Origin: Escherichia phage LHE287
DNA length: 64,000 nucleotides
Sequence record: PP761450.1
Strand: one strand, 5' to 3'
Shown here: positions 1 to 64,000 of the stretch, in pieces
Layout of the letters: each line of letters begins with the position of its first letter
Numbering within the stretch: position 1 is the first letter of the stretch
Notes under the pieces: generated by a model
The model's input: the letters and a program-made list of their open reading frames with translations, nothing else
Database searches by the model: none
What the model was told of the DNA's origin: nothing
Position numbers and translations under genes: made by a program

Positions 1-450
1 CTTACTACAGTGGCCATCACGGCATGCCATACGGCACTGAATGGCGTTGTAGTATAGGTCGGGACTGATGTGGCAACGGTAGTTCTTCTTGCCCTTCAGG
101 ATGTCTATCGCCACGGCTTTCTCTGCTGCATACTGATCCTGTAAACCTTTGGTCGGCGTCGTGATAGACGTGCGGAACTGACCATACGGGTTGTGCTCAA
201 GAACCAAATGGCGAAGCACGTTATGGATGGTAGTGCCGATGAGGGATTTACCTACACCAGTCGGAGCCTCGATGATCACGTGTTTGAATTTCTTATTCAC
301 AAGGGCATCAATGGCTTCAACGATGCATTCCATCTGGCCGGGGTTGGCGGTGTCATACGGGAAGAACTCAGTGGCAAGAGACTTGATGCGGTCTATGCTG
401 ACTGGTCCGACGCCGTCAAGCGCCTTGGTATATTGGTTGAATGCTGTCAC
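1..450 (-). CDS. SF2 DNA helicase (DinG/Rad3-like), N-terminal fragment; C-terminal part lies beyond the window edge
   Basis: Minus-strand frame open to position 1; GTG start at 448-450 preceded by AGGAGG (455-463); translated N-terminus contains Walker A-like IIEAPTGVGKS. Not in the supplied ORF track. Confidence 0.5.
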   Translation of the reverse strand, partial: MTAFNQYTKALDGVGPVSIDRIKSLATEFFPYDTANPGQMECIVEAIDALVNKKFKHVIIEAPTGVGKSLIGTTIHNVLRHLVLEHNPYGQFRTSITTPTKGLQDQYAAEKAVAIDILKGKKNYRCHISPDLYYNAIQCRMACRDGHCSK

Positions 451-500
451 TTTCTTCCTCCTATGGGATTCGCCTATAGTTTACCCGATCCCCAAGAACG

Positions 501-526
501 AAAAAGCCGGAGTACAATGCTCCGGC
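501..526 (-). terminator. Hairpin plus U-run between HU gene and helicase gene
   Basis: gccggag/ctccggc stem followed on the minus strand by TTTTT. Confidence 0.4.
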
Positions 527-578
527 TTTCTCTTTGCCATGCCCTGTAATGCAGAGCCTGGCCGCGCGTCAGATAGAA

Positions 579-857
579 TTACTTGCCGTTGGCAGCGTTC
601 TTCAGACCTTCGCCCACTTTGAATTTCACAACGTTTTTCGCCGCGATCTGAATGGTCTGGCCGTTCAGAGGGTTGCGACCTTCACGCGCTTCTTGGTGTT
701 TAACTTCGAACGCACCGAAGCCAACCAGCTGTACAGATGCGCCTGCAGCAACTGCAGTTTTAACACCGTCGATAAAGGATGCCACTACTTTCTCCGCTTC
801 GCCTTTGGTGATATTCTGGGTCGAAGCAATGTGGGCAACAAATTCAGTACGATTCAT
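579..857 (-). CDS. HU/IHF-family histone-like DNA-binding protein
   Basis: 92 aa; strong resemblance to bacterial HU (VQLVGFGAFEV...REGRNPLNGQTIQIAAKNVVKFKVGEGLK); RBS GGAGA upstream. Confidence 0.85.
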   Translation of the reverse strand: MNRTEFVAHIASTQNITKGEAEKVVASFIDGVKTAVAAGASVQLVGFGAFEVKHQEAREGRNPLNGQTIQIAAKNVVKFKVGEGLKNAANGK

Positions 858-947
858 CTGGATTTCTCCGTTGGATTAATGTTTACTTTCATGTTCACTA
901 CAAGAGGACTACATCTTACCTAACAAAACATATTGAATAAAGCGAAA

Positions 948-1232
948 TTATTGGGTGTTTCCTTTAGAGATGAATGATTCCATGTCTGTCCGGGAAATAA
1001 TCGTTTCTACACGATCTTCATCGATCAACATTTCGTTCAGAAGATCGTACCCCAGGACTTGTACATCACGCACACCACAAGATCGTTTGTTCAGTTCTGC
1101 CTCAACATTGAGAACCCGCTGAACCGTCAGGCCACCAGAGGAGAACGGTACTGGATAGAAAGCAGAACACACTTGCGTGCTCCCATTTACGCTGTAACGA
1201 ACCAGCAAGACATCACACCATACACCAGCCAT
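948..1232 (-). CDS. hypothetical protein
   Basis: 94-aa ORF with ATG and GGAGG RBS. Confidence 0.5.
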   Translation of the reverse strand: MAGVWCDVLLVRYSVNGSTQVCSAFYPVPFSSGGLTVQRVLNVEAELNKRSCGVRDVQVLGYDLLNEMLIDEDRVETIISRTDMESFISKGNTQ

Positions 1233-1233
1233 A

Positions 1234-1896
1234 TTACACCTCCACCGCGTGAGACTTCAGGAGTTCATCAATCTCTTTCTGTCCCATGTATGAGAACGGG
1301 GTGCGCTGGTAGAACGCCCAGAGTACTAACTGGACAACAGCACGGGAACGGGTTTCGGCCGTCATCACCAGGCCACTGAAATGAGGAGACTCAGCTGTCC
1401 ATTGTATCTCTTCGCCCAGGTCTTGATTACAGGTCACCGAGATGCGGAACTTGTTGCACAGATTGTCGACTTCTTTGTACGCATCGGTAGACACACGAAG
1501 TTGTTCCGCATGCGCCCACGGAGTTGTGACGATTCTTTCACCCATCACTTTATCAGAGATAAACCAATCAATACATTCGGTAAACTCACTAAAATGGTCG
1601 ATACGATAAATGCAGTCTCCCCCTTCCATAGAACGCATGGCATGATAGCGAGCGTCGATTTCGTTGTTGTGCATCGCGTTGAAGTCGATGAACACGCGAC
1701 GCGCCAGCACAACATCTTCTGGTTGAAGTGCCAAGAAATCGTTCAGGCGGCTATAATGGAGGATATTGGAACCGTCGTGGCCACGTGTGCAATATGCGTA
1801 ATAGCTACCGATACGGGCGTGGGCAATATAAGACAACGGGGCGAAGAATAATCCGTCAGGATCAGGACCGACGATAATAGAATAAAGTTTTTCCAT
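1234..1896 (-). CDS. hypothetical protein
   Basis: ORF 1234..1911 trimmed to first ATG (1896); the listed start is TTG. Confidence 0.5.
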   Translation of the reverse strand: MEKLYSIIVGPDPDGLFFAPLSYIAHARIGSYYAYCTRGHDGSNILHYSRLNDFLALQPEDVVLARRVFIDFNAMHNNEIDARYHAMRSMEGGDCIYRIDHFSEFTECIDWFISDKVMGERIVTTPWAHAEQLRVSTDAYKEVDNLCNKFRISVTCNQDLGEEIQWTAESPHFSGLVMTAETRSRAVVQLVLWAFYQRTPFSYMGQKEIDELLKSHAVEV

Positions 1897-1952
1897 GATA
1901 TAGTCACTCAAATGAAAGGGCAGCTTTATGATAAGCCGCCCGAGGTTATTGA

Positions 1953-2807
1953 TTATTGGAAATCGCCAACATACATGTTCAGCTTGTCGTCCCAGTTCAG
2001 AACGACACGGATCGTTCCGGTATCTTCTGGGAAGGTCAGTCTGTCACACATGGCGCGATTAACATAAGTCCCGCTCTGGTTGACGTTGTAGTCCTTGCCT
2101 TGCATGATACCAAAACGCTTGAAGTCGCGAGTGACCATCATGTTCAGAGTTGTCCAAGGGATTGCATCGCGCAGGGCTTTGCACAGGATGATCTTACCAT
2201 CCGACCTGAACGACACAAACAGCTCGTTGGCGATACGACGGCGAGTAGGCGGTTCAAGTTCACGCAGGGAAATGAATTGTGAATTCTTTACCTTTTCTGC
2301 CAGCGTCTGTACTTCTGCTGGATCCGGCTTGAACGACTCCACTGAAGAGTCAGACTTCATCACAACGTCACCCTTGCGCTTCTCAACCAATTGCTCCACA
2401 GCCTTTTGACTGTATTTGGACTTAGGAACAACCGCTGGCTTGATGACAGGGCTTGCATCTGGTTTCGCCTTTGGGGTACTCCGAGCCGCACGCAGCTTTT
2501 CCTGGGCTTCCAGAATGCGCTCTTGACGAGAAAGCGGAGCCTTTGGGGTGATCTTCGTACTGAAGTCAGAAACGCCGACCCAGTCACCCTGGTCATTACG
2601 CTTGGCGACCAGAGTCAGTTTGTGGATGATACCCTGAAGTTTGCTCTCACGTAAGTTGTCGGCATACCAGAACTTCGCGCCCATCTCGAACTTCTCGGCG
2701 AAGATCACGCGAGCGTCTTCGTGTACCAACATAACTTTGGCTGCGTTGGGGGCAAAAGCCTTATTCTTTTCGATAATCGCCGCAGCGATTGTTTTGGTCA
2801 GGAGCAT
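1953..2807 (-). CDS. hypothetical protein, Lys/Pro-rich central region
   Basis: ORF 1953..2891 trimmed to ATG at 2807 with GAAGGAA RBS. Confidence 0.45.
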   Translation of the reverse strand: MLLTKTIAAAIIEKNKAFAPNAAKVMLVHEDARVIFAEKFEMGAKFWYADNLRESKLQGIIHKLTLVAKRNDQGDWVGVSDFSTKITPKAPLSRQERILEAQEKLRAARSTPKAKPDASPVIKPAVVPKSKYSQKAVEQLVEKRKGDVVMKSDSSVESFKPDPAEVQTLAEKVKNSQFISLRELEPPTRRRIANELFVSFRSDGKIILCKALRDAIPWTTLNMMVTRDFKRFGIMQGKDYNVNQSGTYVNRAMCDRLTFPEDTGTIRVVLNWDDKLNMYVGDFQ

Positions 2808-2847
2808 CACAGTGTATTCCTTCAGTTCACAATGTAGGGCTAAAATT

Positions 2848-3174
2848 TTAACCCGAAACTTTATTTTGAAATCCGACAAAGTCCTGGGCAATCCCCCGGC
2901 AATACATCAGGTCTTTCTTCGTTTGTGGACTGTTATCAGCCGCAGTCAGCATCATGGGAAGATCCAGCGCATTCTCTATCTGATCAACACTGAACAGATC
3001 AAGGCGCTTCAGCTCTCCCTCGAAGTCAGACAGTAGGATAGATGTGTCTTTGTCATCTGGGTGGAACTGCTGATACGTCTCCATCCATGCCACACATGTG
3101 TTCAGTTTGGACGGTGGTGCGGCGTTTACACACCCGGCTATCAGTACCAACAAGAGCAGGATTTTACATTTCAT
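2848..3174 (-). CDS. putative lipoprotein
   Basis: N-terminus MKCKILLLLVLIAGC: signal peptide with lipobox-like LIAGC. Confidence 0.5.
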   Translation of the reverse strand: MKCKILLLLVLIAGCVNAAPPSKLNTCVAWMETYQQFHPDDKDTSILLSDFEGELKRLDLFSVDQIENALDLPMMLTAADNSPQTKKDLMYCRGIAQDFVGFQNKVSG

Positions 3175-3860
3175 CACTCGTTCTCCTTCATCATATTGTC
3201 ACAGTCAACACGAGTCTGCTGGAGTTCGCGCGACATGCGAGGATCATCAAGGTTCACGCTCAGATTCGTGGCCAGGTCTTTCAGACCGTTCTGAACCCTG
3301 TCTTCAAAGTAATAATCGTTCTCAACCAGCCAGGCTCTGAGACCAAGAGCGCGGGTGCGCCATTCCTTCTTCAGGATGCGATCAGAGGTCTGCGTGGCGC
3401 TGTATTCGAATACTTTGACGCACTGGTTGCCATCGTTGATGAGGTTCAGGTGACGGCGGCCTATCTGCACACCCTTCTGTAATGCCGGAGAAGGGAGCGA
3501 ACGGCACTGTCTTACGGTCATTCGGCCTTGGGTGCCCATACGCCCAGTCATGATCAAATCGCCAGCCTCCATGCCTCCACGGTTAAATTCGTCGTCATTG
3601 AGGTAGCCTTTGAGGTTATAGGCTCCCTGTTTGTAACGGTTGAACTCAATTCCGGCATTGACGACAGCGGTGGAGACGTTGCCTGTGTTCCAGAGTTCAG
3701 CGAAGTTCTCTATGGAACCAGACTTGTCGATGGCAACCGCCTGGGAGAACCCAGCACAATAGGAAAGGTCGGACCACAGTTTATCACCTGTGGAGTTCAG
3801 CTTGGCAGCGGCGGGTAATGCCAGACCAGCCAGCACAACCCCGAGGATTAAACGTTTCAT
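3174..3860 (-). CDS. secreted protein (signal peptide)
   Basis: Internal start MKRLILGVVLAGLALPAAA at 3860 with AAGGAG RBS; the longer listed ORF has no RBS. Confidence 0.55.
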   Translation of the reverse strand: MKRLILGVVLAGLALPAAAKLNSTGDKLWSDLSYCAGFSQAVAIDKSGSIENFAELWNTGNVSTAVVNAGIEFNRYKQGAYNLKGYLNDDEFNRGGMEAGDLIMTGRMGTQGRMTVRQCRSLPSPALQKGVQIGRRHLNLINDGNQCVKVFEYSATQTSDRILKKEWRTRALGLRAWLVENDYYFEDRVQNGLKDLATNLSVNLDDPRMSRELQQTRVDCDNMMKENE

Positions 3861-3939
3861 GGCGATTCTCCTTATTTCATTGGATGAAATGATAGGCGGC
3901 TCACCATGATGAGTAAAGGGATTCAATAAACTATCGTAT

Positions 3940-4389
3940 TCAGAAACGGGTATCGCTGACCGTTCTGTATCGCACACCCTGAAACTGTTTAGCGAGTTTA
4001 ACAAATTCCATCGCTGGCAAATCAACTTTGTAGACCTTCATGCGCTGTTTGCCGTCCATGTTCAACGCAGCGACAAATCGGTGAGAACCGTCAACAACGT
4101 AATTGTCAGAAGATACCCAAACTCGACCCATAGGTTTCTTATTTCTGATCTGCTTCATAATCTTCCAGACCTTCATTTTATTGATTTCGTTCTGGGTAAG
4201 ACGAAGCGTTTTGATGGGCACTTGCGCAGCATCTATGGACACGCCGTTGTCTTCAAGATATTTGTGAAAATCTTCTTGTTTGTCGGCATCGATTTGCGGC
4301 ATAGAAGAACGAGAAAGCCCGAGGTTCCCAACAGGAATCCTCAGGCCGTTAATGATGTTCAACCAGTCAATAAAAGATGTAAGGAACAT
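3940..4389 (-). CDS. hypothetical protein
   Basis: 149-aa ORF, ATG with GAGGTG RBS. Confidence 0.5.
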   Translation of the reverse strand: MFLTSFIDWLNIINGLRIPVGNLGLSRSSMPQIDADKQEDFHKYLEDNGVSIDAAQVPIKTLRLTQNEINKMKVWKIMKQIRNKKPMGRVWVSSDNYVVDGSHRFVAALNMDGKQRMKVYKVDLPAMEFVKLAKQFQGVRYRTVSDTRF

Positions 4390-4421
4390 GACACACCTCG
4401 GGATATAGGGTTATCCCTTAG

Positions 4422-4622
4422 TTAGCGCATCCATCGATCCTTTCTCTCTTTCTCCTTGCGTTCGCGACGTTTCTGGTCGGATCGGAATAACCAATAGAAG
4501 AAGTTCCCACCCAAGATGAAAACCACCGCGATTATTACTAGGACACCCTTCACAATTTCCCAAACCAATTCTTTATCCAAATTATACCTCTTCTTCTTCT
4601 TCTTCTTCAGGTCCACCGTCAA
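4422..4622 (-). CDS. possible small membrane protein (no ATG start; TTG or GTG or frameshift product)
   Basis: ORF-track frame contains a hydrophobic helix VLVIIAVVFILGG and a basic tail; begins inside the (GAA)6 run of the upstream gene. Confidence 0.25.
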   Translation of the reverse strand: MTVDLKKKKKKRYNLDKELVWEIVKGVLVIIAVVFILGGNFFYWLFRSDQKRRERKEKERKDRWMR

Positions 4623-4878
4623 TCAGGATACGAGCGGCGTCGAAAGTTTCCCCGCCCGTGTTCAGCAGCTTGGTCAGATCGTCAAGATATCGGACCGTGC
4701 CAAGATCAGATGACCGCGATATGAACTCCAGCATACCATACAACGCTGTTTGGAATCGGCTGTTATCGATATCGTTCTTTATTACCATCAGGCGCAAGAT
4801 GTTCTCTGACTGAGTATGGCCAACACACGCCTTGTCTCTGATCATCTCCTTGATAGAACTTCTCTCTGATGGTGTCAT
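4582..4878 (-). CDS. hypothetical protein with C-terminal poly-Glu tail
   Basis: 98 aa ending EEEEEEEV, encoded by a (GAA)6 run; ATG with G-rich RBS. Confidence 0.45.
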   Translation of the reverse strand: MTPSERSSIKEMIRDKACVGHTQSENILRLMVIKNDIDNSRFQTALYGMLEFISRSSDLGTVRYLDDLTKLLNTGGETFDAARILIDGGPEEEEEEEV

Positions 4879-5249
4879 AACGTACCCCCGACAGAGATCA
4901 AGAACTCTTCTTGCATGGTCTTGACCGGGTGGTGGTTGCGGGTTTCGAACATGAAGCCCCAGCCACCGTCGGCGACGTTGCCAAAGGTCTTGACGCCAAA
5001 GGACTTCGTCCCGTTGGAGCAGGAATAGATGTCCAGGACGTATGGGCTACCCTGATTGTCGATCCCACGATTCACGTCGTCTGATACGCAGCGCTCAATC
5101 ATCTTCCCGTTCTTATACAGAACGAGGTCTTGGCCATACGCCTTGAAAGCATAAACACCGTTGGTAGACACTCCGGTGATGACAGGAGGGGCGGAAACAG
5201 CAGCAAAGGAAGCGCCCAGCAGGGCAACAGCGAGGATTAACTTTTTCAT
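4875..5249 (-). CDS. secreted protein (signal peptide)
   Basis: Start MKKLILAVALLGASFAAVSA at 5249. Confidence 0.5.
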   Translation of the reverse strand: MKKLILAVALLGASFAAVSAPPVITGVSTNGVYAFKAYGQDLVLYKNGKMIERCVSDDVNRGIDNQGSPYVLDIYSCSNGTKSFGVKTFGNVADGGWGFMFETRNHHPVKTMQEEFLISVGGTL

Positions 5250-5308
5250 GATATAGTCTCTTGGTTTCAAATAGACGGGGTAATCATACCCCGCCCAAAG
5301 TTATAGAA

Positions 5309-5548
5309 TTAACTGATGTGCTTCAGAAGAGCGAAGAGGATCGCGGCCTTGGCCTTTACCTTTCCTACGATGCCTGTTTCGACATCAACTTCTTCAGCAA
5401 CCCACTCTTTTCCCTTCTTGCTGATGATAACGTCACGACGCTGTGCGTAGACTTCTTTGGTCGCATACACACGGCGGAACCCTTTAGCGCGGAGCAATCC
5501 CCAATTGCGATCAATTTCTACTGAGGTTTCTACCATTTTGTTCTTCAT
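5309..5548 (-). CDS. hypothetical protein
   Basis: 79-aa ORF; upstream AAGGTAAG...TTATATC-ATG. Confidence 0.45.
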   Translation of the reverse strand: MKNKMVETSVEIDRNWGLLRAKGFRRVYATKEVYAQRRDVIISKKGKEWVAEEVDVETGIVGKVKAKAAILFALLKHIS

Positions 5549-5599
5549 GATATAATCTTACCTTTCAACCCGGTGAACCCATCGTTCGCCAGTTATTGA

Positions 5600-5629
5600 A
5601 TAATACGCATTTACCTTATAGAAGTAAAC
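5600..5629 (-). promoter_or_regulatory. candidate sigma70/T4-early-type promoter (GTTTAC-N18-TATTAT)
   Basis: Minus-strand -35 GTTTAC (5624-5629) and -10 TATTAT (5600-5605), upstream of gene starting at 5548. Confidence 0.4.
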
Positions 5630-5640
5630 CCCTAAAAGTA

Positions 5641-5667
5641 AAAATCCCCAACAAACGTTGGGGATTT
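5641..5667 (-). terminator. rho-independent terminator
   Basis: ccccaac/gttgggg stem followed on the minus strand by TTTTTACTTTT; downstream of gene 5682..5906. Confidence 0.55.
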
Positions 5668-5681
5668 AATAAAAGTTATGC

Positions 5682-5906
5682 CTATTTAATTTCTCGGCTT
5701 GAATTTTCTAGTTCTAATTTTCTTATAGCGGAAATTCTGCCTTCATCAGTTGCGGGAAACTCCCAAACAGCACGACGCCCATTGTTGGTATCACAACTTG
5801 CCAGCCAGCAGAAATTAGAGGGGTCCTTAAACAAGACCAACTTCGGATTTCCTAAATTGATGAGGTTAAACGGGGTGAGGTCAACAACACATGATATAGC
5901 AGACAT
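5682..5906 (-). CDS. hypothetical small protein flanked by the two repeat copies
   Basis: 74-aa ORF, ATG with AGAAGG RBS. Confidence 0.4.
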   Translation of the reverse strand: MSAISCVVDLTPFNLINLGNPKLVLFKDPSNFCWLASCDTNNGRRAVWEFPATDEGRISAIRKLELENSSREIK

Positions 5907-5951
5907 AACATATACCTTCTTTCAATGAACGGGAACGCCCCGATCTATGAA

Positions 5952-6020
5952 TTCAATAATACGCATTTACCTTATAGAAGTAAACCCCTAAAAGTAAAAA
6001 TCCCCAACGTTTGTTGGGGA
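5952..6020. repeat. Direct repeat copy 2
   Basis: Same core as 5596..5667; the hairpin is present with its loop reverse-complemented. Confidence 0.7.
5956..5985 (-). promoter_or_regulatory. candidate sigma70/T4-early-type promoter (GTTTAC-N18-TATTAT)
   Basis: Same element as 5600..5629, upstream of gene starting at 5906. Confidence 0.4.
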
Positions 6021-6022
6021 CT
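5996..6022 (-). terminator. rho-independent terminator
   Basis: ccccaac/gttgggg stem plus U-run directly after the stop of the ACP-like gene. Confidence 0.5.
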
Positions 6023-6026
6023 TCTG

Positions 6027-6350
6027 TTATTTGCGCAGGGCAACCACGAGTTCAGCGAGTTCACCCATGGTCGGGTCGTCGCCTTTACTACCTAGCCACC
6101 CGTCGTCGATTTCGACCTGAAACTCTTCTTCGAGGTCCATTACAATTTCGATAGCGTCCAGTTCATCACCGCCGAGGTCTTTCTTGGTACGGAGGCCAGC
6201 CAGCTTGTCCAGGGCGTCCTCGTTCTGAGATGCCACGTCGTCCAGCAATTTGCGCTTGTCATCGTCACGCCACAGATCCATATTCAGATTGTCAGTGGCG
6301 TACTGAGCCAGATGACGCATGACTTCAACATATGTTGGCTTACTGCTCAT
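6027..6350 (-). CDS. acyl-carrier-protein-like protein (Ser-to-Glu at the phosphopantetheine site)
   Basis: KDLGGDELDAIEIVMDLEEEFQVEIDD aligns with E. coli ACP [27 protein letters not shown] (from memory); the conserved Ser is Glu here. Confidence 0.6.
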   Translation of the reverse strand: MSSKPTYVEVMRHLAQYATDNLNMDLWRDDDKRKLLDDVASQNEDALDKLAGLRTKKDLGGDELDAIEIVMDLEEEFQVEIDDGWLGSKGDDPTMGELAELVVALRK

Positions 6351-6369
6351 GCTACTTCTCCCAAAGAAA

Positions 6370-6385
6370 GGCGGGTTGCCCCGCC
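6370..6385 (-). terminator. GNRA-loop hairpin plus U-run after the vWA gene
   Basis: ggcggg-ttgc-cccgcc; minus strand shows a GCAA loop followed by TTTCTTT. Confidence 0.45.
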
Positions 6386-6392
6386 CGTTGGA

Positions 6393-8594
6393 TTAGATTT
6401 TGATTTCTTTCTCTGTCAGTTCGGCAGTGACCTTGTACTTCACGCCATCCACTTCAACTTCCATGGTGGACTCTTCCAGGTCGAGGTCGGTGAACCAGCC
6501 GTGGCCAGCAACGATACCATACACCACTTTAGACAGTGTCTTGTTCAGGGCACGGACTTCGGTGATGGCCGCCTTGGCAGCAGCGTCGATCCAGTTTTCG
6601 ATCAGCTGTTTCTGTAAGGCTTCAGGCACGGCAGTGATCATAGGAGACTTCACGAATGCTTCGTACTCTTTCAGAGCATTGGCGATGAACAAGTCACCAG
6701 CATTGAGTTTCTTGTTCTCTGCGATCTTCTTCTGTACTGCCGCGATGCTCGGTAGTGAAGACGCCCCGGCGATCTTCACGTTCAGCTCACGGCTCATGTA
6801 GAAGTCGGTAGACTCTTTGGTCTCAGTCTTCGGTGAGAAGCCGTAATCGCGGATGCCGTAGGAGGACAGGAACTCGGCCGCCTCAGCGCCGTACTGTACT
6901 GCCAGGCCTTTGGCGTTACCCTTACCAACCAGGGCGTCTCGATAGAACTTCAGCACCTTCTGCTTGCCTTTCAGGGCTTCCAGACGGACATTATCCGCAA
7001 AGAACTGAGCAGCACTGATGTTCTTGACCATGGCGCGGTTGACCAGCGGTACGCTTTCCAGGTTCAGGACAAACACTTCCGGGCCACCAAACACGTGGAC
7101 GCCCATTTCGATCAGCTTCTGTACAACTTCGATATCAGCCTTGAACGGCAGAGTCTTCACGTTAATGATACCGTCTTTGACGATGGTGTAGTTGCGCCAC
7201 TGGAAAGTATCCAGTTCTTCAGGCAGGCCAAACTTCTTCTGTGCGAATTCAGGCACAGCCACAGTACCGTGTTGAATTGTACGCACACTGATGTTCGGGC
7301 GCTCGGAGTTATAGACCAAATCACTGATTGGCACAACACCCAGATCGTTGGTAGGTTCGAACGTCGGGTTCCACTCTTCGTGTTCTGCCAGCTTGAGAGC
7401 CAGGGCTTTACGCTCTTCTTTGGACTGAGCATTCGCGATCTGTTCTGCCAGCTTGTCTTCGGTGTCGTCGGTTTTCTGCACAGTACCGCGCCCGATACTC
7501 TTATAGGAGAACATCGGATGCTTGGTAGCAACAGGTACACCAGCTTCAGCCAGGTACGTCAGCACATCAACGACGGTGGTCGCATCTTCAGCCGGAACCA
7601 GGTCATAGTCAATACCGTCAACGCCGCGCAGCTGGTCGTCAACAATCGCCTGAACCAGATCGTTCTTGATGTTGGAGTAGTCCTGCTTGGTGAAGCAGTT
7701 GCTGTACTGTTTGATGAAGCGAACGTCGCCCGTCTTCTTCAGCGCAGCCCAAACCAGATCTGCGTCCATAGTGTGTACACCGTAGAACGCCAGCACGTAT
7801 GCCGCCTGGATGTCCGTCAGGCTATCCATCTGGTCGATCATGTTAGGGTTTACAACCCACAGCTTGGTGACGCTCTCAGGGATGCTCACATAGCCGACCG
7901 GGTGAGAGTCATCGTCCTGCACCGCCAGTACTGTTGCCACACCGTTTTCGACGTAGATGGCATGGGTGTAGATGACTGGGACATCAACTTTCACCTTCGG
8001 CACTGATGACTTCAGCACGTTTTCCAGTTCGGTCTGGTATTCGGTCTGACCTTCGGCAAACACATGAGTCGCGCCAGAGCGCTCGGACATCAGAGCCAGC
8101 AGTTCGCGGTTACAGTGCCAGCCGTATTCGATGAAAGTAATGTTATCGAACGCAGAAGGCAAGGTTTCGGCGACGGCCAGGATTTCGTTTGAGCGCCAGC
8201 AGTTGTCATAACCATCGGTCATGAATGCCAGGTTGTTGACGTAACCAGGTTTCTTCAGGTCACGCGCAGTATCCATCGCCAGTTTCAACGGCTCAACGAA
8301 GCCAGTACATCCGGACGGTTGCAGGAAGCGATCGATCAGTTTGTTCAGCTCGCTCAGGTCAGACGCAGCACTAACCTGGCGGCCAGCGAACACAGTACCA
8401 AAGTCGCCTTTGGAGGAGAAATACAGAACGCTCACAGTGTCTTCCGGTTTCACCAGGGAAGGCAGGTTCTCCTTCAGATGCTTACGGACTTCAGGGAGCG
8501 CACGGTACATAGAGCCGGAAATGTCTACAACGATTACATGGTTGGACGGGGTAGCAGTCGCAACCGCATTCTTAAATTCTAATGATTCAATCAT
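6393..8594 (-). CDS. von Willebrand factor A (vWA) domain protein, 733 aa
   Basis: N-terminal MIDAS-like VVVDISGSM...TDG; start taken at MIESLEF (8594) with AAGGCGAAGAG RBS. Confidence 0.7.
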   Translation of the reverse strand: MIESLEFKNAVATATPSNHVIVVDISGSMYRALPEVRKHLKENLPSLVKPEDTVSVLYFSSKGDFGTVFAGRQVSAASDLSELNKLIDRFLQPSGCTGFVEPLKLAMDTARDLKKPGYVNNLAFMTDGYDNCWRSNEILAVAETLPSAFDNITFIEYGWHCNRELLALMSERSGATHVFAEGQTEYQTELENVLKSSVPKVKVDVPVIYTHAIYVENGVATVLAVQDDDSHPVGYVSIPESVTKLWVVNPNMIDQMDSLTDIQAAYVLAFYGVHTMDADLVWAALKKTGDVRFIKQYSNCFTKQDYSNIKNDLVQAIVDDQLRGVDGIDYDLVPAEDATTVVDVLTYLAEAGVPVATKHPMFSYKSIGRGTVQKTDDTEDKLAEQIANAQSKEERKALALKLAEHEEWNPTFEPTNDLGVVPISDLVYNSERPNISVRTIQHGTVAVPEFAQKKFGLPEELDTFQWRNYTIVKDGIINVKTLPFKADIEVVQKLIEMGVHVFGGPEVFVLNLESVPLVNRAMVKNISAAQFFADNVRLEALKGKQKVLKFYRDALVGKGNAKGLAVQYGAEAAEFLSSYGIRDYGFSPKTETKESTDFYMSRELNVKIAGASSLPSIAAVQKKIAENKKLNAGDLFIANALKEYEAFVKSPMITAVPEALQKQLIENWIDAAAKAAITEVRALNKTLSKVVYGIVAGHGWFTDLDLEESTMEVEVDGVKYKVTAELTEKEIKI

Positions 8595-8802
8595 TGTTCT
8601 CTTCGCCTTGTGCGTAAGGGTTAAGTTCAGACTCATCAGCGGCTTCGATGCGCGTCTTTACAGAGTCCAGCATATTGTTGATAAATTCACGAGACTGCTC
8701 CAGCTGAGCCAAGAGCACATCCTTTGGAGCATAGTTCTGAATGCAAGCCGGAATACTTTCAGACGTCGCCTTCAGGTCGGTAAAACATTCTTTCAGTATC
8801 AT
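8587..8802 (-). CDS. hypothetical protein
   Basis: 71-aa ORF ending 8 nt inside the vWA start. Confidence 0.4.
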   Translation of the reverse strand: MILKECFTDLKATSESIPACIQNYAPKDVLLAQLEQSREFINNMLDSVKTRIEAADESELNPYAQGEENND

Positions 8803-8880
8803 TTGATCTCACTTAACAGAGACGACGCCCTGTTGGGATTTAATAGCGGTCTTCACAGGCATCAGGTTTCCCTCAAAACA

Positions 8881-8896
8881 GGGGAGTTGCCTCCCC
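8881..8896 (-). terminator. GNRA-loop hairpin after the NAMPT-family gene
   Basis: ggggag-ttgc-ctcccc; followed on the minus strand by GTTTT. Confidence 0.45.
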
Positions 8897-8904
8897 TTCG
8901 GTTA

Positions 8905-10569
8905 TCAGATTTGTGAGGCCAGTTCTGTCACCAGAGGAGCGGCACGAACACGCGCATCTTCCAGTGTTTGAGTATTGAAGAACTCGCCATCACGATACAC
9001 CAGCTGGTGCTGGTTGTCGGCGTCTTGCACCTGATCAAAGGTGATACCGTCAACCAACACTAGTTTACCCTGAGAGTCTTTAATGACTTTAAGGAAACCA
9101 CGCGCAGACTTTTTAGTCCCGCCTTTATCGGTCTTCGGCTCTTTGAAGATCTCACGGAATTCACCGTTCACTTTACCAGCCGTGGCTTTCACTGCTGTGC
9201 CAGTACTGTCACGGGTGTTCATCTGGTAGGTGTAGGAACCGATACCGAACACCACGTTGATGGAAGCGAAGTTCCGGTCAGCCAGACGGCTAAAGATCTG
9301 GTCTTCACGCGCCAGGGTGATAGAATCACCGTAGATCAGGCCGATGTGCTCATCCAACAGGAAGTGCCCAGTTTCAGTCTGGGTGCCACCAAAGATCTCC
9401 CACAGGCGCTGGATAGAGCCGACCGCTTCTGAACGGCTGATGATATTACGGTCATCTACCATCAGAGAGTTGATCGTGCCTTCGCCTGTGATCAGGTGAT
9501 AGGTGTTCGTCTCTTCGATGTGGATAACTTCGGTGCTGCTAGACACGCCGCTGATGTTCAGCGTAGCGCGGTCTTTGAACCCCTCGATGCGGTAGCCGCC
9601 AACGATGTGTACAGGGTCGCCCGAGTCGGGGCGAATCACGACTTTACCATTGCGCGCCATGATAATGTCTTTCAGGCGAGGCAGATAGTCGTCGATGACC
9701 TGCCAGTAATCCCACGCATCAGACACGATGCTGACGATGCCATCAGGATACACGTCCTGCACCAGGCGGCGGAAGGTTTCGAATTCGCCATCCTTCGTGC
9801 CCATACACATCACCGCATGTTCCGTTGCGGCAACCGACCCAGCAACGACATAGTCTTCGTCGATGTCTGCGCCATAATACTCTTCTACGAAGTCCAGGGC
9901 AGGGTTGGTATCGGTGCCTTTGAAGAACACCAGATGACCGGAACCGGAAGACGCGGCATCATGCCACCCGCTCATACCACGAAAGGAGAAGTCGTGGCCT
10001 TGGTAGTCGATGAACCAATGGTCCGGTGATACTCCCGTAGCGAGGGCAGCTTTCACCATCAGTGCCTTGTAATGCAAAGCTATGGTGGCGTTCGTCATCG
10101 GCTTCCAGATCTCAGAGCTGAACACAGTCTCCAGATAGTTGGTCAGCCAGTAGAACTCCGGCAGGGTATTGAACATCACATACACCGGAACGCCATACGG
10201 GCACATGGTACCTTCAGGCAGCGCGCGGACTTCGATAGGCAGGTAGCCGAGGTCATGCAGGGCTTCAATATGCTCTGTGCCGACGCGGCCTGGACCCAGG
10301 ACTTTGTTCATGCGACGGGCATACTTCTTCAGCACCTTGGCCTTCGGGCGCTGGAAGAATGCTTCGTCAAACAGTTCGTGGAACCAGGTCATGAAGCCCT
10401 GGATGCCCCAGACCACCACGCCGTTCTTCGGCAGGTGAGAGTTGAACAGTTTGTTAGAGCGCGGAGTTCCGTTGGAGAACACCAGCTCACTGCCTTCAGG
10501 GAACTGATAGATGTGCCCCGATTTGTAGAAGTCGATCGCATGGATTGGGTCTAAGTGGCGCATGCTCAT
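8905..10569 (-). CDS. nicotinamide phosphoribosyltransferase family protein (NadV/Namat-like)
   Basis: 554 aa with NAMPT-like sequence throughout (DFYKSGH..., GSVAATEHAVM, IRPDSGDP); stop/start overlap with upstream gene. Confidence 0.85.
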   Translation of the reverse strand: MSMRHLDPIHAIDFYKSGHIYQFPEGSELVFSNGTPRSNKLFNSHLPKNGVVVWGIQGFMTWFHELFDEAFFQRPKAKVLKKYARRMNKVLGPGRVGTEHIEALHDLGYLPIEVRALPEGTMCPYGVPVYVMFNTLPEFYWLTNYLETVFSSEIWKPMTNATIALHYKALMVKAALATGVSPDHWFIDYQGHDFSFRGMSGWHDAASSGSGHLVFFKGTDTNPALDFVEEYYGADIDEDYVVAGSVAATEHAVMCMGTKDGEFETFRRLVQDVYPDGIVSIVSDAWDYWQVIDDYLPRLKDIIMARNGKVVIRPDSGDPVHIVGGYRIEGFKDRATLNISGVSSSTEVIHIEETNTYHLITGEGTINSLMVDDRNIISRSEAVGSIQRLWEIFGGTQTETGHFLLDEHIGLIYGDSITLAREDQIFSRLADRNFASINVVFGIGSYTYQMNTRDSTGTAVKATAGKVNGEFREIFKEPKTDKGGTKKSARGFLKVIKDSQGKLVLVDGITFDQVQDADNQHQLVYRDGEFFNTQTLEDARVRAAPLVTELASQI

Positions 10570-11420
10570 TTTACACGTCCTGTATTTTCAGTTTTGAAAG
10601 GGAGCCCGTCGGCGGTGATGTTCTCCCACCAGACGGTGTCGGCATACACAGCATCATAGATCCCGTCGAAAACAGAGAGACCTTTGCTGAAGATGCCATG
10701 GGTAACGAAGAGCGTCATGTGCTTAGGCTTGTGCTTCTGAAGCTCTTTGCCTAACTCAACGAACGTGCGCCCACCGTCGCAGATATCATCGACCACCACC
10801 AGATAGCGGTCTTTGATCAGTTCAGGGTTTGTAACACTCACCCCAATGATCTCACCAGTCTTGGTGTCACGGTTCTTGTGACCGTAGACAACAGGAACAC
10901 CGTCCAACGACAGGCTGAGGGCTTCGGTCTTCTTAGCCGCGCCGCCGTCAGGGGCTACCAACACAGCGTTGTTCCCACGGATGAACCAGCCCAGATACTG
11001 ACGCACGATGTAATCTTGCGGGACAACATGGACGTTGTTGATCAGAGAAGACACAACATGGCTGTGAGGATCTTTGATCGCCACGCGGTCAAAGTTCATG
11101 CTATTGATGAACTCAGCTGCCCACTTCACAGACAGAGGCTCACCGAAGTCACAATGGCGGTCCTGGCGAGCATACGGGAAGTAAGGGATATACGCATGGA
11201 ATGTCGTCAGACGGTCCACGTTACCCAGACCACGAACGGCGTTTACCAGAAGCGCCAGCTCAATGAAGTCAGCCGATGATTTGATGTGAGCATCAATCGC
11301 CACGTTCTGAACGTGGCCGATAGGGATACCAGACTTTTGAATCTTGATATGTTCCTCACCACCTGGGAAGGTGAAGTGTTTGTAGAACACATCTTGGTCG
11401 TTCAATTTCAAACGAAACAT
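10566..11420 (-). CDS. ribose-phosphate pyrophosphokinase family protein (Prs/Adps-like)
   Basis: 284 aa with type I PRTase/PRPP motif VVVDDICDGGRTF; 4-nt overlap with the NAMPT-family gene. Confidence 0.75.
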   Translation of the reverse strand: MFRLKLNDQDVFYKHFTFPGGEEHIKIQKSGIPIGHVQNVAIDAHIKSSADFIELALLVNAVRGLGNVDRLTTFHAYIPYFPYARQDRHCDFGEPLSVKWAAEFINSMNFDRVAIKDPHSHVVSSLINNVHVVPQDYIVRQYLGWFIRGNNAVLVAPDGGAAKKTEALSLSLDGVPVVYGHKNRDTKTGEIIGVSVTNPELIKDRYLVVVDDICDGGRTFVELGKELQKHKPKHMTLFVTHGIFSKGLSVFDGIYDAVYADTVWWENITADGLPFKTENTGRVK

Positions 11421-11528
11421 AATGTAGCCTCATGGTGTATTGTACAGCCGTATTATACTGTGATGCACAAATTGAAACGCCCAGCATTTACGCTGGACGT
11501 TATTGATATTGAAAAGGTTTTGACAAAC

Positions 11529-11762
11529 TCAGGATTTGGAGGAAGCGCCCTTCCATGTCTGACGTTTGTAGTAGGAAGCCATGGCCATCGACCCGGCGTA
11601 TTGCGTTTCACCCCTGACTACCACAGCCACAACCAGCTTATGTCGCAACAGGAAGTCCAGACCTGACTTAGACGGGATATCGCCAATGCTCAGTGGACCA
11701 CGATTGTACAGGGCATACATGGTGTCAAGCGCCGCCCCGGTAAAGATAATCTCTTTAGACAT
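11529..11762 (-). CDS. hypothetical protein
   Basis: Trimmed to MSKEIIF start (11762) to remove the 98-nt overlap in the ORF track. Confidence 0.4.
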   Translation of the reverse strand: MSKEIIFTGAALDTMYALYNRGPLSIGDIPSKSGLDFLLRHKLVVAVVVRGETQYAGSMAMASYYKRQTWKGASSKS

Positions 11763-11769
11763 GGCGGTC

Positions 11770-12075
11770 TCACTTAAACGAGTCAACGATGGATGTAAGA
11801 ATTTCGGGGGTGGGTTTGGCGTCTTGTGGTTCACGGAAACCCACCTTTGCGATGCGACCCAATACATTGTACACTTCGCGCGGAAGGGTGTCTACGACCG
11901 TGTCCGACATGAACACCACGTCTTCTTGGATGGCGTTGTATTCGGCCAGTTTAGCCAGTTCTGATTCTACCAGGGACTTCAGCTTTTGCAATGGGTCGTT
12001 GCAATAGTTGAGACGGTTACAGTTGGTGAGCGCCTGAGTTAGATTCTCAAACGCTTCTTGTATTTCCTTTGACAT
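11770..12075 (-). CDS. hypothetical protein
   Basis: Trimmed to MSKEIQE start (12075) with GAGG RBS. Confidence 0.4.
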   Translation of the reverse strand: MSKEIQEAFENLTQALTNCNRLNYCNDPLQKLKSLVESELAKLAEYNAIQEDVVFMSDTVVDTLPREVYNVLGRIAKVGFREPQDAKPTPEILTSIVDSFK

Positions 12076-12457
12076 TGATATGTGCCTCGTATTGTTGACA
12101 GACAACAACTACTTTACGGCACATGTCGATATCGAACAAGCCAATATGACACTCACGCTTCTTTATCCCCAGCTTATGCGCCAGCCAACTGTAAGCGTCG
12201 CTCCTGCTCCTCTCTCCGCTTTTCCACAATGGGTCAAACGATCTATGGGCTTCCTGCTTAGCAGCACGGAGAGCGGCATTCGCCATCCTTCCCAAAGGTT
12301 GTCTGCCGTCGCCATGGGCATGGCAACCGACACGGGCATCACATGGAGTGCACACCCAGAACTTCAGATTGCGGAGGTCAGGGCGATGAGGGTAGAGAAC
12401 ATCACCACCGACGAATTCGGCTGGGAGGCCACAGTAATCACATATAACAGGTTTCAT
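12047..12457 (-). CDS. zinc-ribbon (Cys-rich) protein
   Basis: CDYCG...CTPCD...CH cysteine pairs; ATG at 12457. Confidence 0.45.
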   Translation of the reverse strand: MKPVICDYCGLPAEFVGGDVLYPHRPDLRNLKFWVCTPCDARVGCHAHGDGRQPLGRMANAALRAAKQEAHRSFDPLWKSGERSRSDAYSWLAHKLGIKKRECHIGLFDIDMCRKVVVVCQQYEAHINVKGNTRSV

Positions 12458-12475
12458 ATTCTTTGTCCAAAAGAA

Positions 12476-12494
12476 ACCCCGCACATGGCGGGGT
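12476..12494 (-). terminator. hairpin plus U-run
   Basis: ccccgc/gcgggg stem; minus strand followed by TCTTTT. Confidence 0.45.
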
Positions 12495-12517
12495 TGCTCA
12501 GGCTGAGGTCAGACAGA

Positions 12518-12889
12518 TTATTTCAGGAGTGCTTCCAGTTCTTCAACAGATTTGCTTTCCAGCTCTTGCTGTTTCTTACGCTGGATCAGCTCCAGGATAA
12601 TCTGGTTGTTCGCCTTACGCTCTGCCGCGTCTCTGCTGTCGTCACGTTCTTTCAGCTTAACACCGATGATGTGCTTGACAACGTCGAAGCGCAGCTGCAG
12701 TTCGGAGTCAACGTTGCTTTTGGTGCCAATGAAATCTTCTTCATCGGTTTCTGCTGCTTTCACCTGACGGCTCAGACCTTTCGCCATTTCGTTCAGGGCA
12801 GTCAGGCTCAGGTCCCAGACCTGCTCAACAGACAGCAGACCTTTGTTAGACTCGAAGCGCAGTTTCATACGGGTTGCTTTATCAAACAT
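12518..12889 (-). CDS. hypothetical protein
   Basis: 123-aa ORF, ATG with GAGGA RBS. Confidence 0.5.
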   Translation of the reverse strand: MFDKATRMKLRFESNKGLLSVEQVWDLSLTALNEMAKGLSRQVKAAETDEEDFIGTKSNVDSELQLRFDVVKHIIGVKLKERDDSRDAAERKANNQIILELIQRKKQQELESKSVEELEALLK

Positions 12890-12933
12890 TTTACTATCCT
12901 CAATGATGAATGGGTTACAATTTCAAATCAGGT

Positions 12934-14952
12934 TTAGAACACAACTTTCACAGTGCGGTTGAACGAACCGCTCACCTTCACGAACACGTGGTTGCGTTGG
13001 GTGGTAGAGAAGCCCAGACCGGACAGCTGCTCAGTGCTTGGCTGTACTTTAATCTTACCACCTAACATTTCAAAAACCTTGCGGTGTTTATCAAGTTCCG
13101 GCTTCAGATATTCGTTATAGAAACCACGGGTGCCGACAGGGTTAGCACAACCTTCCAGGATGAAGAACACGTGCTTGTTGCCAGTCTGCTCGCCGTCCCA
13201 ATGGTTTGGTGAGTTCAGAACCAGCTGTACCTTCTGGAAGACGGAGGTCTTGATGCCCCAGATTTCCTGAGAGCGAGCGTCGTCTTTCAGGGTAGAACTG
13301 ATGTCAACCACCTGACCAGCGCGAACCTGAACCACAACAGCCAACGTGCGATCTTTGTTACCCAGGCCAGGGTGTGAGAAGCGCTTAGTCTGACCTTTGT
13401 ATTCAACTTCGATTTCGAAACCAACGTCACAGGTTTCACGCTTGTTGAAGTTGGTGACATAGAACTCATAATTCCCGTCACGCAACTTGCGTTCATCGCT
13501 AAAGAAGATGTTCTCCACCGGACGGCGGTTTGGATCAATGCCGTCCATACCGTTCATGTCGATGTCCAGAGTTGCGCCAGTTGTCGAACGACGGTTGCGA
13601 AAATATACGTGGTTGTGAAGAGGATCGTTCATGCTCAGATCCAGGTCGTCGTTGTTATGCCAAGCCAGTGACACGCGGAGGAAGCTGTCGACATTGCCGC
13701 CTGCGGTCTTCACGCGCTCTTTGATGGAGTCGGCCACTTCGCCATTGTACGACCAGCTGAAGCCGTTGTTCCACTTGAACAGGTTAGGAGCGCCTGCGGT
13801 AGCCGGAGCGATCAGGGACATCAGGTTGCCAATGTGAGAGTTTTCGACCAGCACTTCCAGGGAATGCGCCTTTGGCAACACGTTGGTCAGGAAGTCGTCG
13901 ATCGTGATCTCTTCAACCTTGTCCAGGGACTTGGTCGGAGTCTTCACTTCAGACGCCAGCTGAGCAAACGGGTCCATCTTCTTCTGAGCTGCCAGATCGG
14001 CGAACAGAACGTTGTTGATGGTCAGATCGTCATACACGGCATAACGGCGACCCAGTGAATCGGTCAGACCCAGCGCTTCGACTTCTTTCTGCGCGTTTTC
14101 AATCATCGACTTCGTGACCAGCGCGGTTGGGCGCTTGTAGTTCGTCGGAGCGACTTTGGCTTCAAAGGACTTCACGGCGGTTTCCAGATCCCGGCCTTCA
14201 TTGAGGTCTACCAGCAGAGAGCCAATCACGGTATTACGAATGCCGTGAGGGGTATGACCGTTTGCACGGTAGCCAGTGCGCCAAGCCCACAGAGCGCGTT
14301 TCTCTTCTGCAGTTTGTTCGTACAGGGTCTTGTTCACCACGAACGCCTGCACTGCCGCTTTGTGCTCTTCACCGCGATACAGAGAATTCTGGTCAATCAA
14401 TTCCAGAACGATTTCAGCCGATTCCAGAGACAGTTCACGCAGGCCGCGCTCAAACACTTCAATCGCCTGGCGGATTTCACCCTTCTTAGAAGCGATGGTA
14501 TCTGCCCGCAGAACATAGCTGCCCAGCAGGTCGGTGTGGAAGTGGTTGTAGGTACGGACAATACCATCTTTCATTTCGTGATTCGACTCAACACCAACTT
14601 TCTTGGTGTCGTTGAAGTACACGTCGACGATTGCGTGCTGCTTAACATATGCTGACAGCGCCGCAGCGACAACGTCGTATTCGTTACCCAGCTGAATGTT
14701 ATCCCAGATAGAGATCACGTTCAGATCGGAGTCGATGGTGACTACACCGCCGATGTTACGGATGAATTGTTTGCAGCAGGTGCAGTCGTGCTCGGTACGC
14801 TCACGATAAAGCGGGTTAGTGCCAGCAGGGAAAGAAGACAGATACAGATCCCACAGAGCATCTTTATCGATGTTGGTCATGAACAGACCAGTTGCTGACA
14901 TGGCCAGCACGTTATTGTTGACAGCTACTGCGAAGGGCTTAAAATCTGACAT
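12934..14952 (-). CDS. hypothetical large early protein (672 aa)
   Basis: Long ORF with AGGAAG RBS; no motif I can assign. Confidence 0.6.
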   Translation of the reverse strand: MSDFKPFAVAVNNNVLAMSATGLFMTNIDKDALWDLYLSSFPAGTNPLYRERTEHDCTCCKQFIRNIGGVVTIDSDLNVISIWDNIQLGNEYDVVAAALSAYVKQHAIVDVYFNDTKKVGVESNHEMKDGIVRTYNHFHTDLLGSYVLRADTIASKKGEIRQAIEVFERGLRELSLESAEIVLELIDQNSLYRGEEHKAAVQAFVVNKTLYEQTAEEKRALWAWRTGYRANGHTPHGIRNTVIGSLLVDLNEGRDLETAVKSFEAKVAPTNYKRPTALVTKSMIENAQKEVEALGLTDSLGRRYAVYDDLTINNVLFADLAAQKKMDPFAQLASEVKTPTKSLDKVEEITIDDFLTNVLPKAHSLEVLVENSHIGNLMSLIAPATAGAPNLFKWNNGFSWSYNGEVADSIKERVKTAGGNVDSFLRVSLAWHNNDDLDLSMNDPLHNHVYFRNRRSTTGATLDIDMNGMDGIDPNRRPVENIFFSDERKLRDGNYEFYVTNFNKRETCDVGFEIEVEYKGQTKRFSHPGLGNKDRTLAVVVQVRAGQVVDISSTLKDDARSQEIWGIKTSVFQKVQLVLNSPNHWDGEQTGNKHVFFILEGCANPVGTRGFYNEYLKPELDKHRKVFEMLGGKIKVQPSTEQLSGLGFSTTQRNHVFVKVSGSFNRTVKVVF

Positions 14953-15066
14953 GATGTAATCTTCCTGTTTCAGTTCAAATGTGCGCCCCGTTTGCTAGGG
15001 CGCTTCGTTTAAGTGAGGTCAATATACGCTGGATTGAGTTATTGAAGAACGAAGTAAAGGAAATCT

Positions 15067-16290
15067 TTATTCAGGTTTCTTCAAACGGTCCAGCAAATTG
15101 ACGGAACCACGTTTGAGAACGACTTCATCACAGCGCTTTTTGTATTCCCCACCGCCGTCATAGCTGACCTTGCCCCGAGGTTTTTCACCGCGCCCAACCG
15201 CCTCAACACAGCGAGTGTACTTGCTCAGTTCACAGAACATGTTCTCCAGCTGCATAACGTTCATGCACTGATCTACAGGCTCTTCAGCCGACCAGAATTG
15301 CTCACGAACATACCCATATTGGGAATACACCGCGTCCTGATTGTCCCGCAACCAGAAGATGCATTCTTCATGCGTCATGCCATCTTTGTCCTGGAACATC
15401 AGATCAATCCCTGCGCGACAGCCTGGTCCAGCAACCGTGAAGTGGTTCTCACTGAAAGGATATCCAGGAATGTACGTGAAATCAACCCAGATCTGGTAGG
15501 CCAGGAATGGACCAAGCCCTTCGATGTCGTCATACATGCGCTGGTATACTTCCAGAGGAGTACCAAGGCGCAGCAAGTCATGGAAATAGTTTGGATACTT
15601 GTTGACGAATGCCTTCAGGGAGCGGATGACACGCATTGGCATGTACGGTTCCCATCCCTCGATGGTATATTCACCAGGATTCTCTTCGACCAGCTTCTTG
15701 GCGACCTTGTAGTCCATCTCTTCCACAATACCCTGGCCAACACGATACACTTTCACCATCATCCCACCGAAGCGCTGCTCCTTGTGGTTGACAACCATCT
15801 CAGGGAAAGCCAGGCATTGTTTCAGGCCGCCCGTGTTGAAGGCATTGGTGAATACCTTACCACCGTCGGCCTCGAACTTCTGAAGTCGTTCGCGGGTTGC
15901 ATCGAGGTTGATCTCGGCGAATTCTTTGATCGTCATCGCGCCGCCGATAGCCTGGATTGGATCCCAGAGGTTGAACATGCGGAACAACACGCAGTTGAAC
16001 ATCTTGTCGGCCATACCCAGAGCATCATTCTTGGCGATGTTGTTGATCAGGTTGAGAGACTGCCTGTCGTGCTCTCTCCGGACGTTACAGAATTTAACCT
16101 GGCGTAATATGGGATTATCAGTCCAAGGAGCAGGAAGGCGCTGGACGTCCTTCTTGACGTGGATCTGATAACGATCGCGCATCCATTCGTAAGACAGGCA
16201 GGTATGGGTCGGACTGAGAACCGGTTTGGCCGACTTTATCTTTTCTTCACGGACACCGCAGTACGGGACGTCCAGGGCTTTATCTTTCAT
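15067..16290 (-). CDS. hypothetical protein (407 aa)
   Basis: Long ORF with AGAGGA RBS. Confidence 0.6.
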   Translation of the reverse strand: MKDKALDVPYCGVREEKIKSAKPVLSPTHTCLSYEWMRDRYQIHVKKDVQRLPAPWTDNPILRQVKFCNVRREHDRQSLNLINNIAKNDALGMADKMFNCVLFRMFNLWDPIQAIGGAMTIKEFAEINLDATRERLQKFEADGGKVFTNAFNTGGLKQCLAFPEMVVNHKEQRFGGMMVKVYRVGQGIVEEMDYKVAKKLVEENPGEYTIEGWEPYMPMRVIRSLKAFVNKYPNYFHDLLRLGTPLEVYQRMYDDIEGLGPFLAYQIWVDFTYIPGYPFSENHFTVAGPGCRAGIDLMFQDKDGMTHEECIFWLRDNQDAVYSQYGYVREQFWSAEEPVDQCMNVMQLENMFCELSKYTRCVEAVGRGEKPRGKVSYDGGGEYKKRCDEVVLKRGSVNLLDRLKKPE

Positions 16291-16310
16291 GGTATCCTCT
16301 TAGAATACGA

Positions 16311-16337
16311 AAACAGAGGCCATTATAGCCTCTGTTG
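16311..16337 (-). terminator. rho-independent terminator
   Basis: acagaggc/gcctctgt 8-bp stem followed on the minus strand by TTTT. Confidence 0.55.
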
Positions 16338-16358
16338 TTTAGTGAATAACTGTATATC

Positions 16359-17231
16359 TTAATCGATACGGGTCAGTTGGGTGATAGATGATTGCACTGG
16401 GCTGGCCACATAGATACGGACGTTGGCTTTCCATTCACCCCAGATCAACGGCAGAGTTGGGAAGTTGTCTTCATTGAAAACAAACACGGGAATGTAGCTC
16501 TCGACTGTTTCGCCAGAGAACGCCTGAAAGCCCATCTTGGTGTATCCCATGATCTCGTCAATAAAATCGAACGGAGCGAAGGCAACACCAGCGTGTTCGT
16601 TGCATCCGAGCTGGCCTGGAGTGGCCGTACCTGTCAGAATGATTTCGGTGATCTGGCGCTTAGGCTCGGCGGTCAACATATCAGAGAAGTCAGGCTCTTT
16701 GAAGGTTGCCATGTTCTTCAGGAACTTGCCAGCCGGGTACTCTTTGCCGTCGACAGTGATGGTGTCTACCACTTTGATGCACGCCTGAGGGAATTCCCCT
16801 TCGATGCGCAGACTTTCGCGTGGGAAGCCTTTGTTGTAGTAGTAATCCAGTGCTGGCACAACTTCACCTTCATTACGGATGAACTTGCTCATGTTAGAGG
16901 CATACACGCGCTGTAGACATTCGTCACCGTCGAAACCAGCAATATGAGCCACACCGTCGTTGACTGTTGTGATGTCGCCCTGGGCATCCATGATCTGGCG
17001 CATAATGTCTTTGATGTCGACAACAACGGGTTCTTTCAGGACTCGCGGAGATGCGGTGAACTCAATTTTCACCTCGTGGTCGAAATACGCCGCTTCCAGC
17101 AGTTCACGGGTTTCTTCCAGCACCAGTTTCGCCTGATTGCGGATCTTACCAAAGTCGGGCGATGTGACGTCGCCCTTTGCATTACCGAAAGCCAGATTCA
17201 GATTCACGTTCTTGGAAAATGTAGTTGTCAT
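16359..17231 (-). CDS. hypothetical protein (290 aa); N-terminal region weakly MazG-like
   Basis: KLVLEETRELLEA resembles the MazG/HisE EExxE helix; GGAG RBS. Confidence 0.45.
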   Translation of the reverse strand: MTTTFSKNVNLNLAFGNAKGDVTSPDFGKIRNQAKLVLEETRELLEAAYFDHEVKIEFTASPRVLKEPVVVDIKDIMRQIMDAQGDITTVNDGVAHIAGFDGDECLQRVYASNMSKFIRNEGEVVPALDYYYNKGFPRESLRIEGEFPQACIKVVDTITVDGKEYPAGKFLKNMATFKEPDFSDMLTAEPKRQITEIILTGTATPGQLGCNEHAGVAFAPFDFIDEIMGYTKMGFQAFSGETVESYIPVFVFNEDNFPTLPLIWGEWKANVRIYVASPVQSSITQLTRID

Positions 17232-17247
17232 GATTTAGCGACTCCAG

Positions 17248-17712
17248 TTATTCGCTTTTTGCCTTCGTAGGCCGGATGATGTATTTTGGAACCAGTTTCC
17301 ATTCAGGAACCTGATCGTGTTTAACCACTTTAATGCGAGACATATCGGCTGCTTCAGTGACCTGCTCAGGATGAATGACCTTCACCATGTTCCACTGCTC
17401 CAGCAGCTTGATGATTCGGTTCATCCTCAGGACATCTTCGCGGTTAAATCCGTTGTAATGCCCGTCCAGCATAAATAGATGCTTAAAGTGGACGATATAA
17501 TACTTGCCACACTTATGAAGAATATGGCAAGTCTGATACAGAGTATTCGGCTCTTGGCGCGTGTTTACCCCAATTCGACTCAGTGTTTCCTTGATCCCCA
17601 GGAATATACCTGGCCGATCTTGGTTCAATTGAACTTCAACCATACAATCAACGATGCTGGCCTCATCGTTGACTGCTGAAATATTCAATATGTCTAGCGT
17701 ATTACGCGCCAT
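17248..17712 (-). CDS. regA: RegA-like translational repressor of early genes
   Basis: LYQTCHILHKCGKYYIVHFK and EWKLVPKY closely match T4 RegA as I recall it; sits downstream of genes 45-44-62 as in T4. Confidence 0.8.
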   Translation of the reverse strand: MARNTLDILNISAVNDEASIVDCMVEVQLNQDRPGIFLGIKETLSRIGVNTRQEPNTLYQTCHILHKCGKYYIVHFKHLFMLDGHYNGFNREDVLRMNRIIKLLEQWNMVKVIHPEQVTEAADMSRIKVVKHDQVPEWKLVPKYIIRPTKAKSE

Positions 17713-17741
17713 GACTCATTCCCCTTTTACAATAGTTTGAA

Positions 17742-18164
17742 CTATTTAGCCTTGCGCGGTTTCGCTTTGGCGTTCAGCTCAGTGCGTCTCATCTTCTCGC
17801 GTATCTCGGCCAGGACTTCCTTCGGCAAGAAACGGACGTACTCCGATGCCTTCTCCATGCTGATGTAGAAGTACTCGGAGAGTAACTTCACGTCAGGATC
17901 AATCGGACCTTTCTTAGACCATTTGTCGTAGCGTTTCCGAGCCGGAATGGTGTAAAAGGCATATGACCATTGCATCCATGGAGTGATAGCATGTAGCTTA
18001 TTCATCTGTTGTGCAGCCACTAGTGTGTCTTTGCTCTGAGCTAAACCACGCCGCGTCATAAACGGGTCGAATCCTTTCAACACTTCTGGGTCATCAGACC
18101 GCAAAAGGTTTTCTTTGCTGCTGTTCAGAGCAGCCAGGTAATCGAACAATCCAAGGGCGGCCAT
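17742..18164 (-). CDS. gp62: clamp loader small subunit (gp62-like)
   Basis: T4-like position after gp44; ARKRYDKWSKK resembles T4 gp62 RGKRYGKWAKL; start trimmed to MAALGLF. Confidence 0.55.
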   Translation of the reverse strand: MAALGLFDYLAALNSSKENLLRSDDPEVLKGFDPFMTRRGLAQSKDTLVAAQQMNKLHAITPWMQWSYAFYTIPARKRYDKWSKKGPIDPDVKLLSEYFYISMEKASEYVRFLPKEVLAEIREKMRRTELNAKAKPRKAK

Positions 18165-18168
18165 AATA

Positions 18169-19158
18169 TCACTTCCACTTGATGTTGAGCATGACATTGG
18201 TCAGGAAAAACACAGCATGCAGCCAGACATCGCCGACTTGACGGTGTTCAATCTGAGACTGACCACACACGCATACCAGATCAGGGATAGACTCATTCTG
18301 AACCAACATTTGCTTCTCTTTATCCTGTGGTACACAGAACTGGAAGAAGCGGGAATAGAAGTCTTCAGTGATATAGTTCTGGTTGTCGGTCACCCACTGC
18401 TTCATCCCAGCCCAGTCATTATCCTTCAACATATTCACCAACATGCCCATATCGGCCGATTTTAACACAGCCAGTGCACGTTCGTCGATCTTGCCGTAAG
18501 TGGTGACGTTATCCTGTAGAACACCCATGATGCGGCGGTTATCAGGGAAATGGCGCTTGACAATAGCAGCCAACACAGGAGGGTCATACTCAACACCTTC
18601 GCAGCGAAGGATTTCAGCACAGCGGCGCATGAACTGAAGTTTTACCTCATCAGCCTCAGCCTCATTCCAGATAAAGTCGATTTCACGGCAACGAGAGCGC
18701 AGAGGTTCGTTCACACGTTGCTTGGCGTTGGTGGTCAAGATGAATGAACAGTTCTTGGAGACCTTCTCCACAATACCCTTCAGCGACTCCTGTGCCGCCA
18801 TAGACAGACGCTCTACTTCGTCGAGGATAACGACTTTGCGGCCACCGAATACGCTCACACCAGTAGAGTACTGAATCACGCGGTCACGGATAACGTCAAT
18901 GCTGTTGTCCAGGGATGCGTTGATCATCAGTGGTTGCTTACAACCGATTTCATTACACACGGCCAGGGCAGAGGTAGTCTTGCCAGTACCAGGCTGAGGA
19001 GAGTAGAACAGCATAGACGGGATGTTGCCGTTGCCGCTGGTGATGTAGCCATGGATTTTAGCGCGGACGTCTTGAGGGATGATAATCTCGTCCAGGTTGT
19101 CAGGGCGATACTTGTTTTCCCATGCGTACTGGTCGGAAACGATAGTGATATTAGACAT
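18169..19158 (-). CDS. gp44: clamp loader large subunit, AAA+ ATPase (gp44-like)
   Basis: ENKYRP...SPQPGTGKTT...ILDEVERL with overall similarity to T4 gp44; start at MSNITIV. Confidence 0.85.
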   Translation of the reverse strand: MSNITIVSDQYAWENKYRPDNLDEIIIPQDVRAKIHGYITSGNGNIPSMLFYSPQPGTGKTTSALAVCNEIGCKQPLMINASLDNSIDVIRDRVIQYSTGVSVFGGRKVVILDEVERLSMAAQESLKGIVEKVSKNCSFILTTNAKQRVNEPLRSRCREIDFIWNEAEADEVKLQFMRRCAEILRCEGVEYDPPVLAAIVKRHFPDNRRIMGVLQDNVTTYGKIDERALAVLKSADMGMLVNMLKDNDWAGMKQWVTDNQNYITEDFYSRFFQFCVPQDKEKQMLVQNESIPDLVCVCGQSQIEHRQVGDVWLHAVFFLTNVMLNIKWK

Positions 19159-19190
19159 TTCAGCCTCGTGTAGAAGAATCATTTCAAATA

Positions 19191-19208
19191 GGCGGGGAAC
19201 GCCCCGCC
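19191..19208 (-). terminator. GC hairpin after the sliding clamp gene
   Basis: ggcgggg-aacg-ccccgcc. Confidence 0.4.
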
Positions 19209-19238
19209 CACACATTATAGCATCAGGCTGGAGATTGA

Positions 19239-19907
19239 TTACTCAATCTGTGCGCCGACGAAGTAATTGATCGTCGCGTCGGATGATTGGAAGTTCACCA
19301 TCTGTAGATCAGCACAGGCACGCAGAGTGTAGTTGCCTTCGATCATTTTCAGGTTGGCAACATCCAGTGGCATTACGAAGTCCGGCAGCGCGGTTTCGCC
19401 CAGCTCAACAGTGTAGTTGTTGGAGTTGTCTAGGGTAGTGGTGGTTGCAACCAGGCGTGTTTTGCCACCCTGAGCAACCAGACGCACAGTCTTGTGTCCG
19501 AGGGTAGAGCAGGCGCGGGTCAGTTCTTTCATCTTCTCTGGAGTGATGATCGCTTCAAAGTCAACAGACGGCAGTTCAATAGTATCAGCCGGAACAACAG
19601 TGAGTTCTTTAGCAGAACGCCAGAATTGCAGCTGAGAGCTTTCGCCTTTCAACAGGATGTAGTCCTGATGAAATTCGGCTTTGGCACCTTTGAAGGAAGG
19701 TAGGCGCTGGATGGCCAGAAGTTTGGTCAGGTCCAGAATCGGGAACTCAAACGGGAAGTCTTCTTCGATCTGCGCCACGGCGATCACAGTAGAAGAATCA
19801 TTAATACTGCGCAGCATCTTGCCTGGTGTCAGAACGATAGATGGGTTGATGGTCTCAAAGTTGGCCAGCAACTGAAGTGTACGTTCGGAGAGAGTGATCT
19901 CTTGCAT
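19239..19907 (-). CDS. gp45: sliding clamp (gp45-like)
   Basis: 222 aa; LLANFETINPSI resembles T4 gp45 N-terminus LLKNFATINSGI; synteny with 44/62. Confidence 0.8.
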   Translation of the reverse strand: MQEITLSERTLQLLANFETINPSIVLTPGKMLRSINDSSTVIAVAQIEEDFPFEFPILDLTKLLAIQRLPSFKGAKAEFHQDYILLKGESSQLQFWRSAKELTVVPADTIELPSVDFEAIITPEKMKELTRACSTLGHKTVRLVAQGGKTRLVATTTTLDNSNNYTVELGETALPDFVMPLDVANLKMIEGNYTLRACADLQMVNFQSSDATINYFVGAQIE

Positions 19908-20040
19908 TTGTATGTATCCTCAAAATATAGTGGGGGTTCAAGTCATGTTTGACGCAATCTAGTATCGCTGTGTTTTGCTTATAGAACAAGTGGCAAATTG
20001 CGCTACGCGTTATTAATAAATGCCTTCGGCATTTATGGAC

Positions 20041-20089
20041 TTTATTAAAGATAATAACCTTTATTAAAGATAATAACCTTTATTAATCC
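20041..20089. repeat. 19-bp tandem direct repeat, about 2.5 copies
   Basis: TTTATTAAAGATAATAACC x2 plus partial third copy, in the divergent AT-rich intergenic region. Confidence 0.7.
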
Positions 20090-20119
20090 TATTCGCTTCG
20101 CTCATAAAACAAATACTCG

Positions 20120-20149
20120 TTGTTCGCTAACGCTCACAACTCGTATAAT
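20120..20149 (+). promoter_or_regulatory. candidate plus-strand sigma70-like promoter
   Basis: TTGTTC-N17-TATAAT (TATAAT at 20144-20149), about 120 nt upstream of plus gene 20269. Confidence 0.35.
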
Positions 20150-20268
20150 ACCACGCCATTGTTCAACAAGAAAGCAGTTTTTATTCAACAGCAAAAATAA
20201 TTTATTTGGTCTAAACATGCACGCGAAATAATATGTATGTCATGTTAACCAACACACGAGAGTAATAT

Positions 20269-20640
20269 ATGAAACAGTTCGTAGGATTATACGCAGTCGG
20301 GTGTAGTAAGCCAGACGCCAACCTCACCACAGGTCAATTTATCACAGGCACCCCAGTTTATCTGACACAGCTGGCGTCAGACAAGAACTTACCATCGGAG
20401 CCGCGATTTGTCCCTCTGGGTTTGATGACAGGCCTGAAAGTTGGTCTGTATGTCGGTGCGGTGACGTTTGAAAACGGCATCGAAGCGAAGGTTCTGCCAT
20501 TCAAATTGGGTAGCGAACAAATGCTGAAGGATACGATCAGTGAACACCTGAACTCACAATGTCTGGCTTCTCTGGACAAATTGTTCGGTGTAGTAACTGA
20601 TGAAGGCGAGGCCACCCCCGCCTATGTGAATCAAGATTAA
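20269..20640 (+). CDS. hypothetical protein (lone plus-strand gene)
   Basis: 123-aa ORF; stop overlaps the stop of the converging helicase gene. Confidence 0.5.
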   Translation: MKQFVGLYAVGCSKPDANLTTGQFITGTPVYLTQLASDKNLPSEPRFVPLGLMTGLKVGLYVGAVTFENGIEAKVLPFKLGSEQMLKDTISEHLNSQCLASLDKLFGVVTDEGEATPAYVNQD

Positions 20641-22145
20641 TCGTGATTACCCAGCGCCACCTTCATGAATTCCACAGGGTGGCGCTCTGCCAGGTAAAAC
20701 TTGTAACGCTCGTGAGAGTGCCTAAGAGCGTGGTTCGTGCTGGCGTTGTACGATGCATCATCCACTAAGTCCCATATCCACGCGACGTCCTTAGAGGAGT
20801 GCTGACGCATCAGACGACCCAATGTCTGTATGACGCGGATATATGACTTGCTCGGGTGTGCAAGTACAAGGTGGTGTAGTTTCTTGATCGACACACCCTG
20901 CTGCATTGTCCCGTATGATGCCAACAGGGTGATGTCCTCTCCATCCTCCATCGCTTTCTGTATGCGGCGGCGGTCTTCGATCTTCACTTCCCCGTTGATG
21001 ACAAACACGTTGGGCTTGACTGCGCTCAGCATATCATACACGACCATCATGTGACCATCAATACGCTCGAACATGATGGCCACGTTTCCTTTCAGATTCA
21101 GTGCCATCTTGGCGATCAGTTCGTTGCGGGACTGGTGTGTGATAAGGTATTCTATTTCCTTGGAATAATCCCCGTCCAGACCAACAGCATCCGCCGGAGT
21201 GTGCTTCAGCTGAATCATCTTCACTTTGATGTCAGTGGCGTACCCGAGATTGATAAGATCGCGAGCTGTGATGATCTTATGGTACGCCCCGAAGTGAGCC
21301 ACCACCTGAAGCCCGGCAACTTTGGTGTTCGCCAGCGTACCTGTAACCCCCAGGCGCTGGTCGGCATAGATGCAGTTGTTTAGGATGTAAGACAGTTTCT
21401 CAGACTTGGAGGTGTGCACTTCATCCACCACGATATCACCGAACTGGTGGAACCATTCCTTCGGTTGATCTTGAATGCCTTGCCATGTACTGATGACGAT
21501 TGGTTTGCTGATCTCCTTTGTCGCGCCCTCAAAAATCAGCTGGGTGTTAACAACGGGCTTCCAATCACTGCCATGCGCATACTCTTCGAAGTTGTCGTAC
21601 AGCTGAGTGACTAAGTGGATTGACGGCACCACGATAAGCGTCTTCAGAGGACTTTCGAGAGCTTCTCTGCGTCGCCTGTAGTACCGCGCCATGACATACA
21701 GAATAAAGGACTTACCGGCACTCGTAGCCAGTTCACAGACGCATCTGGTTTGACGCATAGCCTTGGCGATGGTGTCGTACTGGTAGTCACGAGTCTCGGC
21801 ATCGATATATTCGTGATTTTCGGTACGGATCTTTGGATGCAGACTGTCGATGAATTCACGGATTTCTTCATCTGGGATGTCCTGAATGTACTTCAGCGCC
21901 GGATCCAGTTCAATGGTGTATCCGTTGTTCTTACAGAACTTAAATACCTCAAACAGCAGACCGATATCGATTAGACCAGATGACTTGGTAAATAGGCGGA
22001 CAACCCCGTCCCATTTAGAGAAGGGGTTGGGAACGAAGTTCGGGTCTTCGAATTTGAAGTAGTCATTAAGTTCTTCCCTGATAGAAAGATCTGCGATGCA
22101 ACGCATGCGGACTTCGTTAACCTTAACAATCTGAATGTCTGCCAT
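20637..22145 (-). CDS. SF2 DNA helicase (UvsW-like)
   Basis: Walker A TSAGKS and DEVH box; start trimmed to MADIQIV (22145); CTAAATA motif upstream. Confidence 0.7.
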   Translation of the reverse strand: MADIQIVKVNEVRMRCIADLSIREELNDYFKFEDPNFVPNPFSKWDGVVRLFTKSSGLIDIGLLFEVFKFCKNNGYTIELDPALKYIQDIPDEEIREFIDSLHPKIRTENHEYIDAETRDYQYDTIAKAMRQTRCVCELATSAGKSFILYVMARYYRRRREALESPLKTLIVVPSIHLVTQLYDNFEEYAHGSDWKPVVNTQLIFEGATKEISKPIVISTWQGIQDQPKEWFHQFGDIVVDEVHTSKSEKLSYILNNCIYADQRLGVTGTLANTKVAGLQVVAHFGAYHKIITARDLINLGYATDIKVKMIQLKHTPADAVGLDGDYSKEIEYLITHQSRNELIAKMALNLKGNVAIMFERIDGHMMVVYDMLSAVKPNVFVINGEVKIEDRRRIQKAMEDGEDITLLASYGTMQQGVSIKKLHHLVLAHPSKSYIRVIQTLGRLMRQHSSKDVAWIWDLVDDASYNASTNHALRHSHERYKFYLAERHPVEFMKVALGNHD

Positions 22146-22170
22146 ACAAAATCTCCCAAGGATTATGGGG

Positions 22171-22177
22171 TATTTAG
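22171..22177 (-). promoter_or_regulatory. late-promoter-like CTAAATA motif
   Basis: Minus strand CTAAATACCCC about 26 nt upstream of helicase start. Confidence 0.4.
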
Positions 22178-22920
22178 TGATCCGGCCAGACTCCGTTTTG
22201 TTCTTTATCCATGCGATGATACAGACGAACACGCTCAAACATCTTTGTCAGAATGTCATCACGGTTGAACTCAATGACGGTTGGTAGAGGGGAAGACTCG
22301 TTGGCAATCACGTTGATGAGGCGGGTGATCTTGACGCCGAACATCTGCTGGAACATGACCGAATATAAGCACAGCTGGATACTGTAATCCTCGATCATGC
22401 CCCGCGTCTTCATGGTGTTCGATGTCTTGAAGTCGATGACAGCAGGTTTACCCTCATAAACCCCGATAAGGTCTACACGGCCTGCAAGACCAAGCACCTC
22501 GCTATATAATGGGATCTCCTGAGCATAGATCTTTGTCATCTTGTTCAGGTAAGGGAACAGCTGCTTGAACATGAACATGTATTCACCAGCCGCTTCCAAC
22601 ACTTCTTTCATTGGGCGGTTCTTTAGATACAGTTCACAAGCAAGGTGCAGCTTCTCCCCTCGGTCAGCACAGCGCATGGTCTCAAGATCAGCGGCCTCTG
22701 CGCCCAGCTTCTTCCTCCAAGACTCAAGCCATTCATGATCTCCAGTGCGTCCCAGCATAGTCGTGACGGATGTCAGTTTAACACCAGACGGTGAAACGTA
22801 ATGACGACCATTCTCCGTCGTAACACACTCCAGTTCCTTATGAGGAAGTTCGTATTGCTGGAATGTGTAATGACGGTTTTCGAAGTCATTCAGCTTGCGT
22901 AGATCCTGGAGAGATGCCAT
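22174..22920 (-). CDS. hypothetical protein, possible PD-(D/E)xK nuclease
   Basis: GRVDLIGVY...VIDFKT...QLCLYS pattern resembles RecB-family nuclease motifs. Confidence 0.4.
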   Translation of the reverse strand: MASLQDLRKLNDFENRHYTFQQYELPHKELECVTTENGRHYVSPSGVKLTSVTTMLGRTGDHEWLESWRKKLGAEAADLETMRCADRGEKLHLACELYLKNRPMKEVLEAAGEYMFMFKQLFPYLNKMTKIYAQEIPLYSEVLGLAGRVDLIGVYEGKPAVIDFKTSNTMKTRGMIEDYSIQLCLYSVMFQQMFGVKITRLINVIANESSPLPTVIEFNRDDILTKMFERVRLYHRMDKEQNGVWPDH

Positions 22921-22935
22921 TATGTGTGATCCTCG

Positions 22936-23388
22936 TTATACACCATCAATATATTTTCTCCACTCAATAGCATTTTTCACTTCGTATCCCAGTTTGTTCA
23001 GGCGATCCAAACAAGTCTCTATGAACTTGACTTTTGCTTTTTGTTCTTGTAACAGAACAGACAACTCCACATAGTCATCGTCTGCTTTGACCCATGTATC
23101 TAGGTCAGACTTCAGGGGGCGAACCTTCAGGGGGCGATCTGCGTAGATGTTAGGGGGTAACTCCCCTGCATAGTAGCGGCGCAGATAGAGATCGATTTGG
23201 CGGAAGCGCCCGTTGAGAAATTCAAGATAACGTCCCTCGCGCAGATAATGCCGCTGTACAGCCATCCAAGAGCGCCCGATTTTCAGTGAGATCTGGTCAA
23301 GGTTCATGTCTTCTGGGTCCACTGTGATCAGCGGCTCCAGTTCGTTCATGATGTCCTCGGTAGCCATTGTCTGTAGTTGTTCTTTCAT
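22936..23388 (-). CDS. hypothetical protein (possible UvsY-like recombination mediator)
   Basis: 150 aa; weak LYLRRYYAG resemblance to UvsY and position next to the UvsW-like gene. Confidence 0.3.
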   Translation of the reverse strand: MKEQLQTMATEDIMNELEPLITVDPEDMNLDQISLKIGRSWMAVQRHYLREGRYLEFLNGRFRQIDLYLRRYYAGELPPNIYADRPLKVRPLKSDLDTWVKADDDYVELSVLLQEQKAKVKFIETCLDRLNKLGYEVKNAIEWRKYIDGV

Positions 23389-23430
23389 AAAATATCCCAG
23401 CTTGTCAATGTCATAGAATTATACCGCATT

Positions 23431-23931
23431 TCATGGATTAGAATCAATCGCCTTCCCACCAGATAGTGGAACCAGCTGTTGGAACTTGAAGGTCACTGTT
23501 GTCACCAGCTGAGGTACAGCCGCGTCTACGTCCACCAGTACGTTGTCCAAAGCAGTCGGGCGGGCTTCCTCCAGCACGAGAGTGAGGCCAATCGGTCGGT
23601 TGAGGTTATCCAGCAATTCAATGGTAATGTCCTTGCTGACAGGCAAATCCTTGCCGACGTTGCTGGTAATCCATTGGTGGATCTGTAACCATGATTTCCA
23701 GTCCTCGTCTATAACGAAAGTAAATACGACGGGATCATAGGTTAAACGCTCTGAAGGTATAGAAACCAACACGTCACCAGGAGACGGACCATCGATGCCT
23801 TCGGAGTACACCCCTGGTATACTGAAGTCGTGGATGTTACGGGTTAGGAGTACAAGGTCTCCGATAGTCAGACGCCACTTATCGGACGCCGCGAAATTAG
23901 GGTTTTCGTTCTTGAATTGTACGTTGGACAT
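23431..23931 (-). CDS. hypothetical protein
   Basis: ORF trimmed to MSNVQFK start at 23931. Confidence 0.45.
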   Translation of the reverse strand: MSNVQFKNENPNFAASDKWRLTIGDLVLLTRNIHDFSIPGVYSEGIDGPSPGDVLVSIPSERLTYDPVVFTFVIDEDWKSWLQIHQWITSNVGKDLPVSKDITIELLDNLNRPIGLTLVLEEARPTALDNVLVDVDAAVPQLVTTVTFKFQQLVPLSGGKAIDSNP

Positions 23932-24202
23932 AATAGCACCTTTGCTGTGGAGATATTTTGTGACCCTGATGCGCGGGATCAGTAGATTGTTGTTGGCATG
24001 CTCGATGCTCTTGTTTACGAGCTGTCGCATCTTTGTCACGCCAATAATTTCTGTTTCCGAACTCTGGAACCCAGAAGTGCGCACTGTACCTGTGACGTTG
24101 TCGGCCAGCGTTCCCACTTGTAACAAGGGTATGCTGGACATCATCGTGCAAGAGTTCCAGCCCTTCCAGAAGCTCGTACCTTTAGGTTGCTTTGATGAGA
24201 AC

Positions 24203-24610
24203 ATGAGCACCCTCAAGCCATACTGGAAGACCACAATTCCTCTCCTGCGGCATGGCGATGAAGGGAAGATTCCATACCTATCAGCAAGTATTTATTACTC
24301 TCAGAACAACAGCATCATTATCACCTTTAATCCATCATTCTACGCCAAGCTGAAGCAACAAATGGTTGGACGACTGGGTACAACATCAGATATAATCGTG
24401 ACGTTCAAGATCATGAATGACTCAGATAAACCAGTACGAATCGCAACTCAGGGTGTGTTCGTTAACAACGAAGCGGTTGGAAATGGGATGAGTATCTTTG
24501 AAGTTAACCCAGGGGGAACGATCTTGATCAGACTGAGTAATGTGGGTGTGAACTCCCTGCTGTTGGATGGCATCGAACCAGTGGGAGTTCTTCCGGCGCG
24601 GGAGCACTGA
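24203..24610 (+). CDS. hypothetical protein (plus strand)
   Basis: Plausible start MSTLKPYW within ORF 23795..24610; converges tail-to-tail with 24611..25339. Confidence 0.35.
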   Translation: MSTLKPYWKTTIPLLRHGDEGKIPYLSASIYYSQNNSIIITFNPSFYAKLKQQMVGRLGTTSDIIVTFKIMNDSDKPVRIATQGVFVNNEAVGNGMSIFEVNPGGTILIRLSNVGVNSLLLDGIEPVGVLPAREH

Positions 24611-25339
24611 TTACTTCAGCGCGTTCTTCAGATTATCGGAACCGATGCTGTTGATGACACCTCCGGCGCAGATATCTTTCGCCCACTCTGATATCACGTT
24701 GGCAAAAGAGAAGTTAAGACACTTACCAACCATGTCTTGGATATGGGCTAACTCTGCTGCAATACCGTTCGTGATGTCTTGAGCAATAGAGGCTACTGAT
24801 GCGACAGCAGTGTCGATGGCTTGAGTAACTTCAGCAGCCAGTGCCCGAATAGCATCAAGACCAGCACTGACACCCTGAGCTACCAACTCAGCCAGCTCAT
24901 TCATCTTGTTTGTGATAGTTGTGAGAACACTTTGCATGGTGTTGATCCACTGTTTGCCGAGGTTCTGAATAACCCCAAATGCATTATTGATCAGATCACA
25001 GTTGTTCGGTTCTCGACCTATAGACTTCAGGGCGGACTTATACGACACAGATGTACCGATGCGGGAATATGCCTCGTTCACTGACTGGTCGCCATAGTTG
25101 TTCAAAGTAGTGATGCTGTTGTTGGCTGAGTTGAACATTGCTGTAGATTCGTTGAGTTTGGCTGTAGTCAACCCACCTGCCGTCAGCGCTTCCTGAATCT
25201 GCGCATTTCCGGTGTTAGCCAGTGACGCTGCAGTCGCCTTACCACTGGTGATTAACCCCTGTGAGGCGCTGCTGAGGGACGGGAGAGGATTGGTAAAGGC
25301 GTTGCCCTGTGATAGGGCGTCATAGATCTGTGCGTTCAT
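24611..25339 (-). CDS. hypothetical Ala/Ser-rich protein, possibly virion-associated
   Basis: Start MNAQIYD (25339); CTAAATACCCCC late-type motif upstream. Confidence 0.5.
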   Translation of the reverse strand: MNAQIYDALSQGNAFTNPLPSLSSASQGLITSGKATAASLANTGNAQIQEALTAGGLTTAKLNESTAMFNSANNSITTLNNYGDQSVNEAYSRIGTSVSYKSALKSIGREPNNCDLINNAFGVIQNLGKQWINTMQSVLTTITNKMNELAELVAQGVSAGLDAIRALAAEVTQAIDTAVASVASIAQDITNGIAAELAHIQDMVGKCLNFSFANVISEWAKDICAGGVINSIGSDNLKNALK

Positions 25340-25367
25340 AAGAAAATACCCCCATGGATGATGGGGG

Positions 25368-25374
25368 TATTTAG
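25368..25374 (-). promoter_or_regulatory. late-promoter-like CTAAATA motif
   Basis: CTAAATACCCCC with inverted copy GGGGGTATTT before the ATG at 25339. Confidence 0.45.
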
Positions 25375-25377
25375 GGA

Positions 25378-25548
25378 TCATGGTAGTTTGTAAACGAAGT
25401 TGGACCAGAACTTACGAACAAACTTCTTGACATAAACCATTCGGTTGGCGTATTCCCCATCCTTCAGGTCATTGTAGGTCTCGATCCCTACCGCGCCCAA
25501 GAAGTACGCCGTGAAGATATAGCAGAACAGATTGATGACGACAAACAT
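25378..25548 (-). CDS. small membrane protein
   Basis: MFVVINLFCYIFTAYFLGAVGI transmembrane helix; GGAGAT RBS. Confidence 0.35.
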   Translation of the reverse strand: MFVVINLFCYIFTAYFLGAVGIETYNDLKDGEYANRMVYVKKFVRKFWSNFVYKLP

Positions 25549-25587
25549 GATGTATCTCCGCTGTGTGCTCAAATTATTTATGATATG

Positions 25588-26010
25588 TTACAAAAGGCGC
25601 TTGGTCTTCGGCTTACCCATTAGAGTGATATCCACAGGGAGGCCAGCTTTCTTGCAACGGTTGATCATGTCCAGGGTGCCAGTGGACGAACCATCCCACA
25701 TCGCAATCGGATACACTTCCAGCTTGGTCTGTCTGACGAGATCCAATGCCTTGTCTAACATGTCCTGATTGCGTTTGTTGCCCATCCCTTTCCCATACTT
25801 TTCATAATAGCTCGGAGGTATTGGCATAGGAGTGATATGAACATAATTGATTTCAGCCCAATCACGGCAAATCTTGTCCACACCAGAGGCTTCACCCTCA
25901 ATCAGTGTATAGACCTCACGAGGATCCAAGAGTTCGTCCAGCTTGGCGAATACCTTATCCCGCTCGGTGATTGAGCGGGAACCCGTAATGAGAACGATAT
26001 ACTTCTTCAT
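25588..26010 (-). CDS. SLOG/DprA-LOG-like nucleotide-binding fold protein (tentative)
   Basis: KYIVLITGSRSI...GEASGVDKI...WDGSSTGT pattern. Confidence 0.4.
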   Translation of the reverse strand: MKKYIVLITGSRSITERDKVFAKLDELLDPREVYTLIEGEASGVDKICRDWAEINYVHITPMPIPPSYYEKYGKGMGNKRNQDMLDKALDLVRQTKLEVYPIAMWDGSSTGTLDMINRCKKAGLPVDITLMGKPKTKRLL

Positions 26011-26015
26011 AGAAC

Positions 26016-26336
26016 TCACAGCGCCCCAAGATTGCCGATTACGTACAGGGAGCACAGAGGAGTGCCTGACGAACGCGGTTCGATCGTCATCCCGCTCAGG
26101 CGGATCAGTTCCAGTAAGCCGTCAGTGGTCTGATACGCGCGTGTCGAACCGTTCGGTCGATATAGCTCCAGCTCAGTTCGCCCTTCCTTTATTGCATTTC
26201 GAATGCGAGTGAACACGCTGTGGTCGCCGAACTTCTGTTTCAGAAGATCCAGCTTGGTGGTCAGGCGGCGACGTGGTTTGCGCGCACGAGGGTTCTCTTT
26301 TACGACCGCTTCTAAAATCGGGATGCTGTTAGCCAT
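26016..26336 (-). CDS. hypothetical protein
   Basis: 106-aa ORF. Confidence 0.45.
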   Translation of the reverse strand: MANSIPILEAVVKENPRARKPRRRLTTKLDLLKQKFGDHSVFTRIRNAIKEGRTELELYRPNGSTRAYQTTDGLLELIRLSGMTIEPRSSGTPLCSLYVIGNLGAL

Positions 26337-26491
26337 GATAAAGTCCTCTATTTGTAGGGGATAGGGTATGCGGTTAACATACCCTGTTCAAAGGTTTAGA
26401 ACAAATTGCTGCAATGTTACTTTGTAACGAGAGTGGTGATAGTTCCTTCATTTCAGAGTCAGTGTTGTGCTGCTTATGGAATGAAGTATAC

Positions 26492-26530
26492 GGGGTTTAT
26501 TGAAGAATTAAACCCCGTATATTGAATAAA
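26492..26530. other. 13-bp perfect-stem hairpin in intergenic region
   Basis: TATACGGGGTTTA-ttgaagaat-TAAACCCCGTATA. Confidence 0.5.
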
Positions 26531-26538
26531 TTTAAAAT

Positions 26539-26775
26539 TTATTTGAAGCGATCAGGAAGGGTGTCGTGAACCTCGGCGCTCAGCACCAGAAACTTACCAT
26601 CCGTCGTTGGGAAGCAATAGTCTTTCTTGATGTGACGCAAGTGTTCAGCTACAGCTGCTACGCAGTCATCTGTCACGTCGGTCTTCTCACCAACCCACAT
26701 GCTGGTTTTGGTGTTCAACCTGCCCTGGAATATAGTACCAGTGAGAGGACTTGCGCCGATCTTTTTGATAATCAT
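26539..26775 (-). CDS. hypothetical protein
   Basis: 78-aa ORF. Confidence 0.45.
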   Translation of the reverse strand: MIIKKIGASPLTGTIFQGRLNTKTSMWVGEKTDVTDDCVAAVAEHLRHIKKDYCFPTTDGKFLVLSAEVHDTLPDRFK

Positions 26776-26783
26776 GTTTAACC

Positions 26784-27227
26784 TCAGTTGTTAACGCGGA
26801 ATGCCGCCGGATACCCACCTGGATGCCCTTCTCCGGTCACGAAGACCTCGTACCGGGCACCTTTAACCAAACCAGGCAAATTGCCTGAGTCAAGCAGATA
26901 GCGGATTTTATCCATAGTCTCCATCCAGGACTTAGCAGGTTCGGCCTCGGCCTCCCCACGGTTGATTTTGATCACACCCTCTGAATAATACTTCCCATTG
27001 TCCTTCATGTAGTACAGCTTGACATCGATAAACTGTGGGGATGGAACTTCTGTCCAACCCTCATCGTTCAAATCCTGGCGATCATTGTCGAAACTCTGAA
27101 AATCAACATCACCGCATGCCAGGCGATAATCTTTGAATTTACGGAAACCTTCCACCTTGTCCCCAACGGAGCTACGGAAGAACTGTTTCTTGGCGGGACT
27201 AATGAAAATGAAATTCTTGTTACACAT
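26784..27227 (-). CDS. hypothetical protein
   Basis: Start MCNKNF (27227) with AAGGAAGG RBS and CTATATC spacer. Confidence 0.5.
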   Translation of the reverse strand: MCNKNFIFISPAKKQFFRSSVGDKVEGFRKFKDYRLACGDVDFQSFDNDRQDLNDEGWTEVPSPQFIDVKLYYMKDNGKYYSEGVIKINRGEAEAEPAKSWMETMDKIRYLLDSGNLPGLVKGARYEVFVTGEGHPGGYPAAFRVNN

Positions 27228-27534
27228 GATATAGATCCTTCCTTTCAAAGAATGTTGTGTTCGTCGATATCGGACTGCGTTGCAATCTCCCAGCGGACGA
27301 TGTTCTCGGTTGTGACGAAATCACGGTTCAGGTGAGAGGCTGGCACATACACCATCGTGTCTCGACCATGAAGTAACACTGCTCATTGTTACAAGAATCA
27401 ACGTAAACCTCGATGAGGCACACCTCGGCAACACCGGCTTTCGGCTTCTTCACAGTCTTTTTCAAGTACATGGTACAACCCTCGGATAGTAGACGGGGCA
27501 ATAATACCTCTCACCCCGTTATTGAAATGTTCTT

Positions 27535-29007
27535 TTAGTTCAAGACATATTTGATCAGTCCACAATTCCAAATCCTGACCAGCCCGGCTTCGGTTGCTAA
27601 CTGGCTTTCTGTTTTGCCTTCTACGTCATACCCCATGCGAGCAAATGAACCTTTTCTGAAACCGAATTTGTGCTCACGCATAAATGTGCCAGGCTTGTGG
27701 TATTTGTAGTCTGGCTTCTGTACTTCCTCTTCTACGAATCCGTGGGATAGGTAAATGTTGGACAACCTGCTTACAACACACCTATCCCCAAAGGAATAGA
27801 TTTTGGTGTCGGTAAATTTTCTTCTGAAGTGTGAAAGAAGTTTACTGAATGCCCCGTGGCAATCATTAGAGGCAAATCTGACTAATTCCAGGCCATCTTT
27901 CCTTTTAGTGAATAGCATCACGGCTTGTATGACCCCACTCTTGTCAATTAACGACAAATGGTGGGTGGAAGAAACGGAACCTTGTATGTGGTGGTTGTCT
28001 AAAAACTCCCTCAAGCCGCTTATATTCCCCCAAACGACTTTGTGTTGGCGAGCATATGACGCGGGTGTTTTAATGCCAAGTTTAGCTTTCAGAAGAGATT
28101 TGACCACTTCCTGTTTCTCAACCCATTCATCTTCCCAGATGTGGATCAACTGGATACCCTGAGTTTCACATATTTCAGTCTTTTCCAGGTGATAATGTTT
28201 CTCTTTAAAAACTTCTGAATGCCAGTACAGGCCATTAAATTCGATCGCCAATTTGTGTTCAGGGCAATAGATATCCAGTTGTTTACCGGATAATATACTG
28301 TAATCAGAAACAGTGTTTACAACTCCCATTGAGGTGAGAAACTCGGATATTTCCTTTTCATAAGAAGATTTCTTGTTCCTGATAGAACCATTGCTGAACA
28401 ACGCACGTTTTAGTATGTTCGAGTTTTTCATAGGGTTGTCAACACCATAACGTTCTTGTAACGTTGCCAACGCCTTCTCCCTCACACCAGGTAATTGTAG
28501 TGTGGAGCAGCTTCCGTATTTGGATATATTCGAATTCTCTATGGCTTTCCGACCAATCCCACCTTTACACATAGAAACCTGATAACATTCTTCAGAACAA
28601 TATGTTCTGTAATCTTTATTATTGATATAAAAGTTGGTTTCCTTGGAACACACCGGGCATATTTTCACGGTTCTATTGTACAGCCAAGCTGTGACTTTAC
28701 AAGCCAAATCTTGTAGGGTGTTGTGGGTATTGGCGAACACTAAAAGGTCTACATTGATGTGCTTCATAAGCAGTTCAGATTTGCATTTTTGGATATCCAA
28801 TTTGTTGTTCTTGGTAAACATATATTTGTAGAAAAATTGGCGATATGATTCCTCGTCAGACAATTCATTCACTGCTTCAAGGAAACCTTCCGGGAGGTTC
28901 TTTAGGGTGTTCGATGCGAAGGTCTTGCAAGCATCTGAACAAAATTTCTTATCTTTCCTGGATGCTTTGAACTGTTCATGGCAGACACTACAGATTACCT
29001 GATACAT
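27535..29007 (-). CDS. free-standing nuclease: zinc-finger N-terminus plus Vsr-like (PD-(D/E)xK) domain; putative homing endonuclease
   Basis: PEHKLAIEFNGLYWHSE and GIQLIHIWEDEW parallel E. coli Vsr PKHRLAIFVDGCFWHGH and GWRVLIVWECAL; two CxxC...C clusters; GGAGGAG RBS at start 29007. Confidence 0.6.
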   Translation of the reverse strand: MYQVICSVCHEQFKASRKDKKFCSDACKTFASNTLKNLPEGFLEAVNELSDEESYRQFFYKYMFTKNNKLDIQKCKSELLMKHINVDLLVFANTHNTLQDLACKVTAWLYNRTVKICPVCSKETNFYINNKDYRTYCSEECYQVSMCKGGIGRKAIENSNISKYGSCSTLQLPGVREKALATLQERYGVDNPMKNSNILKRALFSNGSIRNKKSSYEKEISEFLTSMGVVNTVSDYSILSGKQLDIYCPEHKLAIEFNGLYWHSEVFKEKHYHLEKTEICETQGIQLIHIWEDEWVEKQEVVKSLLKAKLGIKTPASYARQHKVVWGNISGLREFLDNHHIQGSVSSTHHLSLIDKSGVIQAVMLFTKRKDGLELVRFASNDCHGAFSKLLSHFRRKFTDTKIYSFGDRCVVSRLSNIYLSHGFVEEEVQKPDYKYHKPGTFMREHKFGFRKGSFARMGYDVEGKTESQLATEAGLVRIWNCGLIKYVLN

Positions 29008-29064
29008 AATTATTCTCCTCCATATGGTATCTAGTATAACCTGTTCGATAATATGAACAAATAA

Positions 29065-29086
29065 AAACCCCGCCGAAGCGGGGTTT
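29065..29086 (-). terminator. UUCG-loop terminator after major capsid gene
   Basis: aaaccccgcc-gaag-gcggggttt; minus strand shows cUUCGg loop followed by TTTTAT. Confidence 0.6.
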
Positions 29087-29111
29087 GTCAGGGTTAAGGA
29101 CAACTATTCGA

Positions 29112-30443
29112 TTAGAAAAGTCCCTTAATTAACCCTTTGCGGAAATACACGTTGGTGTCCTTGGCGATACCATCCGCAGTCACATAGACCTGTGGATCCT
29201 GGTTCGCTGGGATCTGAACGAATGGGTTAGCACAAATCCCGTAGCGGGTCTTGAACGCCATACGTGGTGCGAAGGTGGTTTCACCCTGGGTGCGGTACAT
29301 TTCCAGCGGTACATACGGTGCGAAGAAGATACCAGCGTCCAGCGCAGTTGCGCCTTTGTATGCCAGGGTGATGTATTCTGCTACTGCATACGGGTCGATG
29401 TAGACACGCATACCGTTAGACAGCACACCAGCGAAGGTCTGACCAGTCGGATCAATCGCCAGCTTGGTGTTTTCCTGCAGCGCCGGAGCATAATCCAGCA
29501 TACCGGACATCGCCAGGGCAGACGCTACGTTCGGGGAGCACAGAACACGGTTGCCTTTACCACGACGGGTGTCAACACCGATGCCGTTCGCTTCAACTTC
29601 CAGCATGAAAGTCATGTACTTCCATTTTTCCAGCGCCCAACGACCGGAGATGTCAGTGGAGATGTCTACGATACCGTTGGTGCCGAATTTTTTGAAGCGT
29701 ACTGCGCTGAAGTTCATGGTGCGGATAAACTCACGGTTCATCTCTGCCTGAATTTCAGTTACCATCACGTCGGACAGGATGCTGTCAACGTCTTCGCCGT
29801 GGATCGCCATCATGTCCTGGCGCAGTTCATGGCTGTAGTCAGCGTACAGGCCGCGAGACTTCGCAGTCACGGTTGCTTTCTGAACGGTGATACCGACACG
29901 TGCCCATGGGTTGGTGGTGGTGCCCAGCAGTTCAGCGTCGGAAGTTGACATACCTTTACCGATGGTGGTGGTAGCAGCGCCGGAACCTTCGATCTCAGTC
30001 TGGGAGAAGCCAGATGGGTCGCCAGCCTGTGCAGTGTCGTCACCAGAGTAGCCAGAATCAGCTTCCTGCATGAACAGTTCTTTACGGGACTGTGCGGTGT
30101 TGGAACCGTCTGCAACACCTTGGCGAGCACGCAGTGCGAAGATCTGACCGTCAGGACCAGACAGCGGTTGAACACCGAAGAAGTCCATCGCGATGTTGAC
30201 CGGAGCCAGACGTTTGGCCATGTCGATCAGGACTGGCTGCCATTTACCCACAGAGGTGTTCACGGAGCCAGGAGCGTCGGATTCGCCCAGGTTTTTGGCG
30301 TTCCACTCAGCCTGGTTTTGCAGCAGACGGACGGCAACGTTTTCGGCAGAAAGCGGCTGGATGCTTTCAGATTCTTTCTGAAGAACTGGCAGCCACTGCT
30401 CGCGCATTTGTTCAGTAACAAGTTTCTTAGCCATGATGGTCAT
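29112..30443 (-). CDS. gp23: major capsid protein (gp23-like)
   Basis: 443 aa with extensive similarity to T4 gp23 (FALRA, TTNPW, EINRE, FAGVL, RVYIDPYA, DAGIFFAPYV, FKTRYGI, YFRKG). Confidence 0.9.
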   Translation of the reverse strand: MTIMAKKLVTEQMREQWLPVLQKESESIQPLSAENVAVRLLQNQAEWNAKNLGESDAPGSVNTSVGKWQPVLIDMAKRLAPVNIAMDFFGVQPLSGPDGQIFALRARQGVADGSNTAQSRKELFMQEADSGYSGDDTAQAGDPSGFSQTEIEGSGAATTTIGKGMSTSDAELLGTTTNPWARVGITVQKATVTAKSRGLYADYSHELRQDMMAIHGEDVDSILSDVMVTEIQAEMNREFIRTMNFSAVRFKKFGTNGIVDISTDISGRWALEKWKYMTFMLEVEANGIGVDTRRGKGNRVLCSPNVASALAMSGMLDYAPALQENTKLAIDPTGQTFAGVLSNGMRVYIDPYAVAEYITLAYKGATALDAGIFFAPYVPLEMYRTQGETTFAPRMAFKTRYGICANPFVQIPANQDPQVYVTADGIAKDTNVYFRKGLIKGLF

Positions 30444-30526
30444 TCCTTACATTGATATTCAGTTAAGTTGAAATTACTTAGTAGTTCAAAATCAAGCCCC
30501 CTTTTCGAGGGCTGTGGCTGCTAAAA

Positions 30527-31378
30527 TTAGCCGTTGATGCCGAAGCGACGATTATAGTCGGCCAACTGACGCTTGATAGATTCTTTCAGCTCTTTGTCTG
30601 TTTCATCTTCATCGTCATCTTCATCGCCTTCTTTCTTAGGCTTTTTGCCTTCGGCTTTAACATCTTTGTTGTCGTCATCGCCGTCTTTACCGCCGACTTT
30701 GTCCTGGAAGTCATCGTCATCGTCATCGCCTTCTTTCTTCACGGACTTACCTTCTACCAGGTTGCGGAAGGTGTGTACGCGGGAAGCGAATTCGCTTTCG
30801 GTGGTGAACTGCACAGCTTCCAGCAGATTGACAACCGTTGCTTTCTTGGTGTCGACCATACCTTCACAGATACGGGCGATCACAGAGTCACGCAGAGTCG
30901 CATTCGCGGCTTCTTTGATTTGACGGTTTTCGCTTTCGGCAATCGCAGCACGTCGTTCTGCTTCGGTCAGGCGGGCAGTCAGCGCAGCGATCTGGCCGTT
31001 TTCGTCGGTGGCAAAGTTGATACCAGCTTCTTTCAGAACACCAGTCAGGCCAGTCAGCAGATTTTCAGCCGCTTCACGTTTGATCTGAGCATCGATTGCA
31101 GGAGCGTTCTTGTTAGCCCACTCTTCTACAACAGCATTCAGGAAGCCATCGACTTTGGTCGCGATTTCCATCAAGTGAGACTCTTTCAGCTGAGCAATCT
31201 CAGCCTGATGAGCTTCAACCAGACGCAGGCGCTCAATATTGGCAGCGTTTTCGGTTTCTTGAATAGCGGTCAGGCGAGCGGCTTCTACTTTAGATTCCAG
31301 CAGACCAGACACTTTATCCAGGAAGTCGGTGCTGAGGCCGTTAACACCCTCAAACAGTTTTTGCAATTCAGGTTTCAT
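30527..31378 (-). CDS. gp22: prohead scaffold protein (gp22-like)
   Basis: Acidic, coiled-coil-like, Asp/Glu-rich C-terminus; between gp21 and gp23 as in T4; late motif upstream. Confidence 0.6.
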   Translation of the reverse strand: MKPELQKLFEGVNGLSTDFLDKVSGLLESKVEAARLTAIQETENAANIERLRLVEAHQAEIAQLKESHLMEIATKVDGFLNAVVEEWANKNAPAIDAQIKREAAENLLTGLTGVLKEAGINFATDENGQIAALTARLTEAERRAAIAESENRQIKEAANATLRDSVIARICEGMVDTKKATVVNLLEAVQFTTESEFASRVHTFRNLVEGKSVKKEGDDDDDDFQDKVGGKDGDDDNKDVKAEGKKPKKEGDEDDDEDETDKELKESIKRQLADYNRRFGING

Positions 31379-31405
31379 GATTGTTTCCTTCTGAACGATT
31401 TTCAG

Positions 31406-31412
31406 TATTTAG
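31406..31412 (-). promoter_or_regulatory. late-promoter-like CTAAATA motif
   Basis: 28 nt upstream of the scaffold gene. Confidence 0.45.
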
Positions 31413-31423
31413 TGAGGCTGAAT

Positions 31424-32092
31424 TCAGCCCAGATGTTTCAATGCGATATCGAGGCGGCGCAGGAAGTCGTCTTCTAACTGAATATTGGTTTTTACCAATG
31501 AATCGACCACATGCCCCTTAATGTCCTTAGGAACCCAAATTCCTGAAGATTCATCAAGCTGCCATTCCACAGATTCGCTCACAGCCTTTACATAACAAAC
31601 TTGTCCAGAAGGACGGTCGACTGCATCAACAGCAGTGAGCATAAAGCCGGGTTGAACGTCATCATAGCCGTTCACTGACTTGGTCTCACCAAGGCCACGT
31701 GTAGACACTGCCAGGTTGAAGTCTGCTTCAGCCAGAGCACGAATGATCTGACCTTTCGGTGTATTCAGGATCCGCGCTCGACCGATAGCGTTGGTGCCTT
31801 CCCAGCGCAAAGATTCGGTTTTGAGTGCAGCGTGTTCGATATCGGGGAAAGGATAATCCGGATGCTTGAGTTCACCGATTGCACGACGATCCTGGATATA
31901 CTCTTTGTCGTATGCTTCGACAGCAGGGATACCCACTTTTTGGAGATCGTAGTTGCGACCATTACGGTTCACCTGGTTACACATCACGAATGGACCTTCG
32001 ATGTACATGGCTTTGCCGCCAGTAGCCGTGGCCGCTTCACCAATCTGAAGGTCTTTCCCTATCGCAGTGATCTCACGCAACAGTTTCATCAT
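31424..32092 (-). CDS. gp21: prohead protease (gp21-like)
   Basis: GELKHP, GRARI, STRGLG match T4 gp21 signatures. Confidence 0.85.
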   Translation of the reverse strand: MMKLLREITAIGKDLQIGEAATATGGKAMYIEGPFVMCNQVNRNGRNYDLQKVGIPAVEAYDKEYIQDRRAIGELKHPDYPFPDIEHAALKTESLRWEGTNAIGRARILNTPKGQIIRALAEADFNLAVSTRGLGETKSVNGYDDVQPGFMLTAVDAVDRPSGQVCYVKAVSESVEWQLDESSGIWVPKDIKGHVVDSLVKTNIQLEDDFLRRLDIALKHLG

Positions 32093-32099
32093 TCGCTCC

Positions 32100-32405
32100 T
32101 TAACTCAGTCCCATCATACGACGGAACTTCATTGCTTTTTTCTTACGACGCTCGATTTTGCGTTGGTATCCCATACCCATGCGTTTCTTGGCTCGGATCG
32201 CCTTGCGGTTGCCCAGCTTGCGGGTACGGCGCTCACTGGCGACCATCACCTCACAACGGGAACCATCCGCAGACAGTTTGAAACCAGGAGCACACTGCAG
32301 ACGGCGACGGCGTTTGCCTTTTGCGTTCACCTTGTCAATGACTTTCTGCTCATCCATGCGGGAAGCCAGGAAATCAGCGAACGTTGCAACTTCTTCGATT
32401 TCCAT
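32100..32405 (-). CDS. basic prohead core protein (gp68-position)
   Basis: 101 aa, highly basic C-terminus; position between portal and protease. Confidence 0.4.
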   Translation of the reverse strand: MEIEEVATFADFLASRMDEQKVIDKVNAKGKRRRRLQCAPGFKLSADGSRCEVMVASERRTRKLGNRKAIRAKKRMGMGYQRKIERRKKKAMKFRRMMGLS

Positions 32406-32417
32406 GATACATTCCTC

Positions 32418-32639
32418 TTACTGGTCGTCGCCGAAAGGACCCATGTCTTGGCTCAGGGAGTTCAAGACATATTCAGTACCCTGCTGGACCAGTTCTTGGG
32501 CGCGAGCGGATAGCTCCATTTCGCATTCAGCAGCAGCGGCATCAGTATCACCGGCGATGATTGCTTTTACCAGATCGATAGCAGCCATGTTCATATCCTC
32601 TAAATGTTTTCTATACTTAGTCGAATTATTCTTCACCAC
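32418..32639 (-). CDS. small acidic protein (gp67-position prohead core protein?)
   Basis: 73-aa ORF in the portal-protease interval. Confidence 0.35.
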   Translation of the reverse strand: MVKNNSTKYRKHLEDMNMAAIDLVKAIIAGDTDAAAAECEMELSARAQELVQQGTEYVLNSLSQDMGPFGDDQ

Positions 32640-34320
32640 CAGGAGGGTTAGTCGCTGGGATGACGTTAGGTCTGAATTTCAGTGGACTGACTTCCCCGCT
32701 GCCGAAGCCGCCGGACTCATCTGCCTGCACTTCAGGGTATTTGCCTTCTTTCTTCTCTTTCGCGATCTTCTCTTGCTGGTCTTTGATGTCTTCATCGGAC
32801 ATACGCAGCAAATTTCGTTGAGCAAAATCGATAGAGAAGAGAGTGCCGATATATGGTTCGATCTGACCGAGAGCCGCCATACGCTGTGACAAGATTTCGT
32901 TCTCTTGTTGTTCACGGATGAAGCTGTCAGAAGTGAATTCGAACTTGACGAACGGCTTGATCTTCTCATTCCAGTCAGCCTGATCTGTAATGCCTTTCAA
33001 TATCAGTTGACGGCGCAGAAGTTCCAGGAAGATACCAGAAGAATAACGACGGCGCAGGCTCGCACAGAACTTGTTGAAGCGCAGTTCTTCCTGTGTGATT
33101 TCAGCAAGATTGGAACCACCGATGTTGATGGAACCTTCCTCTTGCAGGCGGCTCTTAGGGATCATCAGAGCCTCGTAGAGCTTCTCGCGGAAGTATACCA
33201 CATGATCCATTTGACCCAGTTGATCGCCACCGCCTACGTTGGAGATCTCGGTTGCGTTCTGCCCTTCGCGACGTGGTAGCCAGTAGTCCTCAGCGATACC
33301 CATCAAATGAGTGTTACCAGCCACCTTACCAGTGGTGCGATCATACGCCAGACGGTTCTTGAATTTGCCCATCATGGCTTGCATGTATTCTTCGGCCGAC
33401 TTCTTACCCAGCGTACCCACGTCGAGATAGAACGCTCGCTTCTCAGGAGCACGTGTGATCGCATAGATCACCGTTGCATCTTCAGTTGTAACAAGGTTGT
33501 TCAGGGGACGGATAGCTGGGTTCAGCAGGCTTGGTACAACCCCATTTGCCAGAGGCTCTTCACCACTGTCCAGATACACTATGCTCTCATCATCAAACAC
33601 CAGCTCTTGCTGTGACGGTTGGAAGTTCTGAGACGTACCGGACTGGCCAGTGAATTGGTTGCGGTTGTAGTTCGGGTTGTAGTAGTATTGAAGTTTTACG
33701 TCATTGATGACTTCGATACCGTCGCGCATCGCCTTTTGAACGATGTACACTGGGCGGATACAGCGTGAGTCCATCATGATGAGTTTGGCGATACCCGCTT
33801 TCTTGTTCTTCGGGTCCACCACAACGTGGAATGCCTGACGGCCTTCAATATACCATTTGCGGATCTTCTGATACGCTGTGTTGTCAAAGTCAAGGAGATG
33901 CATGATCTCTTTGAATGCGTCAGTGATCTTCTCTTTGACTTCGTCTGTGATGCCATCTACCTTTTCCAGGTTGATGGTTACAGGAGTCTCTTCCTCTTCA
34001 CAAGTGACGACGTCGTTGACAATGATATCCACAGCCTTACGAATCTCAGGCTGCTGAGCCATAGACTGGTACTCTTCGACCAGCTGTTTGACGTTGAGCA
34101 ACTCATTCTCAACACCAACGAAATTGAATGTGTTCGCGCCGCCCTGGAGGATGATGGAACCATCCTGAGAATCGTCCAGCGCAACAACAGTCGCTTTTGA
34201 AAGCAACTTCTCTTCTTGGTTCGTGACCATCTTGTCGGTATCAATCGGCGCTTCTACTTTGCCGCCTCTGCCGAACAAGCCGAAGAACCCATTTCCGAAT
34301 GCACCATTACCGAATGCCAT
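32626..34320 (-). CDS. gp20: portal protein (gp20-like)
   Basis: 564 aa; position upstream of prohead core/protease/capsid genes and size consistent with T4 gp20. Confidence 0.75.
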   Translation of the reverse strand: MAFGNGAFGNGFFGLFGRGGKVEAPIDTDKMVTNQEEKLLSKATVVALDDSQDGSIILQGGANTFNFVGVENELLNVKQLVEEYQSMAQQPEIRKAVDIIVNDVVTCEEEETPVTINLEKVDGITDEVKEKITDAFKEIMHLLDFDNTAYQKIRKWYIEGRQAFHVVVDPKNKKAGIAKLIMMDSRCIRPVYIVQKAMRDGIEVINDVKLQYYYNPNYNRNQFTGQSGTSQNFQPSQQELVFDDESIVYLDSGEEPLANGVVPSLLNPAIRPLNNLVTTEDATVIYAITRAPEKRAFYLDVGTLGKKSAEEYMQAMMGKFKNRLAYDRTTGKVAGNTHLMGIAEDYWLPRREGQNATEISNVGGGDQLGQMDHVVYFREKLYEALMIPKSRLQEEGSINIGGSNLAEITQEELRFNKFCASLRRRYSSGIFLELLRRQLILKGITDQADWNEKIKPFVKFEFTSDSFIREQQENEILSQRMAALGQIEPYIGTLFSIDFAQRNLLRMSDEDIKDQQEKIAKEKKEGKYPEVQADESGGFGSGEVSPLKFRPNVIPATNPPGGEE

Positions 34321-34386
34321 GATTAAGTCCTCAACATTTTCTTGTAATTAGTGAGGGGGAATAAAGATCCCCCAGCACTGAGGACA

Positions 34387-34920
34387 TTAGAGAGACTTGT
34401 CTGAAATGGCCTGGAAGTAACGCAGGTCAACAGTGAACTGAGTATAAGAGTCCATTGCAGACATGTCCAGTTCCAGCTGACCGAGGTTCTGAGGCCAGGT
34501 GCCCTGAAGGGTCCAGGTCTTGGTGACGTTGTCATTCGCATCCAGCAGTTCCATGATTACATCACGGAAATAATCATCTGGGTTAGCAGACGCACGGTTG
34601 TTGTTGCTGCCGTTGATATACTGCTGCCAGACTTCGAATGCGTTGTACGGGGCGTTGTCCACGACGTTGATGAACGTCACAGGCAGAGCCTCGAAACGAC
34701 GGTCGCCTGGGAATGGAAGTTCACGACCACCCCATGGGACGAGTATTTCCCCGAGCTGGCCTGTTGGGGTATTTGTGGTCACCGCTAACAGCGAAACATC
34801 ACGGATGGTATCGCTTCCAGCCACGAAGGAAGGGAAGTTAACAGTCACACGCCAACGGTGTTGGCGCTGAACGCCGCCCCCGCGTGACATAGCTGCTCTG
34901 AATTCATTAACTGTAGCCAT
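34387..34920 (-). CDS. gp19: tail tube protein (gp19-like)
   Basis: 177 aa; C-terminal LGQLELDMSAMDSYTQFTVDLRYFQA parallels T4 gp19 LQLDWDSNNEIQTFEVTLALDYWE; late motif upstream. Confidence 0.7.
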   Translation of the reverse strand: MATVNEFRAAMSRGGGVQRQHRWRVTVNFPSFVAGSDTIRDVSLLAVTTNTPTGQLGEILVPWGGRELPFPGDRRFEALPVTFINVVDNAPYNAFEVWQQYINGSNNNRASANPDDYFRDVIMELLDANDNVTKTWTLQGTWPQNLGQLELDMSAMDSYTQFTVDLRYFQAISDKSL

Positions 34921-34946
34921 GGTCGTTCTCCTCTGAATAGTGTAAA

Positions 34947-34953
34947 TATTTAG
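34947..34953 (-). promoter_or_regulatory. late-promoter-like CTAAATA motif
   Basis: 27 nt upstream of the tail tube gene. Confidence 0.45.
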
Positions 34954-35311
34954 TTTTGAAATAAATGGGGGTTAAAATACCCCAAAGTGAGGATATTTAT
35001 TATGTCATTCCCCCGATAAAATTGTTCATGCTACCACAAACCGTTCACCCCAACCAGGAAGGCTGCGTTGTATTGTAGTGACGAATGTAAATCATTCATG
35101 CTGGGAACGATGAAACGCAACTCAGATTTATTGGTCAATCTTCCGGCGACCGAAACTGAATGCCGCTCTTGGGTTGATAGTAAACTCAGGAAGAAAGATG
35201 GTTCGTTGAACTTGGATACGATACAGAAGGAAAACAGAGGATATGCTGGCGATAGAAGCCGGGTTGGGTGTATCTGGGGTGTGGTCTTATCCGGTATGAA
35301 CTGGAAACTAA

Positions 35312-35330
35312 AACCCCGCCTCAGCGGGGT
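35312..35330 (-). terminator. hairpin terminator
   Basis: aaccccgcc-tca-gcggggt followed on the minus strand by TTTAGTTT. Confidence 0.5.
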
Positions 35331-35336
35331 AAACTA

Positions 35337-35693
35337 CTATTTGCGAATGCTAACCTGAGCATAATACACATGATAATCACCATGGGCACGGAAGCTGGTG
35401 AGGTGGAATGTGACGAGGTGGCTCCCGAAAGCTACAACTTTGGTATCTGGGGAGCATAAATCATTAGCCAGTTCACCCAGAACCTTACCACAAAACTCCT
35501 CAACGATAGCGTTAAATCTGTCAATGTGTGGACTGGTCACCGTCATTGGACCAACATCTGCACAGTAGATCCCTTTTATCATCTTTCCCTGGCTGTCGCG
35601 TACTGGCTTTGCAGGCTGGTAAGGATTGATGCGGCGTTTCAGGTTACAGAGGCCGATTTCTTTCAGGATAGCGTTAATTTCAGTCTTGGTCAT
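35337..35693 (-). CDS. hypothetical protein (accessory gene between sheath and tube genes)
   Basis: Start MTKTEIN (35693) with AAGGAA-CTATATC-ATG; sigma70-like promoter upstream. Confidence 0.45.
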   Translation of the reverse strand: MTKTEINAILKEIGLCNLKRRINPYQPAKPVRDSQGKMIKGIYCADVGPMTVTSPHIDRFNAIVEEFCGKVLGELANDLCSPDTKVVAFGSHLVTFHLTSFRAHGDYHVYYAQVSIRK

Positions 35694-35740
35694 GATATAG
35701 TTCCTTCGTTTCAAGTTGGTGTCGTACTGCTTATGTTTAG

Positions 35741-35768
35741 AATTATACGTGAGTTATTGAAGAAGTAA
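35741..35768 (-). promoter_or_regulatory. candidate sigma70/T4-early-type promoter (TTTACT-N16-TATAAT)
   Basis: Minus-strand -10 TATAAT (35741-35746) and -35 TTTACT (35763-35768). Confidence 0.4.
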
Positions 35769-35802
35769 AGTAATTCAATAAAATAATCTGGGAAAAATTT
35801 AA

Positions 35803-35821
35803 AACCCCGCCGAAGCGGGGT
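35803..35821 (-). terminator. UUCG-loop terminator
   Basis: accccgcc-gaag-gcggggt; U-run on the minus strand. Confidence 0.55.
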
Positions 35822-35825
35822 CTTG

Positions 35826-36128
35826 TTACACTTTGCTGTATTTCTTAAACAATTTACCGAGTTCACCTGGGGCTTCTCGAGTTCCAGCAGCTTTGCTAAC
35901 AACCTGTTTATCTTTCTTCAGGTCGAATACTTTGATCTCTTTGCCATTATATGTATATTCAAAATCATCAATGGTTATGCGGAAGAAATCTCCAAATACT
36001 CCATTTTCGATATCACCCTTTTTGAGCCTTACATCTTGGTCTTCCAACCATTCAATCACGGAGTCTTTAACTTTCTGAAGGTCACCTTTTAGGCCTGCTT
36101 CTGCTAAAAATTGAGAAAAACTTTTCAT
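35826..36128 (-). CDS. hypothetical protein
   Basis: 100-aa ORF with GAGGT RBS. Confidence 0.45.
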   Translation of the reverse strand: MKSFSQFLAEAGLKGDLQKVKDSVIEWLEDQDVRLKKGDIENGVFGDFFRITIDDFEYTYNGKEIKVFDLKKDKQVVSKAAGTREAPGELGKLFKKYSKV

Positions 36129-36144
36129 AACAATACCTCAATGT

Positions 36145-36160
36145 GCCCTCCGAAGAGGGC
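36145..36160 (-). terminator. UUCG-loop hairpin after sheath gene
   Basis: gccctc-cgaag-agggc. Confidence 0.4.
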
Positions 36161-36170
36161 ATGGAGTAAA

Positions 36171-38066
36171 TTAAGAAACGGCTACGATACCACCACCAGT
36201 TTCGATCTCGCTGAACTCCATGTCCGGACGTACCGCAGCAAAGTCCAGATACACCCAGTTGATGGAGTATTCTGGTTTCAGCCAGATACCCGCGACCATC
36301 TGGTTCGCAGCGATAACATCAGCGGTGTTGTTGTCCTCGTCACACTTCACCATCCCGTCATAGATCGCGCCCATGTTGGCCAACTGGCGGATATATGGGC
36401 GGACAGCGTTGCTGAACAACCCACGAGTGAATGCATCGTTGTTCTCACCAAGGTAGTATTTGGCGATGGCTGCGATGTTCTGCTCTGCCATAATGAACAG
36501 ACCACGAACGTTGATGCGGTCGAACGCAGATGGGCGGGTCAGGCCAGTCTTGTCGCCGTACAACACGATGCCTTCGTTGGAGAAGGTGACGATGCTGTTG
36601 ATCTGGTTGCGATACAGCACAGCACGCTCATCAGAAGACGCAGACCACGCCATTCGATTATAGTTGTTGTATTTACCACGGTTGTGGAACGCTGGAGACT
36701 TGTAGATACCCGCGATTTCAATGCTTCGCGCCCAAACACCTGCGGTGCCGCCACAAGCCGGAATCCAACGCATTTTGTCGTTGTACTTGTCGTACACATA
36801 CGCCCAGTTGTCATCCATGAAGAAGTAGGAGGAGTCGCGAACAAGGCTTTCACGCCAGGCCACAACATCATCCATCTCACGGCCACGGTTTCCGACGACC
36901 GTATCGCGAAGAGGAGACACGAAGGACACTGTGTCTTTACGCTCAGTGGACAGGTCGATCAGCGCCTGCTGCTCAATCAGTTCTTCACAGAAACCGAACA
37001 CTGGCTTGGCATCATACGCTTCGGCGTTGTTCAGTGCCTGGATAGCCGCAACACGGTTCCCAGTGTAATCGTCTACACCACCTTCGAGTTCAATGACACC
37101 AGCAGCCAGGGTATTGGCGAAGGCGTACACCCAATTTGAGGTGCCGTTGATCACGTCTTTGAAGTACGCATTGGATCCATCAGATTTCTTAGAACCCTGA
37201 GCGGTCTGCACCAGTTCATACTTCTCGATGATCGTACCGGAAGCACCAACAGTGGTGACGGCAGCGGTAGCAGTCAGACCATTCGCGTCTGGAACAATCG
37301 CAGTCGCAGCCTGAGGACCGATTGCTTTGTGAGTGACGGTGACGGTGTTGGACTTCACGACAACAGAAGAATACACTTCAGACAGGGACGTCAGCGCAGT
37401 TCCGATCTTTGTCGCCAAGGTCGCCGGGGTGTCAGCGTCAGTGTACGCCACGGCTTCACCAGCAACAGAGATGGAACCAGCAGCGGTGGCAGTACCGGAT
37501 ACAGAGATACGATCAACCTGACTAACAGCGCCAGAAGAGTCGGTGATGCGACCTACTTTGTCAACGATGGCGATATGGTACTCGCCATCCTGCGGAGCAT
37601 ATGCGAAGTTGTTACGGAATTCCCAGGTCGGGAACAGCGCAGCGTCACAGATGTTCACAGCAATGTCGTTACCCAGAGAGCCAGCATAGCGGCCTGTCCA
37701 GGTAATAGACGCAGATGGAGACGCAGTTTCGAAGTCTAGTTTGTTGCGGATAAGGATTGCAGTCTGACCTTTGGTTACAGCGTTGCGTGCCGCCGGACCG
37801 ACCACACGGGTCACCCATGCAACAGAGCTGTAAGACAGGAAGTCAGCAATCACCAAGAAGTCGGTGGCAGTTGCATCGTTTGGCTTGAAGAATTTCTTCA
37901 CCAGACCAGTTTCGCCACCAGTGACCAACACAGGGAGTTCTGCTTCACCCCATTGGAATTTGCCGACAGTCGCACCCTGAACAACAACGGATGGAGACGT
38001 CTGAAGCGTGGCATCACGCTCAGTCCACTGTACGGACGGCGCAACGCTGAAGCTTTGAGTTGCCAT
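36171..38066 (-). CDS. gp18: tail sheath protein (gp18-like)
   Basis: 631 aa from MATQSF start (38066) with GAAGGA RBS; position between terminase and tube genes; late motif at 38109. Confidence 0.8.
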   Translation of the reverse strand: MATQSFSVAPSVQWTERDATLQTSPSVVVQGATVGKFQWGEAELPVLVTGGETGLVKKFFKPNDATATDFLVIADFLSYSSVAWVTRVVGPAARNAVTKGQTAILIRNKLDFETASPSASITWTGRYAGSLGNDIAVNICDAALFPTWEFRNNFAYAPQDGEYHIAIVDKVGRITDSSGAVSQVDRISVSGTATAAGSISVAGEAVAYTDADTPATLATKIGTALTSLSEVYSSVVVKSNTVTVTHKAIGPQAATAIVPDANGLTATAAVTTVGASGTIIEKYELVQTAQGSKKSDGSNAYFKDVINGTSNWVYAFANTLAAGVIELEGGVDDYTGNRVAAIQALNNAEAYDAKPVFGFCEELIEQQALIDLSTERKDTVSFVSPLRDTVVGNRGREMDDVVAWRESLVRDSSYFFMDDNWAYVYDKYNDKMRWIPACGGTAGVWARSIEIAGIYKSPAFHNRGKYNNYNRMAWSASSDERAVLYRNQINSIVTFSNEGIVLYGDKTGLTRPSAFDRINVRGLFIMAEQNIAAIAKYYLGENNDAFTRGLFSNAVRPYIRQLANMGAIYDGMVKCDEDNNTADVIAANQMVAGIWLKPEYSINWVYLDFAAVRPDMEFSEIETGGGIVAVS

Positions 38067-38108
38067 AATCTTATTCCTTCTCTGTAGAGTTTCGCTCAAT
38101 TTGAAAGA

Positions 38109-38115
38109 TATTTAG
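38109..38115 (-). promoter_or_regulatory. late-promoter-like CTAAATA motif
   Basis: Upstream of the tail sheath gene. Confidence 0.45.
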
Positions 38116-38118
38116 TGA

Positions 38119-40347
38119 TCACCGTCTCAGCCATTCTTCCATAGACACACCAGAGCGTTCATCATAAACCTGAATTCCACCGAACCCTGGGATGTTCTCC
38201 ACAGAGTGAGGATCTGGTGTCGACATCATACCCCCAAATGGTAGCATCTGAGATTCTTCCATCGCAGACAACCGTCCTCTCATGTCCACAGAGATATTTG
38301 AATTGGTGAGATCACTAAACCATTCTTGTTTCACCGCCCATGCATACAACACGAGGGGCATTACACAGTCATCATGACAACCATCATCGGCTTCATACCT
38401 TGTTCCAGTCCATACGAATGTACTGAGTTCATCTATCGTGTCCTGGTCATCTATCACCAGCATTTCACGTTCAATCAGGGCTTTCAGGTTGGCACAGCCG
38501 TTTGTGCGCACCTTCTTGTTGGTATTGATACCAGGCTCAGGGCGGCGACCACCGATTCTCTTGCCTGTACCCTTGGTATCTGTTGTAGTGAAGATGATCT
38601 CGGGATATTCAATTTCCTGGTATAGAATTGTGATTACCTGACCACCCACGTCGTTGTTGGTCTCGACTAGCATCGGGCACGTTCCATACTTCTCACCCAT
38701 ATCGGCGATTGTGTACGCGTACATCATTGGAGGTATCGTGTTATTTCGATACTTGGCTGCGATCTTGTGAGGATAGTCTGTGATGTCGATAATGGTCAGC
38801 ACAGAATAATCCCCTTCGACACCCTTGCCTGTATCTGCGATACCCATATAGATGCGCTTAGGATCGTAGTCGTGATAAATCTTGGTGAACTCGTTCGGCT
38901 CCTGATACAGCTTCGAGGTCATCTTGTCCAGACACTTGGCAGGTATCAGTGATCCCACAGAACCACGGAACTTAATGCCAAATTCTTGATCGAAACGTGC
39001 ATCACCCAGCTTCGCCCTTTGTTTGGATTCCCAGTCTGGATCTTTGGTGTACGTTGGAACACGATACCATGGGACCTCTGTGAGTTTGAAGTCGTTGTAT
39101 TGTGGATGTTCTGGGTTCGCCTTGGTGACGATGTCGTAGAACAACCCGCGCTGACCTTTCGGCGTACTGGTCAGAATACAACGTGAAGTCTCTGCAGATG
39201 CAATCGCCGGGAATGTAGACTCCCAGAATTCAAAGTCGTTTTCAATGAACGCCACTTCGTCCACATACAGGAGCGATACAGATCGACCACGGATGGAGTC
39301 GGAAGATGTCGCATAGGCGTAGATCTTTGATCCGTTTTCGAACTCTATCAGCGTGGAACCGAACTTCTCACAACCCTGTTGGAGGAAGAATGGCAAATCT
39401 TGATATGCTTTGCGAATACGATCTAGGATTTCAATCGCCTGCTTCTCTTTGTTCGCCAGTACTGCGATCTCTTTGTCGGAGTGGAACATCGCATACCAGA
39501 GCAGGAACGCTGCCACGACAGTCGTGTTGTGGCTGAGGAAGCCGTTGGTGTAGTAGCGCTGATCACTAGATTTCACCTGTAGGTCATACATGTGATGCGT
39601 CTCACCAGTCTGCCAAACCTCACGGATTTCTTCTGGACCTTCTGACGTCATGATGTATGACCCAGCATTCAGGTCTTTGGCAAATATCTCCTTCATTTCC
39701 GGAGTGAAGAATATATGTTCGTCGGCCACGTTAATTCGCCGCCCAGTAACAGTCACAATAACGAATTCCGCATATTTCTTCGTCTTATGCGCTGCGATAA
39801 CCGGAACCCAGCCACTATCGGATTGCACAAAGTAACGCTTGCCGAAGCGGCTGTCCACGAACTTGTCATGGTTGCCAATGGTATTCAGCGGCACAGCGTG
39901 GTTGACGTCCTCGAAGCGGCTGTGAAGCTCCCCTATGGTCAGGAGCAACTGCTCTTGGCTGAGAGTATCGTAAACTGTGACAAGCGTGTCACCTTTTACA
40001 CATTTCCCAGACTGACGAGCCTGGACGACCGCATTGAATCGATAGTCCTGGAAGTCATGGAACAACTGCTTCTGGTAATCGTGCATGTCAAAGAGGATGA
40101 AGCCTTTATCGATGGTCGTGATCTTGTAGTAGTTGGCGGCGAAGTAATGGGCGTCCATCGCACACTCGACGAACTCCGATTCTTGTTCGTCGGTTAGCAT
40201 CAACTCCACACGAGGTGCACGCACAGACGGCTTGCGCATGAACGTTTGGTCCATACGCAGTCTGACGTCTTCTGTCTTAAACCCCGTCTTGAGCGGGGCG
40301 TATTCTACATCACGCTTCTGATACGCCATTGTCTTCACCTTCTCCAT
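38119..40347 (-). CDS. gp17: terminase large subunit (gp17-like) interrupted by an in-frame mini-intein
   Basis: Exteins match T4 gp17 around the P-loop (ARQSGK / TTVVAAFLLWYAMF...AIEILDRIRKAYQDLPFFLQQG); 159-aa insertion begins CVKGDTLV and ends NGFLSHN followed by Thr. Confidence 0.85.
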   Translation of the reverse strand: MEKVKTMAYQKRDVEYAPLKTGFKTEDVRLRMDQTFMRKPSVRAPRVELMLTDEQESEFVECAMDAHYFAANYYKITTIDKGFILFDMHDYQKQLFHDFQDYRFNAVVQARQSGKCVKGDTLVTVYDTLSQEQLLLTIGELHSRFEDVNHAVPLNTIGNHDKFVDSRFGKRYFVQSDSGWVPVIAAHKTKKYAEFVIVTVTGRRINVADEHIFFTPEMKEIFAKDLNAGSYIMTSEGPEEIREVWQTGETHHMYDLQVKSSDQRYYTNGFLSHNTTVVAAFLLWYAMFHSDKEIAVLANKEKQAIEILDRIRKAYQDLPFFLQQGCEKFGSTLIEFENGSKIYAYATSSDSIRGRSVSLLYVDEVAFIENDFEFWESTFPAIASAETSRCILTSTPKGQRGLFYDIVTKANPEHPQYNDFKLTEVPWYRVPTYTKDPDWESKQRAKLGDARFDQEFGIKFRGSVGSLIPAKCLDKMTSKLYQEPNEFTKIYHDYDPKRIYMGIADTGKGVEGDYSVLTIIDITDYPHKIAAKYRNNTIPPMMYAYTIADMGEKYGTCPMLVETNNDVGGQVITILYQEIEYPEIIFTTTDTKGTGKRIGGRRPEPGINTNKKVRTNGCANLKALIEREMLVIDDQDTIDELSTFVWTGTRYEADDGCHDDCVMPLVLYAWAVKQEWFSDLTNSNISVDMRGRLSAMEESQMLPFGGMMSTPDPHSVENIPGFGGIQVYDERSGVSMEEWLRR
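39526..40002 (-). other. mini-intein coding segment within the terminase large subunit gene
   Basis: N-terminal Cys codon at 40000-40002, C-terminal His-Asn at 39526-39531, +1 Thr; YDLQV...NGFLSHN block; no endonuclease domain (159 aa). Confidence 0.75.
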
Positions 40348-41017
40348 TCGGCTCTGCCTGAACGTCGATTACATCTTCTTCGGGATCAGGTCCTTTGGAC
40401 GCAGCTTTCGCTGCAGCACGTTCTTCAGCACGTTTACGGGCGTCTTCGATGGTCTTCAGTAGATCACGGGAAGACCTGGCCTGTTTACCGACGTTGACCG
40501 TGGTTGTGCCATCAGGGGACGTGGTGACCTCGACGGTTGTTTCGTCTCCAGGAGGTGGCTCTCTGTCGCCCGTGACCGCCTTGATAGTTTTCTGGTTCTC
40601 CATCAGGTCTTTGTTCAGACCGCGCATGAGTTCACCCAACTCTTTGAAGACTGTGAAAGCACGGGGTGCTTCAGTCGTCGTCGCAAGTTTGGCTGCCTGT
40701 CCCATCATGAACATCGTGGCTTCCTGCATGGCATAAGTCGTGTCACGGATGCGTTTGTAGTCGGTGGTGGCATCAGTATCTTCGAAGTCTGGAACCTTAG
40801 ACTCCTTGGGCTTCAGCTCTTCTGGGTCCAATGAAGGAGGAAACACCACAGGCTCATACCCCGCAGGCTTTTCACCCAACCATTCGCCTGTATCCGGATC
40901 GTAATCTTTTCCGGCCATAGGCGAGGTCTTCTCCATGACTTCTTGAGCGACCTCATCCCGCGCTTGGATAGCACTGAGGGTGGATAATAGGCGTTCTGAC
41001 ATAGCACTCATAATCAA
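40310..41017 (-). CDS. terminase small subunit-position protein (gp16-position)
   Basis: 235-aa ORF immediately upstream of and overlapping the terminase large subunit gene. Confidence 0.4.
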   Translation of the reverse strand: MIMSAMSERLLSTLSAIQARDEVAQEVMEKTSPMAGKDYDPDTGEWLGEKPAGYEPVVFPPSLDPEELKPKESKVPDFEDTDATTDYKRIRDTTYAMQEATMFMMGQAAKLATTTEAPRAFTVFKELGELMRGLNKDLMENQKTIKAVTGDREPPPGDETTVEVTTSPDGTTTVNVGKQARSSRDLLKTIEDARKRAEERAAAKAASKGPDPEEDVIDVQAEPNGEGEDNGVSEA

Positions 41018-41709
41018 TCTCCAGGATGATGTACACCGTCTTTATCAACACGGAACCACTCCGGCAGTTCCGTCCACGGTGTTTTCAAATCATTAGACAT
41101 TTCGATAATTATCTCTTTGATCCCGTTAGGATCCCCGCCTCCCTCGTTGTCCACCCAATAGTCATACCCGTAGATGAAGCCGCTCAGCTGGAACATGAAG
41201 GAGCAGTCGACGTGTGGTGAATCAGAAGCATCCCCTTCCCAGTTATCGGACATCTGGTGGCTGATCAGTTGGATCTTGATCTTCTGGTCTTGCTGTAGTG
41301 TATCGTTGTCCTTGATACCACAGTCTAGAGAGGGAGTGAATACCGAATAAACCTGCTCTAGCACCTGTAACATCTCAACCAATTTCTTGGTTCGGATATT
41401 GTACTCAAAATCGATAATCAGGGGGATTCGCTGCTTCGCCCCTGCTGTTGGTGTCGATTGTCGATTGTGGTACGTCTTCGTCACCTGTTTGTTGATCTCA
41501 AACTGACCAAAAGAGAAGGTCGCAAATGGAAGCATGTTGGACGGCACGTTCCTGTTGAGGTCATTGCGTCTCCCGATGGCCATGTGTAATGGGACTTCCA
41601 TAAGACCACGCTCTGTGTTCACCTTCAGATCAGACATAATGGTGGCAAACAGATTGATGTATTTCATCAATGAATCATGGTAGAAGTAATTTTCAAATGG
41701 TCTGGCCAT
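41014..41709 (-). CDS. tail completion/sheath stabiliser-position protein (gp15-position)
   Basis: Synteny with T4 13-14-15-16-17-18 order. Confidence 0.4.
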   Translation of the reverse strand: MARPFENYFYHDSLMKYINLFATIMSDLKVNTERGLMEVPLHMAIGRRNDLNRNVPSNMLPFATFSFGQFEINKQVTKTYHNRQSTPTAGAKQRIPLIIDFEYNIRTKKLVEMLQVLEQVYSVFTPSLDCGIKDNDTLQQDQKIKIQLISHQMSDNWEGDASDSPHVDCSFMFQLSGFIYGYDYWVDNEGGGDPNGIKEIIIEMSNDLKTPWTELPEWFRVDKDGVHHPGD

Positions 41710-41711
41710 GA

Positions 41712-42362
41712 TTATTCTCCAAAGTCGATCTTCATCTTGTCTGTTGCAAGCCCCTTCTCAAGATCATCTGCTAAAGCATTGTCGGTCTGCAGAGAAGAAT
41801 CCTTGTACACGTCCGGTTCGTTCTCTTCGTCCAAGATGGACAGACGTTTGTCGATATCGTCGATCTCCGGAACGCCCGTATCGAAGTTTTCGTTGCCGTA
41901 CTGGAACAACGTACACGGCAGAGAGAACGTATACCATTTGCCAAATTGCATGAAGTCTTCATCGTTGTTCGGGTTGTTGACCTTGAAGATCTTGTTCGCC
42001 AGTGGTAGATAGATCAGGTCACCTTCCTGAGGTTGTTGTTCAAACCCAACACCGTTGCCTATCACCTCGGCAAATCGGCGGCGCGAGATAGAGAACGTCA
42101 CTTCGTCTTGCAATTGGATACCCCCAAACTTCTCCCACATCTGGGTGTTGAAGCCCTGATAATCCTGCATGTATGCTTCGATGTCGAACGCCTGATCGAA
42201 TCTGTGGTTAGCATCGTTGGTGATAGGAAATTTTTCAACGATGGAACGGGGTATATACTTGATGTCTATCCCGCGCAACTCAATCATTTCCTGTACCAAA
42301 TCTTCAATCAGCTTCTGTGTGCCTTGGTGATTGGTGGCGTTGAAATATTTAGAAGTGGCCAT
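41712..42362 (-). CDS. neck protein-position (gp14-position)
   Basis: Synteny; CTAAATA late motif upstream (42386). Confidence 0.4.
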   Translation of the reverse strand: MATSKYFNATNHQGTQKLIEDLVQEMIELRGIDIKYIPRSIVEKFPITNDANHRFDQAFDIEAYMQDYQGFNTQMWEKFGGIQLQDEVTFSISRRRFAEVIGNGVGFEQQPQEGDLIYLPLANKIFKVNNPNNDEDFMQFGKWYTFSLPCTLFQYGNENFDTGVPEIDDIDKRLSILDEENEPDVYKDSSLQTDNALADDLEKGLATDKMKIDFGE

Positions 42363-42385
42363 ATCGATACCCTCAATTTTGAAGG

Positions 42386-42392
42386 TATTTAG
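42386..42392 (-). promoter_or_regulatory. late-promoter-like CTAAATA motif
   Basis: 24 nt upstream of the gp14-position gene. Confidence 0.45.
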
Positions 42393-42421
42393 TCGAAGTT
42401 TATTCTTTTGAGGAATAGCTC

Positions 42422-42634
42422 ATGCAAGTGGAAGACATCAAAGAAGTTCGCAGCGGTCGTCGCGTCCGAATCATCTGTGTGGACGCCAAGATTGGAGGTG
42501 GTGATTACGACATCGTCGGTCTGGTGAAAGAAGTAGATGGCACAGACTTCATTGAGTGGTGGAACTCCAAAGACAAGACAGAAGACGGTCTGCTGCGTGG
42601 TAGTGGCAACGGAAACCTGGATTTGAAAATCTAA
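42422..42634 (+). CDS. hypothetical small protein (plus strand, inside the neck gene block)
   Basis: 70-aa ORF with GAGGA RBS; followed by a GC hairpin. Confidence 0.4.
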   Translation: MQVEDIKEVRSGRRVRIICVDAKIGGGDYDIVGLVKEVDGTDFIEWWNSKDKTEDGLLRGSGNGNLDLKI

Positions 42635-42642
42635 AAGAAGGG

Positions 42643-42660
42643 CGGGTAATCCCGCCTTTC
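42643..42660. terminator. hairpin shared by converging genes
   Basis: gggcggg-taat-cccgcc, T-rich on both sides. Confidence 0.4.
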
Positions 42661-42661
42661 C

Positions 42662-43420
42662 TTATCCCATGTAGAAGTCGATAGGGTACTGCTGACCAGT
42701 ACGCAATTCTTCCTCTAAACGCTCTATCTCCGCTTCAGCCTCACTGAACATACTATCGCCATCCAGCTCGATACCGCCAGGGAGACGGATGCCTCTTGCC
42801 TTCTTGAGCACTTCTGCCCAGCGGCGCTTGACCAACGCAGTTGCATATGCCTTCAGCCACATATCATTCCATGCTTCTTCATTACCCTCAACCTCTGGGT
42901 CGATGTTCTGGAAGCATTTGAACGCCAACACCTCGTCCTTTGTCAGGGCGAATTGTGGGTAGAGTTTGCGCTGGAATTTCTTGTAAACGAAGGTGCGCTT
43001 CACGTTCAGCACACTGGTGATGTCAGACAAACGCTGTTGCATTGAAACATAGTCGACCAAGCGGATGGAAACAAGGGCGGCCTTTGGTACCAACATGGCT
43101 TGGGCCATCTGCCATTGAGGGGTTGCCCAGTTACCGATCGATTCAATCGGAGGGCCAACGATGACTTCAACCACGTCGTCGATGTCTTTGGGGAATTCGA
43201 TGTAACCGTTGGTGATAGTTTCTTCAGTCACCTGGTGAACAAAGAATGCGTCCTGACTGCCATCACGATGATACTCCCAAAACTTCTGTAGAGCATCGTC
43301 TACAGCATCCGAAACTTGCGTTGGGTCAAGGTTGATCTGAATTACAGGTGCCCCCAATTTCTTGAGAATGTAATTCATAAATCCTTTACGATCAACAATA
43401 GAATTAACGGCCATTGCCAT
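42662..43420 (-). CDS. neck protein-position (gp13-position)
   Basis: 252-aa ORF; synteny. Confidence 0.4.
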   Translation of the reverse strand: MAMAVNSIVDRKGFMNYILKKLGAPVIQINLDPTQVSDAVDDALQKFWEYHRDGSQDAFFVHQVTEETITNGYIEFPKDIDDVVEVIVGPPIESIGNWATPQWQMAQAMLVPKAALVSIRLVDYVSMQQRLSDITSVLNVKRTFVYKKFQRKLYPQFALTKDEVLAFKCFQNIDPEVEGNEEAWNDMWLKAYATALVKRRWAEVLKKARGIRLPGGIELDGDSMFSEAEAEIERLEEELRTGQQYPIDFYMG

Positions 43421-43742
43421 TCCCCTTGTTGCTCTGGATATCAGCGACGGTGATACGTAAAGTGCGAACGTCGTCGAATAGACTGTTGCTATTGAGTTTC
43501 AACTCAGCAACGTTCTGCTTGACGTAGTTAACGTCTGTGTTTAACACAGCAATCTTCTCATTCATATCGTTCACCTTGGTGAGGATTAGGTCGACCTTGT
43601 TGGAGTCACGCTCAACCACATCAAGGCGATTCTCAAATTTACCCATCATCCAAACAACCGAGCCAACAGAGACTATCGTCGCCGTCAGCACCCCGGTGAG
43701 GATCGCTTTCACATCGATCACAGTGTCAGTTTGGGTTGCCAT
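43404..43742 (-). CDS. membrane-anchored coiled-coil protein (i-spanin-like?)
   Basis: Start MATQTDTV with AGGAGG RBS; N-terminal TM helix ILTGVLTATIVSVGSVVWMM then coiled-coil-like segment. Confidence 0.35.
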   Translation of the reverse strand: MATQTDTVIDVKAILTGVLTATIVSVGSVVWMMGKFENRLDVVERDSNKVDLILTKVNDMNEKIAVLNTDVNYVKQNVAELKLNSNSLFDDVRTLRITVADIQSNKGNGNGR

Positions 43743-43974
43743 CTTGGCCTCCTGACGGGAGTTCAATCCCGAGGTGTTCCGCCATGAGTTGTACCATCGC
43801 TGTCAGTTGATCTATTTGCGCTGCCTGCGCTGCAATAGTTCTGTCCTTTTCTTCCTGATTTCGACGAGCGTTCAGTGCTGCCAAACCGGCAGCATTGTCT
43901 GTGCAGATGATAGCCCCAGGGCAAGAGCTACTTCTCATCATCGATGCATGCCCTTGTACTTTTACACCACGCAT
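43726..43974 (-). CDS. hypothetical protein
   Basis: 82-aa ORF. Confidence 0.35.
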   Translation of the reverse strand: MRGVKVQGHASMMRSSSCPGAIICTDNAAGLAALNARRNQEEKDRTIAAQAAQIDQLTAMVQLMAEHLGIELPSGGQDGNPN

Positions 43975-44023
43975 GATAATATCCTCTGTTAATGGCGGGG
44001 CAACCCCGCCTTGTTAATACTAC

Positions 44024-47000
44024 TTATGCCAGAGCAATCAAACGGAAATCTTTGAATGACGGCGGTGCTATGCGGTTGCCTCTGACCAGCAGGCGGATCT
44101 TCAGGCCAACGAAAGGATTGGTGCTGTCTACAGTCTTGTCATACTCATATTCGAAGAATGTAGAACCGTCATTGACCAGAGGGGATGTCGGTGTCACAGT
44201 TTCCCATGCCACATTATCCATTTCCTGGCCTGCGCGCAGCAGCTTAACCTGCACAGTCATTGAAGACTGAGAAGGTAGCATCGCGCCGAAGTATTGCTTC
44301 AGAGTGGTGCAAGGGTTATCGAATCCGATATCCTTGGTCACATAGCTGAACACATCTTCAAACGGATCCACGCCGTAGGTGTTGAAGATGATAGTGAAAT
44401 CATCACCGTCGATCATTGGAGCCGTGTAGACATTACTCTCGTTGCGAGTCATGGTTGCACGAACCTGGAAGTCGCCCACCTGACGATAGATACCTTCCGT
44501 CGGCAGAGACACGTCCGTATCGGATTCGAACTCAACCCAATCAGAGAATGAGTTGGAGGTCGCATCGCGATAGCGGTATTCCAGTTTCAACACAGATCCT
44601 TCTAGGGCTGAATTGGTGACGCTTGCGTAGAACATGTCTACCAAGTAGTTACCTAGGAAAGAAGCCGCTTCACCACCAATCTGACCGTCGGAGTCGGCGT
44701 TGGAACTCAGAACGAATTTGAACGTCGTGAACGTCGCATCGGTCACAGTGTGTTGAGCGTTCAGTTGCTCAGGAGTGAAACCGCAACCACCCGTCAACCC
44801 AGACAGAGTAACACTTTCACCCGCAGTCAGACCATGCCCCGGAGCGTACACAGTAACAGTTGAAGAACCATTGACACATTTCACGGTGTTCAGACCCAGA
44901 GGGCGGATCTTCGGACCGACTTTAGCATCGAAGGTCACGATGTTTGAACCAGCGGAGAAGTTACAGCGATACACACGGAACTTCATATCGGCAGTCTGGT
45001 TTGGAGTCCAGGTCGTACCATTTGAAGATGTGAAGAACACGCCAGTGTACGGCTGTTTGGCAATGAACTCGTTGGTCAGCAAGTTCTTCTTGCCCATCTC
45101 TGCGATGTATGCGTTGTAGTCCTGAGTGTTGGCCAGGAGTACGATCGCGAACTCAGTCTGCGCCTGCAGATACACAGGATAATCAAACTTGAACATCGTC
45201 GGCACAGAAGAGTCTGTGGAGACGGAAACTTCTGATGGATTCAGAGTCTTACGAGTGACGACTGTCGTCGCTGGCAGACCATTGCTCATCTCACGGATTT
45301 CCAGAGTGATTGGAATATCGCGAGACTTGGTAGAGAAGAACACTTCAATGCCTTCGATGTATTCGCCGCCGATATTGGTGGCAACCATGAAGGACTGGGC
45401 GATAGGGTCTTTCCACTTCGCGACTTCAACCGTCTCTGTTTTGTTTTCCGTAGACTTGGACGAAGTGTATCCCAGGACGCGGGTGTTGACATAAGTCTTC
45501 TGGATGCCCTGTTTCTTGCCGAAGGACTTATGAACAGCCTCGGCATTGGTCAGGGTATCATCAGCAGACTTGCTGTCCACAGGACTATCAGTCAGACGGA
45601 AGACGTTGTCACCCGTGTTAAACTTGATAGTCTCGTTCTGAGGAACCGCAAACACACCTTTGATGTTGCCGTTGGCATCAGTGTTCAACGCACCACCCAG
45701 TACACCACCGTTTGGGGTACAGTACGCGCTCACATCACGTCCAGAGAAGAACGGATACACACGAGTGAACGGACGCAGGCCTGTGGCTTCGAAGTTGATG
45801 TTCGTTTTGCGCATGTATGGGATTACCTGCGTTTCAACGATCTGCTCGCCAGTCAGGGTAGTGGTCGTCTTGTCGGTGTACGTGTACGTGGTGACGTCAC
45901 GGGTAGACACAGTCGTGCGGTAGCGATAGCCCCACCATACACCACCTGCACCATGCGGTTCCCACACACGCTCAGACACGGACACAGTACGCCATGTGCC
46001 ATACACAGAACCTTCTTTGATCGCACCACGGGTGTTGATCGTTTCGTTGATCACACGTGGAGTAACATAGTAGTTCTCAAACCAGTAATCAGTAGTTGGG
46101 TTCAGCTTCAAGAAACCTTCCCAGTTGAACACCGCATACGGGTTCACGTTGATGGTCGTGGTTGCATAGTCTTGGCGGACAGAGATCTCACGGGTGTAGT
46201 TGCATACAACCATGCCATCCTGAACGTTGTTCCAACCGACTGGCGTCAGGTCAATCGCGTTCTGCTGAACAAACGGGCGTAGGCGACCATTGTCAGTGTC
46301 GATTGAACCCACCCAGTCTGCAGACAAATCGTCGATCAGACGGAAGTCTTTGAACGGGTCTGCTGCGATACCGTTCTTGAAGCGCGGGTTGCCAGTAATT
46401 GGATCGAACACCTGTTGTGACATCGCCGAGGATTCCAGCTGAGACAGTGAGGTGTAATATTCGACATTGGAGATACGGGTCTCCAGTTTACCGATATCGC
46501 GCATCGTGTAGCGGCGGTTGTCGATAGTACGAATCTGGATGTCGTCAATGTTGGCCGTGTATGGTGGGATCATCAATTCATACAGGCGCATGCCGTTGTC
46601 TGGGATCGCAGGGGAAGCCAGGTTGTTGGAACTCACACCACGAGCAACGTTGAACACACCGTTGTCTGCCAGATACACAGCATCAATACGAGGCAGATAG
46701 TACTCTGCATCTAGGATGATCGCGGTGTTCGGGCGAACCATGTCCGTGTCAGACGCTCCGCTGGTGATCTTGGGACGGAAGTCCAGACTATCGGCCAACC
46801 CATACACAGTACCAGAACTGGATGAAACATAGTTCGGGATGTCTGGGTAGTTGATGGACGAATAGGAGTCCGCTGTAAAGAAATCACCAGAGCTGTGAGC
46901 GAAATACTGATACACCACCGTGAACGTCCCTGAAATGGCTCCAGTGGACGATATGAGATTAGAAAGGTAGTATGCAGCATCACGCTGGCCGCCGTCCAGA

Positions 47001-48862
47001 GTGAAGTTAGAGGTGACGTCAGCGCCATTTGCGTTCTTCACGCTGATCAGCTTGTAACCATCATGGTTCCCAAGTTGTGCGCTGGCCGCCGCAGTAAACG
47101 TCACAGTCTCGGTGACTTCGGTAACAGTCTTGGTCTTGATCGTCGCTGTGGTGCGGACCATCAATGCCAACAGGTTGATAGACTGGTTGGCGTACCCCGC
47201 GCCCAGGGAAATCTGTAGTGCTGAACCAACCGGAGTACCAGCCAGGGACAGTCCCGAAGAGATATCAAACTGAGCTGCAGTGCCATCTGCCTTCGCTGCG
47301 GAGTACAGTGAAAACTCAGGGCTGAAGCTGTAACCCAGAGGAGCAGAGATTGAGCCTGCACCAGCGGCGTTCAACGTGATCTTGTTTGACCGCAGGACAG
47401 TGTAGTTGATGTCGATGGTGCCTGTAGGTGCTAGAGTCTTCACACCAAATACAGGAAGAGGGAAGATCAGGTCAATCGCCGAACTCTGGCTGAACTGATT
47501 GGACTCCAGTTCGCAAGAGAACATGGTTGTGCCGCTTTCTTCGTATGCAACTTTGGTAACAGTACCCATGTCCCCAGTCACAACCAGGTCGCGCATATAC
47601 AGACGGAATTCAGTACCAGAGCGCTCTGCCGAAATCAGCAGGGCGGTGGCCTGCACATCGCTGGATGCGTTCAGGAACTTGTAGCGGATTGTGCGGGAGA
47701 CAACCGGAACCCCTTTGGAGTTCTTGGACACCAGATAGTTGCCAGTCGAAACAGCCACAGGGTTGTTGTTCAGGATATCAGTGTCACGGGCTTTGTCAAT
47801 TATGACCAGCTCTTCGCCGAGGTTTTCGATACGACGACCACGAACGTAGGATATCCCTGGCTTCATAACCGCCACGAATTTGCTTTCGTCGCCACCTTCG
47901 GCCGGAGTGTATACGCCACCGTTGTTGTTCTGTTTCAGATGTTCACGCAGGTCGATCTGGTGAGTAGAGACGTTGTAGTCACCATTGGTCTCATAGGTAC
48001 GCTGAGCCATGGCGTCTTCGAGGATGTTGTACGTTGACTGGGTGACCATGGACTGAATGCGACCGTCTTTCACCTTCGCCAGTTCAACGAAGTCGGCCAC
48101 TTCTTCATCATAACCGTAGCGAGACAACACGAGGTCGACGCGCAGGCGATGCGCACCAGGGGCTTTAGAGTTCGGAGTACCCTGAGCATTGGAGAACAGA
48201 CTTTCATCTTCTGCTTCAGTCACGATTGTTTCTGTAACTTTGAAGCCAATGCGGTGAGATGTAGAGTTCGATGCGTTGTCTACGATCAAAGTGGCTGGTT
48301 CAACATCCAGGAACATACCACGAACGAAATAAACACCCTTTGTCATGCGAGCGACAATCGAACCGCCAACAGTATCGGCCACACCATAGCCGACACGGAT
48401 GAAGTTATCGTTCACGTCATAAGTGTTGAAGTATAGATTGTCGCCAGCTTCGAAACCGTCTGAACTACCACTCTCAGTCATCTCTAAGATGGCATACATT
48501 GTATCCGGCTCAGCTGGATAACGTTCCAAAGACAGGACGCGTGCTTTCGCATTGTTGTCCTTGCCCAGAACATAGAGTTCGGAGATACCTTCCAGATCAG
48601 TGAACTCACTACCACCAGCCAGAGTGAACTTCATGGACACAGCAGTATTGGTGATCGTCAGGCCGCCGGGGATAACCATTGAACCGTCTTTGAACAGATG
48701 GTTGCCAAGTTTCTCCAGTTGATCCTGGAAGATGGTCTGCATCTGGTTCAGTTCACGCGTCTGAACTTTGATAGGTGCCGGACGGAATAGGATGCGCGAA
48801 AAACGCTTCTCTGGATTCCAGTCATCCCAATATGGGCGGCGGTTGAGGTTCATTTCTTGCAT
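44024..48862 (-). CDS. very large virion structural protein (1612 aa; baseplate/fibre-like)
   Basis: Start MQEMNL (48862) with GGAG RBS; CTAAATA late motif at 48897; sits in the structural module. Confidence 0.6.
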   Translation of the reverse strand: MQEMNLNRRPYWDDWNPEKRFSRILFRPAPIKVQTRELNQMQTIFQDQLEKLGNHLFKDGSMVIPGGLTITNTAVSMKFTLAGGSEFTDLEGISELYVLGKDNNAKARVLSLERYPAEPDTMYAILEMTESGSSDGFEAGDNLYFNTYDVNDNFIRVGYGVADTVGGSIVARMTKGVYFVRGMFLDVEPATLIVDNASNSTSHRIGFKVTETIVTEAEDESLFSNAQGTPNSKAPGAHRLRVDLVLSRYGYDEEVADFVELAKVKDGRIQSMVTQSTYNILEDAMAQRTYETNGDYNVSTHQIDLREHLKQNNNGGVYTPAEGGDESKFVAVMKPGISYVRGRRIENLGEELVIIDKARDTDILNNNPVAVSTGNYLVSKNSKGVPVVSRTIRYKFLNASSDVQATALLISAERSGTEFRLYMRDLVVTGDMGTVTKVAYEESGTTMFSCELESNQFSQSSAIDLIFPLPVFGVKTLAPTGTIDINYTVLRSNKITLNAAGAGSISAPLGYSFSPEFSLYSAAKADGTAAQFDISSGLSLAGTPVGSALQISLGAGYANQSINLLALMVRTTATIKTKTVTEVTETVTFTAAASAQLGNHDGYKLISVKNANGADVTSNFTLDGGQRDAAYYLSNLISSTGAISGTFTVVYQYFAHSSGDFFTADSYSSINYPDIPNYVSSSSGTVYGLADSLDFRPKITSGASDTDMVRPNTAIILDAEYYLPRIDAVYLADNGVFNVARGVSSNNLASPAIPDNGMRLYELMIPPYTANIDDIQIRTIDNRRYTMRDIGKLETRISNVEYYTSLSQLESSAMSQQVFDPITGNPRFKNGIAADPFKDFRLIDDLSADWVGSIDTDNGRLRPFVQQNAIDLTPVGWNNVQDGMVVCNYTREISVRQDYATTTINVNPYAVFNWEGFLKLNPTTDYWFENYYVTPRVINETINTRGAIKEGSVYGTWRTVSVSERVWEPHGAGGVWWGYRYRTTVSTRDVTTYTYTDKTTTTLTGEQIVETQVIPYMRKTNINFEATGLRPFTRVYPFFSGRDVSAYCTPNGGVLGGALNTDANGNIKGVFAVPQNETIKFNTGDNVFRLTDSPVDSKSADDTLTNAEAVHKSFGKKQGIQKTYVNTRVLGYTSSKSTENKTETVEVAKWKDPIAQSFMVATNIGGEYIEGIEVFFSTKSRDIPITLEIREMSNGLPATTVVTRKTLNPSEVSVSTDSSVPTMFKFDYPVYLQAQTEFAIVLLANTQDYNAYIAEMGKKNLLTNEFIAKQPYTGVFFTSSNGTTWTPNQTADMKFRVYRCNFSAGSNIVTFDAKVGPKIRPLGLNTVKCVNGSSTVTVYAPGHGLTAGESVTLSGLTGGCGFTPEQLNAQHTVTDATFTTFKFVLSSNADSDGQIGGEAASFLGNYLVDMFYASVTNSALEGSVLKLEYRYRDATSNSFSDWVEFESDTDVSLPTEGIYRQVGDFQVRATMTRNESNVYTAPMIDGDDFTIIFNTYGVDPFEDVFSYVTKDIGFDNPCTTLKQYFGAMLPSQSSMTVQVKLLRAGQEMDNVAWETVTPTSPLVNDGSTFFEYEYDKTVDSTNPFVGLKIRLLVRGNRIAPPSFKDFRLIALA

Positions 48863-48896
48863 TTTGATGCTCCATCGATAGGTGCCATTATAGAGA

Positions 48897-48903
48897 TATT
48901 TAG
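48897..48903 (-). promoter_or_regulatory. late-promoter-like CTAAATA motif
   Basis: 35 nt upstream of the 1612-aa gene. Confidence 0.45.
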
Positions 48904-48933
48904 TATACAACCAACCGAGGAATAGAAAGAAAT

Positions 48934-48949
48934 AAGCCCGAAGGGGCTT
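48934..48949 (-). terminator. UUCG-loop terminator
   Basis: aagccc-gaag-gggctt followed on the minus strand by TATTTCTTTC. Confidence 0.5.
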
Positions 48950-49141
48950 TGATTATCTTTCTGCGGTTATGGTCATGGATTCGAGACCTCTGCCATTTGT
49001 GGTGGTCGCAGCAGAAGCCGTGTCCCTAACATCAATTATTTACCCTCGTTCAGGTCTCGCGTGTACACGCGGACACTGTTGATATCTGACGCCAGAGAAC
49101 TCAGAGTTTCAGAGTACTATCGACATACACCACCCAACTAG

Positions 49142-49480
49142 ATGTTACCTGACACCACACAAGTTGGCATATTGACCTCCGCATTCTTCAGGAACTATTG
49201 CAGGAGGTGCTGGTACAGCAAGAGATGGAGAACGAAAACAAGACGAACCAATGGAACTATGGTAGTATGTTCAGACGCTAGTGTTAAAGTACAAGGTACT
49301 GACATTGCTAACAGGGACAACGTATTAGCTACATACACACTTGGTTCAACTGACCCATTCATGGTGGATGGTATTCAGTTGGGTATGTTTAACATATCCG
49401 GTCAGACTATTACTTTAACTGCTGTATCGGTAAGGGTAATGCAAACAGTTAACTCTATAAAAAGTATTATTAATAAGTAA
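49142..49480 (+). CDS. questionable plus-strand ORF
   Basis: Listed ORF without a convincing RBS; C-terminal 70 aa look protein-like. Confidence 0.3.
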   Translation: MLPDTTQVGILTSAFFRNYCRRCWYSKRWRTKTRRTNGTMVVCSDASVKVQGTDIANRDNVLATYTLGSTDPFMVDGIQLGMFNISGQTITLTAVSVRVMQTVNSIKSIINK

Positions 49481-49483
49481 AAC

Positions 49484-49503
49484 AACCCCGCCGATGCGGG
49501 GTT
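49484..49503 (-). terminator. hairpin terminator after tail spike gene
   Basis: aaccccgcc-gat-gcggggtt followed on the minus strand by TTGTTTTA. Confidence 0.5.
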
Positions 49504-49508
49504 GCAAA

Positions 49509-51482
49509 TCAAACAACCTGAATTATTCCTTGCACATTAGTGATGTTTGTGCCAGCAATGGCAATAGTCATCCTGTTGTTCTCATCATATGTGATAGTCA
49601 TGGGTTTAGCGCCAGATGGTTGCATTAGACCAAAGCTACCAAATAACGTACCACATGCATTTATTGGAGTTCCATTATCAGTAACCAGCAGGTTAATGTG
49701 AACTATATTATATGGGCTACGTACCACCTGAGTGGTAATGGTGGCTCTTGCCGGGTCGCTGGTGTTGACAGTACAGAACGGAACGCTATTACTTGGCAGT
49801 ACTGTGCTAATAGTTTGCCCCGTATATCTCTTAGGGGCTGTACTGCTTTGGCGTAAATTTCGCGCAATAACAGCCCCTGATGAATCCGTGAGTGTTTCAA
49901 TGCGCTTAATCTCCACTCCTTGTCCAACGAGATAGTTACCAGGTATCGAACTGCCATTCTGAATGGTGCTTACGTAATCCTCAATCTCAATGATGAATGT
50001 CTTCTCACCACTACGACCAGTGACTGCAAAATCACCACGCCAGTTAGTTCCTGATGGATGTGCTCCATCCTTAAAGTTGCATGATTTATCAATCCCACCT
50101 GATAAAACAGTTGACGCTTCCAGATGAATCATTTGCCAATGTAAATATGAATTTCTGATATAAAGCCTTTCAACTATTGCTGAAGGATCAACTCGTATCC
50201 CTATTGTGTTTTTCTCAAAGTACCAGTTATGTAATTCAAGGTTTTGAATATTTCCTGAATCAGAACCATAAATATCCACACCACGGACACCATTTTCAGC
50301 TGTGCAAGAATCAAAACAATCTGCTGAGCTAAGACCGGTTATCTTCCAGTTAGTATGGAAACCAGACGCTACGCATTTACGAACGCCCATTGCCTGGATA
50401 TTTGATTCAATCTGGAATGCTATAGACCCATCAGCGCCTGCCGGAGGACTCATTGCGGAGATTTCCTCAATGGTTCCATAGAAGCTGTCTTTAACTATAA
50501 CTGGGTAACGCGTCGCAGTGATGCGAGTGTCCTTGATTGCACTCCCATAAATCATCTGGTACATCTTGTAAGCAGAACCGGCAAATCTGATGCGCCCACC
50601 ACCAATACGCATATCAGGAACAAGGCCAATTGAGCCAACTGAACTAGCAGGAACTGACCAGTTTGATTTAAGTTCCCCTGCATCCCAATAAGCTGACTCA
50701 AAAATAGTGTTTGTGCCAACTACGCCTTGGCTACCATTCCCTTCTATGACTGCGTGGTTTAAATCTATTGAAACTCCACCTGGAACCAGAATTGTCCCCA
50801 TTATTTTAACTACAGATTTTCTAGGCAGCTTTAACTTGATCATCGAGCCGTTTGCTTCTGTTATTGCACTTTGTATTGCGGCAGTGTCATCAGCAACACC
50901 ATTGCATTTAGCACCCCATCCTCTGATGTCACCTTCATCTCGCCATCTTGCAATCTGTAGTGCTGGGTATAGAGATGCACCATTAGGATTTGATATTTGA
51001 TTTCTTAATACAATATCTCCAACACTAACCCACTTACCTAAACCAACGCCACCAGTACTCTCTGGGGTTGAGCCAGCAGAAACGATTTTAGGTAATTCAC
51101 CATCCCAGCGATACTTACCATCAGCAAAGACAACCAGTTCATTCTTAACATTAACGGTTACTCCGGTAGAGAATGACCCAGGTAAAGTCACATACTCTTC
51201 ACGAGTGACAGCTAATTCACCCAAGTCCACATTACCAGCAGAGTGAACTAATACCCCAGCAGGGCTGAGACTTACAGCAGTAACCCCTGAGTCAATACTG
51301 GTTGGTAATGAGTAAGCACGCTGGGTAGTCTTATCATAAATAACTTTGTAACCACCCAAGTCCACACCCACAGCAAAGTAGACTACTTCATTTTGCTTGA
51401 CACCAAACTTACGGGCAATGGCTTGTTTGTTGGTAAGAATACCAGTGGAGCCTTTACCACCTTGTGAGAATAACTCGTTCAT
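49509..51482 (-). CDS. tail spike protein (right-handed beta-helix type)
   Basis: 657 aa; N-terminal module shared with the 1183-aa spike; Asn/Gly-rich repetitive C-terminal domain. Confidence 0.65.
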   Translation of the reverse strand: MNELFSQGGKGSTGILTNKQAIARKFGVKQNEVVYFAVGVDLGGYKVIYDKTTQRAYSLPTSIDSGVTAVSLSPAGVLVHSAGNVDLGELAVTREEYVTLPGSFSTGVTVNVKNELVVFADGKYRWDGELPKIVSAGSTPESTGGVGLGKWVSVGDIVLRNQISNPNGASLYPALQIARWRDEGDIRGWGAKCNGVADDTAAIQSAITEANGSMIKLKLPRKSVVKIMGTILVPGGVSIDLNHAVIEGNGSQGVVGTNTIFESAYWDAGELKSNWSVPASSVGSIGLVPDMRIGGGRIRFAGSAYKMYQMIYGSAIKDTRITATRYPVIVKDSFYGTIEEISAMSPPAGADGSIAFQIESNIQAMGVRKCVASGFHTNWKITGLSSADCFDSCTAENGVRGVDIYGSDSGNIQNLELHNWYFEKNTIGIRVDPSAIVERLYIRNSYLHWQMIHLEASTVLSGGIDKSCNFKDGAHPSGTNWRGDFAVTGRSGEKTFIIEIEDYVSTIQNGSSIPGNYLVGQGVEIKRIETLTDSSGAVIARNLRQSSTAPKRYTGQTISTVLPSNSVPFCTVNTSDPARATITTQVVRSPYNIVHINLLVTDNGTPINACGTLFGSFGLMQPSGAKPMTITYDENNRMTIAIAGTNITNVQGIIQVV

Positions 51483-51506
51483 ATAAACCTCATTGTTTTT
51501 CTAGAA

Positions 51507-51525
51507 AACCCCTCCGAAGAGGGGT
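51507..51525 (-). terminator. UUCG-loop terminator
   Basis: aacccctc-cgaag-aggggt followed on the minus strand by TTTCTAG. Confidence 0.55.
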
Positions 51526-51533
51526 GGATTAAT

Positions 51534-53771
51534 TTAACGCTTAAGTGCTACTACCTGAGAATCAGTAGTAATTTCGAAATAGAATGTACCCGCAGCAGAG
51601 CCAATTGGGGTAGCAATGAGTTCGTTGGAAGAACCAATTGACCAGGTAAAGCTAGGTGTTCCTGCTACATTACCTGACACGTAACCAAGCTGCTTAATTA
51701 ACTCACACTCTTTGCCCGTATCTGCACCGGAACAAACTAGTAGTTTATAAATAGCAACACGACGAGTAGCTGTAGAGGGTGGGTTAACACTGGCGACTAT
51801 AGTTACTTCACCGGCAAACGACTCAGTGCTTGAGTCAGAATTATTACCGTGACCCTGGGTACTTCTCAGGTTACATACTGCTACCGGTCCTGATACGCCA
51901 GACTTCTGTGTATAAAGTGTATGGTGTACCCAATCAATATAACCACCATTACGAGATTGCCAACCATTCGGTAGAACACAGTTATCTACAATAACTACAG
52001 TTTCATTACCATCAGCAATAATATCTGGGGTTGTGCCAATACTGGCGTGGGCTGTACTATCCGCTATTCGAACACGGTTGATAGTATTCTGTGCACTAAT
52101 TGCATGAAGCAGGTTTGCATGAGTACCTGAACCGTTGTTGTGACAGAAGGCTCCATGAATAGCAATACTTCTGTTTTCCCCCAAGCTGGAGGATGCTTCA
52201 ACCATAATGCCAGCACCTTTATTACTCTCAGCACCGGGAGCAACCATAACAAAACCTTCTGACTTGGCAATAGCATACCCATGCCCAGCATTCTGATCAG
52301 ATGCTGGAGTAATGGCAGCAGAGTAGTTCATAAATCCGAATCGCCAGCCATTGCCACCGTTCTTCAACTGATACCCTGCAAGGGTTGTAGTGCTGGTTTT
52401 CTGTGCTGTTATTGAGAAGTGGACACCATTACCAGTACATTGGTCAGCAAGAACTTGGTTATAGACGTTAACCCAGCTATTACCTATATACACACCATCC
52501 GATGTAGCAGTGGATACTCTAAGGTTATCAATTGATGTACGGGAAGCAGTTTCAACACGTAACCCGTTGTATCCACCTTTGGTTCCTAAGTCCTTTAGCT
52601 TGAAGCCTTGAACATATTTACCGCTTGGTAGATTAGTATTTAAGATTGCACTTCCTGCTGGGAAACCAGAAGCAGCAACAAGAAGAGTGCTACCCTTACC
52701 TGAACCGGAGATTAAGTATTCATCCCCTGTATCATCTTCACCTGCTGGAACACGGTCAAACACTATTGGGGTATCTAGAGACATTTGTCTACGTGGAAGA
52801 TTGAGACGCCCCCCTATTTTATAGGTTGTGTTCTGCGAACGGAGGAAATCTAATCCAGCGTTAATCTGAATACCCACATCTGAACCAGAAAAGTCATCCA
52901 TAGACAAGGTACGGTCAGTGAGGTCTTCCAGCATTCCCCCAACAGTTCCTTTATTGTATGTTTCTGCTGGGTCATACCCAATCTCACCTGCACCATTAGA
53001 TGCAGACAGATTCTCATAAGAATCCGGAGTAGGAACCAGGTCTACTGTAATATTTCCCGGAGAGTAGGTTAACTGACCACCTGAGACAGACTTAATATAT
53101 ACGTTAGTAGGTAGGTTAGGTAAACCGTAAGCCTTCTGCTCACTAACAGAGAATACTACCTTCTTACCATTAAGAAACTGAGAAGTATCCGTGCTGAGAA
53201 TTACTTCAGAGTCTTTTACGTTAGCAGCACGAGCGATTTCTTGAATACTTCGGTCAAACAACAGACCGATATTCGATTGTTTAACAGACATTTCAGCGAC
53301 TACCCAAACGCCTGCAGTCAGCGCAGTTTGTAAAGACACTTTCCCTGTCGTTCTGTCATAGGAATATTCAATTTCGGGTGTTTTGTACTCACCACCGATA
53401 TAAAGAGATTGGACTCCATAAGATGTGTAATCAGGAGTGAACTCGGTTTCACCTCCTATAGCCTGAAACTTATAGATTCGAATCCCGGTTTTATAATCTT
53501 CTGGAGACAAAATCTTATCAAACAGGCAGAACACAACGTCACCTTTGGATAATGCACGCCCGAGATTCAACGTATTTCCATCGATTTCAAAGTTGTCTAA
53601 CGGAACTTGCATGCCACCGTTGATTGTGACTATACCAGTGACAGGGTAGAAAGGGAGGGAGATAAACTTCTCTCCGCCCGTTGCTGTGTAAGTGTATGGA
53701 ATCTGGTGTGGAGCTGTTACGACCGCTCCAAAGATGCTCTCGACGTTTCTGGTCATTTGAAGATACCCCAT
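51534..53771 (-). CDS. tail spike protein (beta-helix type)
   Basis: 745 aa; late motif CTAAATACCCC upstream; start could alternatively be 53756. Confidence 0.65.
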   Translation of the reverse strand: MGYLQMTRNVESIFGAVVTAPHQIPYTYTATGGEKFISLPFYPVTGIVTINGGMQVPLDNFEIDGNTLNLGRALSKGDVVFCLFDKILSPEDYKTGIRIYKFQAIGGETEFTPDYTSYGVQSLYIGGEYKTPEIEYSYDRTTGKVSLQTALTAGVWVVAEMSVKQSNIGLLFDRSIQEIARAANVKDSEVILSTDTSQFLNGKKVVFSVSEQKAYGLPNLPTNVYIKSVSGGQLTYSPGNITVDLVPTPDSYENLSASNGAGEIGYDPAETYNKGTVGGMLEDLTDRTLSMDDFSGSDVGIQINAGLDFLRSQNTTYKIGGRLNLPRRQMSLDTPIVFDRVPAGEDDTGDEYLISGSGKGSTLLVAASGFPAGSAILNTNLPSGKYVQGFKLKDLGTKGGYNGLRVETASRTSIDNLRVSTATSDGVYIGNSWVNVYNQVLADQCTGNGVHFSITAQKTSTTTLAGYQLKNGGNGWRFGFMNYSAAITPASDQNAGHGYAIAKSEGFVMVAPGAESNKGAGIMVEASSSLGENRSIAIHGAFCHNNGSGTHANLLHAISAQNTINRVRIADSTAHASIGTTPDIIADGNETVVIVDNCVLPNGWQSRNGGYIDWVHHTLYTQKSGVSGPVAVCNLRSTQGHGNNSDSSTESFAGEVTIVASVNPPSTATRRVAIYKLLVCSGADTGKECELIKQLGYVSGNVAGTPSFTWSIGSSNELIATPIGSAAGTFYFEITTDSQVVALKR

Positions 53772-53791
53772 AAAGGATGTCCAATATGGGG

Positions 53792-53798
53792 TATTTAG
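53792..53798 (-). promoter_or_regulatory. late-promoter-like CTAAATA motif
   Basis: CTAAATACCCCATA with inverted copy TATGGGGTAT before the start. Confidence 0.45.
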
Positions 53799-53835
53799 GC
53801 TGAACTAATAAATTTATGAACAAAGGTATAATAAG

Positions 53836-53855
53836 AACCCCGCCAAAGCGGGGTT
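53836..53855 (-). terminator. hairpin terminator
   Basis: aaccccgcc-aaa-gcggggtt. Confidence 0.5.
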
Positions 53856-53859
53856 GGTT

Positions 53860-56800
53860 TTATGTATAAGATGTCTCTGATATGGATATCGCCACTGTTT
53901 TAGACCGCGATGGTGTGCTTCTGTTTACAAAATACACGGTGTGTGTTACCCCCATATCCGCATTTAGTTGGTAGTACTCAGCCCCATAAGGTACTCTGTA
54001 ACTCAGAGGGTGCACAGCAGAAGCTGTTAATGCGCCTGAGTAATTGGGTGCGGACGGTTTTGCGTTCAGGAAGTTATACCATATGGACACTCCGGATACA
54101 GAACCGGTATTGGGCGCTACGCAACTCTTGTCTATGATGCCAGTGTAGATGTTGGCAACCGCGCCGCATTGAACAAGAACAGAACCAACGCCTTTAAGGA
54201 TGGCTCCTTTAAGGTACGCTGGATAGTTACTTGACATGCACGCAATCGTGCAAGACACAAAAGTATCATTTATTGACTCTAAGCCACGGGTGTTATTGTT
54301 TATAGACGTAGACTTGACGAGATAGGCGCAGTCCACATCGTTGAACACATTTGACTCAATATCTAATCTAAAGTTTGTAGATATAGTCACACATGCAACC
54401 ATAACCCCTAAATGAATGTTTCTGAATTTACAATTTTTAATGCTTACACTACGTGTACCCTGTACGTAACCAAAAACTCCAGCAACACCCCCGTTTATTA
54501 GCGCGGTTACTGTACTAGGGAGGTACAGGTCCGCTGTTTTTGTGAAATCTACTAAAGAAGTATAATCAATAGCGGCCCTGCTCTCGTTATAGTAGAACTC
54601 ACAGTCATCAAGATAAATTCTTTGCGTCGGGGCGGACACGAAACCAGCCCAACCGAACGGTTTGGAACCTGTATCATATAAATTAACACAACCAGACGAA
54701 GGAGTGCCAGCACCCCCTACGTAGTAAAACTTATTCCTGCGTAGGTCTACTGTGTAGCTTACCGTATTCTCTATCCCGGCAGATAATCTAATAGTGTTGT
54801 CAGTAAATTGGTTAAAAATAACCCCCAGATTCGTCAAACTGTAACACTCTATGTTGTTATTGGAGATAATATTACCTTTGTTAAAAGCGTAGTCCCCAAT
54901 ACCATGTCGGGCATTTACTTTGTTACCGGTAGCCACGTTGTAATCACAATGAGTGTGGAAGATAAGCCCCCAGTGATATCCTGAAGTAGCTTCTCCATTG
55001 ATTACATTACCAGTAAATACGTTACGGCAGCAGTTCTTAAAGACGATTAGCACTGCATCTTTAATTACCTCTGGAGTAACAAAGCTGTTATTAGAGAAGG
55101 AGTTATGATAACAGTTCCAGGACAACATGAAGGTGTACCCAATATCCAGCGTGTTATTCTCAACCTTGTTAAAGTTAGAGAAGTAACTAATCTCTGGATA
55201 ATTTAAACGACCAGTGCAGTTAGAAATACCACCTCCATAGTTCCTACGGAATCGTAAAACGCCGTCGGTATCTGCCGTACCAGTATTTTCATCTATAAAA
55301 TGGATATTTCTAAAGTGTGCGTGGTTTACCTCGGAGTACACAATAGCGGTAGCTCCAGGAGCAGAAAAGTTGGGCGTTATATCGAGATACGCACGACTAT
55401 TTATGCTGTCATATTTAATCACCTTGAACAGGCAGGAGCGAAGCGTTCCAAAATTGGCGTCATCCTTTGATAGCGACATTATATCTATGGTGTTTGCCGT
55501 AGCAGTTTCTGCGGCCATAACATAGTCAGTTTTACCGTTGGTGATTTCCAGGTATTTCCCTGTCAGGTCCACAGAAGAACTAACCCACGGTTGGTTGTAA
55601 ACTAAATTTACACTCTGTGTGGTGGAAGTGGATGGGCTTGTAAAGAATATTTTTGCACCATCAGCTATTCTAAGAGATGCTTTTATCCTTGCTTTGAATT
55701 CTCCAATACCAAGAGGTAGGGTTATGCTAGTGGCAATGTATGTCGTAGTATAGTCCGGCAGGATGACATATTTAAGGTCGTTAGCCATAGCCTCGATAGC
55801 TGCGGAATCGTCAGTGATGCCGTCGCAAACCGCTCCGTAATCAAGTATGGTTTTCAATTGCTCTAACTGCTCAGCAATAGTCCTGCTAACTGTTCCATCC
55901 CCTTTATTTTTGTTTCCTATGATACTAGCTCCAGAGTTCGAAGCCAGATCGCTTCTTAAGGAAGTATCCCCAACACTAATCCACGCGCCCGAACCTTCCC
56001 CACCAGTTGTCGAAGGGGTTGAACCAGCAGAAACTTCTTTAGGTAATGCACCATCCCAACGGTACTTGCCATCAGTAAAGACAACCAGTTCATTCTTGGT
56101 ATTAACTGTTACACCGGTATCAAATGACCCGGACAATGTGACGTACTCTTCACGAGATACAGCCAATTCCCCGAGATCTACAGAACCCGCTGAATGTACA
56201 AGTACAGCGGAAGAACTAAGACTGACAGCAGTAGTACCAGGGACAATATCAGCAGGCAAGGGATAAGCCCTTTGCGTCTCCTTGTCATAAATAACTTTAT
56301 ACCCACTTAACGCAGCACCAACACTAAAATAAACGACCTCTGTATCTTTAACATTGGTCACACGAGCAACTTCCCGCAAAGTATAATCAATTTGATTATA
56401 GATGTTTGGTGTTCCATTGATAATTACAACAACTTCATCCTCCGGTTCCAGTTCTTGCGCAAGAGTGATTTTACTGGTTAATGGATCGAATGTGAATCCC
56501 AGATTTTTATACTGGCGACTTCCGTTTATATCAATGGCCGGAACATCATCAACAACGACGTCCAACGTGATTTCGGTTTCACCACCAATCGCTGAACCCC
56601 CATTATAGACCCAAGTAATCGTAGAAGAACTAGAACCACCGCCATTACCCAATTGAATAGGAGTATATTCAATCACCTGAAGTTCTGTGTTAGCTGGCAA
56701 AGAAGGACTGAAAGTGATTACATTCCCATCTAGTGAATATTTAGATTCCGCAAGACGTTTCCCATCAGCATACACGTCCACGATTGTTGGTGGAGTATTG

Positions 56801-57411
56801 AGAGCGACAGAACTTGTTTCAGAAGCCAAAATTTTTGTAAAGATTTCACGACTGTAGACACGACCTTGGCCAAGACCGACGCCGGATGTAATAATCCAAC
56901 CTTGTTCAGGCCCAGACCAAGTGAACGTTGCTGATACATTATCGGTTGTTATAGCCATGTCTTCAGTGGAGCCATACAAATTATTTCCAGAAGGAGACAC
57001 GGTCAATGGGTAAGTGGCAAATTTCCCATAAGCATCACAAATAGTAACGGAATCCCCAATACGCGTAGGGGAAGGGAGAACCACTGTAGATGCCCCTGTG
57101 GTATTATTAATGAGATAGCCTCGCCCTTCAGTGAGCGTTGTCGTAGAGGCATGCGGAAGGACTTCCCAGCGGATACCACCGCCACCCAGCGGCAACCATC
57201 CACCATTTTCATAGAAGCCCTCAAATTCGTCGGAGTCGGCATTGTAGCGAACGGAAGACGGGAGTCCTGCGCTGGTATTACCCTCGGGTAAAGTCAGGAC
57301 AGCATCTGGTCCATGCTCAATCGTACCCGTGTTGAGGATACCAGCCAAAGTAGACTGCTCTTCAGCCGCCAGACCGAGAGGGAAAACAGGCTGTGTTGGT
57401 TTATTAGCCAT
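53860..57411 (-). CDS. large tail spike protein (beta-helix type)
   Basis: Start MANKPTQ (57411); repeated N-x-x-x-N rungs (NNSFVTPEV..., GNVINGE..., GNKVNARHGIGDYAFNKGNIISNNNIE). Confidence 0.7.
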   Translation of the reverse strand: MANKPTQPVFPLGLAAEEQSTLAGILNTGTIEHGPDAVLTLPEGNTSAGLPSSVRYNADSDEFEGFYENGGWLPLGGGGIRWEVLPHASTTTLTEGRGYLINNTTGASTVVLPSPTRIGDSVTICDAYGKFATYPLTVSPSGNNLYGSTEDMAITTDNVSATFTWSGPEQGWIITSGVGLGQGRVYSREIFTKILASETSSVALNTPPTIVDVYADGKRLAESKYSLDGNVITFSPSLPANTELQVIEYTPIQLGNGGGSSSSTITWVYNGGSAIGGETEITLDVVVDDVPAIDINGSRQYKNLGFTFDPLTSKITLAQELEPEDEVVVIINGTPNIYNQIDYTLREVARVTNVKDTEVVYFSVGAALSGYKVIYDKETQRAYPLPADIVPGTTAVSLSSSAVLVHSAGSVDLGELAVSREEYVTLSGSFDTGVTVNTKNELVVFTDGKYRWDGALPKEVSAGSTPSTTGGEGSGAWISVGDTSLRSDLASNSGASIIGNKNKGDGTVSRTIAEQLEQLKTILDYGAVCDGITDDSAAIEAMANDLKYVILPDYTTTYIATSITLPLGIGEFKARIKASLRIADGAKIFFTSPSTSTTQSVNLVYNQPWVSSSVDLTGKYLEITNGKTDYVMAAETATANTIDIMSLSKDDANFGTLRSCLFKVIKYDSINSRAYLDITPNFSAPGATAIVYSEVNHAHFRNIHFIDENTGTADTDGVLRFRRNYGGGISNCTGRLNYPEISYFSNFNKVENNTLDIGYTFMLSWNCYHNSFSNNSFVTPEVIKDAVLIVFKNCCRNVFTGNVINGEATSGYHWGLIFHTHCDYNVATGNKVNARHGIGDYAFNKGNIISNNNIECYSLTNLGVIFNQFTDNTIRLSAGIENTVSYTVDLRRNKFYYVGGAGTPSSGCVNLYDTGSKPFGWAGFVSAPTQRIYLDDCEFYYNESRAAIDYTSLVDFTKTADLYLPSTVTALINGGVAGVFGYVQGTRSVSIKNCKFRNIHLGVMVACVTISTNFRLDIESNVFNDVDCAYLVKSTSINNNTRGLESINDTFVSCTIACMSSNYPAYLKGAILKGVGSVLVQCGAVANIYTGIIDKSCVAPNTGSVSGVSIWYNFLNAKPSAPNYSGALTASAVHPLSYRVPYGAEYYQLNADMGVTHTVYFVNRSTPSRSKTVAISISETSYT

Positions 57412-57448
57412 TTCAAATACCCCTAAATGTGTTCGTTTCATCTAGGGG

Positions 57449-57455
57449 TATTTAG
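57449..57455 (-). promoter_or_regulatory. late-promoter-like CTAAATA motif
   Basis: CTAAATACCCCTA with inverted copy TAGGGGTATTT before the start at 57411. Confidence 0.45.
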
Positions 57456-57457
57456 TT

Positions 57458-58648
57458 TTAGAAAGAAGCTACAATAGAATAATCGACCGAACAAGCAGTT
57501 GTTGTATTCGCATTAACAACGGAAATTCTCAATTTACCACCCACCACAGAACCTGTGAACGTCACTGTACCGCTCGTACTTTTCTGAACCAACAACTCCG
57601 ATTTGATAGTTCCGTCGCGAGTTATGGTTACTCGATATGTATCAACAACGTTACCTGTTCCCCATTGCGCGGTCACCAGTATTTGACAAAGGTTCACCAA
57701 ATCAAAATCTGGAAGAGCCGTCGTCCCAGAAGCCGAAACCGTGTAAGAAGACAAATTCGTTTTGGTACGATAAACGGCGTTCCCTAAACTATTGTCGACA
57801 GAGGTCATCTTGGCGTTATACGTTGATACATTAACTTTATCACTGGAAAGAGAACTGATGCTGTTATCCAGAGATGTCATCTTCGTGTTGTACGTGCTGA
57901 CCTCGACTTTATTACCCAGAGACGTATTGATATTGGAGATACTCAAATCCAACGACGCCATCTTAGTGTTGTAAGTCGATGTGTTGACTTTCCCGTTCAA
58001 CGATGTGTTGATGTTATTAATCTGGGACTCTAGACTCAGCATATCTGAGTCATACGCTGTCGATGTCACATATCCATTAAATCGGTTATCTGCAAACAAC
58101 GCATCAAAAAATGCAGTCATTGTCCAATAACGCGCTCCAGAATCTGTTTGTACTGGAATTGAAGTCGGCATCGTTGATCCGGTATACGCAGACAATCTGG
58201 TGAAATCCAAATTGAATTTGTAATATCCGGATGCCAACAACTCCCCAGCCAAACCAGAACCAGGTGGGGTAGTGTCTTCACTGACACCATGCTTTCTCAA
58301 CATGCTCAGGTTAACACCATCTGTCGCTACTATAGGCTCATCCGCGATAGACAGTTTCTTTCCAGCCGGAACAGTCAGGCCGCCGTTGGCTGTCAACAAC
58401 GCAGCAAAAGTCTTGTTCCCGTTGATCGTTTGTTCACCACCGTCGGTGCGGATCACTTTGTTTTCCAGTGTGTCGTAGATATTATCCACAGAACGCTTCA
58501 GCTCGTATGTCAAATGAGCTGAAGGAGGGAACAACGGATCATCAACAGCGAAATCGTTGACAACATCAGTCTTGCTTATTTTATCGTCAACAGAAGAAAG
58601 GATTGCATCAATCTGCTGACCTGTGTATCGACTCAGAAAATCGGCCAT
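57458..58648 (-). CDS. tail fibre/spike-associated protein with tandem repeats
   Basis: 396 aa; about 24-aa repeats (NINTSLNGKVNTSTYNTKMASLD...) and a beta-rich C-terminus. Confidence 0.55.
   Translation of the reverse strand: MADFLSRYTGQQIDAILSSVDDKISKTDVVNDFAVDDPLFPPSAHLTYELKRSVDNIYDTLENKVIRTDGGEQTINGNKTFAALLTANGGLTVPAGKKLSIADEPIVATDGVNLSMLRKHGVSEDTTPPGSGLAGELLASGYYKFNLDFTRLSAYTGSTMPTSIPVQTDSGARYWTMTAFFDALFADNRFNGYVTSTAYDSDMLSLESQINNINTSLNGKVNTSTYNTKMASLDLSISNINTSLGNKVEVSTYNTKMTSLDNSISSLSSDKVNVSTYNAKMTSVDNSLGNAVYRTKTNLSSYTVSASGTTALPDFDLVNLCQILVTAQWGTGNVVDTYRVTITRDGTIKSELLVQKSTSGTVTFTGSVVGGKLRISVVNANTTTACSVDYSIVASF
57800..58020. repeat. Imperfect tandem DNA repeat (about 72-nt period, 3 units) inside the fibre gene
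   Basis: Units beginning GTCATCTTGGCGTTATACG, GTCATCTTCGTGTTGTACG and GCCATCTTAGTGTTGTAAG. Confidence 0.5.
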
Positions 58649-58650
58649 TT

Positions 58651-59505
58651 TTAACTCCTTGAACTTTCTAGGAATACAGTAAACCCAGCAGGATGGAAAT
58701 GCTGACGGAAGACGCGGTCAAACACACCTTCAAATTCAGATACGTTGCCAGGAACTCTTATCACATACGTGAATTCATCATAGTAGTAATCGTCACGCAT
58801 TCCTGTCGCGCCGTCACATTCAAAGTTGTCATCCAGGCCACCAATTGCTTCCTTGGGATAATACACACTCACTGGGCAACCAAAGTAAATCCAGAAGAAC
58901 AATTCAATCGCTTTCTTCGTCCCGCGAATGCGATAAATGTGTTTAAGTAACTTCAACCAGCGTACATGGTCCAGTGTCCGGCGTTCAGTTCCCTCGACAT
59001 ACACAGAGAGTGTGTCTCCGTCTGAAGTCACCAAACTGTCCGAACCAACTGGCACAAACTTCCCGAACTCCAGGAAGGACTTATCAACCGTTCTCTGGAA
59101 TCCAAAATCAGCATACCAATCGTCGATGCGTTCGTTCTTGTCTTCCATTGAGATTAATGGTCGACCGTCCACGTCCAGCAAATCTTCGAAGTCTAGCGCC
59201 ATCATGTTCTCAAACGTGCGCGTCAGGAACTTGTCTTCCAAGAAGTCTTTGGCCTCAGTACCTGGCGTCTTGCGCTTCTTGATGTCAATCAACTGCTCAA
59301 TAGGAGACTGATCCGTATTTGGGTTCACCCAGCCACCAGTGTCTGCCAGATACGCCAAGATCTCCTCTTCGGTGAATCCCTGCTGTCGATACAACCAGTT
59401 GAAGAACGTATCCATAAACTCGATGAATACTGGGAATTCATTCTGGTAAAACAATGGGGTTTCATATTTCACCCCATTGTGTCCGTTATTAAGATCTTTG
59501 GACAT
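58651..59505 (-). CDS. baseplate-associated protein (position of gp7/gp53 in T4)
   Basis: 284-aa ORF overlapping the gp6-like gene end. Confidence 0.35.
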   Translation of the reverse strand: MSKDLNNGHNGVKYETPLFYQNEFPVFIEFMDTFFNWLYRQQGFTEEEILAYLADTGGWVNPNTDQSPIEQLIDIKKRKTPGTEAKDFLEDKFLTRTFENMMALDFEDLLDVDGRPLISMEDKNERIDDWYADFGFQRTVDKSFLEFGKFVPVGSDSLVTSDGDTLSVYVEGTERRTLDHVRWLKLLKHIYRIRGTKKAIELFFWIYFGCPVSVYYPKEAIGGLDDNFECDGATGMRDDYYYDEFTYVIRVPGNVSEFEGVFDRVFRQHFHPAGFTVFLESSRS

Positions 59506-61267
59506 AACGCACCTCCGGCTCCACAGTTACAGCACCGATGCGGAGCACCTGATTCTGTGTGGCCTGAATGTTCTGGTCAAGACCGTCTGGAGACACAATT
59601 ATTGTCACACCCTCAGTGTTGTAGTTGGATACTATGATACGCTGGAGTTCAACAACGCCAGTCACATAATCAACCGTTCCAACAGCTTGTACCAGATATT
59701 CCTTGGTCGTGTCTGTTGTACTCACCTTGTACATATTCAGGACACCACTGACGTCGCGTATGTAGTAAGTGAATTCGACCTCGGCCGGAAGCGGCTTAAA
59801 CCCACTGATACGCACAGAACCAGACGCAATCGAGCGCCCAAAATCGAATGTGAAGCTGTCCAGTACCCCGTAGTCTGGCTTGAAATGGCGTTTATACTTC
59901 ACAGAAGTGATGTTTGACACTATCGATCTGTCCATGTCGGTGATGGCCGACTGTAACTGCTCTTTATCGAACAGTTCGTCGAATCCTTCTAGGTTCCCCA
60001 AGCCCCAGTTGACAACACCGTTCTTCACGACTATCTTCAACTGCTCTTCGGTATAGGACGTGGAAGTGGGATCCCAGAACACGCGGGTGGTGACATCAAC
60101 ATAAGTCAGTTCAGCGTCGACAATCTTGGGTGTGATCGTGCCCACATTGTACTTGTCCAACGTCGCCACGATATCTGCCTTCTCAGCGTCCGAGAGCGCC
60201 TCACCAACAGAAGGTATCACAGCAATGTAAACGTATCCGGAGTCGGGCGGAGAGAGCGTGTCGCCGCCATATGCTTTGGCGCGGGAGACGTTAGAGAACA
60301 GACGCTCGGTCAACACAGCATAATCGACTTCGGCCACTGCCGCACCCTCAGCCTGATAAGCCAGCGGAGCAAGGCGCTTGATGTCCTCAATGCTCTCTGG
60401 GTCCTTACCACCGGAAGAACGTTCTGACACCAGCTCAACATCTACAAGGTTGAATCCCCCGATGGAAGACGCGGAGGACAAGGTAGTGATGTCATTGCCG
60501 TCTGCACCAGCTGTCTCCAGATACTGGAGGTACACGACGTTCCCGTCTTCTACTCGCTTACAGATATACCCATCACCGAATTCGAACGTGTACATCCCGT
60601 CCAACCCCAGCTCAACGAAGTAGAGTTGCGCATACTGGCTCAAATCGAACGGGCTGACATATCGTGAGAAGGTAGACCGCACGTCAGATGTCTCAGATTC
60701 CTGCACCTGCACCACCATATGGTCGATGTCCACGGAAGAAGATGGGATCACATAGGTAGAGATCGCGCTGCCTTCCACATCATAAGACTTGTACAGCCAG
60801 TTACCCTGTATGAGTTTGATGTTCTCGAACTTGTAAGAGCCGTCTACAAGAGAGGCACTCACAGGTTGGTCAACCGTGAAGTTATAAGATTTGCCATCCT
60901 TCACCCCAATGAACATCGCGCGGCGATCCATTACAATCGTGTCTGGAGCCGTGCTGGCGTCATATGGAGTGACTGTGACGTTTGCGTACAGGTACGCGGC
61001 CTGGTAGTTGTGAGGGGTGTAAGATAAGAACCCCGCCGCCAGACCGACATTAGAACGCTGTTGAGCAGAGTGAAGATGGCTTTCGCCATTCAGCATGTTC
61101 TGCATGAACCCGATAGAGTTGGCATCCGAGGCCAAGATACGCACGATTGCACTGAGACCAGAACCTTCAAAGTCATAATCCTTGAAAGTTGGATCAGCTT
61201 TCATGCGCTTCTTGATAAGATACTCGAAAGCCCTGACATCGAGTGAAGGGACTGTTTGCGTGGCCAT
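59489..61267 (-). CDS. gp6: baseplate wedge protein (gp6-like)
   Basis: Start MATQTV (61267) with GGAGAT RBS; DYDFEGS and ITPKI match T4 gp6 as I recall it; late motif at 61308. Confidence 0.7.
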   Translation of the reverse strand: MATQTVPSLDVRAFEYLIKKRMKADPTFKDYDFEGSGLSAIVRILASDANSIGFMQNMLNGESHLHSAQQRSNVGLAAGFLSYTPHNYQAAYLYANVTVTPYDASTAPDTIVMDRRAMFIGVKDGKSYNFTVDQPVSASLVDGSYKFENIKLIQGNWLYKSYDVEGSAISTYVIPSSSVDIDHMVVQVQESETSDVRSTFSRYVSPFDLSQYAQLYFVELGLDGMYTFEFGDGYICKRVEDGNVVYLQYLETAGADGNDITTLSSASSIGGFNLVDVELVSERSSGGKDPESIEDIKRLAPLAYQAEGAAVAEVDYAVLTERLFSNVSRAKAYGGDTLSPPDSGYVYIAVIPSVGEALSDAEKADIVATLDKYNVGTITPKIVDAELTYVDVTTRVFWDPTSTSYTEEQLKIVVKNGVVNWGLGNLEGFDELFDKEQLQSAITDMDRSIVSNITSVKYKRHFKPDYGVLDSFTFDFGRSIASGSVRISGFKPLPAEVEFTYYIRDVSGVLNMYKVSTTDTTKEYLVQAVGTVDYVTGVVELQRIIVSNYNTEGVTIIVSPDGLDQNIQATQNQVLRIGAVTVEPEVRYVQRS

Positions 61268-61307
61268 GATAATCTCCATCACCTGAGTTTGAATATGGTG
61301 TTGAAGA

Positions 61308-61314
61308 TATTTAG
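61308..61314 (-). promoter_or_regulatory. late-promoter-like CTAAATA motif
   Basis: 41 nt upstream of the gp6-like gene. Confidence 0.45.
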
Positions 61315-61632
61315 CCAACGGGAATCAAAACGCTCGCGCGCGTTTAATTTATTCGAATATAACTCGCGAGGGGGCTGACGCCCTCGCTCGTAACACCGCC
61401 CTATGCGGGCAGCACCATTCCACAGCCATGGAGGCTGCTTCTCGTTGTTCGTTGACACTCACAACTCGAAGGGCACTGCGTTAGGATACAGTTTCTTGAT
61501 GTTGTAGAAAAGTAGTTTTTACCTATTAATAATCACTGTCATTATTTTATTGGTCATTCCTGTGTTTATATTCAATAAACATACTCCCAATATAATAACG
61601 GAGACATTTAATCAATCCAGTGAGGCTCCGGA

Positions 61633-62202
61633 ATGCATATTAACACAGCAATCATGAAACACATTATTCCTTTGTTAGCAAAATACGAAGGGGAACGCGC
61701 CACGAAAATCCCTTTTGGAACAATCACCGATGAAGTAAAACGCCTGACAGGTAAAAGTATCAATTTCCGTCGCGTTATTGAATCTGCGTTAGAGTTGGCC
61801 CGTTCTGATTTACGAAATCCAACATTTTCATTTAATATTGACATAACTTCTTCACTTCGACAAGAATTGGAAGAATCATCACAAGCACGGCGCGATCGCT
61901 TCCGTCATTTATATGTTCGTAACGAATTCTCTGAAAGTCGTGTTGGTATGAAACTGGAGTCTATTCGTTCTGACATTTGCTTCACTGTCAACTATGTTTT
62001 AGAGCCAGAAAGTGGGCGCATTTATTTTGGCGCGATTATCGGTTTCTATGGGAACTCTATTAATGGTTGGGCTGAACGCGTTGGATTAAAAGAAACCCAG
62101 AACACTCATTCCACACCTTCTACCCATTATATGACGCATGAAGCTGCTGGTGAATATGTTTACATTCTGCGTCGTATTGTGAAGTTAGAAGTGTTAAAAT
62201 AA
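61633..62202 (+). CDS. hypothetical protein (plus strand)
   Basis: 189-aa ORF downstream of the divergent intergenic region. Confidence 0.45.
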   Translation: MHINTAIMKHIIPLLAKYEGERATKIPFGTITDEVKRLTGKSINFRRVIESALELARSDLRNPTFSFNIDITSSLRQELEESSQARRDRFRHLYVRNEFSESRVGMKLESIRSDICFTVNYVLEPESGRIYFGAIIGFYGNSINGWAERVGLKETQNTHSTPSTHYMTHEAAGEYVYILRRIVKLEVLK

Positions 62203-62259
62203 CGCTTTATTCAATAAATAATTGCAGTAAAGTTAGTTGCATGGAAGGGAGGGAACACT

Positions 62260-62406
62260 ATGTTTTACATGATGTTACTCCTCATCCTCCTGATCGGGAT
62301 TACCTTTACTCTCCTGGGTCTACCCGATCAGTCCGGTAAACAGACGCCCACTTCGGCGCATCCGGTTTTGAGTGAAGGTTCGTCCGCACTGCTGTGGGCA
62401 GTGTAG
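62260..62406 (+). CDS. small hydrophobic peptide (48 aa)
   Basis: Not in ORF track (<60 aa); strong RBS GGAAGGGAGG 7 nt before ATG; MFYMMLLLILLIGITFTLLGL transmembrane helix. Confidence 0.35.
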   Translation: MFYMMLLLILLIGITFTLLGLPDQSGKQTPTSAHPVLSEGSSALLWAV

Positions 62407-62409
62407 CAC

Positions 62410-64000
62410 AAAGAGGAGAGGACTTTTCAAATTAGCTTGGCTGTAGTATAGTAAATTTTATGGTGTAAAGAGTCGGGCGACCAGCGGTGTAAAGGCTGAG
62501 GCCAAGCACAGTCCTAGGACGAGGACTCCGGCTCCATAAGTCAATATCCACCTTGCATGGTGTCAGTGGACGCACTTGACCGTCGGAGAACGAAACTCCC
62601 TGTTGTAGCGTGATTAGCTCAGAATCAGAGAGCACCCCGTTGGCAAGTCGACACCAACACAAGGGGAGGTCGGGGGCGCTAATCTCCATCACGCCGACAA
62701 CATTATGAGTCTTCCATAGAGGGTTCATAATGTTGCGTCAAAGGGCAACAAGGTTCCTGTTGGTTGAATTAACTTGATTCATAGTTCCTACTGATCTTCC
62801 CGGATTCGAAGGAGCACCAACAGGCGAGGCCGGATGCGTAAGTTCCGGTAAATCGATGGTGATACCCTCGCCAACAAAAATAAAAGGTTTTATCAATAAC
62901 GGGTTACAAAGTATAGTTAACCCACTGAAGCGAAAAGCTGTTTGGGCATTAGACAAACACTTCGATGTGAACCCAGGACATGGCGTCTTGTGCTCAAACA
63001 GGTTTTCGTTTTCGTTGTGAGTGACTTTGCGGGTTTTTAGAAACTGACCAAGCAAATAACTGCTAATGATTCCGAAGTTCTGATGGCGGCGTAACAGCCT
63101 ATAAGTCAGTGAGGTCTTCCGATTCCTCATCACCAAATTCGGCGCACTAAAATAGACGGGAGGGTGTGATTAATAATCTCCCGTCGACAATGCCGTTATA
63201 TCTGACTGTCCAAAGGGGATAAGCTCCTGAGTAAGCAGAGGTGGGTTGCCTAAGTCAGATGGGATGTAAGGTCAGCGCTGGCCAAGCATTTGGGTTCGAC
63301 TCCTAAAAACGGCTCCACATCTTTGAGGATATTCTCACGAGTATCTTGAAAGATGTGAGCGAAGTCTTGCCATCAGCCCTGATCCCTGGCAGGTGAAGGG
63401 CACACAAATCGAAGTGCCTTGACAATTTATCTTAAACCCAAAGGTTGATCTACAAATTGGGCGGCCAATCCGGTGGACGATAACAGCATATTGGGCCATA
63501 CTGTTGAGTCAGGGCACTTCGATTTGTGAACTTGAGAGAGCATTGGGTGAAATAGACCATGCCTTGCAGATTGCGATGCCTATACATTCCGGACACTGGT
63601 GGGCACCAAGAAGAACTCAGTAGCAGACGAGCCATCAGGGTTAGCTACCCGGCGCGGCGAGGACTGGGAGGCCGAACTAAGGGGAAACCCGAGACAGGCG
63701 TAGTATTCTCAAGTTCACAAAATGAAGAGCATTAAAGAACTCGCAAAGGACCTGAAATTGGTATCCCTGGCTTGTACCACTGAGTGTTCTTCATCTTTGG
63801 TGATTCTATGTTGCCGGGCTATCAACCCATGCTTGCTGGAGCAACCAGCGGCTCTGAATCAACCAGCCAGCCTCGTTTGGTCCGAGCGTTAGAGGACAAG
63901 TTGCTTCTACATGGAAGCTGCGAGTTGCGACATTGGTTGCAACTTTGATGGCTCTGGATTTTATAAACCATGTCTATGGGTGACGCGGGATCTTTAGTAC
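62410..64000. other. ORF-poor region of about 1.6 kb, possibly structured non-coding RNA (unclassified)
   Basis: No convincing ORF in any frame; multiple nested GC-rich helices; tRNA-like T-arm/acceptor 3' motif at 63290-63317. Confidence 0.3.

What the first reader, a model, noticed from the sequence alone, without database searches (positions are those of the whole stretch)
34955..36170. Accessory insertion between tail sheath and tail tube genes
In T4 genes 18 and 19 are adjacent. Here they are separated by about 1.2 kb holding two small genes (100 and 118 aa), each with its own terminator, one with a sigma70-like promoter and the early-type CTATATC-ATG initiation region, plus about 380 nt (34955-35336) with no ORF. 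Early-type signals inside a late operon suggest a moron expressed independently of virion assembly.
Basis: partly seen in the sequence, partly recalled or inferred. Interest (0 to 1): 0.45.

Follow-up and report, generated by a model that had tools for sequence, protein, structure and literature searches.

The report
Dead homing endonuclease plus two hitchhiker genes
The 1.2 kb between the tail sheath and tail tube genes of this ViI-like (Ackermannviridae) phage is a known landing site for selfish homing-endonuclease genes, and here it holds a broken endonuclease gene, a small gene with its own portable promoter, and a small late gene whose start resembles the T4 signal for packing proteins into the phage head.

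Summary
The window is an Ackermannviridae (ViI-like) E. coli phage, not T4, and its sheath-tube spacer is a variable homing-endonuclease (HEG) hotspot across that family.

- **The "380 nt with no ORF".** This is the internally deleted (about 1.46 kb lost) and frameshifted remnant of a 594-aa Hef-like HEG on the opposite strand. The gene is intact in phages ZQ1, A221, PC3, Mutine and LIMEstone1 (F-LimVIII). Four independent assemblies carry the same deletion junction, so it is a real, decaying pseudogene.
- **Past homing.** The first 120-240 nt of the tube gene travel with this HEG across subfamilies, which is a co-conversion signature.
- **The 118-aa gene (phrog_13016).** It lies inside a terminator-promoter-leader cassette (TTTACT-N16-TATAAT). 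That cassette occurs 2-4 times per genome in 282 relatives and drives unrelated ORFs elsewhere, like the PeSL cassettes of T4-type phages. This supports the "independently expressed moron" reading for this gene only.
- **The 100-aa gene.** It has no promoter of its own and follows the sheath gene after a hairpin with no U tract. It begins MKSFSQFLAE, close to the T4 capsid-targeting sequence MKTYQEFIAE. It may be a packaged internal protein, but this is untested.

Overall this is ordinary mosaicism with one interesting lead.

The parts
36171..38066 (-). Tail sheath gene (gp18), the upstream flank. A late-promoter-like CTAAATA lies at 38115..38109.
   Evidence: ORF. Annotated as sheath in ZQ1 and others. 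The CTAAATA motif lies 25-50 nt upstream of start codons in 11 of 13 cases, and all 13 are on the - strand.
36144..36161 (-). GC-rich UUCG hairpin just after the sheath stop codon, with no U tract. It is conserved in relatives whose site is empty and probably lets transcription read through.
   Evidence: Fold energy -15.9 kcal/mol, z -3.3. The same hairpin is present in MK-13, Magnus, YX22, S118 and AV101.
35826..36128 (-). 100-aa ORF with no promoter of its own. Residues 1-10, MKSFSQFLAE (36099-36128), resemble the T4 capsid targeting sequence and end in an L-x-E site.
35801..35824 (-). Intrinsic terminator that ends the sheath/100-aa transcript. It also forms the stem-loop of the PeSL-like cassette.
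   Evidence: -17.3 kcal/mol. The same terminator directly follows gp18 in A221, Mutine and LIMEstone1, and follows the 100-aa gene in Magnus.
35694..35769 (-). Portable promoter and leader: -35 TTTACT (35769..35764), -10 TATAAT (35747..35742), then the leader ...TTGAAACGAAGGAACTATATC before the ATG.
   Evidence: 3 hits against 0.17 expected; 282 records, 2-4 copies per genome, up to 98.7% identity; annotated as a putative middle promoter in LIMEstone1.
35337..35693 (-). 118-aa ORF, family phrog_13016, a confidently folded alpha+beta protein of unknown function.
35313..35330 (-). Terminator of the 118-aa gene. It abuts the 3' end of the endonuclease remnant on the other strand.
35002..35311 (+). 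Pseudogene of a Hef-like free-standing homing endonuclease. It keeps codons about 1-70 and about 557-594 of a 594-aa gene, has lost about 1460 bp, and carries 8 single-base indels.
   Evidence: Window 34300-35212 aligns to ZQ1 L001:1501-2413 and window 35202-36300 aligns to L001:3874-4976. The intact ZQ1 protein matches DUF7487 at 1.3e-24 and phrog_3339 at 3.5e-191.
35202..35212 (+). Deletion junction. In the intact gene an imperfect 11-12 nt repeat sits at both ends of the lost segment (TTCGTTGAACT / TTCCTTAAACT).
   Evidence: The same junction is present in L024, L026, L027 and L030.
34947..34953 (-). Late-promoter-like CTAAATA for the tube gene. It lies in a palindrome (TAAATATTTA) that could also have driven the endonuclease gene divergently.
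   Evidence: LIMEstone1 carries overlapping divergent late promoters annotated at the equivalent place.
34681..34920 (-). First 240 nt of the tube gene: a tract of almost entirely synonymous differences that travels with the Hef-like endonuclease (co-conversion tract and presumed target region).
   Evidence: Mutine is 98% identical to the window over nt 1-120 but 82% over nt 241-534. Its fellow Kuttervirus S118 shows the reverse pattern against Mutine.
34387..34920 (-). Tail tube gene (gp19), the downstream flank.
   Evidence: Pfam Phage_T4_gp19 / Phage_TTP_2.

Best explanation
The sheath-tube spacer of this Ackermannviridae phage is a family-wide landing pad for free-standing homing endonuclease genes. 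Here it carries three unrelated accessory modules stacked by recombination.

1. **A dead Hef-like homing endonuclease gene on the opposite strand (35002-35311).** It once spread by cutting endonuclease-free genomes in or near the 5' end of the tube gene. Repair then copied it across together with flanking DNA. In this lineage it was later inactivated by one 1.46-kb deletion between short repeats and is now decaying.
2. **A self-contained cassette holding the 118-aa gene.** The order is terminator, sigma70-type promoter, conserved leader, 118-aa gene, terminator. It is transcribed by host RNA polymerase before or independently of the late operon. In some genomes it rode along with the endonuclease. 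The protein most likely binds a host factor (takeover or counter-defence).
3. **A promoterless 100-aa gene just after the sheath gene.** It is read through from the sheath late promoter. Its T4-like capsid-targeting N-terminus suggests it is loaded into the prohead, cut after Glu10 by the gp21-type protease, and injected with the DNA.

Shown: the pseudogene identity, the shared deletion junction, the variable-site pattern, the co-conversion mosaic, the multi-copy cassette and the motif match. Inferred: endonuclease activity and target, transcription timing, and the function of both small proteins.
For: **Pseudogene.**
- Colinear alignment to the intact ZQ1 gene on both sides of a 1460-bp gap, with all 8 indels confined to the remnant.
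- The intact orthologue matches DUF7487 and phrog_3339 'homing endonuclease'.
- The LIMEstone1 orthologue F-LimVIII is classed as Hef-like, with the tail tube gene listed as target or downstream gene (PMC3296691).
- The same junction occurs in four independent assemblies, with further substitutions, indels and an extra 11-nt loss.

**Hotspot.** The site is found in several states:
- empty;
- GIY-YIG endonuclease;
- Hef-like endonuclease;
- Hef-like endonuclease plus the 118-aa gene;
- GIY-YIG endonuclease plus the 100-aa gene;
- the 100-aa gene alone;
- both endonucleases together.

**Co-conversion.** Mutine and LIMEstone1 are 96-98% identical to the window over tube-gene nt 1-120 but 82-85% identical further in.

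**Cassette.**
- Promoter found.
- Three TTTAC-N17-19-TAWWWT hits on the - strand against 0.17 expected.
- The 77-nt promoter and leader occur in 282 records, 2-4 times each, up to 98.7% identical, while the ORFs downstream are about 30% identical or unrelated.
- It matches the PeSL promoter consensus TTTACW-N17-TAYWAT (PMC4122927).

**100-aa gene.**
- A 42-nt gap filled by a hairpin with no U tract.
- In L021-L023 it is the only gene between the sheath hairpin and the tube late promoter.
- The CTS-like motif is unique among 2,691 Met-initiated ORF candidates in the window plus the whole ZQ1 genome, and the same pattern picks out T4 IPII and IPIII.
- The T4 CTS sequence is given in PMC8442874.
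Against: - No transcript, proteome or nuclease data exist for this phage or close relatives.
- The nuclease-domain assignment of the intact orthologue is below Pfam cut-offs: MTES_1575 at 22.5 bits against 38.2, and DUF559 at 20.0 against 20.6.
- The 118-aa cassette also occurs far from any endonuclease. Its link to homing is therefore circumstantial.
- For the 100-aa protein:
  - no similarity to T4 IPI/II/III exists beyond the first 11-13 residues;
  - there is no Pfam or PHROG hit;
  - no other protein of this phage carries the motif;
  - in SKML-39 a terminator separates the homologue from the capsid gene.
Confidence: 0.8

Rival explanations
1. A single moron insertion carries both small genes, both are expressed early and independently of virion assembly, and a non-coding spacer sits beside them.
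For: The 118-aa gene has a sigma70-like promoter, a leader shared with small genes elsewhere, and terminators. Both genes are sporadic among relatives.
Against: The two genes occur separately in relatives: A221 and PC3 have only the 118-aa gene, while Magnus and L021-L023 have only the 100-aa gene. The 100-aa gene has no promoter and abuts the sheath gene. The 'spacer' is an endonuclease pseudogene.
Confidence: 0.12
2. The roughly 400-nt remnant is kept because it now works as a non-coding element, for example a small RNA, an antisense regulator of the 118-aa gene, or a long leader or insulator for the tube gene.
For: A remnant of 403-416 nt persists in five independent sequences. It contains the tube late promoter and a small hairpin at 34968-34983.
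Against: No Rfam family reaches its gathering score; the best match inside the remnant itself scores 19.8 bits against 43. The remnant differs from ZQ1 by 5-6% plus 8 indels, while the flanking genes are 98-100% identical. One lineage lost a further 11 nt. The small hairpin folds no better than shuffled sequence, z -0.6. Empty-site phages manage with a 78-nt spacer.
Confidence: 0.07
3. The 100-aa protein is a cytoplasmic late accessory protein, or a sheath/tube assembly helper. Its resemblance to the T4 capsid targeting sequence is a chance amphipathic N-terminal helix.
For: Only about 10 residues match. No other protein of this phage has the motif. There is no structural match to IPI*. The model has only moderate confidence, pLDDT 72.8. 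The gene's usual position is between two tail genes.
Against: The motif hits 1 of 2,691 candidate ORFs here and selects the true T4 internal proteins. M-[KR]-[ST]-F-x-x-[FY]-L-x-E followed by G, A or R is kept in all family members although the x positions vary. The SKML-39-type variant has a second L-S-E site in a 5-residue insertion. The phage encodes the gp21-type protease and prohead core proteins. An essential assembly role is unlikely because the gene is present in only 6 phage records.
Confidence: 0.45
4. The deletion and frameshifts are assembly or sequencing errors, and the phage really has an intact endonuclease gene.
For: Most of the single-base indels lie in homopolymer runs. The exact junction is absent from IMG/VR.
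Against: The same junction occurs in four assemblies from different sequencing runs and sources. Between the window and ZQ1 the indels are confined to the remnant and absent from about 1.7 kb of flanking coding DNA.
Confidence: 0.02

Closest known systems
F-LimVIII of Dickeya phage LIMEstone1, and the Hef homing endonucleases of T4-type phages (Sandegren et al. 2005, as cited in PMC3296691)
   Same: Same site (between the sheath and tube genes) and same opposite-strand orientation. The orthologous intact genes in ZQ1, A221, PC3 and Mutine are homologous, and divergent late-promoter-like signals are present.
   Different: Here the gene is a pseudogene. The DUF7487 repeats and the nuclease region are deleted, and what remains is frameshifted.
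PeSL cassettes (promoter-early stem-loop) of T4-type phages (Arbiol et al. 2010, PMC2839356; PMC4122927)
   Same: A terminator stem-loop followed by a TTTACW-N17-TAYWAT-type promoter. Several near-identical copies occur per genome, and they flank small ORFs that differ between related phages.
   Different: Found in Ackermannviridae, which the PeSL paper searched here (PMC4122927) does not mention. The conserved unit extends through about 45 nt of 5' leader up to the ATG. In this copy the stem-loop and the -35 element are about 30 nt apart. Recombination at the cassette is inferred, not observed.
[quoted passage not shown]
   Same: N-terminus MKSFSQFLAE against MKTYQEFIAE, ending in an (L/I)-x-E protease site at the same position. 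Size is about 100 aa (IPI 95, IPII 100). The gene is non-essential and sporadic, and a gp21-type protease is present.
   Different: The mature part has no detectable sequence or fold similarity. The protein is near neutral (pI about 8) rather than strongly basic like IPII and IPIII. It lies in the tail-gene block. Packaging and cleavage are untested.
GIY-YIG endonuclease between the tube and sheath genes of Vi01, PhiSH19, S118 and Magnus
   Same: A different selfish nuclease occupies the same spacer. This shows that the site itself is the hotspot.
   Different: It is an unrelated nuclease family on the same strand as the late genes. It is absent from this window.

Membership tests
Hef-like free-standing homing endonuclease gene | Sequence homology to Hef / F-LimVIII-type genes | tested here: met
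   The remnant is 94-95% identical in nucleotides to both ends of the ZQ1 gene. The ZQ1 protein matches phrog_3339 at 3.5e-191 and DUF7487 at 1.3e-24. F-LimVIII is classed as Hef-like in PMC3296691.
Hef-like free-standing homing endonuclease gene | Intact reading frame with the nuclease region | tested here: not met
   About 1460 bp are missing, including residues 346-411 where the weak DUF559 and MTES_1575 matches lie. Eight frameshifting indels are present. This is a pseudogene, not a working member.
Hef-like free-standing homing endonuclease gene | Free-standing between conserved genes, present or absent among close relatives | tested here: met
Hef-like free-standing homing endonuclease gene | Co-conversion of flanking markers | tested here: met
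   The identity gradient in the tube gene follows presence of the endonuclease across subfamilies.
Hef-like free-standing homing endonuclease gene | Site-specific cleavage of endonuclease-free alleles | not testable with these tools
   This needs enzyme assays or phage crosses.
PeSL-type mobile regulatory cassette | Terminator stem-loop followed by an early sigma70-type promoter (TTTACW-N17-TAYWAT) | tested here: met
   Stem-loop at 35824..35801, TTTACT-N16-TATAAT at 35769..35742. The consensus is from PMC4122927.
PeSL-type mobile regulatory cassette | Several highly similar copies per genome | tested here: met
   282 records, 810 places, 2-4 per genome. In ZQ1: a full-length copy at 135769-135908, a copy at 125039-125118 (82.5% over 80 nt), and promoter and leader segments at 91936-92016. 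Only one full copy lies inside this window, plus two related promoters at 5984 and 5628.
PeSL-type mobile regulatory cassette | Flanks ORFs that differ between related phages | tested here: met
   Downstream of the regB-like gene, the cassette precedes a 119-aa paralogue in aagejoakim but an unrelated acidic 111-aa ORF in ZQ1.
PeSL-type mobile regulatory cassette | Observed recombination or excision at the cassette | not testable with these tools
   This is only inferred from the mosaic joints.
T4-type internal (capsid-targeted, injected) protein | N-terminal capsid targeting sequence ending in an (L/I)-x-E cleavage site | tested here: met
   MKSFSQFLAE against MKTYQEFIAE: 5 identical and 3 conservative positions. 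It is unique among 2,691 ORF candidates, and the same pattern finds T4 IPII and IPIII.
T4-type internal (capsid-targeted, injected) protein | gp21-type prohead protease and scaffold core encoded by the phage | tested here: met
   Protease ORF at 31424-32092, with scaffold and core ORFs adjacent. Peptidase_S77 is found on the orthologue in L021.
T4-type internal (capsid-targeted, injected) protein | Homology of the mature part to a known internal protein | tested here: not met
T4-type internal (capsid-targeted, injected) protein | Presence in virions, proteolytic maturation, injection | not testable with these tools
   No proteome is available for any phage that carries the gene.
Moron (autonomous promoter-gene-terminator unit inside a late operon) | Own promoter and own terminator | tested here: inconclusive
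   Met for the 118-aa gene. Not met for the 100-aa gene, which has a terminator but no promoter.

The most novel reading that the evidence does not exclude
The 100-aa ORF may be the first internal-protein-type cargo seen outside the T4-like Straboviridae. On this reading it is made late with the sheath protein and drawn into the Ackermannviridae prohead by a T4-like capsid targeting sequence. The gp21-type protease then trims it after Glu10, and it is injected with the DNA to block a host defence, as T4 IPI* blocks GmrSD. Its near-identical presence (97% amino-acid identity) in a Klebsiella Taipeivirus and in E. coli Aglimvirinae phages would then mark horizontal trade in injected counter-defence proteins.
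Probability: 0.3. Interest if true: 0.6.

Novelty: new member of a known kind. Interest (0 to 1): 0.35.

Why it matters
- **Annotation.** A stretch that looks like "no ORF" inside a conserved phage operon can be the wreck of a selfish gene on the other strand. Here one locus shows several stages of the homing-endonuclease life cycle (invasion, co-conversion, decay) in sequences from many samples.
- **Regulatory cassettes.** ViI-like phages, which are used in biocontrol of Salmonella, E. coli O157 and Dickeya, carry portable promoter-leader cassettes like the PeSLs of T4-type phages. This offers a mechanism for their small-gene turnover.
- **The 100-aa gene.** This is the practical lead. If its T4-like targeting signal works, it is a candidate injected counter-defence protein, and its signal could be used to load foreign proteins into Ackermannviridae heads.

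Tried and rejected
- **Rfam scan of 34000-37000 at E up to 1.** Only sub-threshold hits that overlap the terminators, so there is no known RNA family in the remnant.
- **Profile searches of PDB sequences.** Nothing below E 0.2.
- **Exhaustive phmmer of the 100-aa protein over 1.8 billion representatives.** Three hits. One is a 3,495-aa cadherin/RTX adhesin matched in 7 repeats. I treat that as a repeat artefact.
- **Is the 100-aa ORF a fragment of the neighbouring GIY-YIG gene?** Rejected. It occurs alone and has no Pfam hit.
- **Is the 118-aa gene an obligate partner of the endonuclease?** Rejected. Homologues lie after the capsid gene in Magnus, beside regB-like genes in Kuttervirus, and in early blocks of Straboviridae.
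- **Exact junction search in IMG/VR.** No hits. The junction was later found through protein-anchored contigs.
- **Literature searches for Ackermannviridae transcriptomes or internal proteins.** Nothing usable.
Full report
**What the window is.** The closest genomes are E. coli Ackermannviridae (Aglimvirinae): ZQ1, A221 and PC3 at 97-98% identity. Next come Kuttervirus, Taipeivirus and Limestonevirus at 83-89%. The late genes lie on the - strand:
- terminase gp17 at 38119-40347;
- sheath gp18 at 36171-38066;
- tube gp19 at 34387-34920;
- portal gp20 at 32626-34320.

The motif CTAAATA occurs 13 times, always on the - strand. In 11 cases it lies 25-50 nt before a start codon, including those of gp18, gp19 and gp22. 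I read it as the late-promoter element.

**Observation check.**
- a 100-aa ORF at 35826-36128;
- a 118-aa ORF from 35693 down to 35337;
- terminators at 35824..35801 and 35330..35313;
- a TTTACT-16-TATAAT promoter at 35769..35742;
- the CTATATC-ATG start region;
- a stretch at 34955-35336 with no - strand ORF.

[quoted passage not shown] The window aligns colinearly to ZQ1 on both sides of a 1460-bp gap. Window 34300-35212 matches L001:1501-2413, and window 35202-36300 matches L001:3874-4976. The overlap of 11 nt is an imperfect direct repeat.

About 210 nt of the 5' end and about 110 nt of the 3' end survive. They carry 8 single-base indels and 5-6% substitutions, while the flanking genes are 98-100% identical. 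The intact protein has DUF7487 repeats (1.3e-24), sub-threshold DUF559 and MTES_1575 matches, and phrog_3339 "homing endonuclease" at 3.5e-191. Its LIMEstone1 orthologue F-LimVIII was classed as Hef-like, with the tail tube gene named as target or downstream gene (PMC3296691).

The deletion is real and old. Contigs from four other samples (L024, L026, L027, L030) have the same junction. They have accumulated further substitutions and indels, and one has lost another 11 nt.

**The spacer is a family-wide hotspot.** The states seen among relatives are:
- empty, with a 78-nt spacer, in MK-13;
- a GIY-YIG endonuclease in S118, PhiSH19 and Vi01, and in Magnus together with the 100-aa gene;
- an unnamed 232-237-aa ORF in AV101 and YX22;
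- the Hef-like gene alone in LIMEstone1;
- the Hef-like gene plus a 118/120-aa gene in Mutine, maane, A221 and PC3;
- the Hef-like gene plus both small genes in ZQ1;
- a GIY-YIG gene, the 118-aa gene and the Hef-like gene together in L025;
- the 100-aa gene alone in L021-L023.

**Past homing shows in the tube gene.** Kuttervirus Mutine carries the Hef-like gene. It is 98% identical to the window over tube-gene nt 1-120, 90% over nt 121-240 and 82% beyond. Against its fellow Kuttervirus S118 the figures run the other way, 82% rising to 92%. LIMEstone1 shows the same gradient, 96% falling to 85%. The encoded protein is identical among the window, ZQ1, A221, Mutine, S118, AV101 and YX22. LIMEstone1, MK-13 and Magnus each differ at one or two residues in the first 60 codons. 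This is the pattern expected for a co-conversion tract next to a homing site.

**The 118-aa gene sits in a portable regulatory cassette.** The 77 nt from the -35 element to the ATG occur in 282 Ackermannviridae records, 2-4 times per genome. They are up to 98.7% identical in Kutterviruses, where structural genes are only about 83% identical. Downstream of the regB-like gene this cassette precedes a 30%-identical paralogue in aagejoakim, but an unrelated acidic 111-aa ORF in ZQ1. LIMEstone1 annotates that copy as a terminator plus a putative middle promoter.

In the window, TTTAC-N17-19-TAWWWT occurs three times on the - strand against 0.17 expected. The other two copies are each preceded by a terminator, ahead of small genes near 5.6 and 6.0 kb. 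The architecture and the promoter match the PeSL cassettes of T4-type phages, whose consensus is TTTACW-N17-TAYWAT (PMC4122927).

The protein belongs to phrog_13016 (1.5e-42). Its distribution is scattered: 58 phage records, including Straboviridae, where it lies in blocks of small genes. It folds confidently (pLDDT 93) into an alpha+beta sandwich with no informative structural neighbour. The conserved residues are Lys, Gly, Tyr and Pro, with no conserved acidic, His or Cys residues, so nothing looks catalytic. I therefore infer a binding or inhibitor role in host takeover or counter-defence. This is a guess from context.

**The 100-aa gene is a different kind of thing.** Only 42 nt separate it from the sheath stop codon. 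That gap holds a GC hairpin with no U tract (-15.9 kcal/mol) and a Shine-Dalgarno sequence, and no promoter. The same hairpin sits between the sheath and tube genes in empty-site phages. In L021-L023 the gene is inserted exactly between that hairpin and the tube late promoter. I therefore infer late co-transcription with the sheath gene, ending at the 35824..35801 terminator.

The gene is rare:
- 6 phage records;
- 4 clusters among 5.8 billion proteins;
- 3 hits in an exhaustive search, one of them a repeat artefact.

It is nevertheless 97% identical between this E. coli phage and Klebsiella phage Magnus.

Its N-terminus MKSFSQFLAE|AG matches the T4 capsid targeting sequence MKTYQEFIAE|A (PMC8442874; T4 IPII and IPIII read from NC_000866), including the (L/I)-x-E protease site at residues 8-10. 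A pattern for this motif hits one of 2,691 Met-initiated ORF candidates in the window plus the whole ZQ1 genome. The same pattern hits exactly IPII and IPIII among 138 candidates in 16 kb of T4. All family members keep M-[KR]-[ST]-F-x-x-[FY]-L-x-E. T4 internal proteins are described as diverse apart from this signal, and IPI* is an injected restriction inhibitor (PMC3012670).

Several points count against this reading:
- the mature part has no detectable relationship to T4 internal proteins;
- no other protein of this phage has the motif;
- in SKML-39 the homologue follows the capsid gene but lies behind a terminator.

I give the packaged-protein reading about 0.3.

**Likely history (inferred).**
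1. The ancestral state was an empty site: sheath gene, hairpin, late promoter, tube gene.
2. Endonucleases and the 100-aa gene invaded independently.
3. A Hef-like gene with the 118-aa cassette spread across subfamilies with co-conversion of the tube-gene 5' end.
4. Recombination around the shared CCCCGCTTCGGCGGGG terminator joined the 100-aa module to the 118-aa/Hef module.
5. One deletion killed the endonuclease in the lineage that includes this window.

**Verdict.** The locus is a new example of known phenomena: a homing-endonuclease hotspot and pseudogene, and a PeSL-like cassette. The one real lead is the capsid-targeting-like 100-aa gene.

Noticed in passing
window 39526-40002 (-), inside gp17 at 38119-40347: The large terminase carries a mini-intein-like insert of about 159 residues (CVKGD...FLSHN) that splits the Walker A motif (ARQSGK | TTVVAAF). 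The Pfam Intein_splicing match scores 28.8 bits, below the 35.8 cut-off. Relatives have terminases of similar length (735-742 aa), so the insert seems fixed in the family.
   Followed up: partly
window 27535-29007 (-): An intact 490-aa ORF lies directly after the major capsid gene (29112-30443). ZQ1 annotates the equivalent gene as a homing endonuclease. Its Cys-rich N-terminus resembles that of the dead Hef-like gene, so a live paralogue may sit about 6 kb from the pseudogene.
   Followed up: partly
window 5540-6010 (-): Two tandem units lie ahead of small ORFs. Each consists of a terminator hairpin (CCCCAAC...GTTGGGG) and an identical promoter TTTACTTCTATAAGGTAAATGCGTATTAT. They look like further PeSL-like cassettes.
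   Followed up: partly
whole window, - strand (for example 38115, 34953, 31412): CTAAATA occurs 13 times, all on the - strand. Eleven copies lie 25-50 nt upstream of a start codon and are often followed by CC. This is probably the late-promoter element of this phage group. Relatives with other spacer alleles use CTAATTAGAATTG before the tube gene instead.
   Followed up: partly
L025 (Logan ERR14656809 contig), 2051-5166: One metagenomic relative carries a GIY-YIG endonuclease, the 118-aa gene and an intact Hef-like endonuclease in the same sheath-tube spacer. Two different selfish nucleases therefore occupy this one site.
   Followed up: no
window 32100-32405 (-): The 101-aa prohead core protein begins MEIEEVATFADFLAS. 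The internal TF..FLA string weakly echoes the FSQFLAE of the 100-aa ORF. This may be chance.
   Followed up: no
P0024 (3,495-aa metagenomic protein): A cadherin-repeat/RTX adhesin matched the 100-aa protein in 7 repeats (E 1.3e-8, 28% identity). I judged this a repeat-composition artefact, but it was not examined residue by residue.
   Followed up: partly

Follow-up and report, generated by a model that had tools for sequence, protein, structure and literature searches.

A predicted class-1 mini-intein in the Walker A motif of the large terminase of Escherichia phage LHE287

The large terminase (TerL) gene of Escherichia phage LHE287 almost certainly encodes a canonical class-1 mini-intein within the Walker A P-loop of a T4 gp17-type TerL, and the precursor is predicted to splice. 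The insert comprises 159 aa (CVKGDTLV...TNGFLSHN), flanked by ...VVQARQSGK on one side and TTVVAAFLLWYAMF on the other, and lies between the Lys and the Thr of Walker A (ARQSGK / TTVVAAF). The same intein has been reported for this phage family since 2013 and is thus already known; what appears new is its recombinant composition, a mosaic of which we are highly confident. All coordinates refer to the window, the 64,000-nucleotide stretch of record PP761450.1.

Anatomy of the terminase gene and its insert

The gene, its insert and the neighbouring small terminase gene (TerS) are arranged as follows.

38119..40347, minus strand: TerL precursor open reading frame, 742 aa counted from the first ATG
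40003..40347, minus strand: N-extein, ending with the first six Walker A residues, ARQSGK (40003..40020), which pair with SRQLGK of T4 gp17
39526..40002, minus strand: predicted class-1 mini-intein consisting of the HINT splicing domain only, assigned from sequence models, PDB intein matches, invariant catalytic columns, an AF2 model with fold search, and the Mooltan annotation
40000..40002, minus strand: block A nucleophile Cys1 (TGT), invariant in 21 of 21 aligned inteins
39715..39726, minus strand: block B, A93-D94-E95-H96, with A93, D94 and H96 invariant across the intein family
39526..39591, minus strand: blocks F and G, MYDLQVKSSDQRYYTNGFLSHN, with block F Asp140, penultimate His158 and terminal Asn159
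38119..39525, minus strand: C-extein, starting with the +1 Thr, which is the Walker A Thr (39523..39525), and pairing with TTVVAIFL of T4 gp17
40310..41017, minus strand: small terminase subunit, gp16-like, assigned from its open reading frame and the annotation of relatives, overlapping the TerL start

The TerL reading frame ends with a stop codon at 38119..38121. Counted from the first ATG, the insert occupies residues 116-274 and 583 aa remain after its removal; the original prediction had given these residues and the coordinates 39526-40002, both of which are exact. Translation probably starts at the second ATG, at 40329 (M7), because a Shine-Dalgarno-like AAGGTGA lies six nucleotides upstream of it and close TerL relatives, by annotation or prediction, are all 736 aa. 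The predicted lengths of 742 aa for the precursor and 583 aa for the product therefore hold from the first ATG only; from M7 the precursor is 736 aa, the spliced product 577 aa and the intein residues 110-268, with the same DNA coordinates.

Judged by its sequence, the host protein is a T4 gp17-type large terminase (Pfam Terminase_6), as originally proposed. The regions flanking the insert score 63.5 bits against Terminase_6N and 29 bits against Terminase_6C, both above the Pfam cut-offs, and the in-silico spliced TerL matches the T4 gp17 structures 3ezk and 3cpe with an E-value of 3.5e-72. Across the junction, arqsgkttvvaafl of the spliced sequence pairs with srqlgkttvvaifl of T4 gp17 without a gap. 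The architecture is that of a terminase, with an N-terminal ATPase bearing Walker A, a C-terminal RNaseH-like nuclease and an adjoining small terminase gene; the C-extein holds the remainder of the ATPase domain together with the nuclease domain. The gp16-like gene lies upstream of TerL and a tail sheath gene downstream. The precursor is 99.7% identical to the TerL of Escherichia phage vB_EcoM-RPN242, and the window, ~99% identical to published Agtrevirus-like E. coli phages, derives from an Agtrevirus-like E. coli phage of the Ackermannviridae, in the AV101/RPN242 clade. No tRNA genes lie within the window.

The insert alone scores 35.0 bits (E 1.6e-8) against Pfam Intein_splicing, 0.8 bit short of the curated cut-off of 35.8. 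Against the NCBIfam models, it reaches 25.1 bits for TIGR01445 (intein_Nterm), above the cut-off of 24.5, while TIGR01443 (C-terminal splice region) matches residues 139-159 at a score under its cut-off. On these scores the match to intein models is far beyond chance. Sequence matches in the PDB comprise the Cat consensus intein, the CDC21-1 intein, VidaL, gp41-1 and the Mxe GyrA intein. The AF2 model of the intein (pLDDT 95.3, pTM 0.88) is all-beta with two short helices, the whole chain forming one HINT domain. Each of the best 50 Foldseek PDB matches is a HINT-fold splicing domain (46 intein chains and 4 BIL2 chains, the latter from rank 30 down), with query-normalised TM-scores of 0.58-0.81 and VidaL (6vgv) as the top match (E 5e-11). 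The intein/Hint similarity anticipated by the original prediction is found by sequence as well as by fold.

Within the insert, no LAGLIDADG, HNH, GIY-YIG or other endonuclease family was matched in Pfam or NCBIfam, and ~40 residues separate block B (H96) from block F (M138). Taking a mini-intein as about 130-200 aa with no endonuclease domain between blocks B and F, the 159-aa insert is of mini-intein size and of that type, in line with the earlier call. The window holds no homing-endonuclease gene beside the intein, TerS and TerL overlapping at this junction. A scan of the whole window with an HMM built from the family intein alignment scored the TerL copy only (226 bits; next match E = 0.61), with no further inteins.

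The residues at both splice junctions are those originally described: a Cys at position 1, a His-Asn end and a following Thr. Cys1 is the sole cysteine of the intein. Block B reads ADEH, retaining as invariant His96 the catalytically important His of TxxH, while the usual Thr is replaced by an Ala that is invariant in the intein family and could slow the first step of splicing. Blocks F and G (MYDLQV...TNGFLSHN) hold the block F Asp, the penultimate His and the terminal Asn, and M138, D140, T152, L156, S157, H158 and N159 are invariant there among 21 aligned inteins. The GC content of the insert (0.499, versus 0.490 for the exteins) gives no sign of recent foreign origin.

Empty sites, conservation and known relatives

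Intein-free relatives read ARQSGKTTVVAAF uninterrupted. Five such TerLs (P0015-P0019; 575-581 aa; 74-85% extein identity) carry ARQSGKTTVVAAFLLWYA(M/L)F, and the contiguous GKTT recurs in dozens more intein-free TerLs. Against P0015, the spliced sequence shows 85% identity and 0 gaps over 574 aligned residues, and P0016 sits on a syntenic Ackermannviridae-like contig. Aligned to the precursor, the intein-free homologues show an insertion-like gap exactly at GK|TT, which confirms the proposed insertion between ARQSGK and TTVVAAF.

Residues C1, A93, D94, H96, D140, S157, H158 and N159 are invariant among 21 inteins sharing 30-78% identity with that of LHE287. All 31 boundary-mapped inteins at the GK|T site, that of LHE287 included, start with Cys and end with LSHN, and the next residue is Thr or Ser. 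Purifying selection acts on the intein, with pN/pS of ~0.2-0.3 and dN/dS of 0.09-0.21 for pairs with unsaturated dS; synonymous saturation blocked dN/dS for several pairs, for which pN and pS are given. Its retention at the active-site position extends to essentially every cultured member of the Ackermannviridae. Inteins with at least 60% identity to that of LHE287 occur in more than 270 cultured lytic phages, and TerL must therefore mature in these phages. Relatives were collected with full-length TerL as the query; the intein by itself as protein query gave 2 matches and is uninformative on distribution.

The same intein was reported in phages Marshall and Maynard (2013) and Mooltan and Magnus (2019) (PMC3853055, PMC3868846, PMC6486243, PMC6763660), so the novelty implied by the original prediction does not stand. 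The GenBank record of Mooltan carries a mat_peptide 'intein' with boundaries identical to those described here, and the NCBI 'intein' entry for Maynard and Marshall matches at 76% identity with 100% query coverage. In the Kuttervirus Salmonella phages Marshall, Maynard and Mooltan and the Taipeivirus-like Klebsiella phage Magnus, the intein occupies the same gene and the same GK|T site, with 159 aa and C1...SHN|T ends. The LHE287 intein is 76% identical to the Mooltan/SFP10 allele and 96% identical to the PhiSH19/PhaxI allele; unlike the setting in those four phages, it is a PhiSH19-like/Ag3-like chimera in an Agtrevirus-like phage. As a discovery the intein is minor: annotation of TerL inteins, this one in ViI-like (Ackermannviridae) phages among them, goes back to 2013, and Lys|Thr in the P-loop is a textbook position.

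This insertion geometry is the 'classic' P-loop site of Kelley et al. 2016 (PMC5050341). The mycobacteriophage TerL1-a intein likewise separates the invariant Lys of Walker A from the nucleophilic Thr in a TerL ATPase, and the authors argue that without its splicing the active site could not form nor the pentamer assemble; TerL inteins from mycobacteriophages proved efficient at splicing in a reporter (PMC5050341). The hosts differ, TerL1-a residing in a Terminase_1 TerL of actinobacteriophages and the LHE287 intein in Terminase_6, and the Terminase_6 inteins of that survey occupy the C-motif (site f) rather than the P-loop (PMC5050341). Several of the surveyed inteins have active endonucleases (PMC5050341), whereas the LHE287 intein has none.

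Homologous inteins, at 30-43% identity, are present in the TerLs of Campylobacter CP20, CP21 and IBB_35 (the last reported in 2012; PMC3322345), Vibrio VAP7, Delftia PhiW-14 and Agrobacterium Atu_ph07, and in many metagenomic TerLs, with the same GK|T site and the same TNG(I/F)LSHN|T ending. These T4-like inteins measure 150-181 aa, compared with 159 aa in LHE287. One 422-aa version (P0074), its insert without a Pfam match, may hold an endonuclease, and some of the T4-like host genes bear extra inserts (an intron, a homing-endonuclease gene or a second intein). The mini-inteins VidaL (6vgv), Npu DnaB (4o1r), gp41-1 (6qaz), Mvu TFIIB (5o9i) and Pho RadA (4e2t) share the HINT horseshoe fold (query-normalised TM 0.67-0.81) and the block F/G pattern, but only 15-23% identity, and they reside in unrelated host proteins. 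An additional helical segment, at residues 23-43, sets the LHE287 intein apart from them.

Recombinant origin of the intein

A tract of distinct ancestry spans most of the intein and the adjoining end of the N-extein.

39620..40045, minus strand: recombinant tract, ~425 bp, covering the last ~43 nt of the N-extein and intein residues 1 to ~128

This tract resembles Kuttervirus PhiSH19 (91-98% nt); elsewhere in the gene, and in the neighbouring genes, the sequence is Agtrevirus Ag3-like. Informative sites of PhiSH19 type and Ag3 type number 102 versus 9 in the tract and 108 versus 844 elsewhere (Fisher p = 4e-71). The intein is accordingly chimeric, with residues 1 to ~128 of the Kuttervirus PhiSH19 type and residues ~129-159 of the Agtrevirus type. 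Since the PhiSH19-like tract lies inside an Ag3-like gene, intein alleles that encode no endonuclease pass between genera, and the mosaic pattern shows them recombining; it also supplies natural chimeric inteins that must still splice.

Comparison within one genus points the same way. Between PhiSH19 and SFP10, whose exteins are identical in protein sequence (extein pN 0, pS 0.14), the intein has reached a pS of 0.76, which is saturated. Alleles only ~73% identical in DNA occupy identical exteins, and one intein allele is nearly unchanged across genera. A bolder reading, that the endonuclease-less TerL mini-intein is an actively exchanged cassette in Ackermannviridae whose exchange is driven and not merely tolerated, we consider unlikely, and it is much less certain than the mosaic itself. 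Candidate drivers may be a trans-acting free-standing endonuclease (collaborative homing) or selection in co-infection; the alternative is ordinary homologous recombination. A free-standing endonuclease gene does lie between the small and large terminase genes of SKML-39 and Limestonevirus phages; it is absent at the LHE287 junction.

Proposed splicing pathway and alternatives

Established intein chemistry lets us infer the four standard splicing steps and a dependence of packaging on them. One precursor would be translated with its P-loop GK|T split by 159 residues. In this form the ATPase should be unable to bind or hydrolyse ATP, and the unspliced TerL would probably be unable to assemble into the pentameric motor, so that removal of the intein would be needed first. 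Splicing would begin with an N-S acyl shift at Cys1, assisted by block B His96, followed by trans-esterification to the side chain of Thr+1, the Walker A threonine. Cys and Ser are stronger nucleophiles at this +1 position than Thr. Asn159 would then cyclise with the help of His158 and block F Asp140, releasing the intein, and a final O-N shift would form the native Lys-Thr peptide bond and restore ARQSGKTT.

An intein without an endonuclease may persist at this position because its imprecise loss would wreck an essential active site. We propose that it has been passed vertically throughout cultured Ackermannviridae and reshuffled by homologous recombination between co-infecting phages, the LHE287 intein being one such recombinant. 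The intein makes a reasonable experimental system, being short, endonuclease-free and followed by Thr+1 in an essential motor protein of phages now in biocontrol use; nature also offers intein-free relatives and several divergent alleles for swaps.

Retention at the active site and purifying selection would also be expected if the intein were a conditional switch, a regulator rather than a neutral passenger, timing the onset of packaging in response to redox, temperature, DNA or capsid signals. ATPase inteins have been discussed as possible sensors by Kelley et al. (PMC5050341), and the original prediction had offered this intein as a regulation target. Lethality of imprecise loss explains the retention and the selection equally well, however, and nothing in the sequence points to conditional splicing. 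An intra-intein disulfide, the best-known redox trap, is impossible because Cys1 is the only cysteine. Intein-free relatives with a syntenic packaging module exist, and the divergent alleles found in identical exteins argue against fine co-adaptation of intein and host. We regard a switch as improbable.

It is very improbable that the insert is a degenerate HINT-derived domain that no longer splices, with the mature terminase working around a 159-residue loop inside its P-loop. The missing block B Thr and the Pfam score marginally under the gathering threshold would fit such a domain, and the searchable literature yielded genome-announcement notes and no splicing experiment on the LHE287 TerL intein or any other Ackermannviridae TerL intein. 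Loss of catalysis would, however, leave unexpected the invariance of C1, H96, D140, H158, N159 and the +1 Thr/Ser at ~30% intein identity. The insert also parts a Walker A Lys and Thr that are contiguous in T4 gp17, and the intein-free relatives have the exact GKTT.

A BIL or pretoxin-HINT domain, capable of cleavage without ligation, has a comparably negligible chance: the weak PT-HINT match (E 0.013, 16.2 bits) falls far under the 27.7-bit PT-HINT cut-off and under the intein models, genuine inteins rank above the BIL2 structures in the fold search, the +1 nucleophile and terminal Asn are present and conserved, and in a conserved essential enzyme, rather than the variable toxin or surface protein expected of a pretoxin-HINT domain, cleavage alone would cost the intact C-terminal nuclease domain. 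Such a domain is favoured by the existence of the weak PT-HINT match, by the BIL2 structures among the fold matches and by the label 'pretoxin HINT domain protein' that Dickeya phage TerLs carry in GenBank, a label we read as mistaken. Most GenBank records of the family say 'terminase large subunit' or 'hypothetical protein', and the present assignment is of value for their annotation.

Position and identity of the large terminase insert

The large terminase (TerL) gene, which overlaps the 3′ end of the small terminase (TerS) gene (40310..41017), has the following features:

38119..40347, minus strand: TerL ORF, 742 aa from the first ATG
39526..40002, minus strand: insert, 159 aa, exactly TerL residues 116-274 (CVKGDTLV...YYTNGFLSHN)
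between TerL residues 133 and 234: Pfam Intein_splicing match
TerL residues 275-467: Pfam Terminase_6N, 63.5 bits
TerL residues 504-661: Pfam Terminase_6C, RNaseH-like nuclease, 29 bits

On its N-terminal side the insert adjoins ...VVQARQSGK and on its C-terminal side TTVVAAFLLWYAMF, exactly at the coordinates and with the description of the original prediction. TerL probably starts at the second ATG (Met7, 40329) and not at the first, because a Shine-Dalgarno-like AAGGTGA lies 6 nt upstream of Met7, a better ribosome-binding site than that of the first ATG, and the close TerL relatives, annotated or predicted, are all 736 aa. The predicted 159-aa insert stands, with a probable precursor of 736 aa and spliced protein of 577 aa replacing the predicted 742 and 583 aa.

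A search with full TerL returned 674 relatives, of which those closest by extein sequence (the TerL parts flanking the insert) form two groups. The first, of ~736-738 aa, carries CV(K/R/D/H/A/E).D after ARQSGK. The second, of ~575-581 aa (P0015-P0019), bears out the proposed homologue comparison: these proteins lack the insert, run uninterrupted through ARQSGKTTVVAAFLLWYA(M/L)F at the same site, and share 74-85% identity with the window exteins. One of them, P0015, aligns with the in-silico spliced TerL over 574 residues with 0 gaps at 85% identity; another, P0016, lies on a 118-kb uncultured contig that shares the gene order gp13, gp14, gp15, TerS, TerL, sheath, tube, portal with the window. 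Spliced TerL matches the T4 gp17 structures 3ezk and 3cpe (E 3.5e-72), with arqsgkttvvaafl aligned column for column to srqlgkttvvaifl of the gp17 Walker A region. This gapless alignment places the insert between the Walker A Lys and Thr, splitting ARQSGK from TTVVAAF as predicted, and identifies the Walker A threonine itself as the putative +1 nucleophile.

The insert alone matches Pfam Intein_splicing (E 1.6e-8, 35.0 bits against a cut-off of 35.8), TIGR01445 intein_Nterm (25.1 bits; cut-off 24.5) and, weakly, the TIGR01443 C-terminal splice region (insert residues 139-159). Its PDB sequence matches are all inteins (Cat consensus intein, CDC21-1, VidaL, gp41-1, and Mxe GyrA), with blocks F/G aligning as YDL...YYTNG(I/F)(V/L)SH. 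The AlphaFold2 model, built from an alignment of 21 inteins from homologous terminases (30-78% identity to the query), has a mean pLDDT of 95.3 and a pTM of 0.88 and is almost wholly β-strand with two short helices. The best 50 Foldseek matches in the PDB are all HINT-fold splicing domains, comprising 46 intein chains and, at rank 30 and below, four chains of the intein-like BIL2 domain. Top matches include VidaL 6vgv (E 5e-11), Npu DnaB, Ssp DnaB, and gp41-1, along with TFIIB mini-inteins, RadA, Mxe GyrA, and Mtu RecA, with query-normalised TM-scores of 0.58-0.81; the anticipated intein/Hint similarity is therefore present in both sequence and fold. Homing endonucleases of inteins usually lie between blocks B and F. 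This spacing is only ~40 residues in the insert, where no endonuclease family was detected; the insert is therefore a mini-intein, as originally proposed.

Conservation, predicted splicing and earlier descriptions

Columns invariant across the 21 aligned inteins are C1, K47, G64, T74, A93, D94, H96, T119, G122, M138, D140, T152, L156, S157, H158, and N159. These include all canonical class-1 splicing residues except the block B Thr, whose position holds an invariant Ala (ADxH). All inteins with mapped boundaries, the window's included (31/31), start with Cys and end with LSHN, followed by Thr or Ser. Non-synonymous divergence of the intein lies well under synonymous, with, for example, pN 0.148 and pS 0.485 between the inteins of the window and of Shigella phage Ag3 (Ackermannviridae, Aglimvirinae, Agtrevirus; 91% identical to the window) and dN/dS 0.09 between PhiSH19 and Ag3. 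Inteins ≥60% identical occur in >270 cultured lytic phages, about as many as carry a TerL ≥60% identical. Intein-free P0015 matches cultured phages in two pieces among the best matches listed, all Ackermannviridae; the intein is thus essentially fixed in cultured members of the family, all of which must mature TerL.

Following the established class-1 pathway, splicing would begin with a thioester at Lys-Cys1 and proceed through transfer of the N-extein to the Thr+1 hydroxyl and succinimide formation at Asn159 to an O-N shift restoring Lys-Thr. The P-loop would be split in the unspliced precursor, and the motor would probably be unable to assemble, by analogy with terminase inteins mapped onto the TerL pentamer (PMC5050341); for both reasons, packaging would depend on splicing. 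Nothing suggests conditional control, since Cys1 is the sole intein cysteine and divergent alleles occupy identical exteins.

The TerL intein finding is correct and already known. Genome announcements described it in Salmonella phages Marshall and Maynard in 2013 and again in Mooltan and Magnus in 2019 (PMC3853055, PMC3868846, PMC6486243, PMC6763660), and a TerL intein was described in Campylobacter phage IBB_35 in 2012 (PMC3322345). The Mooltan GenBank record holds a mat_peptide 'intein' with the same limits as the 159 aa that match the intein of the window, and Maynard and Marshall have a stand-alone 'intein' protein entry at NCBI. [quoted passage not shown] 2016, who showed efficient splicing of several mycobacteriophage TerL inteins (PMC5050341). 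We found no splicing experiment on the window's intein in the searchable literature. The window is ~99% identical to Escherichia phages vB_EcoM-ZQ1, RPN242, and A221. Intein-bearing TerL is labelled 'pretoxin HINT domain protein' in Dickeya phages phiD3, phiDP23.1, and RC-2014 (KM209228, KM209320, KJ716335) and 'hypothetical protein' in many other GenBank records, annotation errors caused by the intein.

Recombinant history of the intein

What appears to be new is only that this endonuclease-free intein has a recombinant history crossing genera, which adds modestly to the population biology of inteins. Sequence comparison indicates that this history differs from that of the host gene. Escherichia phage PhaxI (Kuttervirus) shares 96% intein identity with the window and only 86.5% extein identity, while two TerLs with exteins 93% identical to the window have inteins 70-78% identical. 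Sliding DNA comparison resolves two patterns:

~40045 to 39620: PhiSH19 (Kuttervirus) identity 91-98%; Ag3 and SKML-39 (both Agtrevirus) identity 66-81%
most 90-nt windows on the flanks, the final ~95 nt of the intein and the neighbouring genes among them: PhiSH19 ~50-85%; Ag3 and SKML-39 ~85-100%

At positions differing between PhiSH19 and Ag3, the window is PhiSH19-type at 102 of 111 sites in the tract and 108 of 952 outside (Fisher p = 4e-71). The tract (39620..40045, ~425 bp) takes in the last ~43 nt of the N-extein and approximately the first 128 intein codons; the rest of the gene and its neighbours are Ag3-like. This pattern marks a gene-conversion or recombination tract, and its end near intein residue 128 makes the intein a natural chimera.

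PhiSH19 and SFP10 (both Kuttervirus; TerL at 2674..4884 in each locus) encode identical extein proteins (pN 0.000, pS 0.139), whereas synonymous sites have reached saturation between their inteins (pS 0.759, pN 0.146), with a DNA identity of only ~73%. This contrast implies replacement of intein alleles and not faster intein evolution, and at least three deep intein alleles circulate in Ackermannviridae TerL. The simplest cause of exchange would be homologous recombination during co-infection via conserved extein flanks; that a free-standing endonuclease takes part is speculative.

Endonuclease genes and further inserts

In Salmonella phage SKML-39, a free-standing homing-endonuclease gene is annotated between TerS and TerL (1809..2687), with ~330 bp separating it from the downstream intein; the records of several Dickeya phages also place a homing endonuclease or NUMOD3-motif protein beside TerL. 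The TerS/TerL junction of the window holds no homing-endonuclease gene, and its recombinant tract stops short of this junction. The tail tube/tail sheath gap (34921..36170) is a variable island, with two small ORFs in the window and a GIY-YIG endonuclease gene in RPN242 (99% identical). ORFs at this and a second locus are:

35826..36128: small ORF, 100 aa, no Pfam match
35337..35714: small ORF, 125 aa, no Pfam match
27535..29103, minus strand: ORF of 522 aa, immediately following the major capsid gene

The 522-aa ORF has weak restriction-endonuclease-like matches (Vsr, DUF559, MTES_1575), all under cut-offs, and its RPN242 counterpart is annotated as a homing endonuclease.

Among related TerL proteins, P0074 carries a 422-aa intein at the same P-loop site without a recognisable endonuclease family, and P0050, P0092, and P0120 have apparent extra inserts beyond the P-loop intein. 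The 738-aa TerL of Vibrio phage VP-1 (P0073) contains a GIY-YIG domain at residues 506-589, the expected start of the nuclease domain, and P0098 and P0092 were similarly noted; the GIY-YIG-bearing TerLs suggest genes split or fused through homing-endonuclease insertion.

What the first reader, a model, noticed from the sequence alone, without database searches (positions are those of the whole stretch)
42422..42660. Plus-strand 70-aa gene embedded between neck genes with a shared hairpin
This is the only plus-strand ORF inside the late structural operon. It has a good RBS (GAGGA) and ends at a GC hairpin (42643-42660) that could terminate transcripts from both strands. An antisense-embedded gene could be a regulator or a moron.
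Basis: seen in the sequence. Interest (0 to 1): 0.4.

Follow-up and report, generated by a model that had tools for sequence, protein, structure and literature searches.

The report
Known small gene between phage neck genes
This is a real, strongly conserved 70-amino-acid phage gene of unknown function, sitting backwards between two neck genes and sharing a two-way transcription stop signal with one of them; the gene and its terminators were already annotated and published for close relatives in 2011-2012.

Summary
The window comes from an Ackermannviridae (Agtrevirus-like) phage. It is 99% identical here to Escherichia phage ZQ1 and 90% to Shigella phage Ag3. The ORF at 42422-42634 (+), its GAGGA ribosome-binding site and the hairpin at 42637-42660 are all present.

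The ORF is a true gene. dN/dS is 0.07-0.23. A 67-80-aa homologue (70 aa in most genera) lies between gp14 and gp13, on the opposite strand, in five genera. It matches phrog_4466 over its full length.

The hairpin keeps its position and stem in all five genera. One base pair has flipped, the loops vary freely, and Erwinia phage Bue1 has an entirely different stem. A-rich and T-rich flanks fit a two-way intrinsic terminator.

The gene lies in a gap between two late transcription units. gp14 has its own late promoter (CTAAATA, 42386-42392, minus strand). The plus strand has no such motif.

The protein is an acidic small beta-barrel with no significant structural or family match to anything characterised. 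It was not among the 39 virion proteins found by mass spectrometry in LIMEstone1. Distant homologues lie among early or accessory phage genes.

Ag3 orf201 and terminators Torf201/Torf202 (2011) and the LIMEstone1 paper (2012) already describe this arrangement. "Moron" is not supported, and "regulator" cannot be tested here. Interest is low.

The parts
42422..42634 (+). 70-aa protein gene including its TAA stop. It matches phrog_4466 and is identical in protein sequence to Shigella phage Ag3 orf201. Calculated mass 7.8 kDa, pI 4.8.
   Evidence: ORF and translation. phrog_4466 match E 5e-35 over 70/70 positions, with no Pfam hit. 100% protein identity to Ag3 and ZQ1. dN/dS 0.07-0.23, and 5 synonymous against 0 non-synonymous differences versus Ag3. 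Mass and pI.
42410..42414 (+). Shine-Dalgarno sequence GAGGA, 7 nt upstream of the ATG.
   Evidence: Read directly from the sequence. TTGAGGAAT is invariant in the 12 aligned genomes without the endonuclease insert, from three genera.
42637..42660 (.). Hairpin shared by the convergent 70-aa gene and gp13; a probable two-way intrinsic terminator. Stem 42637-42646 / 42651-42660, loop TAAT. The flank is A-rich on the 5' side and T-rich on the 3' side on both strands.
   Evidence: Fold energies and z-scores. Terminator scan hit on the - strand. 96% of cells paired across 14 sequences, one G-C to C-G flip (7 against 7) and free loops. In Erwinia phage Bue1 a different stem (GAGGGGC/GCCCCTC) sits at the same place and is called as a terminator on both strands. 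Published as Torf201(+) and Torf202(-) in Ag3.
42386..42392 (-). Late-promoter core CTAAATA for gp14, 23 nt upstream of the gp14 ATG. It restarts late transcription after the terminator.
   Evidence: The motif occurs 13 times on the - strand and 0 times on the + strand of the window, and 11 of the 13 lie just upstream of an RBS and ATG. TATTTAG is invariant in 12 genomes of 3 genera and is also present in Bue1.
42232..42259 (+). Candidate sigma-70-like promoter for the 70-aa gene, TTTTCA-16 nt-TATACT, embedded in gp14 codons 35-44. This is an inference, not a demonstrated promoter.
   Evidence: Consensus scan hit with 9 of 12 matches, although hits in this region are no more frequent than chance. 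The pattern is kept exactly in all 27 loci of four genera. The four two-fold codons under the hexamers never vary, against a 13% background. The pattern is absent in Bue1.
41712..42362 (-). gp14 neck protein (head closure Hc2), transcribed divergently from the 70-aa gene.
   Evidence: Pfam T4_neck-protein E 7.6e-27 and phrog_679 E 1.3e-70. Annotated as gp14 in relatives.
42662..43420 (-). gp13 neck protein (head-tail adaptor Ad2), convergent with the 70-aa gene. Its stop codon lies 1 nt from the hairpin.
   Evidence: phrog_211 E 3.1e-42. Annotated as gp13 in relatives.

Best explanation
The locus is a small, self-contained gene unit that is part of the conserved Ackermannviridae backbone. It fills the gap between two late transcription units.

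On the minus strand, the late unit that ends with gp13 stops at the hairpin (42637-42660). Late transcription restarts for gp14-gp17 from a separate CTAAATA promoter at 42386-42392.

The 70-aa gene lies between these two signals on the plus strand. It has its own Shine-Dalgarno sequence and uses the same hairpin, read in the other direction, as its terminator. The hairpin therefore works as a two-way insulator. It keeps gp13 read-through from running antisense across the small gene and into the gp14 promoter. It also keeps the small gene's transcript from running antisense into gp13.

The product is a soluble, acidic small beta-barrel of the Sm/Tudor/SH3 type. Its family is widespread among phage early and accessory gene arrays. 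It is most likely a non-virion accessory protein that acts by binding a partner protein or nucleic acid, and it is probably not transcribed from a late promoter.

Shown: the gene is real and conserved, the hairpin is conserved, the gp14 late promoter is present, and no late motif occurs on the plus strand.

Inferred: that termination really occurs in both directions, when the gene is expressed and from which promoter, and what the protein does. The molecular activity remains unknown.
For: Gene reality:
- Homologues are found in 288 phage records.
- dN/dS is 0.07-0.23 with synonymous sites saturated between genera. Variable columns by codon position are 37/28/65.
- The protein matches phrog_4466 over its full length.

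Position:
- The gene has the same place and orientation in Agtrevirus, Taipeivirus, Kuttervirus, Limestonevirus and Nezavisimistyvirus.

Terminator:
- Fold energies and z-scores support a stable hairpin on both strands.
- The stem shows one compensatory flip and the loops vary freely.
- Bue1 has a wholly different stem at the same position, called as a terminator on both strands.
- The Ag3 authors listed terminators on both strands at this hairpin.

Separate late units:
- CTAAATA occurs 13 times on the minus strand and 0 times on the plus strand, with one copy 23 nt upstream of gp14.

Non-structural, accessory character:
- The protein is absent from the 39 LIMEstone1 virion proteins found by mass spectrometry, while both flanking neck proteins were detected.
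- Distant homologues lie beside DNA ligase and topoisomerase genes, or within arrays of small genes next to HTH, YopX, DUF551, methyltransferase and helicase genes.

Fold:
- The AlphaFold2 model has mean pLDDT 82 and shows four main beta-strands plus short C-terminal bridges, modelled as a small beta-barrel.
- Only fold-level matches to Tudor, KOW, Sm or SH3-type barrels were found.

Native origin:
- Base composition matches the neighbours.
Against: - No transcript data exist for any member of this phage family in the literature I could search.
- No convincing plus-strand promoter was found. The 59-nt gap holds only TTGAAG-16-TATTCT (my reading of the sequence), whose start site would fall inside the Shine-Dalgarno sequence.
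- The better candidate, inside gp14 (42232-42259), is a 9-of-12 consensus match in a region where such matches are no more frequent than chance. It is absent in Bue1.
- The plus-strand T-tract after the hairpin is mediocre (TTTCCTTA).
- The LIMEstone1 record annotates a putative late promoter on both strands in the relatives that carry the endonuclease insert, so late expression is possible there.
- Small proteins are easily missed by virion mass spectrometry.
- The strict linkage to gp13 and gp14 in five genera could reflect a role in neck assembly.
Confidence: 0.6

Rival explanations
1. The small protein is a late-expressed helper of neck or head completion, for example an assembly chaperone for gp13/gp14. 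It would be transcribed from a two-way late promoter in the gp14-proximal gap, and that role would explain why it never leaves this position.
For: - The gene lies between gp13 and gp14 in five genera.
- The LIMEstone1 GenBank record marks a 'putative late promoter' on both strands between gp14 and the plus-strand genes.
- In relatives that carry the endonuclease, the plus strand reads TTTAAATA there, one mismatch from the T4 late consensus TATAAATA (the consensus is from my own knowledge).
Against: - The window has no CTAAATA or TATAAATA motif on the plus strand near the gene. All 13 CTAAATA cores lie on the minus strand.
- The protein was not among the LIMEstone1 virion proteins, although a chaperone need not be in the virion.
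- Homologues in Vibrio and Yersinia phages and in metagenomic phage contigs lie in replication or accessory gene arrays, not next to neck genes.
- T4 assembles its neck without such a protein (my own knowledge).
Confidence: 0.2
2. The unit is a mobile or selfish insertion: a moron, or cargo of the neighbouring homing endonuclease cassette seen in relatives.
For: - The gene has its own terminator and the opposite orientation, and it lies between genes that are adjacent in T4 (my own knowledge).
- In 7 of 25 related loci a GIY-YIG-type endonuclease gene sits immediately upstream on the same strand.
Against: - The 70-aa gene is present with or without the endonuclease.
- Between PhaxI and Ds25CZ it is 67% identical in DNA, like its neighbours (74-76%), whereas the endonuclease is 92% identical. 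Only the endonuclease is moving.
- GC and GC3 are native.
- No Ackermannviridae genome examined lacks the gene.
Confidence: 0.07
3. The ORF is not translated. The gap is only a spacer holding the terminator and the gp14 promoter, and the open frame is incidental.
For: - There is no expression or proteomic evidence for the product.
- There is no clear promoter.
Against: - dN/dS is 0.07-0.23, with 5 synonymous and 0 non-synonymous changes against Ag3.
- Third codon positions vary about twice as often as first or second positions.
- The length is 70 aa in most genera (67-80 aa overall).
- The Shine-Dalgarno sequence is conserved.
- A profile of the family finds 2,430 related proteins.
Confidence: 0.03

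Closest known systems
Shigella phage Ag3 orf201 with terminators Torf201/Torf202 (Anany et al. 2011, PMC3121705), and its counterparts in Salmonella phage Vi01 (CBW38033) and Dickeya phage LIMEstone1 (ORF153; Adriaenssens et al. 2012, PMC3296691)
   Same: The protein is identical (70 aa, pI 4.8). It has the same position between gp14 and gp13 on the opposite strand. The same hairpin is listed as a terminator on both strands. [quoted passage not shown]
   Different: Nothing of substance. The flanking DNA is 90% identical to Ag3. LIMEstone1 and some Kuttervirus genomes carry an extra endonuclease gene upstream that this window lacks.
PHROG family phrog_4466 (unknown function) and, more distantly, Pfam PF26890 Phage_HP1_YO09
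   Same: The window protein matches phrog_4466 over its full length, E 5e-35. A profile built from distant relatives finds 2,430 proteins sharing the TRDGRxVRIxCxD...VVGL...DG.E...W core. Some of them carry precomputed weak or faint PF26890 hits.
   Different: The window protein has no PF26890 hit on record, and the local Pfam copy does not report that model. Many relatives are longer (110-130 aa, with a C-terminal extension) or contain the domain two or three times.
Bidirectional intrinsic (Rho-independent) terminators between convergent bacterial and phage genes
   Same: A GC-rich stem, an A-tract on one side and a T-tract on the other so that both strands read hairpin plus U-run. It is placed exactly between two convergent stop codons and is conserved by structure rather than sequence.
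   Different: Termination has not been measured. In this window the plus-strand U-run is interrupted (UUUCCUUA). It is stronger in Taipeivirus and Bue1.
Tudor-like RNA-polymerase-interacting domains (CarD/CdnL N-terminal domain, Mfd RID, UvrD/PcrA C-terminal domain) and other small beta-barrels (KOW, Sm, SH3)
Phage morons (independent promoter-gene-terminator units inserted between conserved late genes; concept recalled from my own knowledge)
   Same: A small gene with its own terminator, between two late structural genes that are adjacent in T4.
   Different: The gene is conserved across the whole family rather than sporadic. Its composition is native. No promoter has been identified. The phage is virulent, so there is no lysogenic-conversion rationale.

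Membership tests
phrog_4466 (phage protein family of unknown function) | Significant full-length match to the family HMM | tested here: met
   E 5e-35, 120 bits, residues 1-70 matched to profile positions 1-70 of 70.
Orthologue of Ag3 orf201 / LIMEstone1 ORF153 | Same sequence family at the same genomic position (between gp14 and gp13, opposite strand, followed by the shared hairpin) | tested here: met
   100% protein identity to Ag3, with identical neighbours and spacing.
Pfam PF26890 Phage_HP1_YO09 | Match to the Pfam model above its gathering score | tested here: inconclusive
   The local Pfam scan gives no hit for the window protein or for relatives. Precomputed hits on distant relatives are marked weak or faint. 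The model appears to be missing from the local library.
Bidirectional intrinsic terminator | Stable GC-rich stem-loop followed by a U-run on both strands | tested here: met
   Fold energy is -18.7 kcal/mol on the + strand and -17.1 on the - strand. The tails read UUUCCUUA (+) and UUCUUUUA (-). The consensus scan lists only the - strand here, but both strands in Bue1.
Bidirectional intrinsic terminator | Structure conserved through sequence change in relatives | tested here: met
   96.4% of cells are paired. One pair flips G-C to C-G (7 against 7 sequences). The loops are unconstrained. Bue1 has an unrelated stem sequence at the same site.
Bidirectional intrinsic terminator | Transcript 3' ends at the hairpin on both strands | not testable with these tools
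   No transcriptome of an Ackermannviridae phage was found in the held literature.
Moron | Own promoter as well as own terminator | tested here: inconclusive
   The terminator is present. Only weak sigma-70-like candidates were found, and there is no late motif on the + strand.
Moron | Sporadic presence among close relatives and/or foreign base composition | tested here: not met
   The gene is present in every relative examined across five genera. Its GC is 49.3% against 48.5% for the window, and its GC3 (0.55) is close to that of the neighbouring genes (0.57-0.64).
Homing-endonuclease cassette (as cargo) | Co-occurrence and co-transfer with the endonuclease gene | tested here: not met
   18 of 25 loci have the gene without the endonuclease. 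Endonuclease DNA is 92% identical between PhaxI and Ds25CZ, against 67% for the 70-aa gene.
CarD/TRCF-type RNA-polymerase-interacting Tudor domain | Sequence match to the family (Pfam CarD_TRCF) or a strong structural match | tested here: not met
Virion structural protein | Detection in purified particles | not testable with these tools
   Literature only: ORF152/153 are absent from the LIMEstone1 virion proteome table, while gp13 and gp14 are present. Absence of a 7.8-kDa protein from such a table is weak evidence.

The most novel reading that the evidence does not exclude
The 70-aa beta-barrel is a host-takeover factor that docks on a host machine, for example on the RNA polymerase beta lobe in the manner of the CarD/Mfd/UvrD Tudor-like domains. 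It would be made from a promoter hidden inside gp14 (42232-42259). Its roughly 155-nt leader would then be antisense to the gp14 start region and late promoter, so the unit would also hold back neck-gene expression before the late phase.
Probability: 0.08. Interest if true: 0.55.

Novelty: already known. Interest (0 to 1): 0.18.

Why it matters
It matters little beyond annotation. The gene, its odd orientation and the two-way terminator have been on record since 2011-2012 for phages Ag3, Vi01 and LIMEstone1, always as 'hypothetical protein'.

Three modest points of value remain:
- The small beta-barrel domain belongs to a large family, about 2,400 proteins found with a profile, with no assigned function. 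It is common among phage accessory genes, so a function found in one tractable Ackermannviridae phage would carry over widely.
- The locus is a clean natural example of a two-way terminator insulating convergent units inside a late gene block.
- The gap next to gp14 is a landing site for a GIY-YIG-type homing endonuclease that moves between subfamilies. This is useful to know when comparing or engineering these therapeutic phages.

Tried and rejected
- Pfam, NCBIfam and PADLOC scans of the protein and of distant relatives gave nothing usable.
- A profile search against PDB sequences gave only a chance-level chitinase fragment, E 0.22.
- An Rfam scan of 42000-43000 gave no family.
- Literature searches for an Ackermannviridae, Kuttervirus or CBA120 transcriptome and for PF26890 gave nothing relevant.
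- A late promoter for the plus-strand gene was rejected because the window has no CTAAATA on the plus strand.
- A sigma-70 promoter within the 59-nt gap (TTGAAG-16-TATTCT, my reading of the sequence) was rejected as unlikely, because its start site would fall inside the Shine-Dalgarno sequence.
- The ORF at 49142-49480 (+) was considered as a second embedded gene. It has no family match and is not annotated in Ag3, so it was treated as spurious.
- Homogenisation by endonuclease-driven co-conversion was considered as the cause of the conserved synonymous sites in the gp14 5' end. It is not excluded, but the region as a whole is not homogenised between genera.

Full report
**Identity of the window.** The 1.8 kb around the finding is 99.4% identical to Escherichia phage vB_EcoM-ZQ1 and 90% identical to Shigella phage Ag3. 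It has matches in 287 phage records, all ViI-like phages of the family Ackermannviridae. The flanking minus-strand genes are the T4-type neck proteins. gp14 lies at 41712-42362 (Pfam T4_neck-protein E 7.6e-27; phrog_679). gp13 lies at 42662-43420 (phrog_211).

**Check of the observation.**
- The ORF at 42422-42634 (+), 70 aa, is present.
- GAGGA lies at 42410-42414, 7 nt before the ATG.
- The 27 nt between the TAA of the ORF (42632-42634) and the TAA of gp13 (42662-42664, minus strand) is filled by a hairpin. Its stem is 42637-42646 / 42651-42660 and its loop is TAAT.
- The hairpin folds at -18.7 kcal/mol on the plus strand (z = -3.8; none of 200 shuffles as good) and -17.1 kcal/mol on the minus strand (z = -2.3).
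- It is flanked by AAAAGAA on one side and TTTCCTT on the other, so each strand reads hairpin plus U-rich tail. The consensus scan lists it as a terminator on the minus strand.
- The phrase 'only plus-strand ORF inside the late structural operon' is loose. In Ag3 it is the only plus-strand gene between the capsid gene and baseplate gp6. However, a plus-strand DUF7424 gene (E 3e-57) lies beside tail-completion gp3 at about 23960-24610, and there are others at 20269-20640 and 61633-62202.
- The block is not a single operon (see 'Transcription architecture' below).

**It is a real gene.**
- tblastn finds the protein in 288 phage records.
- In all 25 loci I extracted, the frame is intact and the length is 67-80 aa, with 70 aa in most genera.
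- Against Ag3, whose flanking DNA differs by 10%, the ORF has 5 synonymous and 0 non-synonymous differences.
- In the between-genus pairs where synonymous sites are not saturated, dN/dS by the Nei-Gojobori method is 0.07-0.23. Within Kuttervirus, where only a few substitutions separate the sequences, the ratio is 0.41-0.75.
- Variable alignment columns by codon position are 37/28/65.
- Residues 3-47 are almost invariant across the closer genera, while the C-terminal third varies.
- The protein matches phrog_4466 (unknown function) over its full length at E 5e-35. It has no hit in the local Pfam, NCBIfam or PADLOC libraries.

**The position is family-wide.** The homologue lies between gp14 and gp13 on the opposite strand, followed by a hairpin, in five genera:
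- Agtrevirus (Ag3, ZQ1)
- Taipeivirus (0507-KN2-1)
- Kuttervirus (PhaxI)
- Limestonevirus (Ds25CZ, LIMEstone1)
- Nezavisimistyvirus (Erwinia phage Bue1)

Base composition is native: GC is 49.3% against 48.5% for the window, and GC3 is close to that of the neighbouring genes.

**The hairpin.**
- Across 14 distinct sequences of four genera, 96.4% of stem cells pair.
- One pair is G-C in seven sequences and C-G in the other seven.
- The loop is free to vary (TAAT, GGAA, AAAC, ATAA, TTAT, ATTT and others).
- In Bue1 the stem sequence is entirely different (GAGGGGC...GCCCCTC) but sits at the same place. There the scan calls it a terminator on both strands.
- This is conservation of structure and position, as expected of a functional two-way intrinsic terminator. 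Termination itself has not been measured.

**Transcription architecture.**
- CTAAATA occurs 13 times on the minus strand of the window and never on the plus strand. Eleven of the 13 lie 15-70 nt upstream of a ribosome-binding site and ATG of a minus-strand gene.
- It is evidently this phage's version of the T4 late promoter TATAAATA (the T4 consensus is from my own knowledge and from the text quoted).
- One copy lies at 42386-42392, 23 nt upstream of the gp14 ATG. TATTTAG is invariant in 12 genomes of three genera and is present in Bue1.
- So the minus-strand late unit ending with gp13 stops at the hairpin, and gp14-gp17 restart from their own promoter.
- The 70-aa gene occupies the space between these two signals. 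It is not antisense to any coding sequence.

**The plus-strand promoter was not identified with confidence.**
- There is no late motif on the plus strand.
- Within the 59-nt gap I can read only TTGAAG-16-TATTCT, whose start site would fall inside the Shine-Dalgarno sequence.
- The scan finds TTTTCA-16-TATACT at 42232-42259, inside gp14 codons 35-44. Such hits are no more frequent here than in shuffled sequence (4 found against 3.4 expected).
- This pattern is kept exactly in all 27 loci from four genera.
- The four two-fold-degenerate codons beneath the two hexamers (K35, Y36, E43, K44) never vary. Only 13% of such codons elsewhere in gp14 are invariant, giving a naive post hoc P of about 3e-4.
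- Codon-invariant positions are enriched in the first 58 codons of gp14: 14 of 41 against 7 of 112 (Fisher P = 4e-5).
- The pattern is absent in Bue1.
- I treat it as a candidate only.

**The protein.**
- AlphaFold2, run on 19 homologues, gives mean pLDDT 82 and pTM 0.68. The model shows four main beta-strands plus short C-terminal bridges and no helix.
- Foldseek against the PDB finds nothing significant (best E 0.62). Its top hits are Sm and ribosomal barrels.
- Foldseek against viral models returns only uncharacterised phage proteins.
- An exhaustive profile search finds 62 cluster representatives. A second profile, built from distant hits, finds 2,430 proteins.
- These share a TRDGRxVRIxCxD...VVGL...DG.E...W core. 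The domain occurs alone, with a C-terminal extension of about 50 aa, or in two or three tandem copies.
- A few carry weak hits to Pfam PF26890 (Phage_HP1_YO09).
- Where context is available, they sit in arrays of small phage genes next to HTH, YopX, DUF551, AcrVA2-like, methyltransferase, UvrD-helicase or PD-(D/E)XK genes, or between DNA ligase and topoisomerase III in Yersinia phage GN1.
- The window protein is acidic, with pI 4.8.
- In LIMEstone1, both flanking neck proteins were found in virions by mass spectrometry, but ORF152 and ORF153 were not.
- Together this points to a non-structural accessory protein that works by binding a partner. What it binds is unknown.

**Prior description.**
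- The Ag3 record annotates orf00201 (+), and terminators on both strands at the hairpin.
- Table S1 of the Ag3 paper lists orf201 (213 nt, 70 aa, 7,795 Da, pI 4.8, homologue in Vi01). Table S2 lists Torf201 (+, -15.7 kcal/mol) and Torf202 (-, -11.9 kcal/mol).
[quoted passage not shown] Its GenBank record marks a putative late promoter on both strands and a terminator.
- The finding is therefore already known as a feature. Only the function is open.

**The second 'hypothetical protein' in relatives.**
- In PhaxI, LIMEstone-type phages and several Kuttervirus genomes (7 of 25 loci), a 235-238-aa gene lies upstream of the 70-aa gene on the same strand.
- It has two CapR domains and a T5orf172/MUG113 (GIY-YIG superfamily) domain, and it matches phrog_681 'endonuclease' at E 1e-58.
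- Its DNA is 92% identical between PhaxI (subfamily Cvivirinae) and Ds25CZ (subfamily Aglimvirinae). gp14, gp13 and the 70-aa gene are 67-76% identical between the same two phages.
- Downstream of the insert there remains a copy of the old gp14 start (…GAAGTAGCCAT plus its ribosome-binding site and late promoter). The functional gp14 has a recoded 5' end and a new upstream region.
- This is the signature of a free-standing homing endonuclease. It shows that the 70-aa gene itself is resident and not mobile.

**Verdict.** 'Moron' fails on distribution and composition, and 'regulator' is untested. The feature is already annotated and published, and the protein is one more member of a large phage family of unknown function. 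Interest is low.

Noticed in passing
window 38119-40347 (-), insert at about 39526-40002: The large terminase subunit (742 aa) carries an insert of about 159 aa in its Walker-A loop (…ARQSGK | CVKGDTL…FLSHN | TTVVAAF…). The insert has the Cys1 and His-Asn/Thr+1 boundaries of a mini-intein. The Pfam Intein_splicing match has E 1.3e-6 but falls below the gathering score. Bue1 TerL is about 160 aa shorter.
   Followed up: partly
window, minus strand: 61314, 57455, 56744, 53798, 48903, 42392, 42352, 38115, 34953, 31412, 25374, 22177, 17749: CTAAATA occurs 13 times on the minus strand and never on the plus strand. Eleven copies lie just upstream of gene starts, so it is evidently the late-promoter core of this phage. 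At 57455, 53798 and 25374, and less perfectly at 22177, it is followed by a 5'-leader hairpin that reuses the promoter's 3' end (ATACCCC…GGGGTAT).
   Followed up: partly
L004 728-1438, L005 1225-1932, L021 1753-2469 (related loci; absent from the window): A GIY-YIG-type (T5orf172/MUG113 plus CapR) endonuclease gene is inserted between gp14 and the 70-aa gene in 7 of 25 relatives. It is 92% identical in DNA between two subfamilies whose flanking genes are 67-76% identical. The insertion left a remnant of the old gp14 start and brought a recoded gp14 5' end. A second variant (64% protein identity) has a different junction.
   Followed up: partly
window 42232-42259 (+), inside gp14 codons 35-44: The sigma-70-like pattern TTTTCA-16 nt-TATACT points toward the 70-aa gene. 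It is kept exactly in all 27 loci of four genera, with invariant synonymous sites under both hexamers, and it is absent in Erwinia phage Bue1. Codon-invariant sites are enriched in the first 58 codons of gp14 (14 of 41 against 7 of 112).
   Followed up: partly
window about 23960-24610 (+): A second opposite-strand gene lies next to a structural gene (tail-completion gp3). It is 216 aa, matches DUF7424 at E 3e-57, and is the homologue of Ag3 orf172. Ag3 annotates a stem-loop at its 3' end.
   Followed up: no
window 34921-35336: The closest relative, ZQ1, carries a 1.8-kb plus-strand 'putative homing endonuclease' gene between the tail tube gene and the next minus-strand gene. The window has only a gap of about 416 nt there, so this is another polymorphic endonuclease site.
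   Followed up: no
L033 2425-2501 (Erwinia phage Bue1): In Bue1 the gp14 late-promoter core (CTAAATAA on the minus strand) is bracketed by an 8-nt inverted repeat (TTATTGTT…AACAATAA). The small gene probably starts 45 nt upstream of its annotated start, giving 80 aa after a strong AGGAGG site.
   Followed up: no
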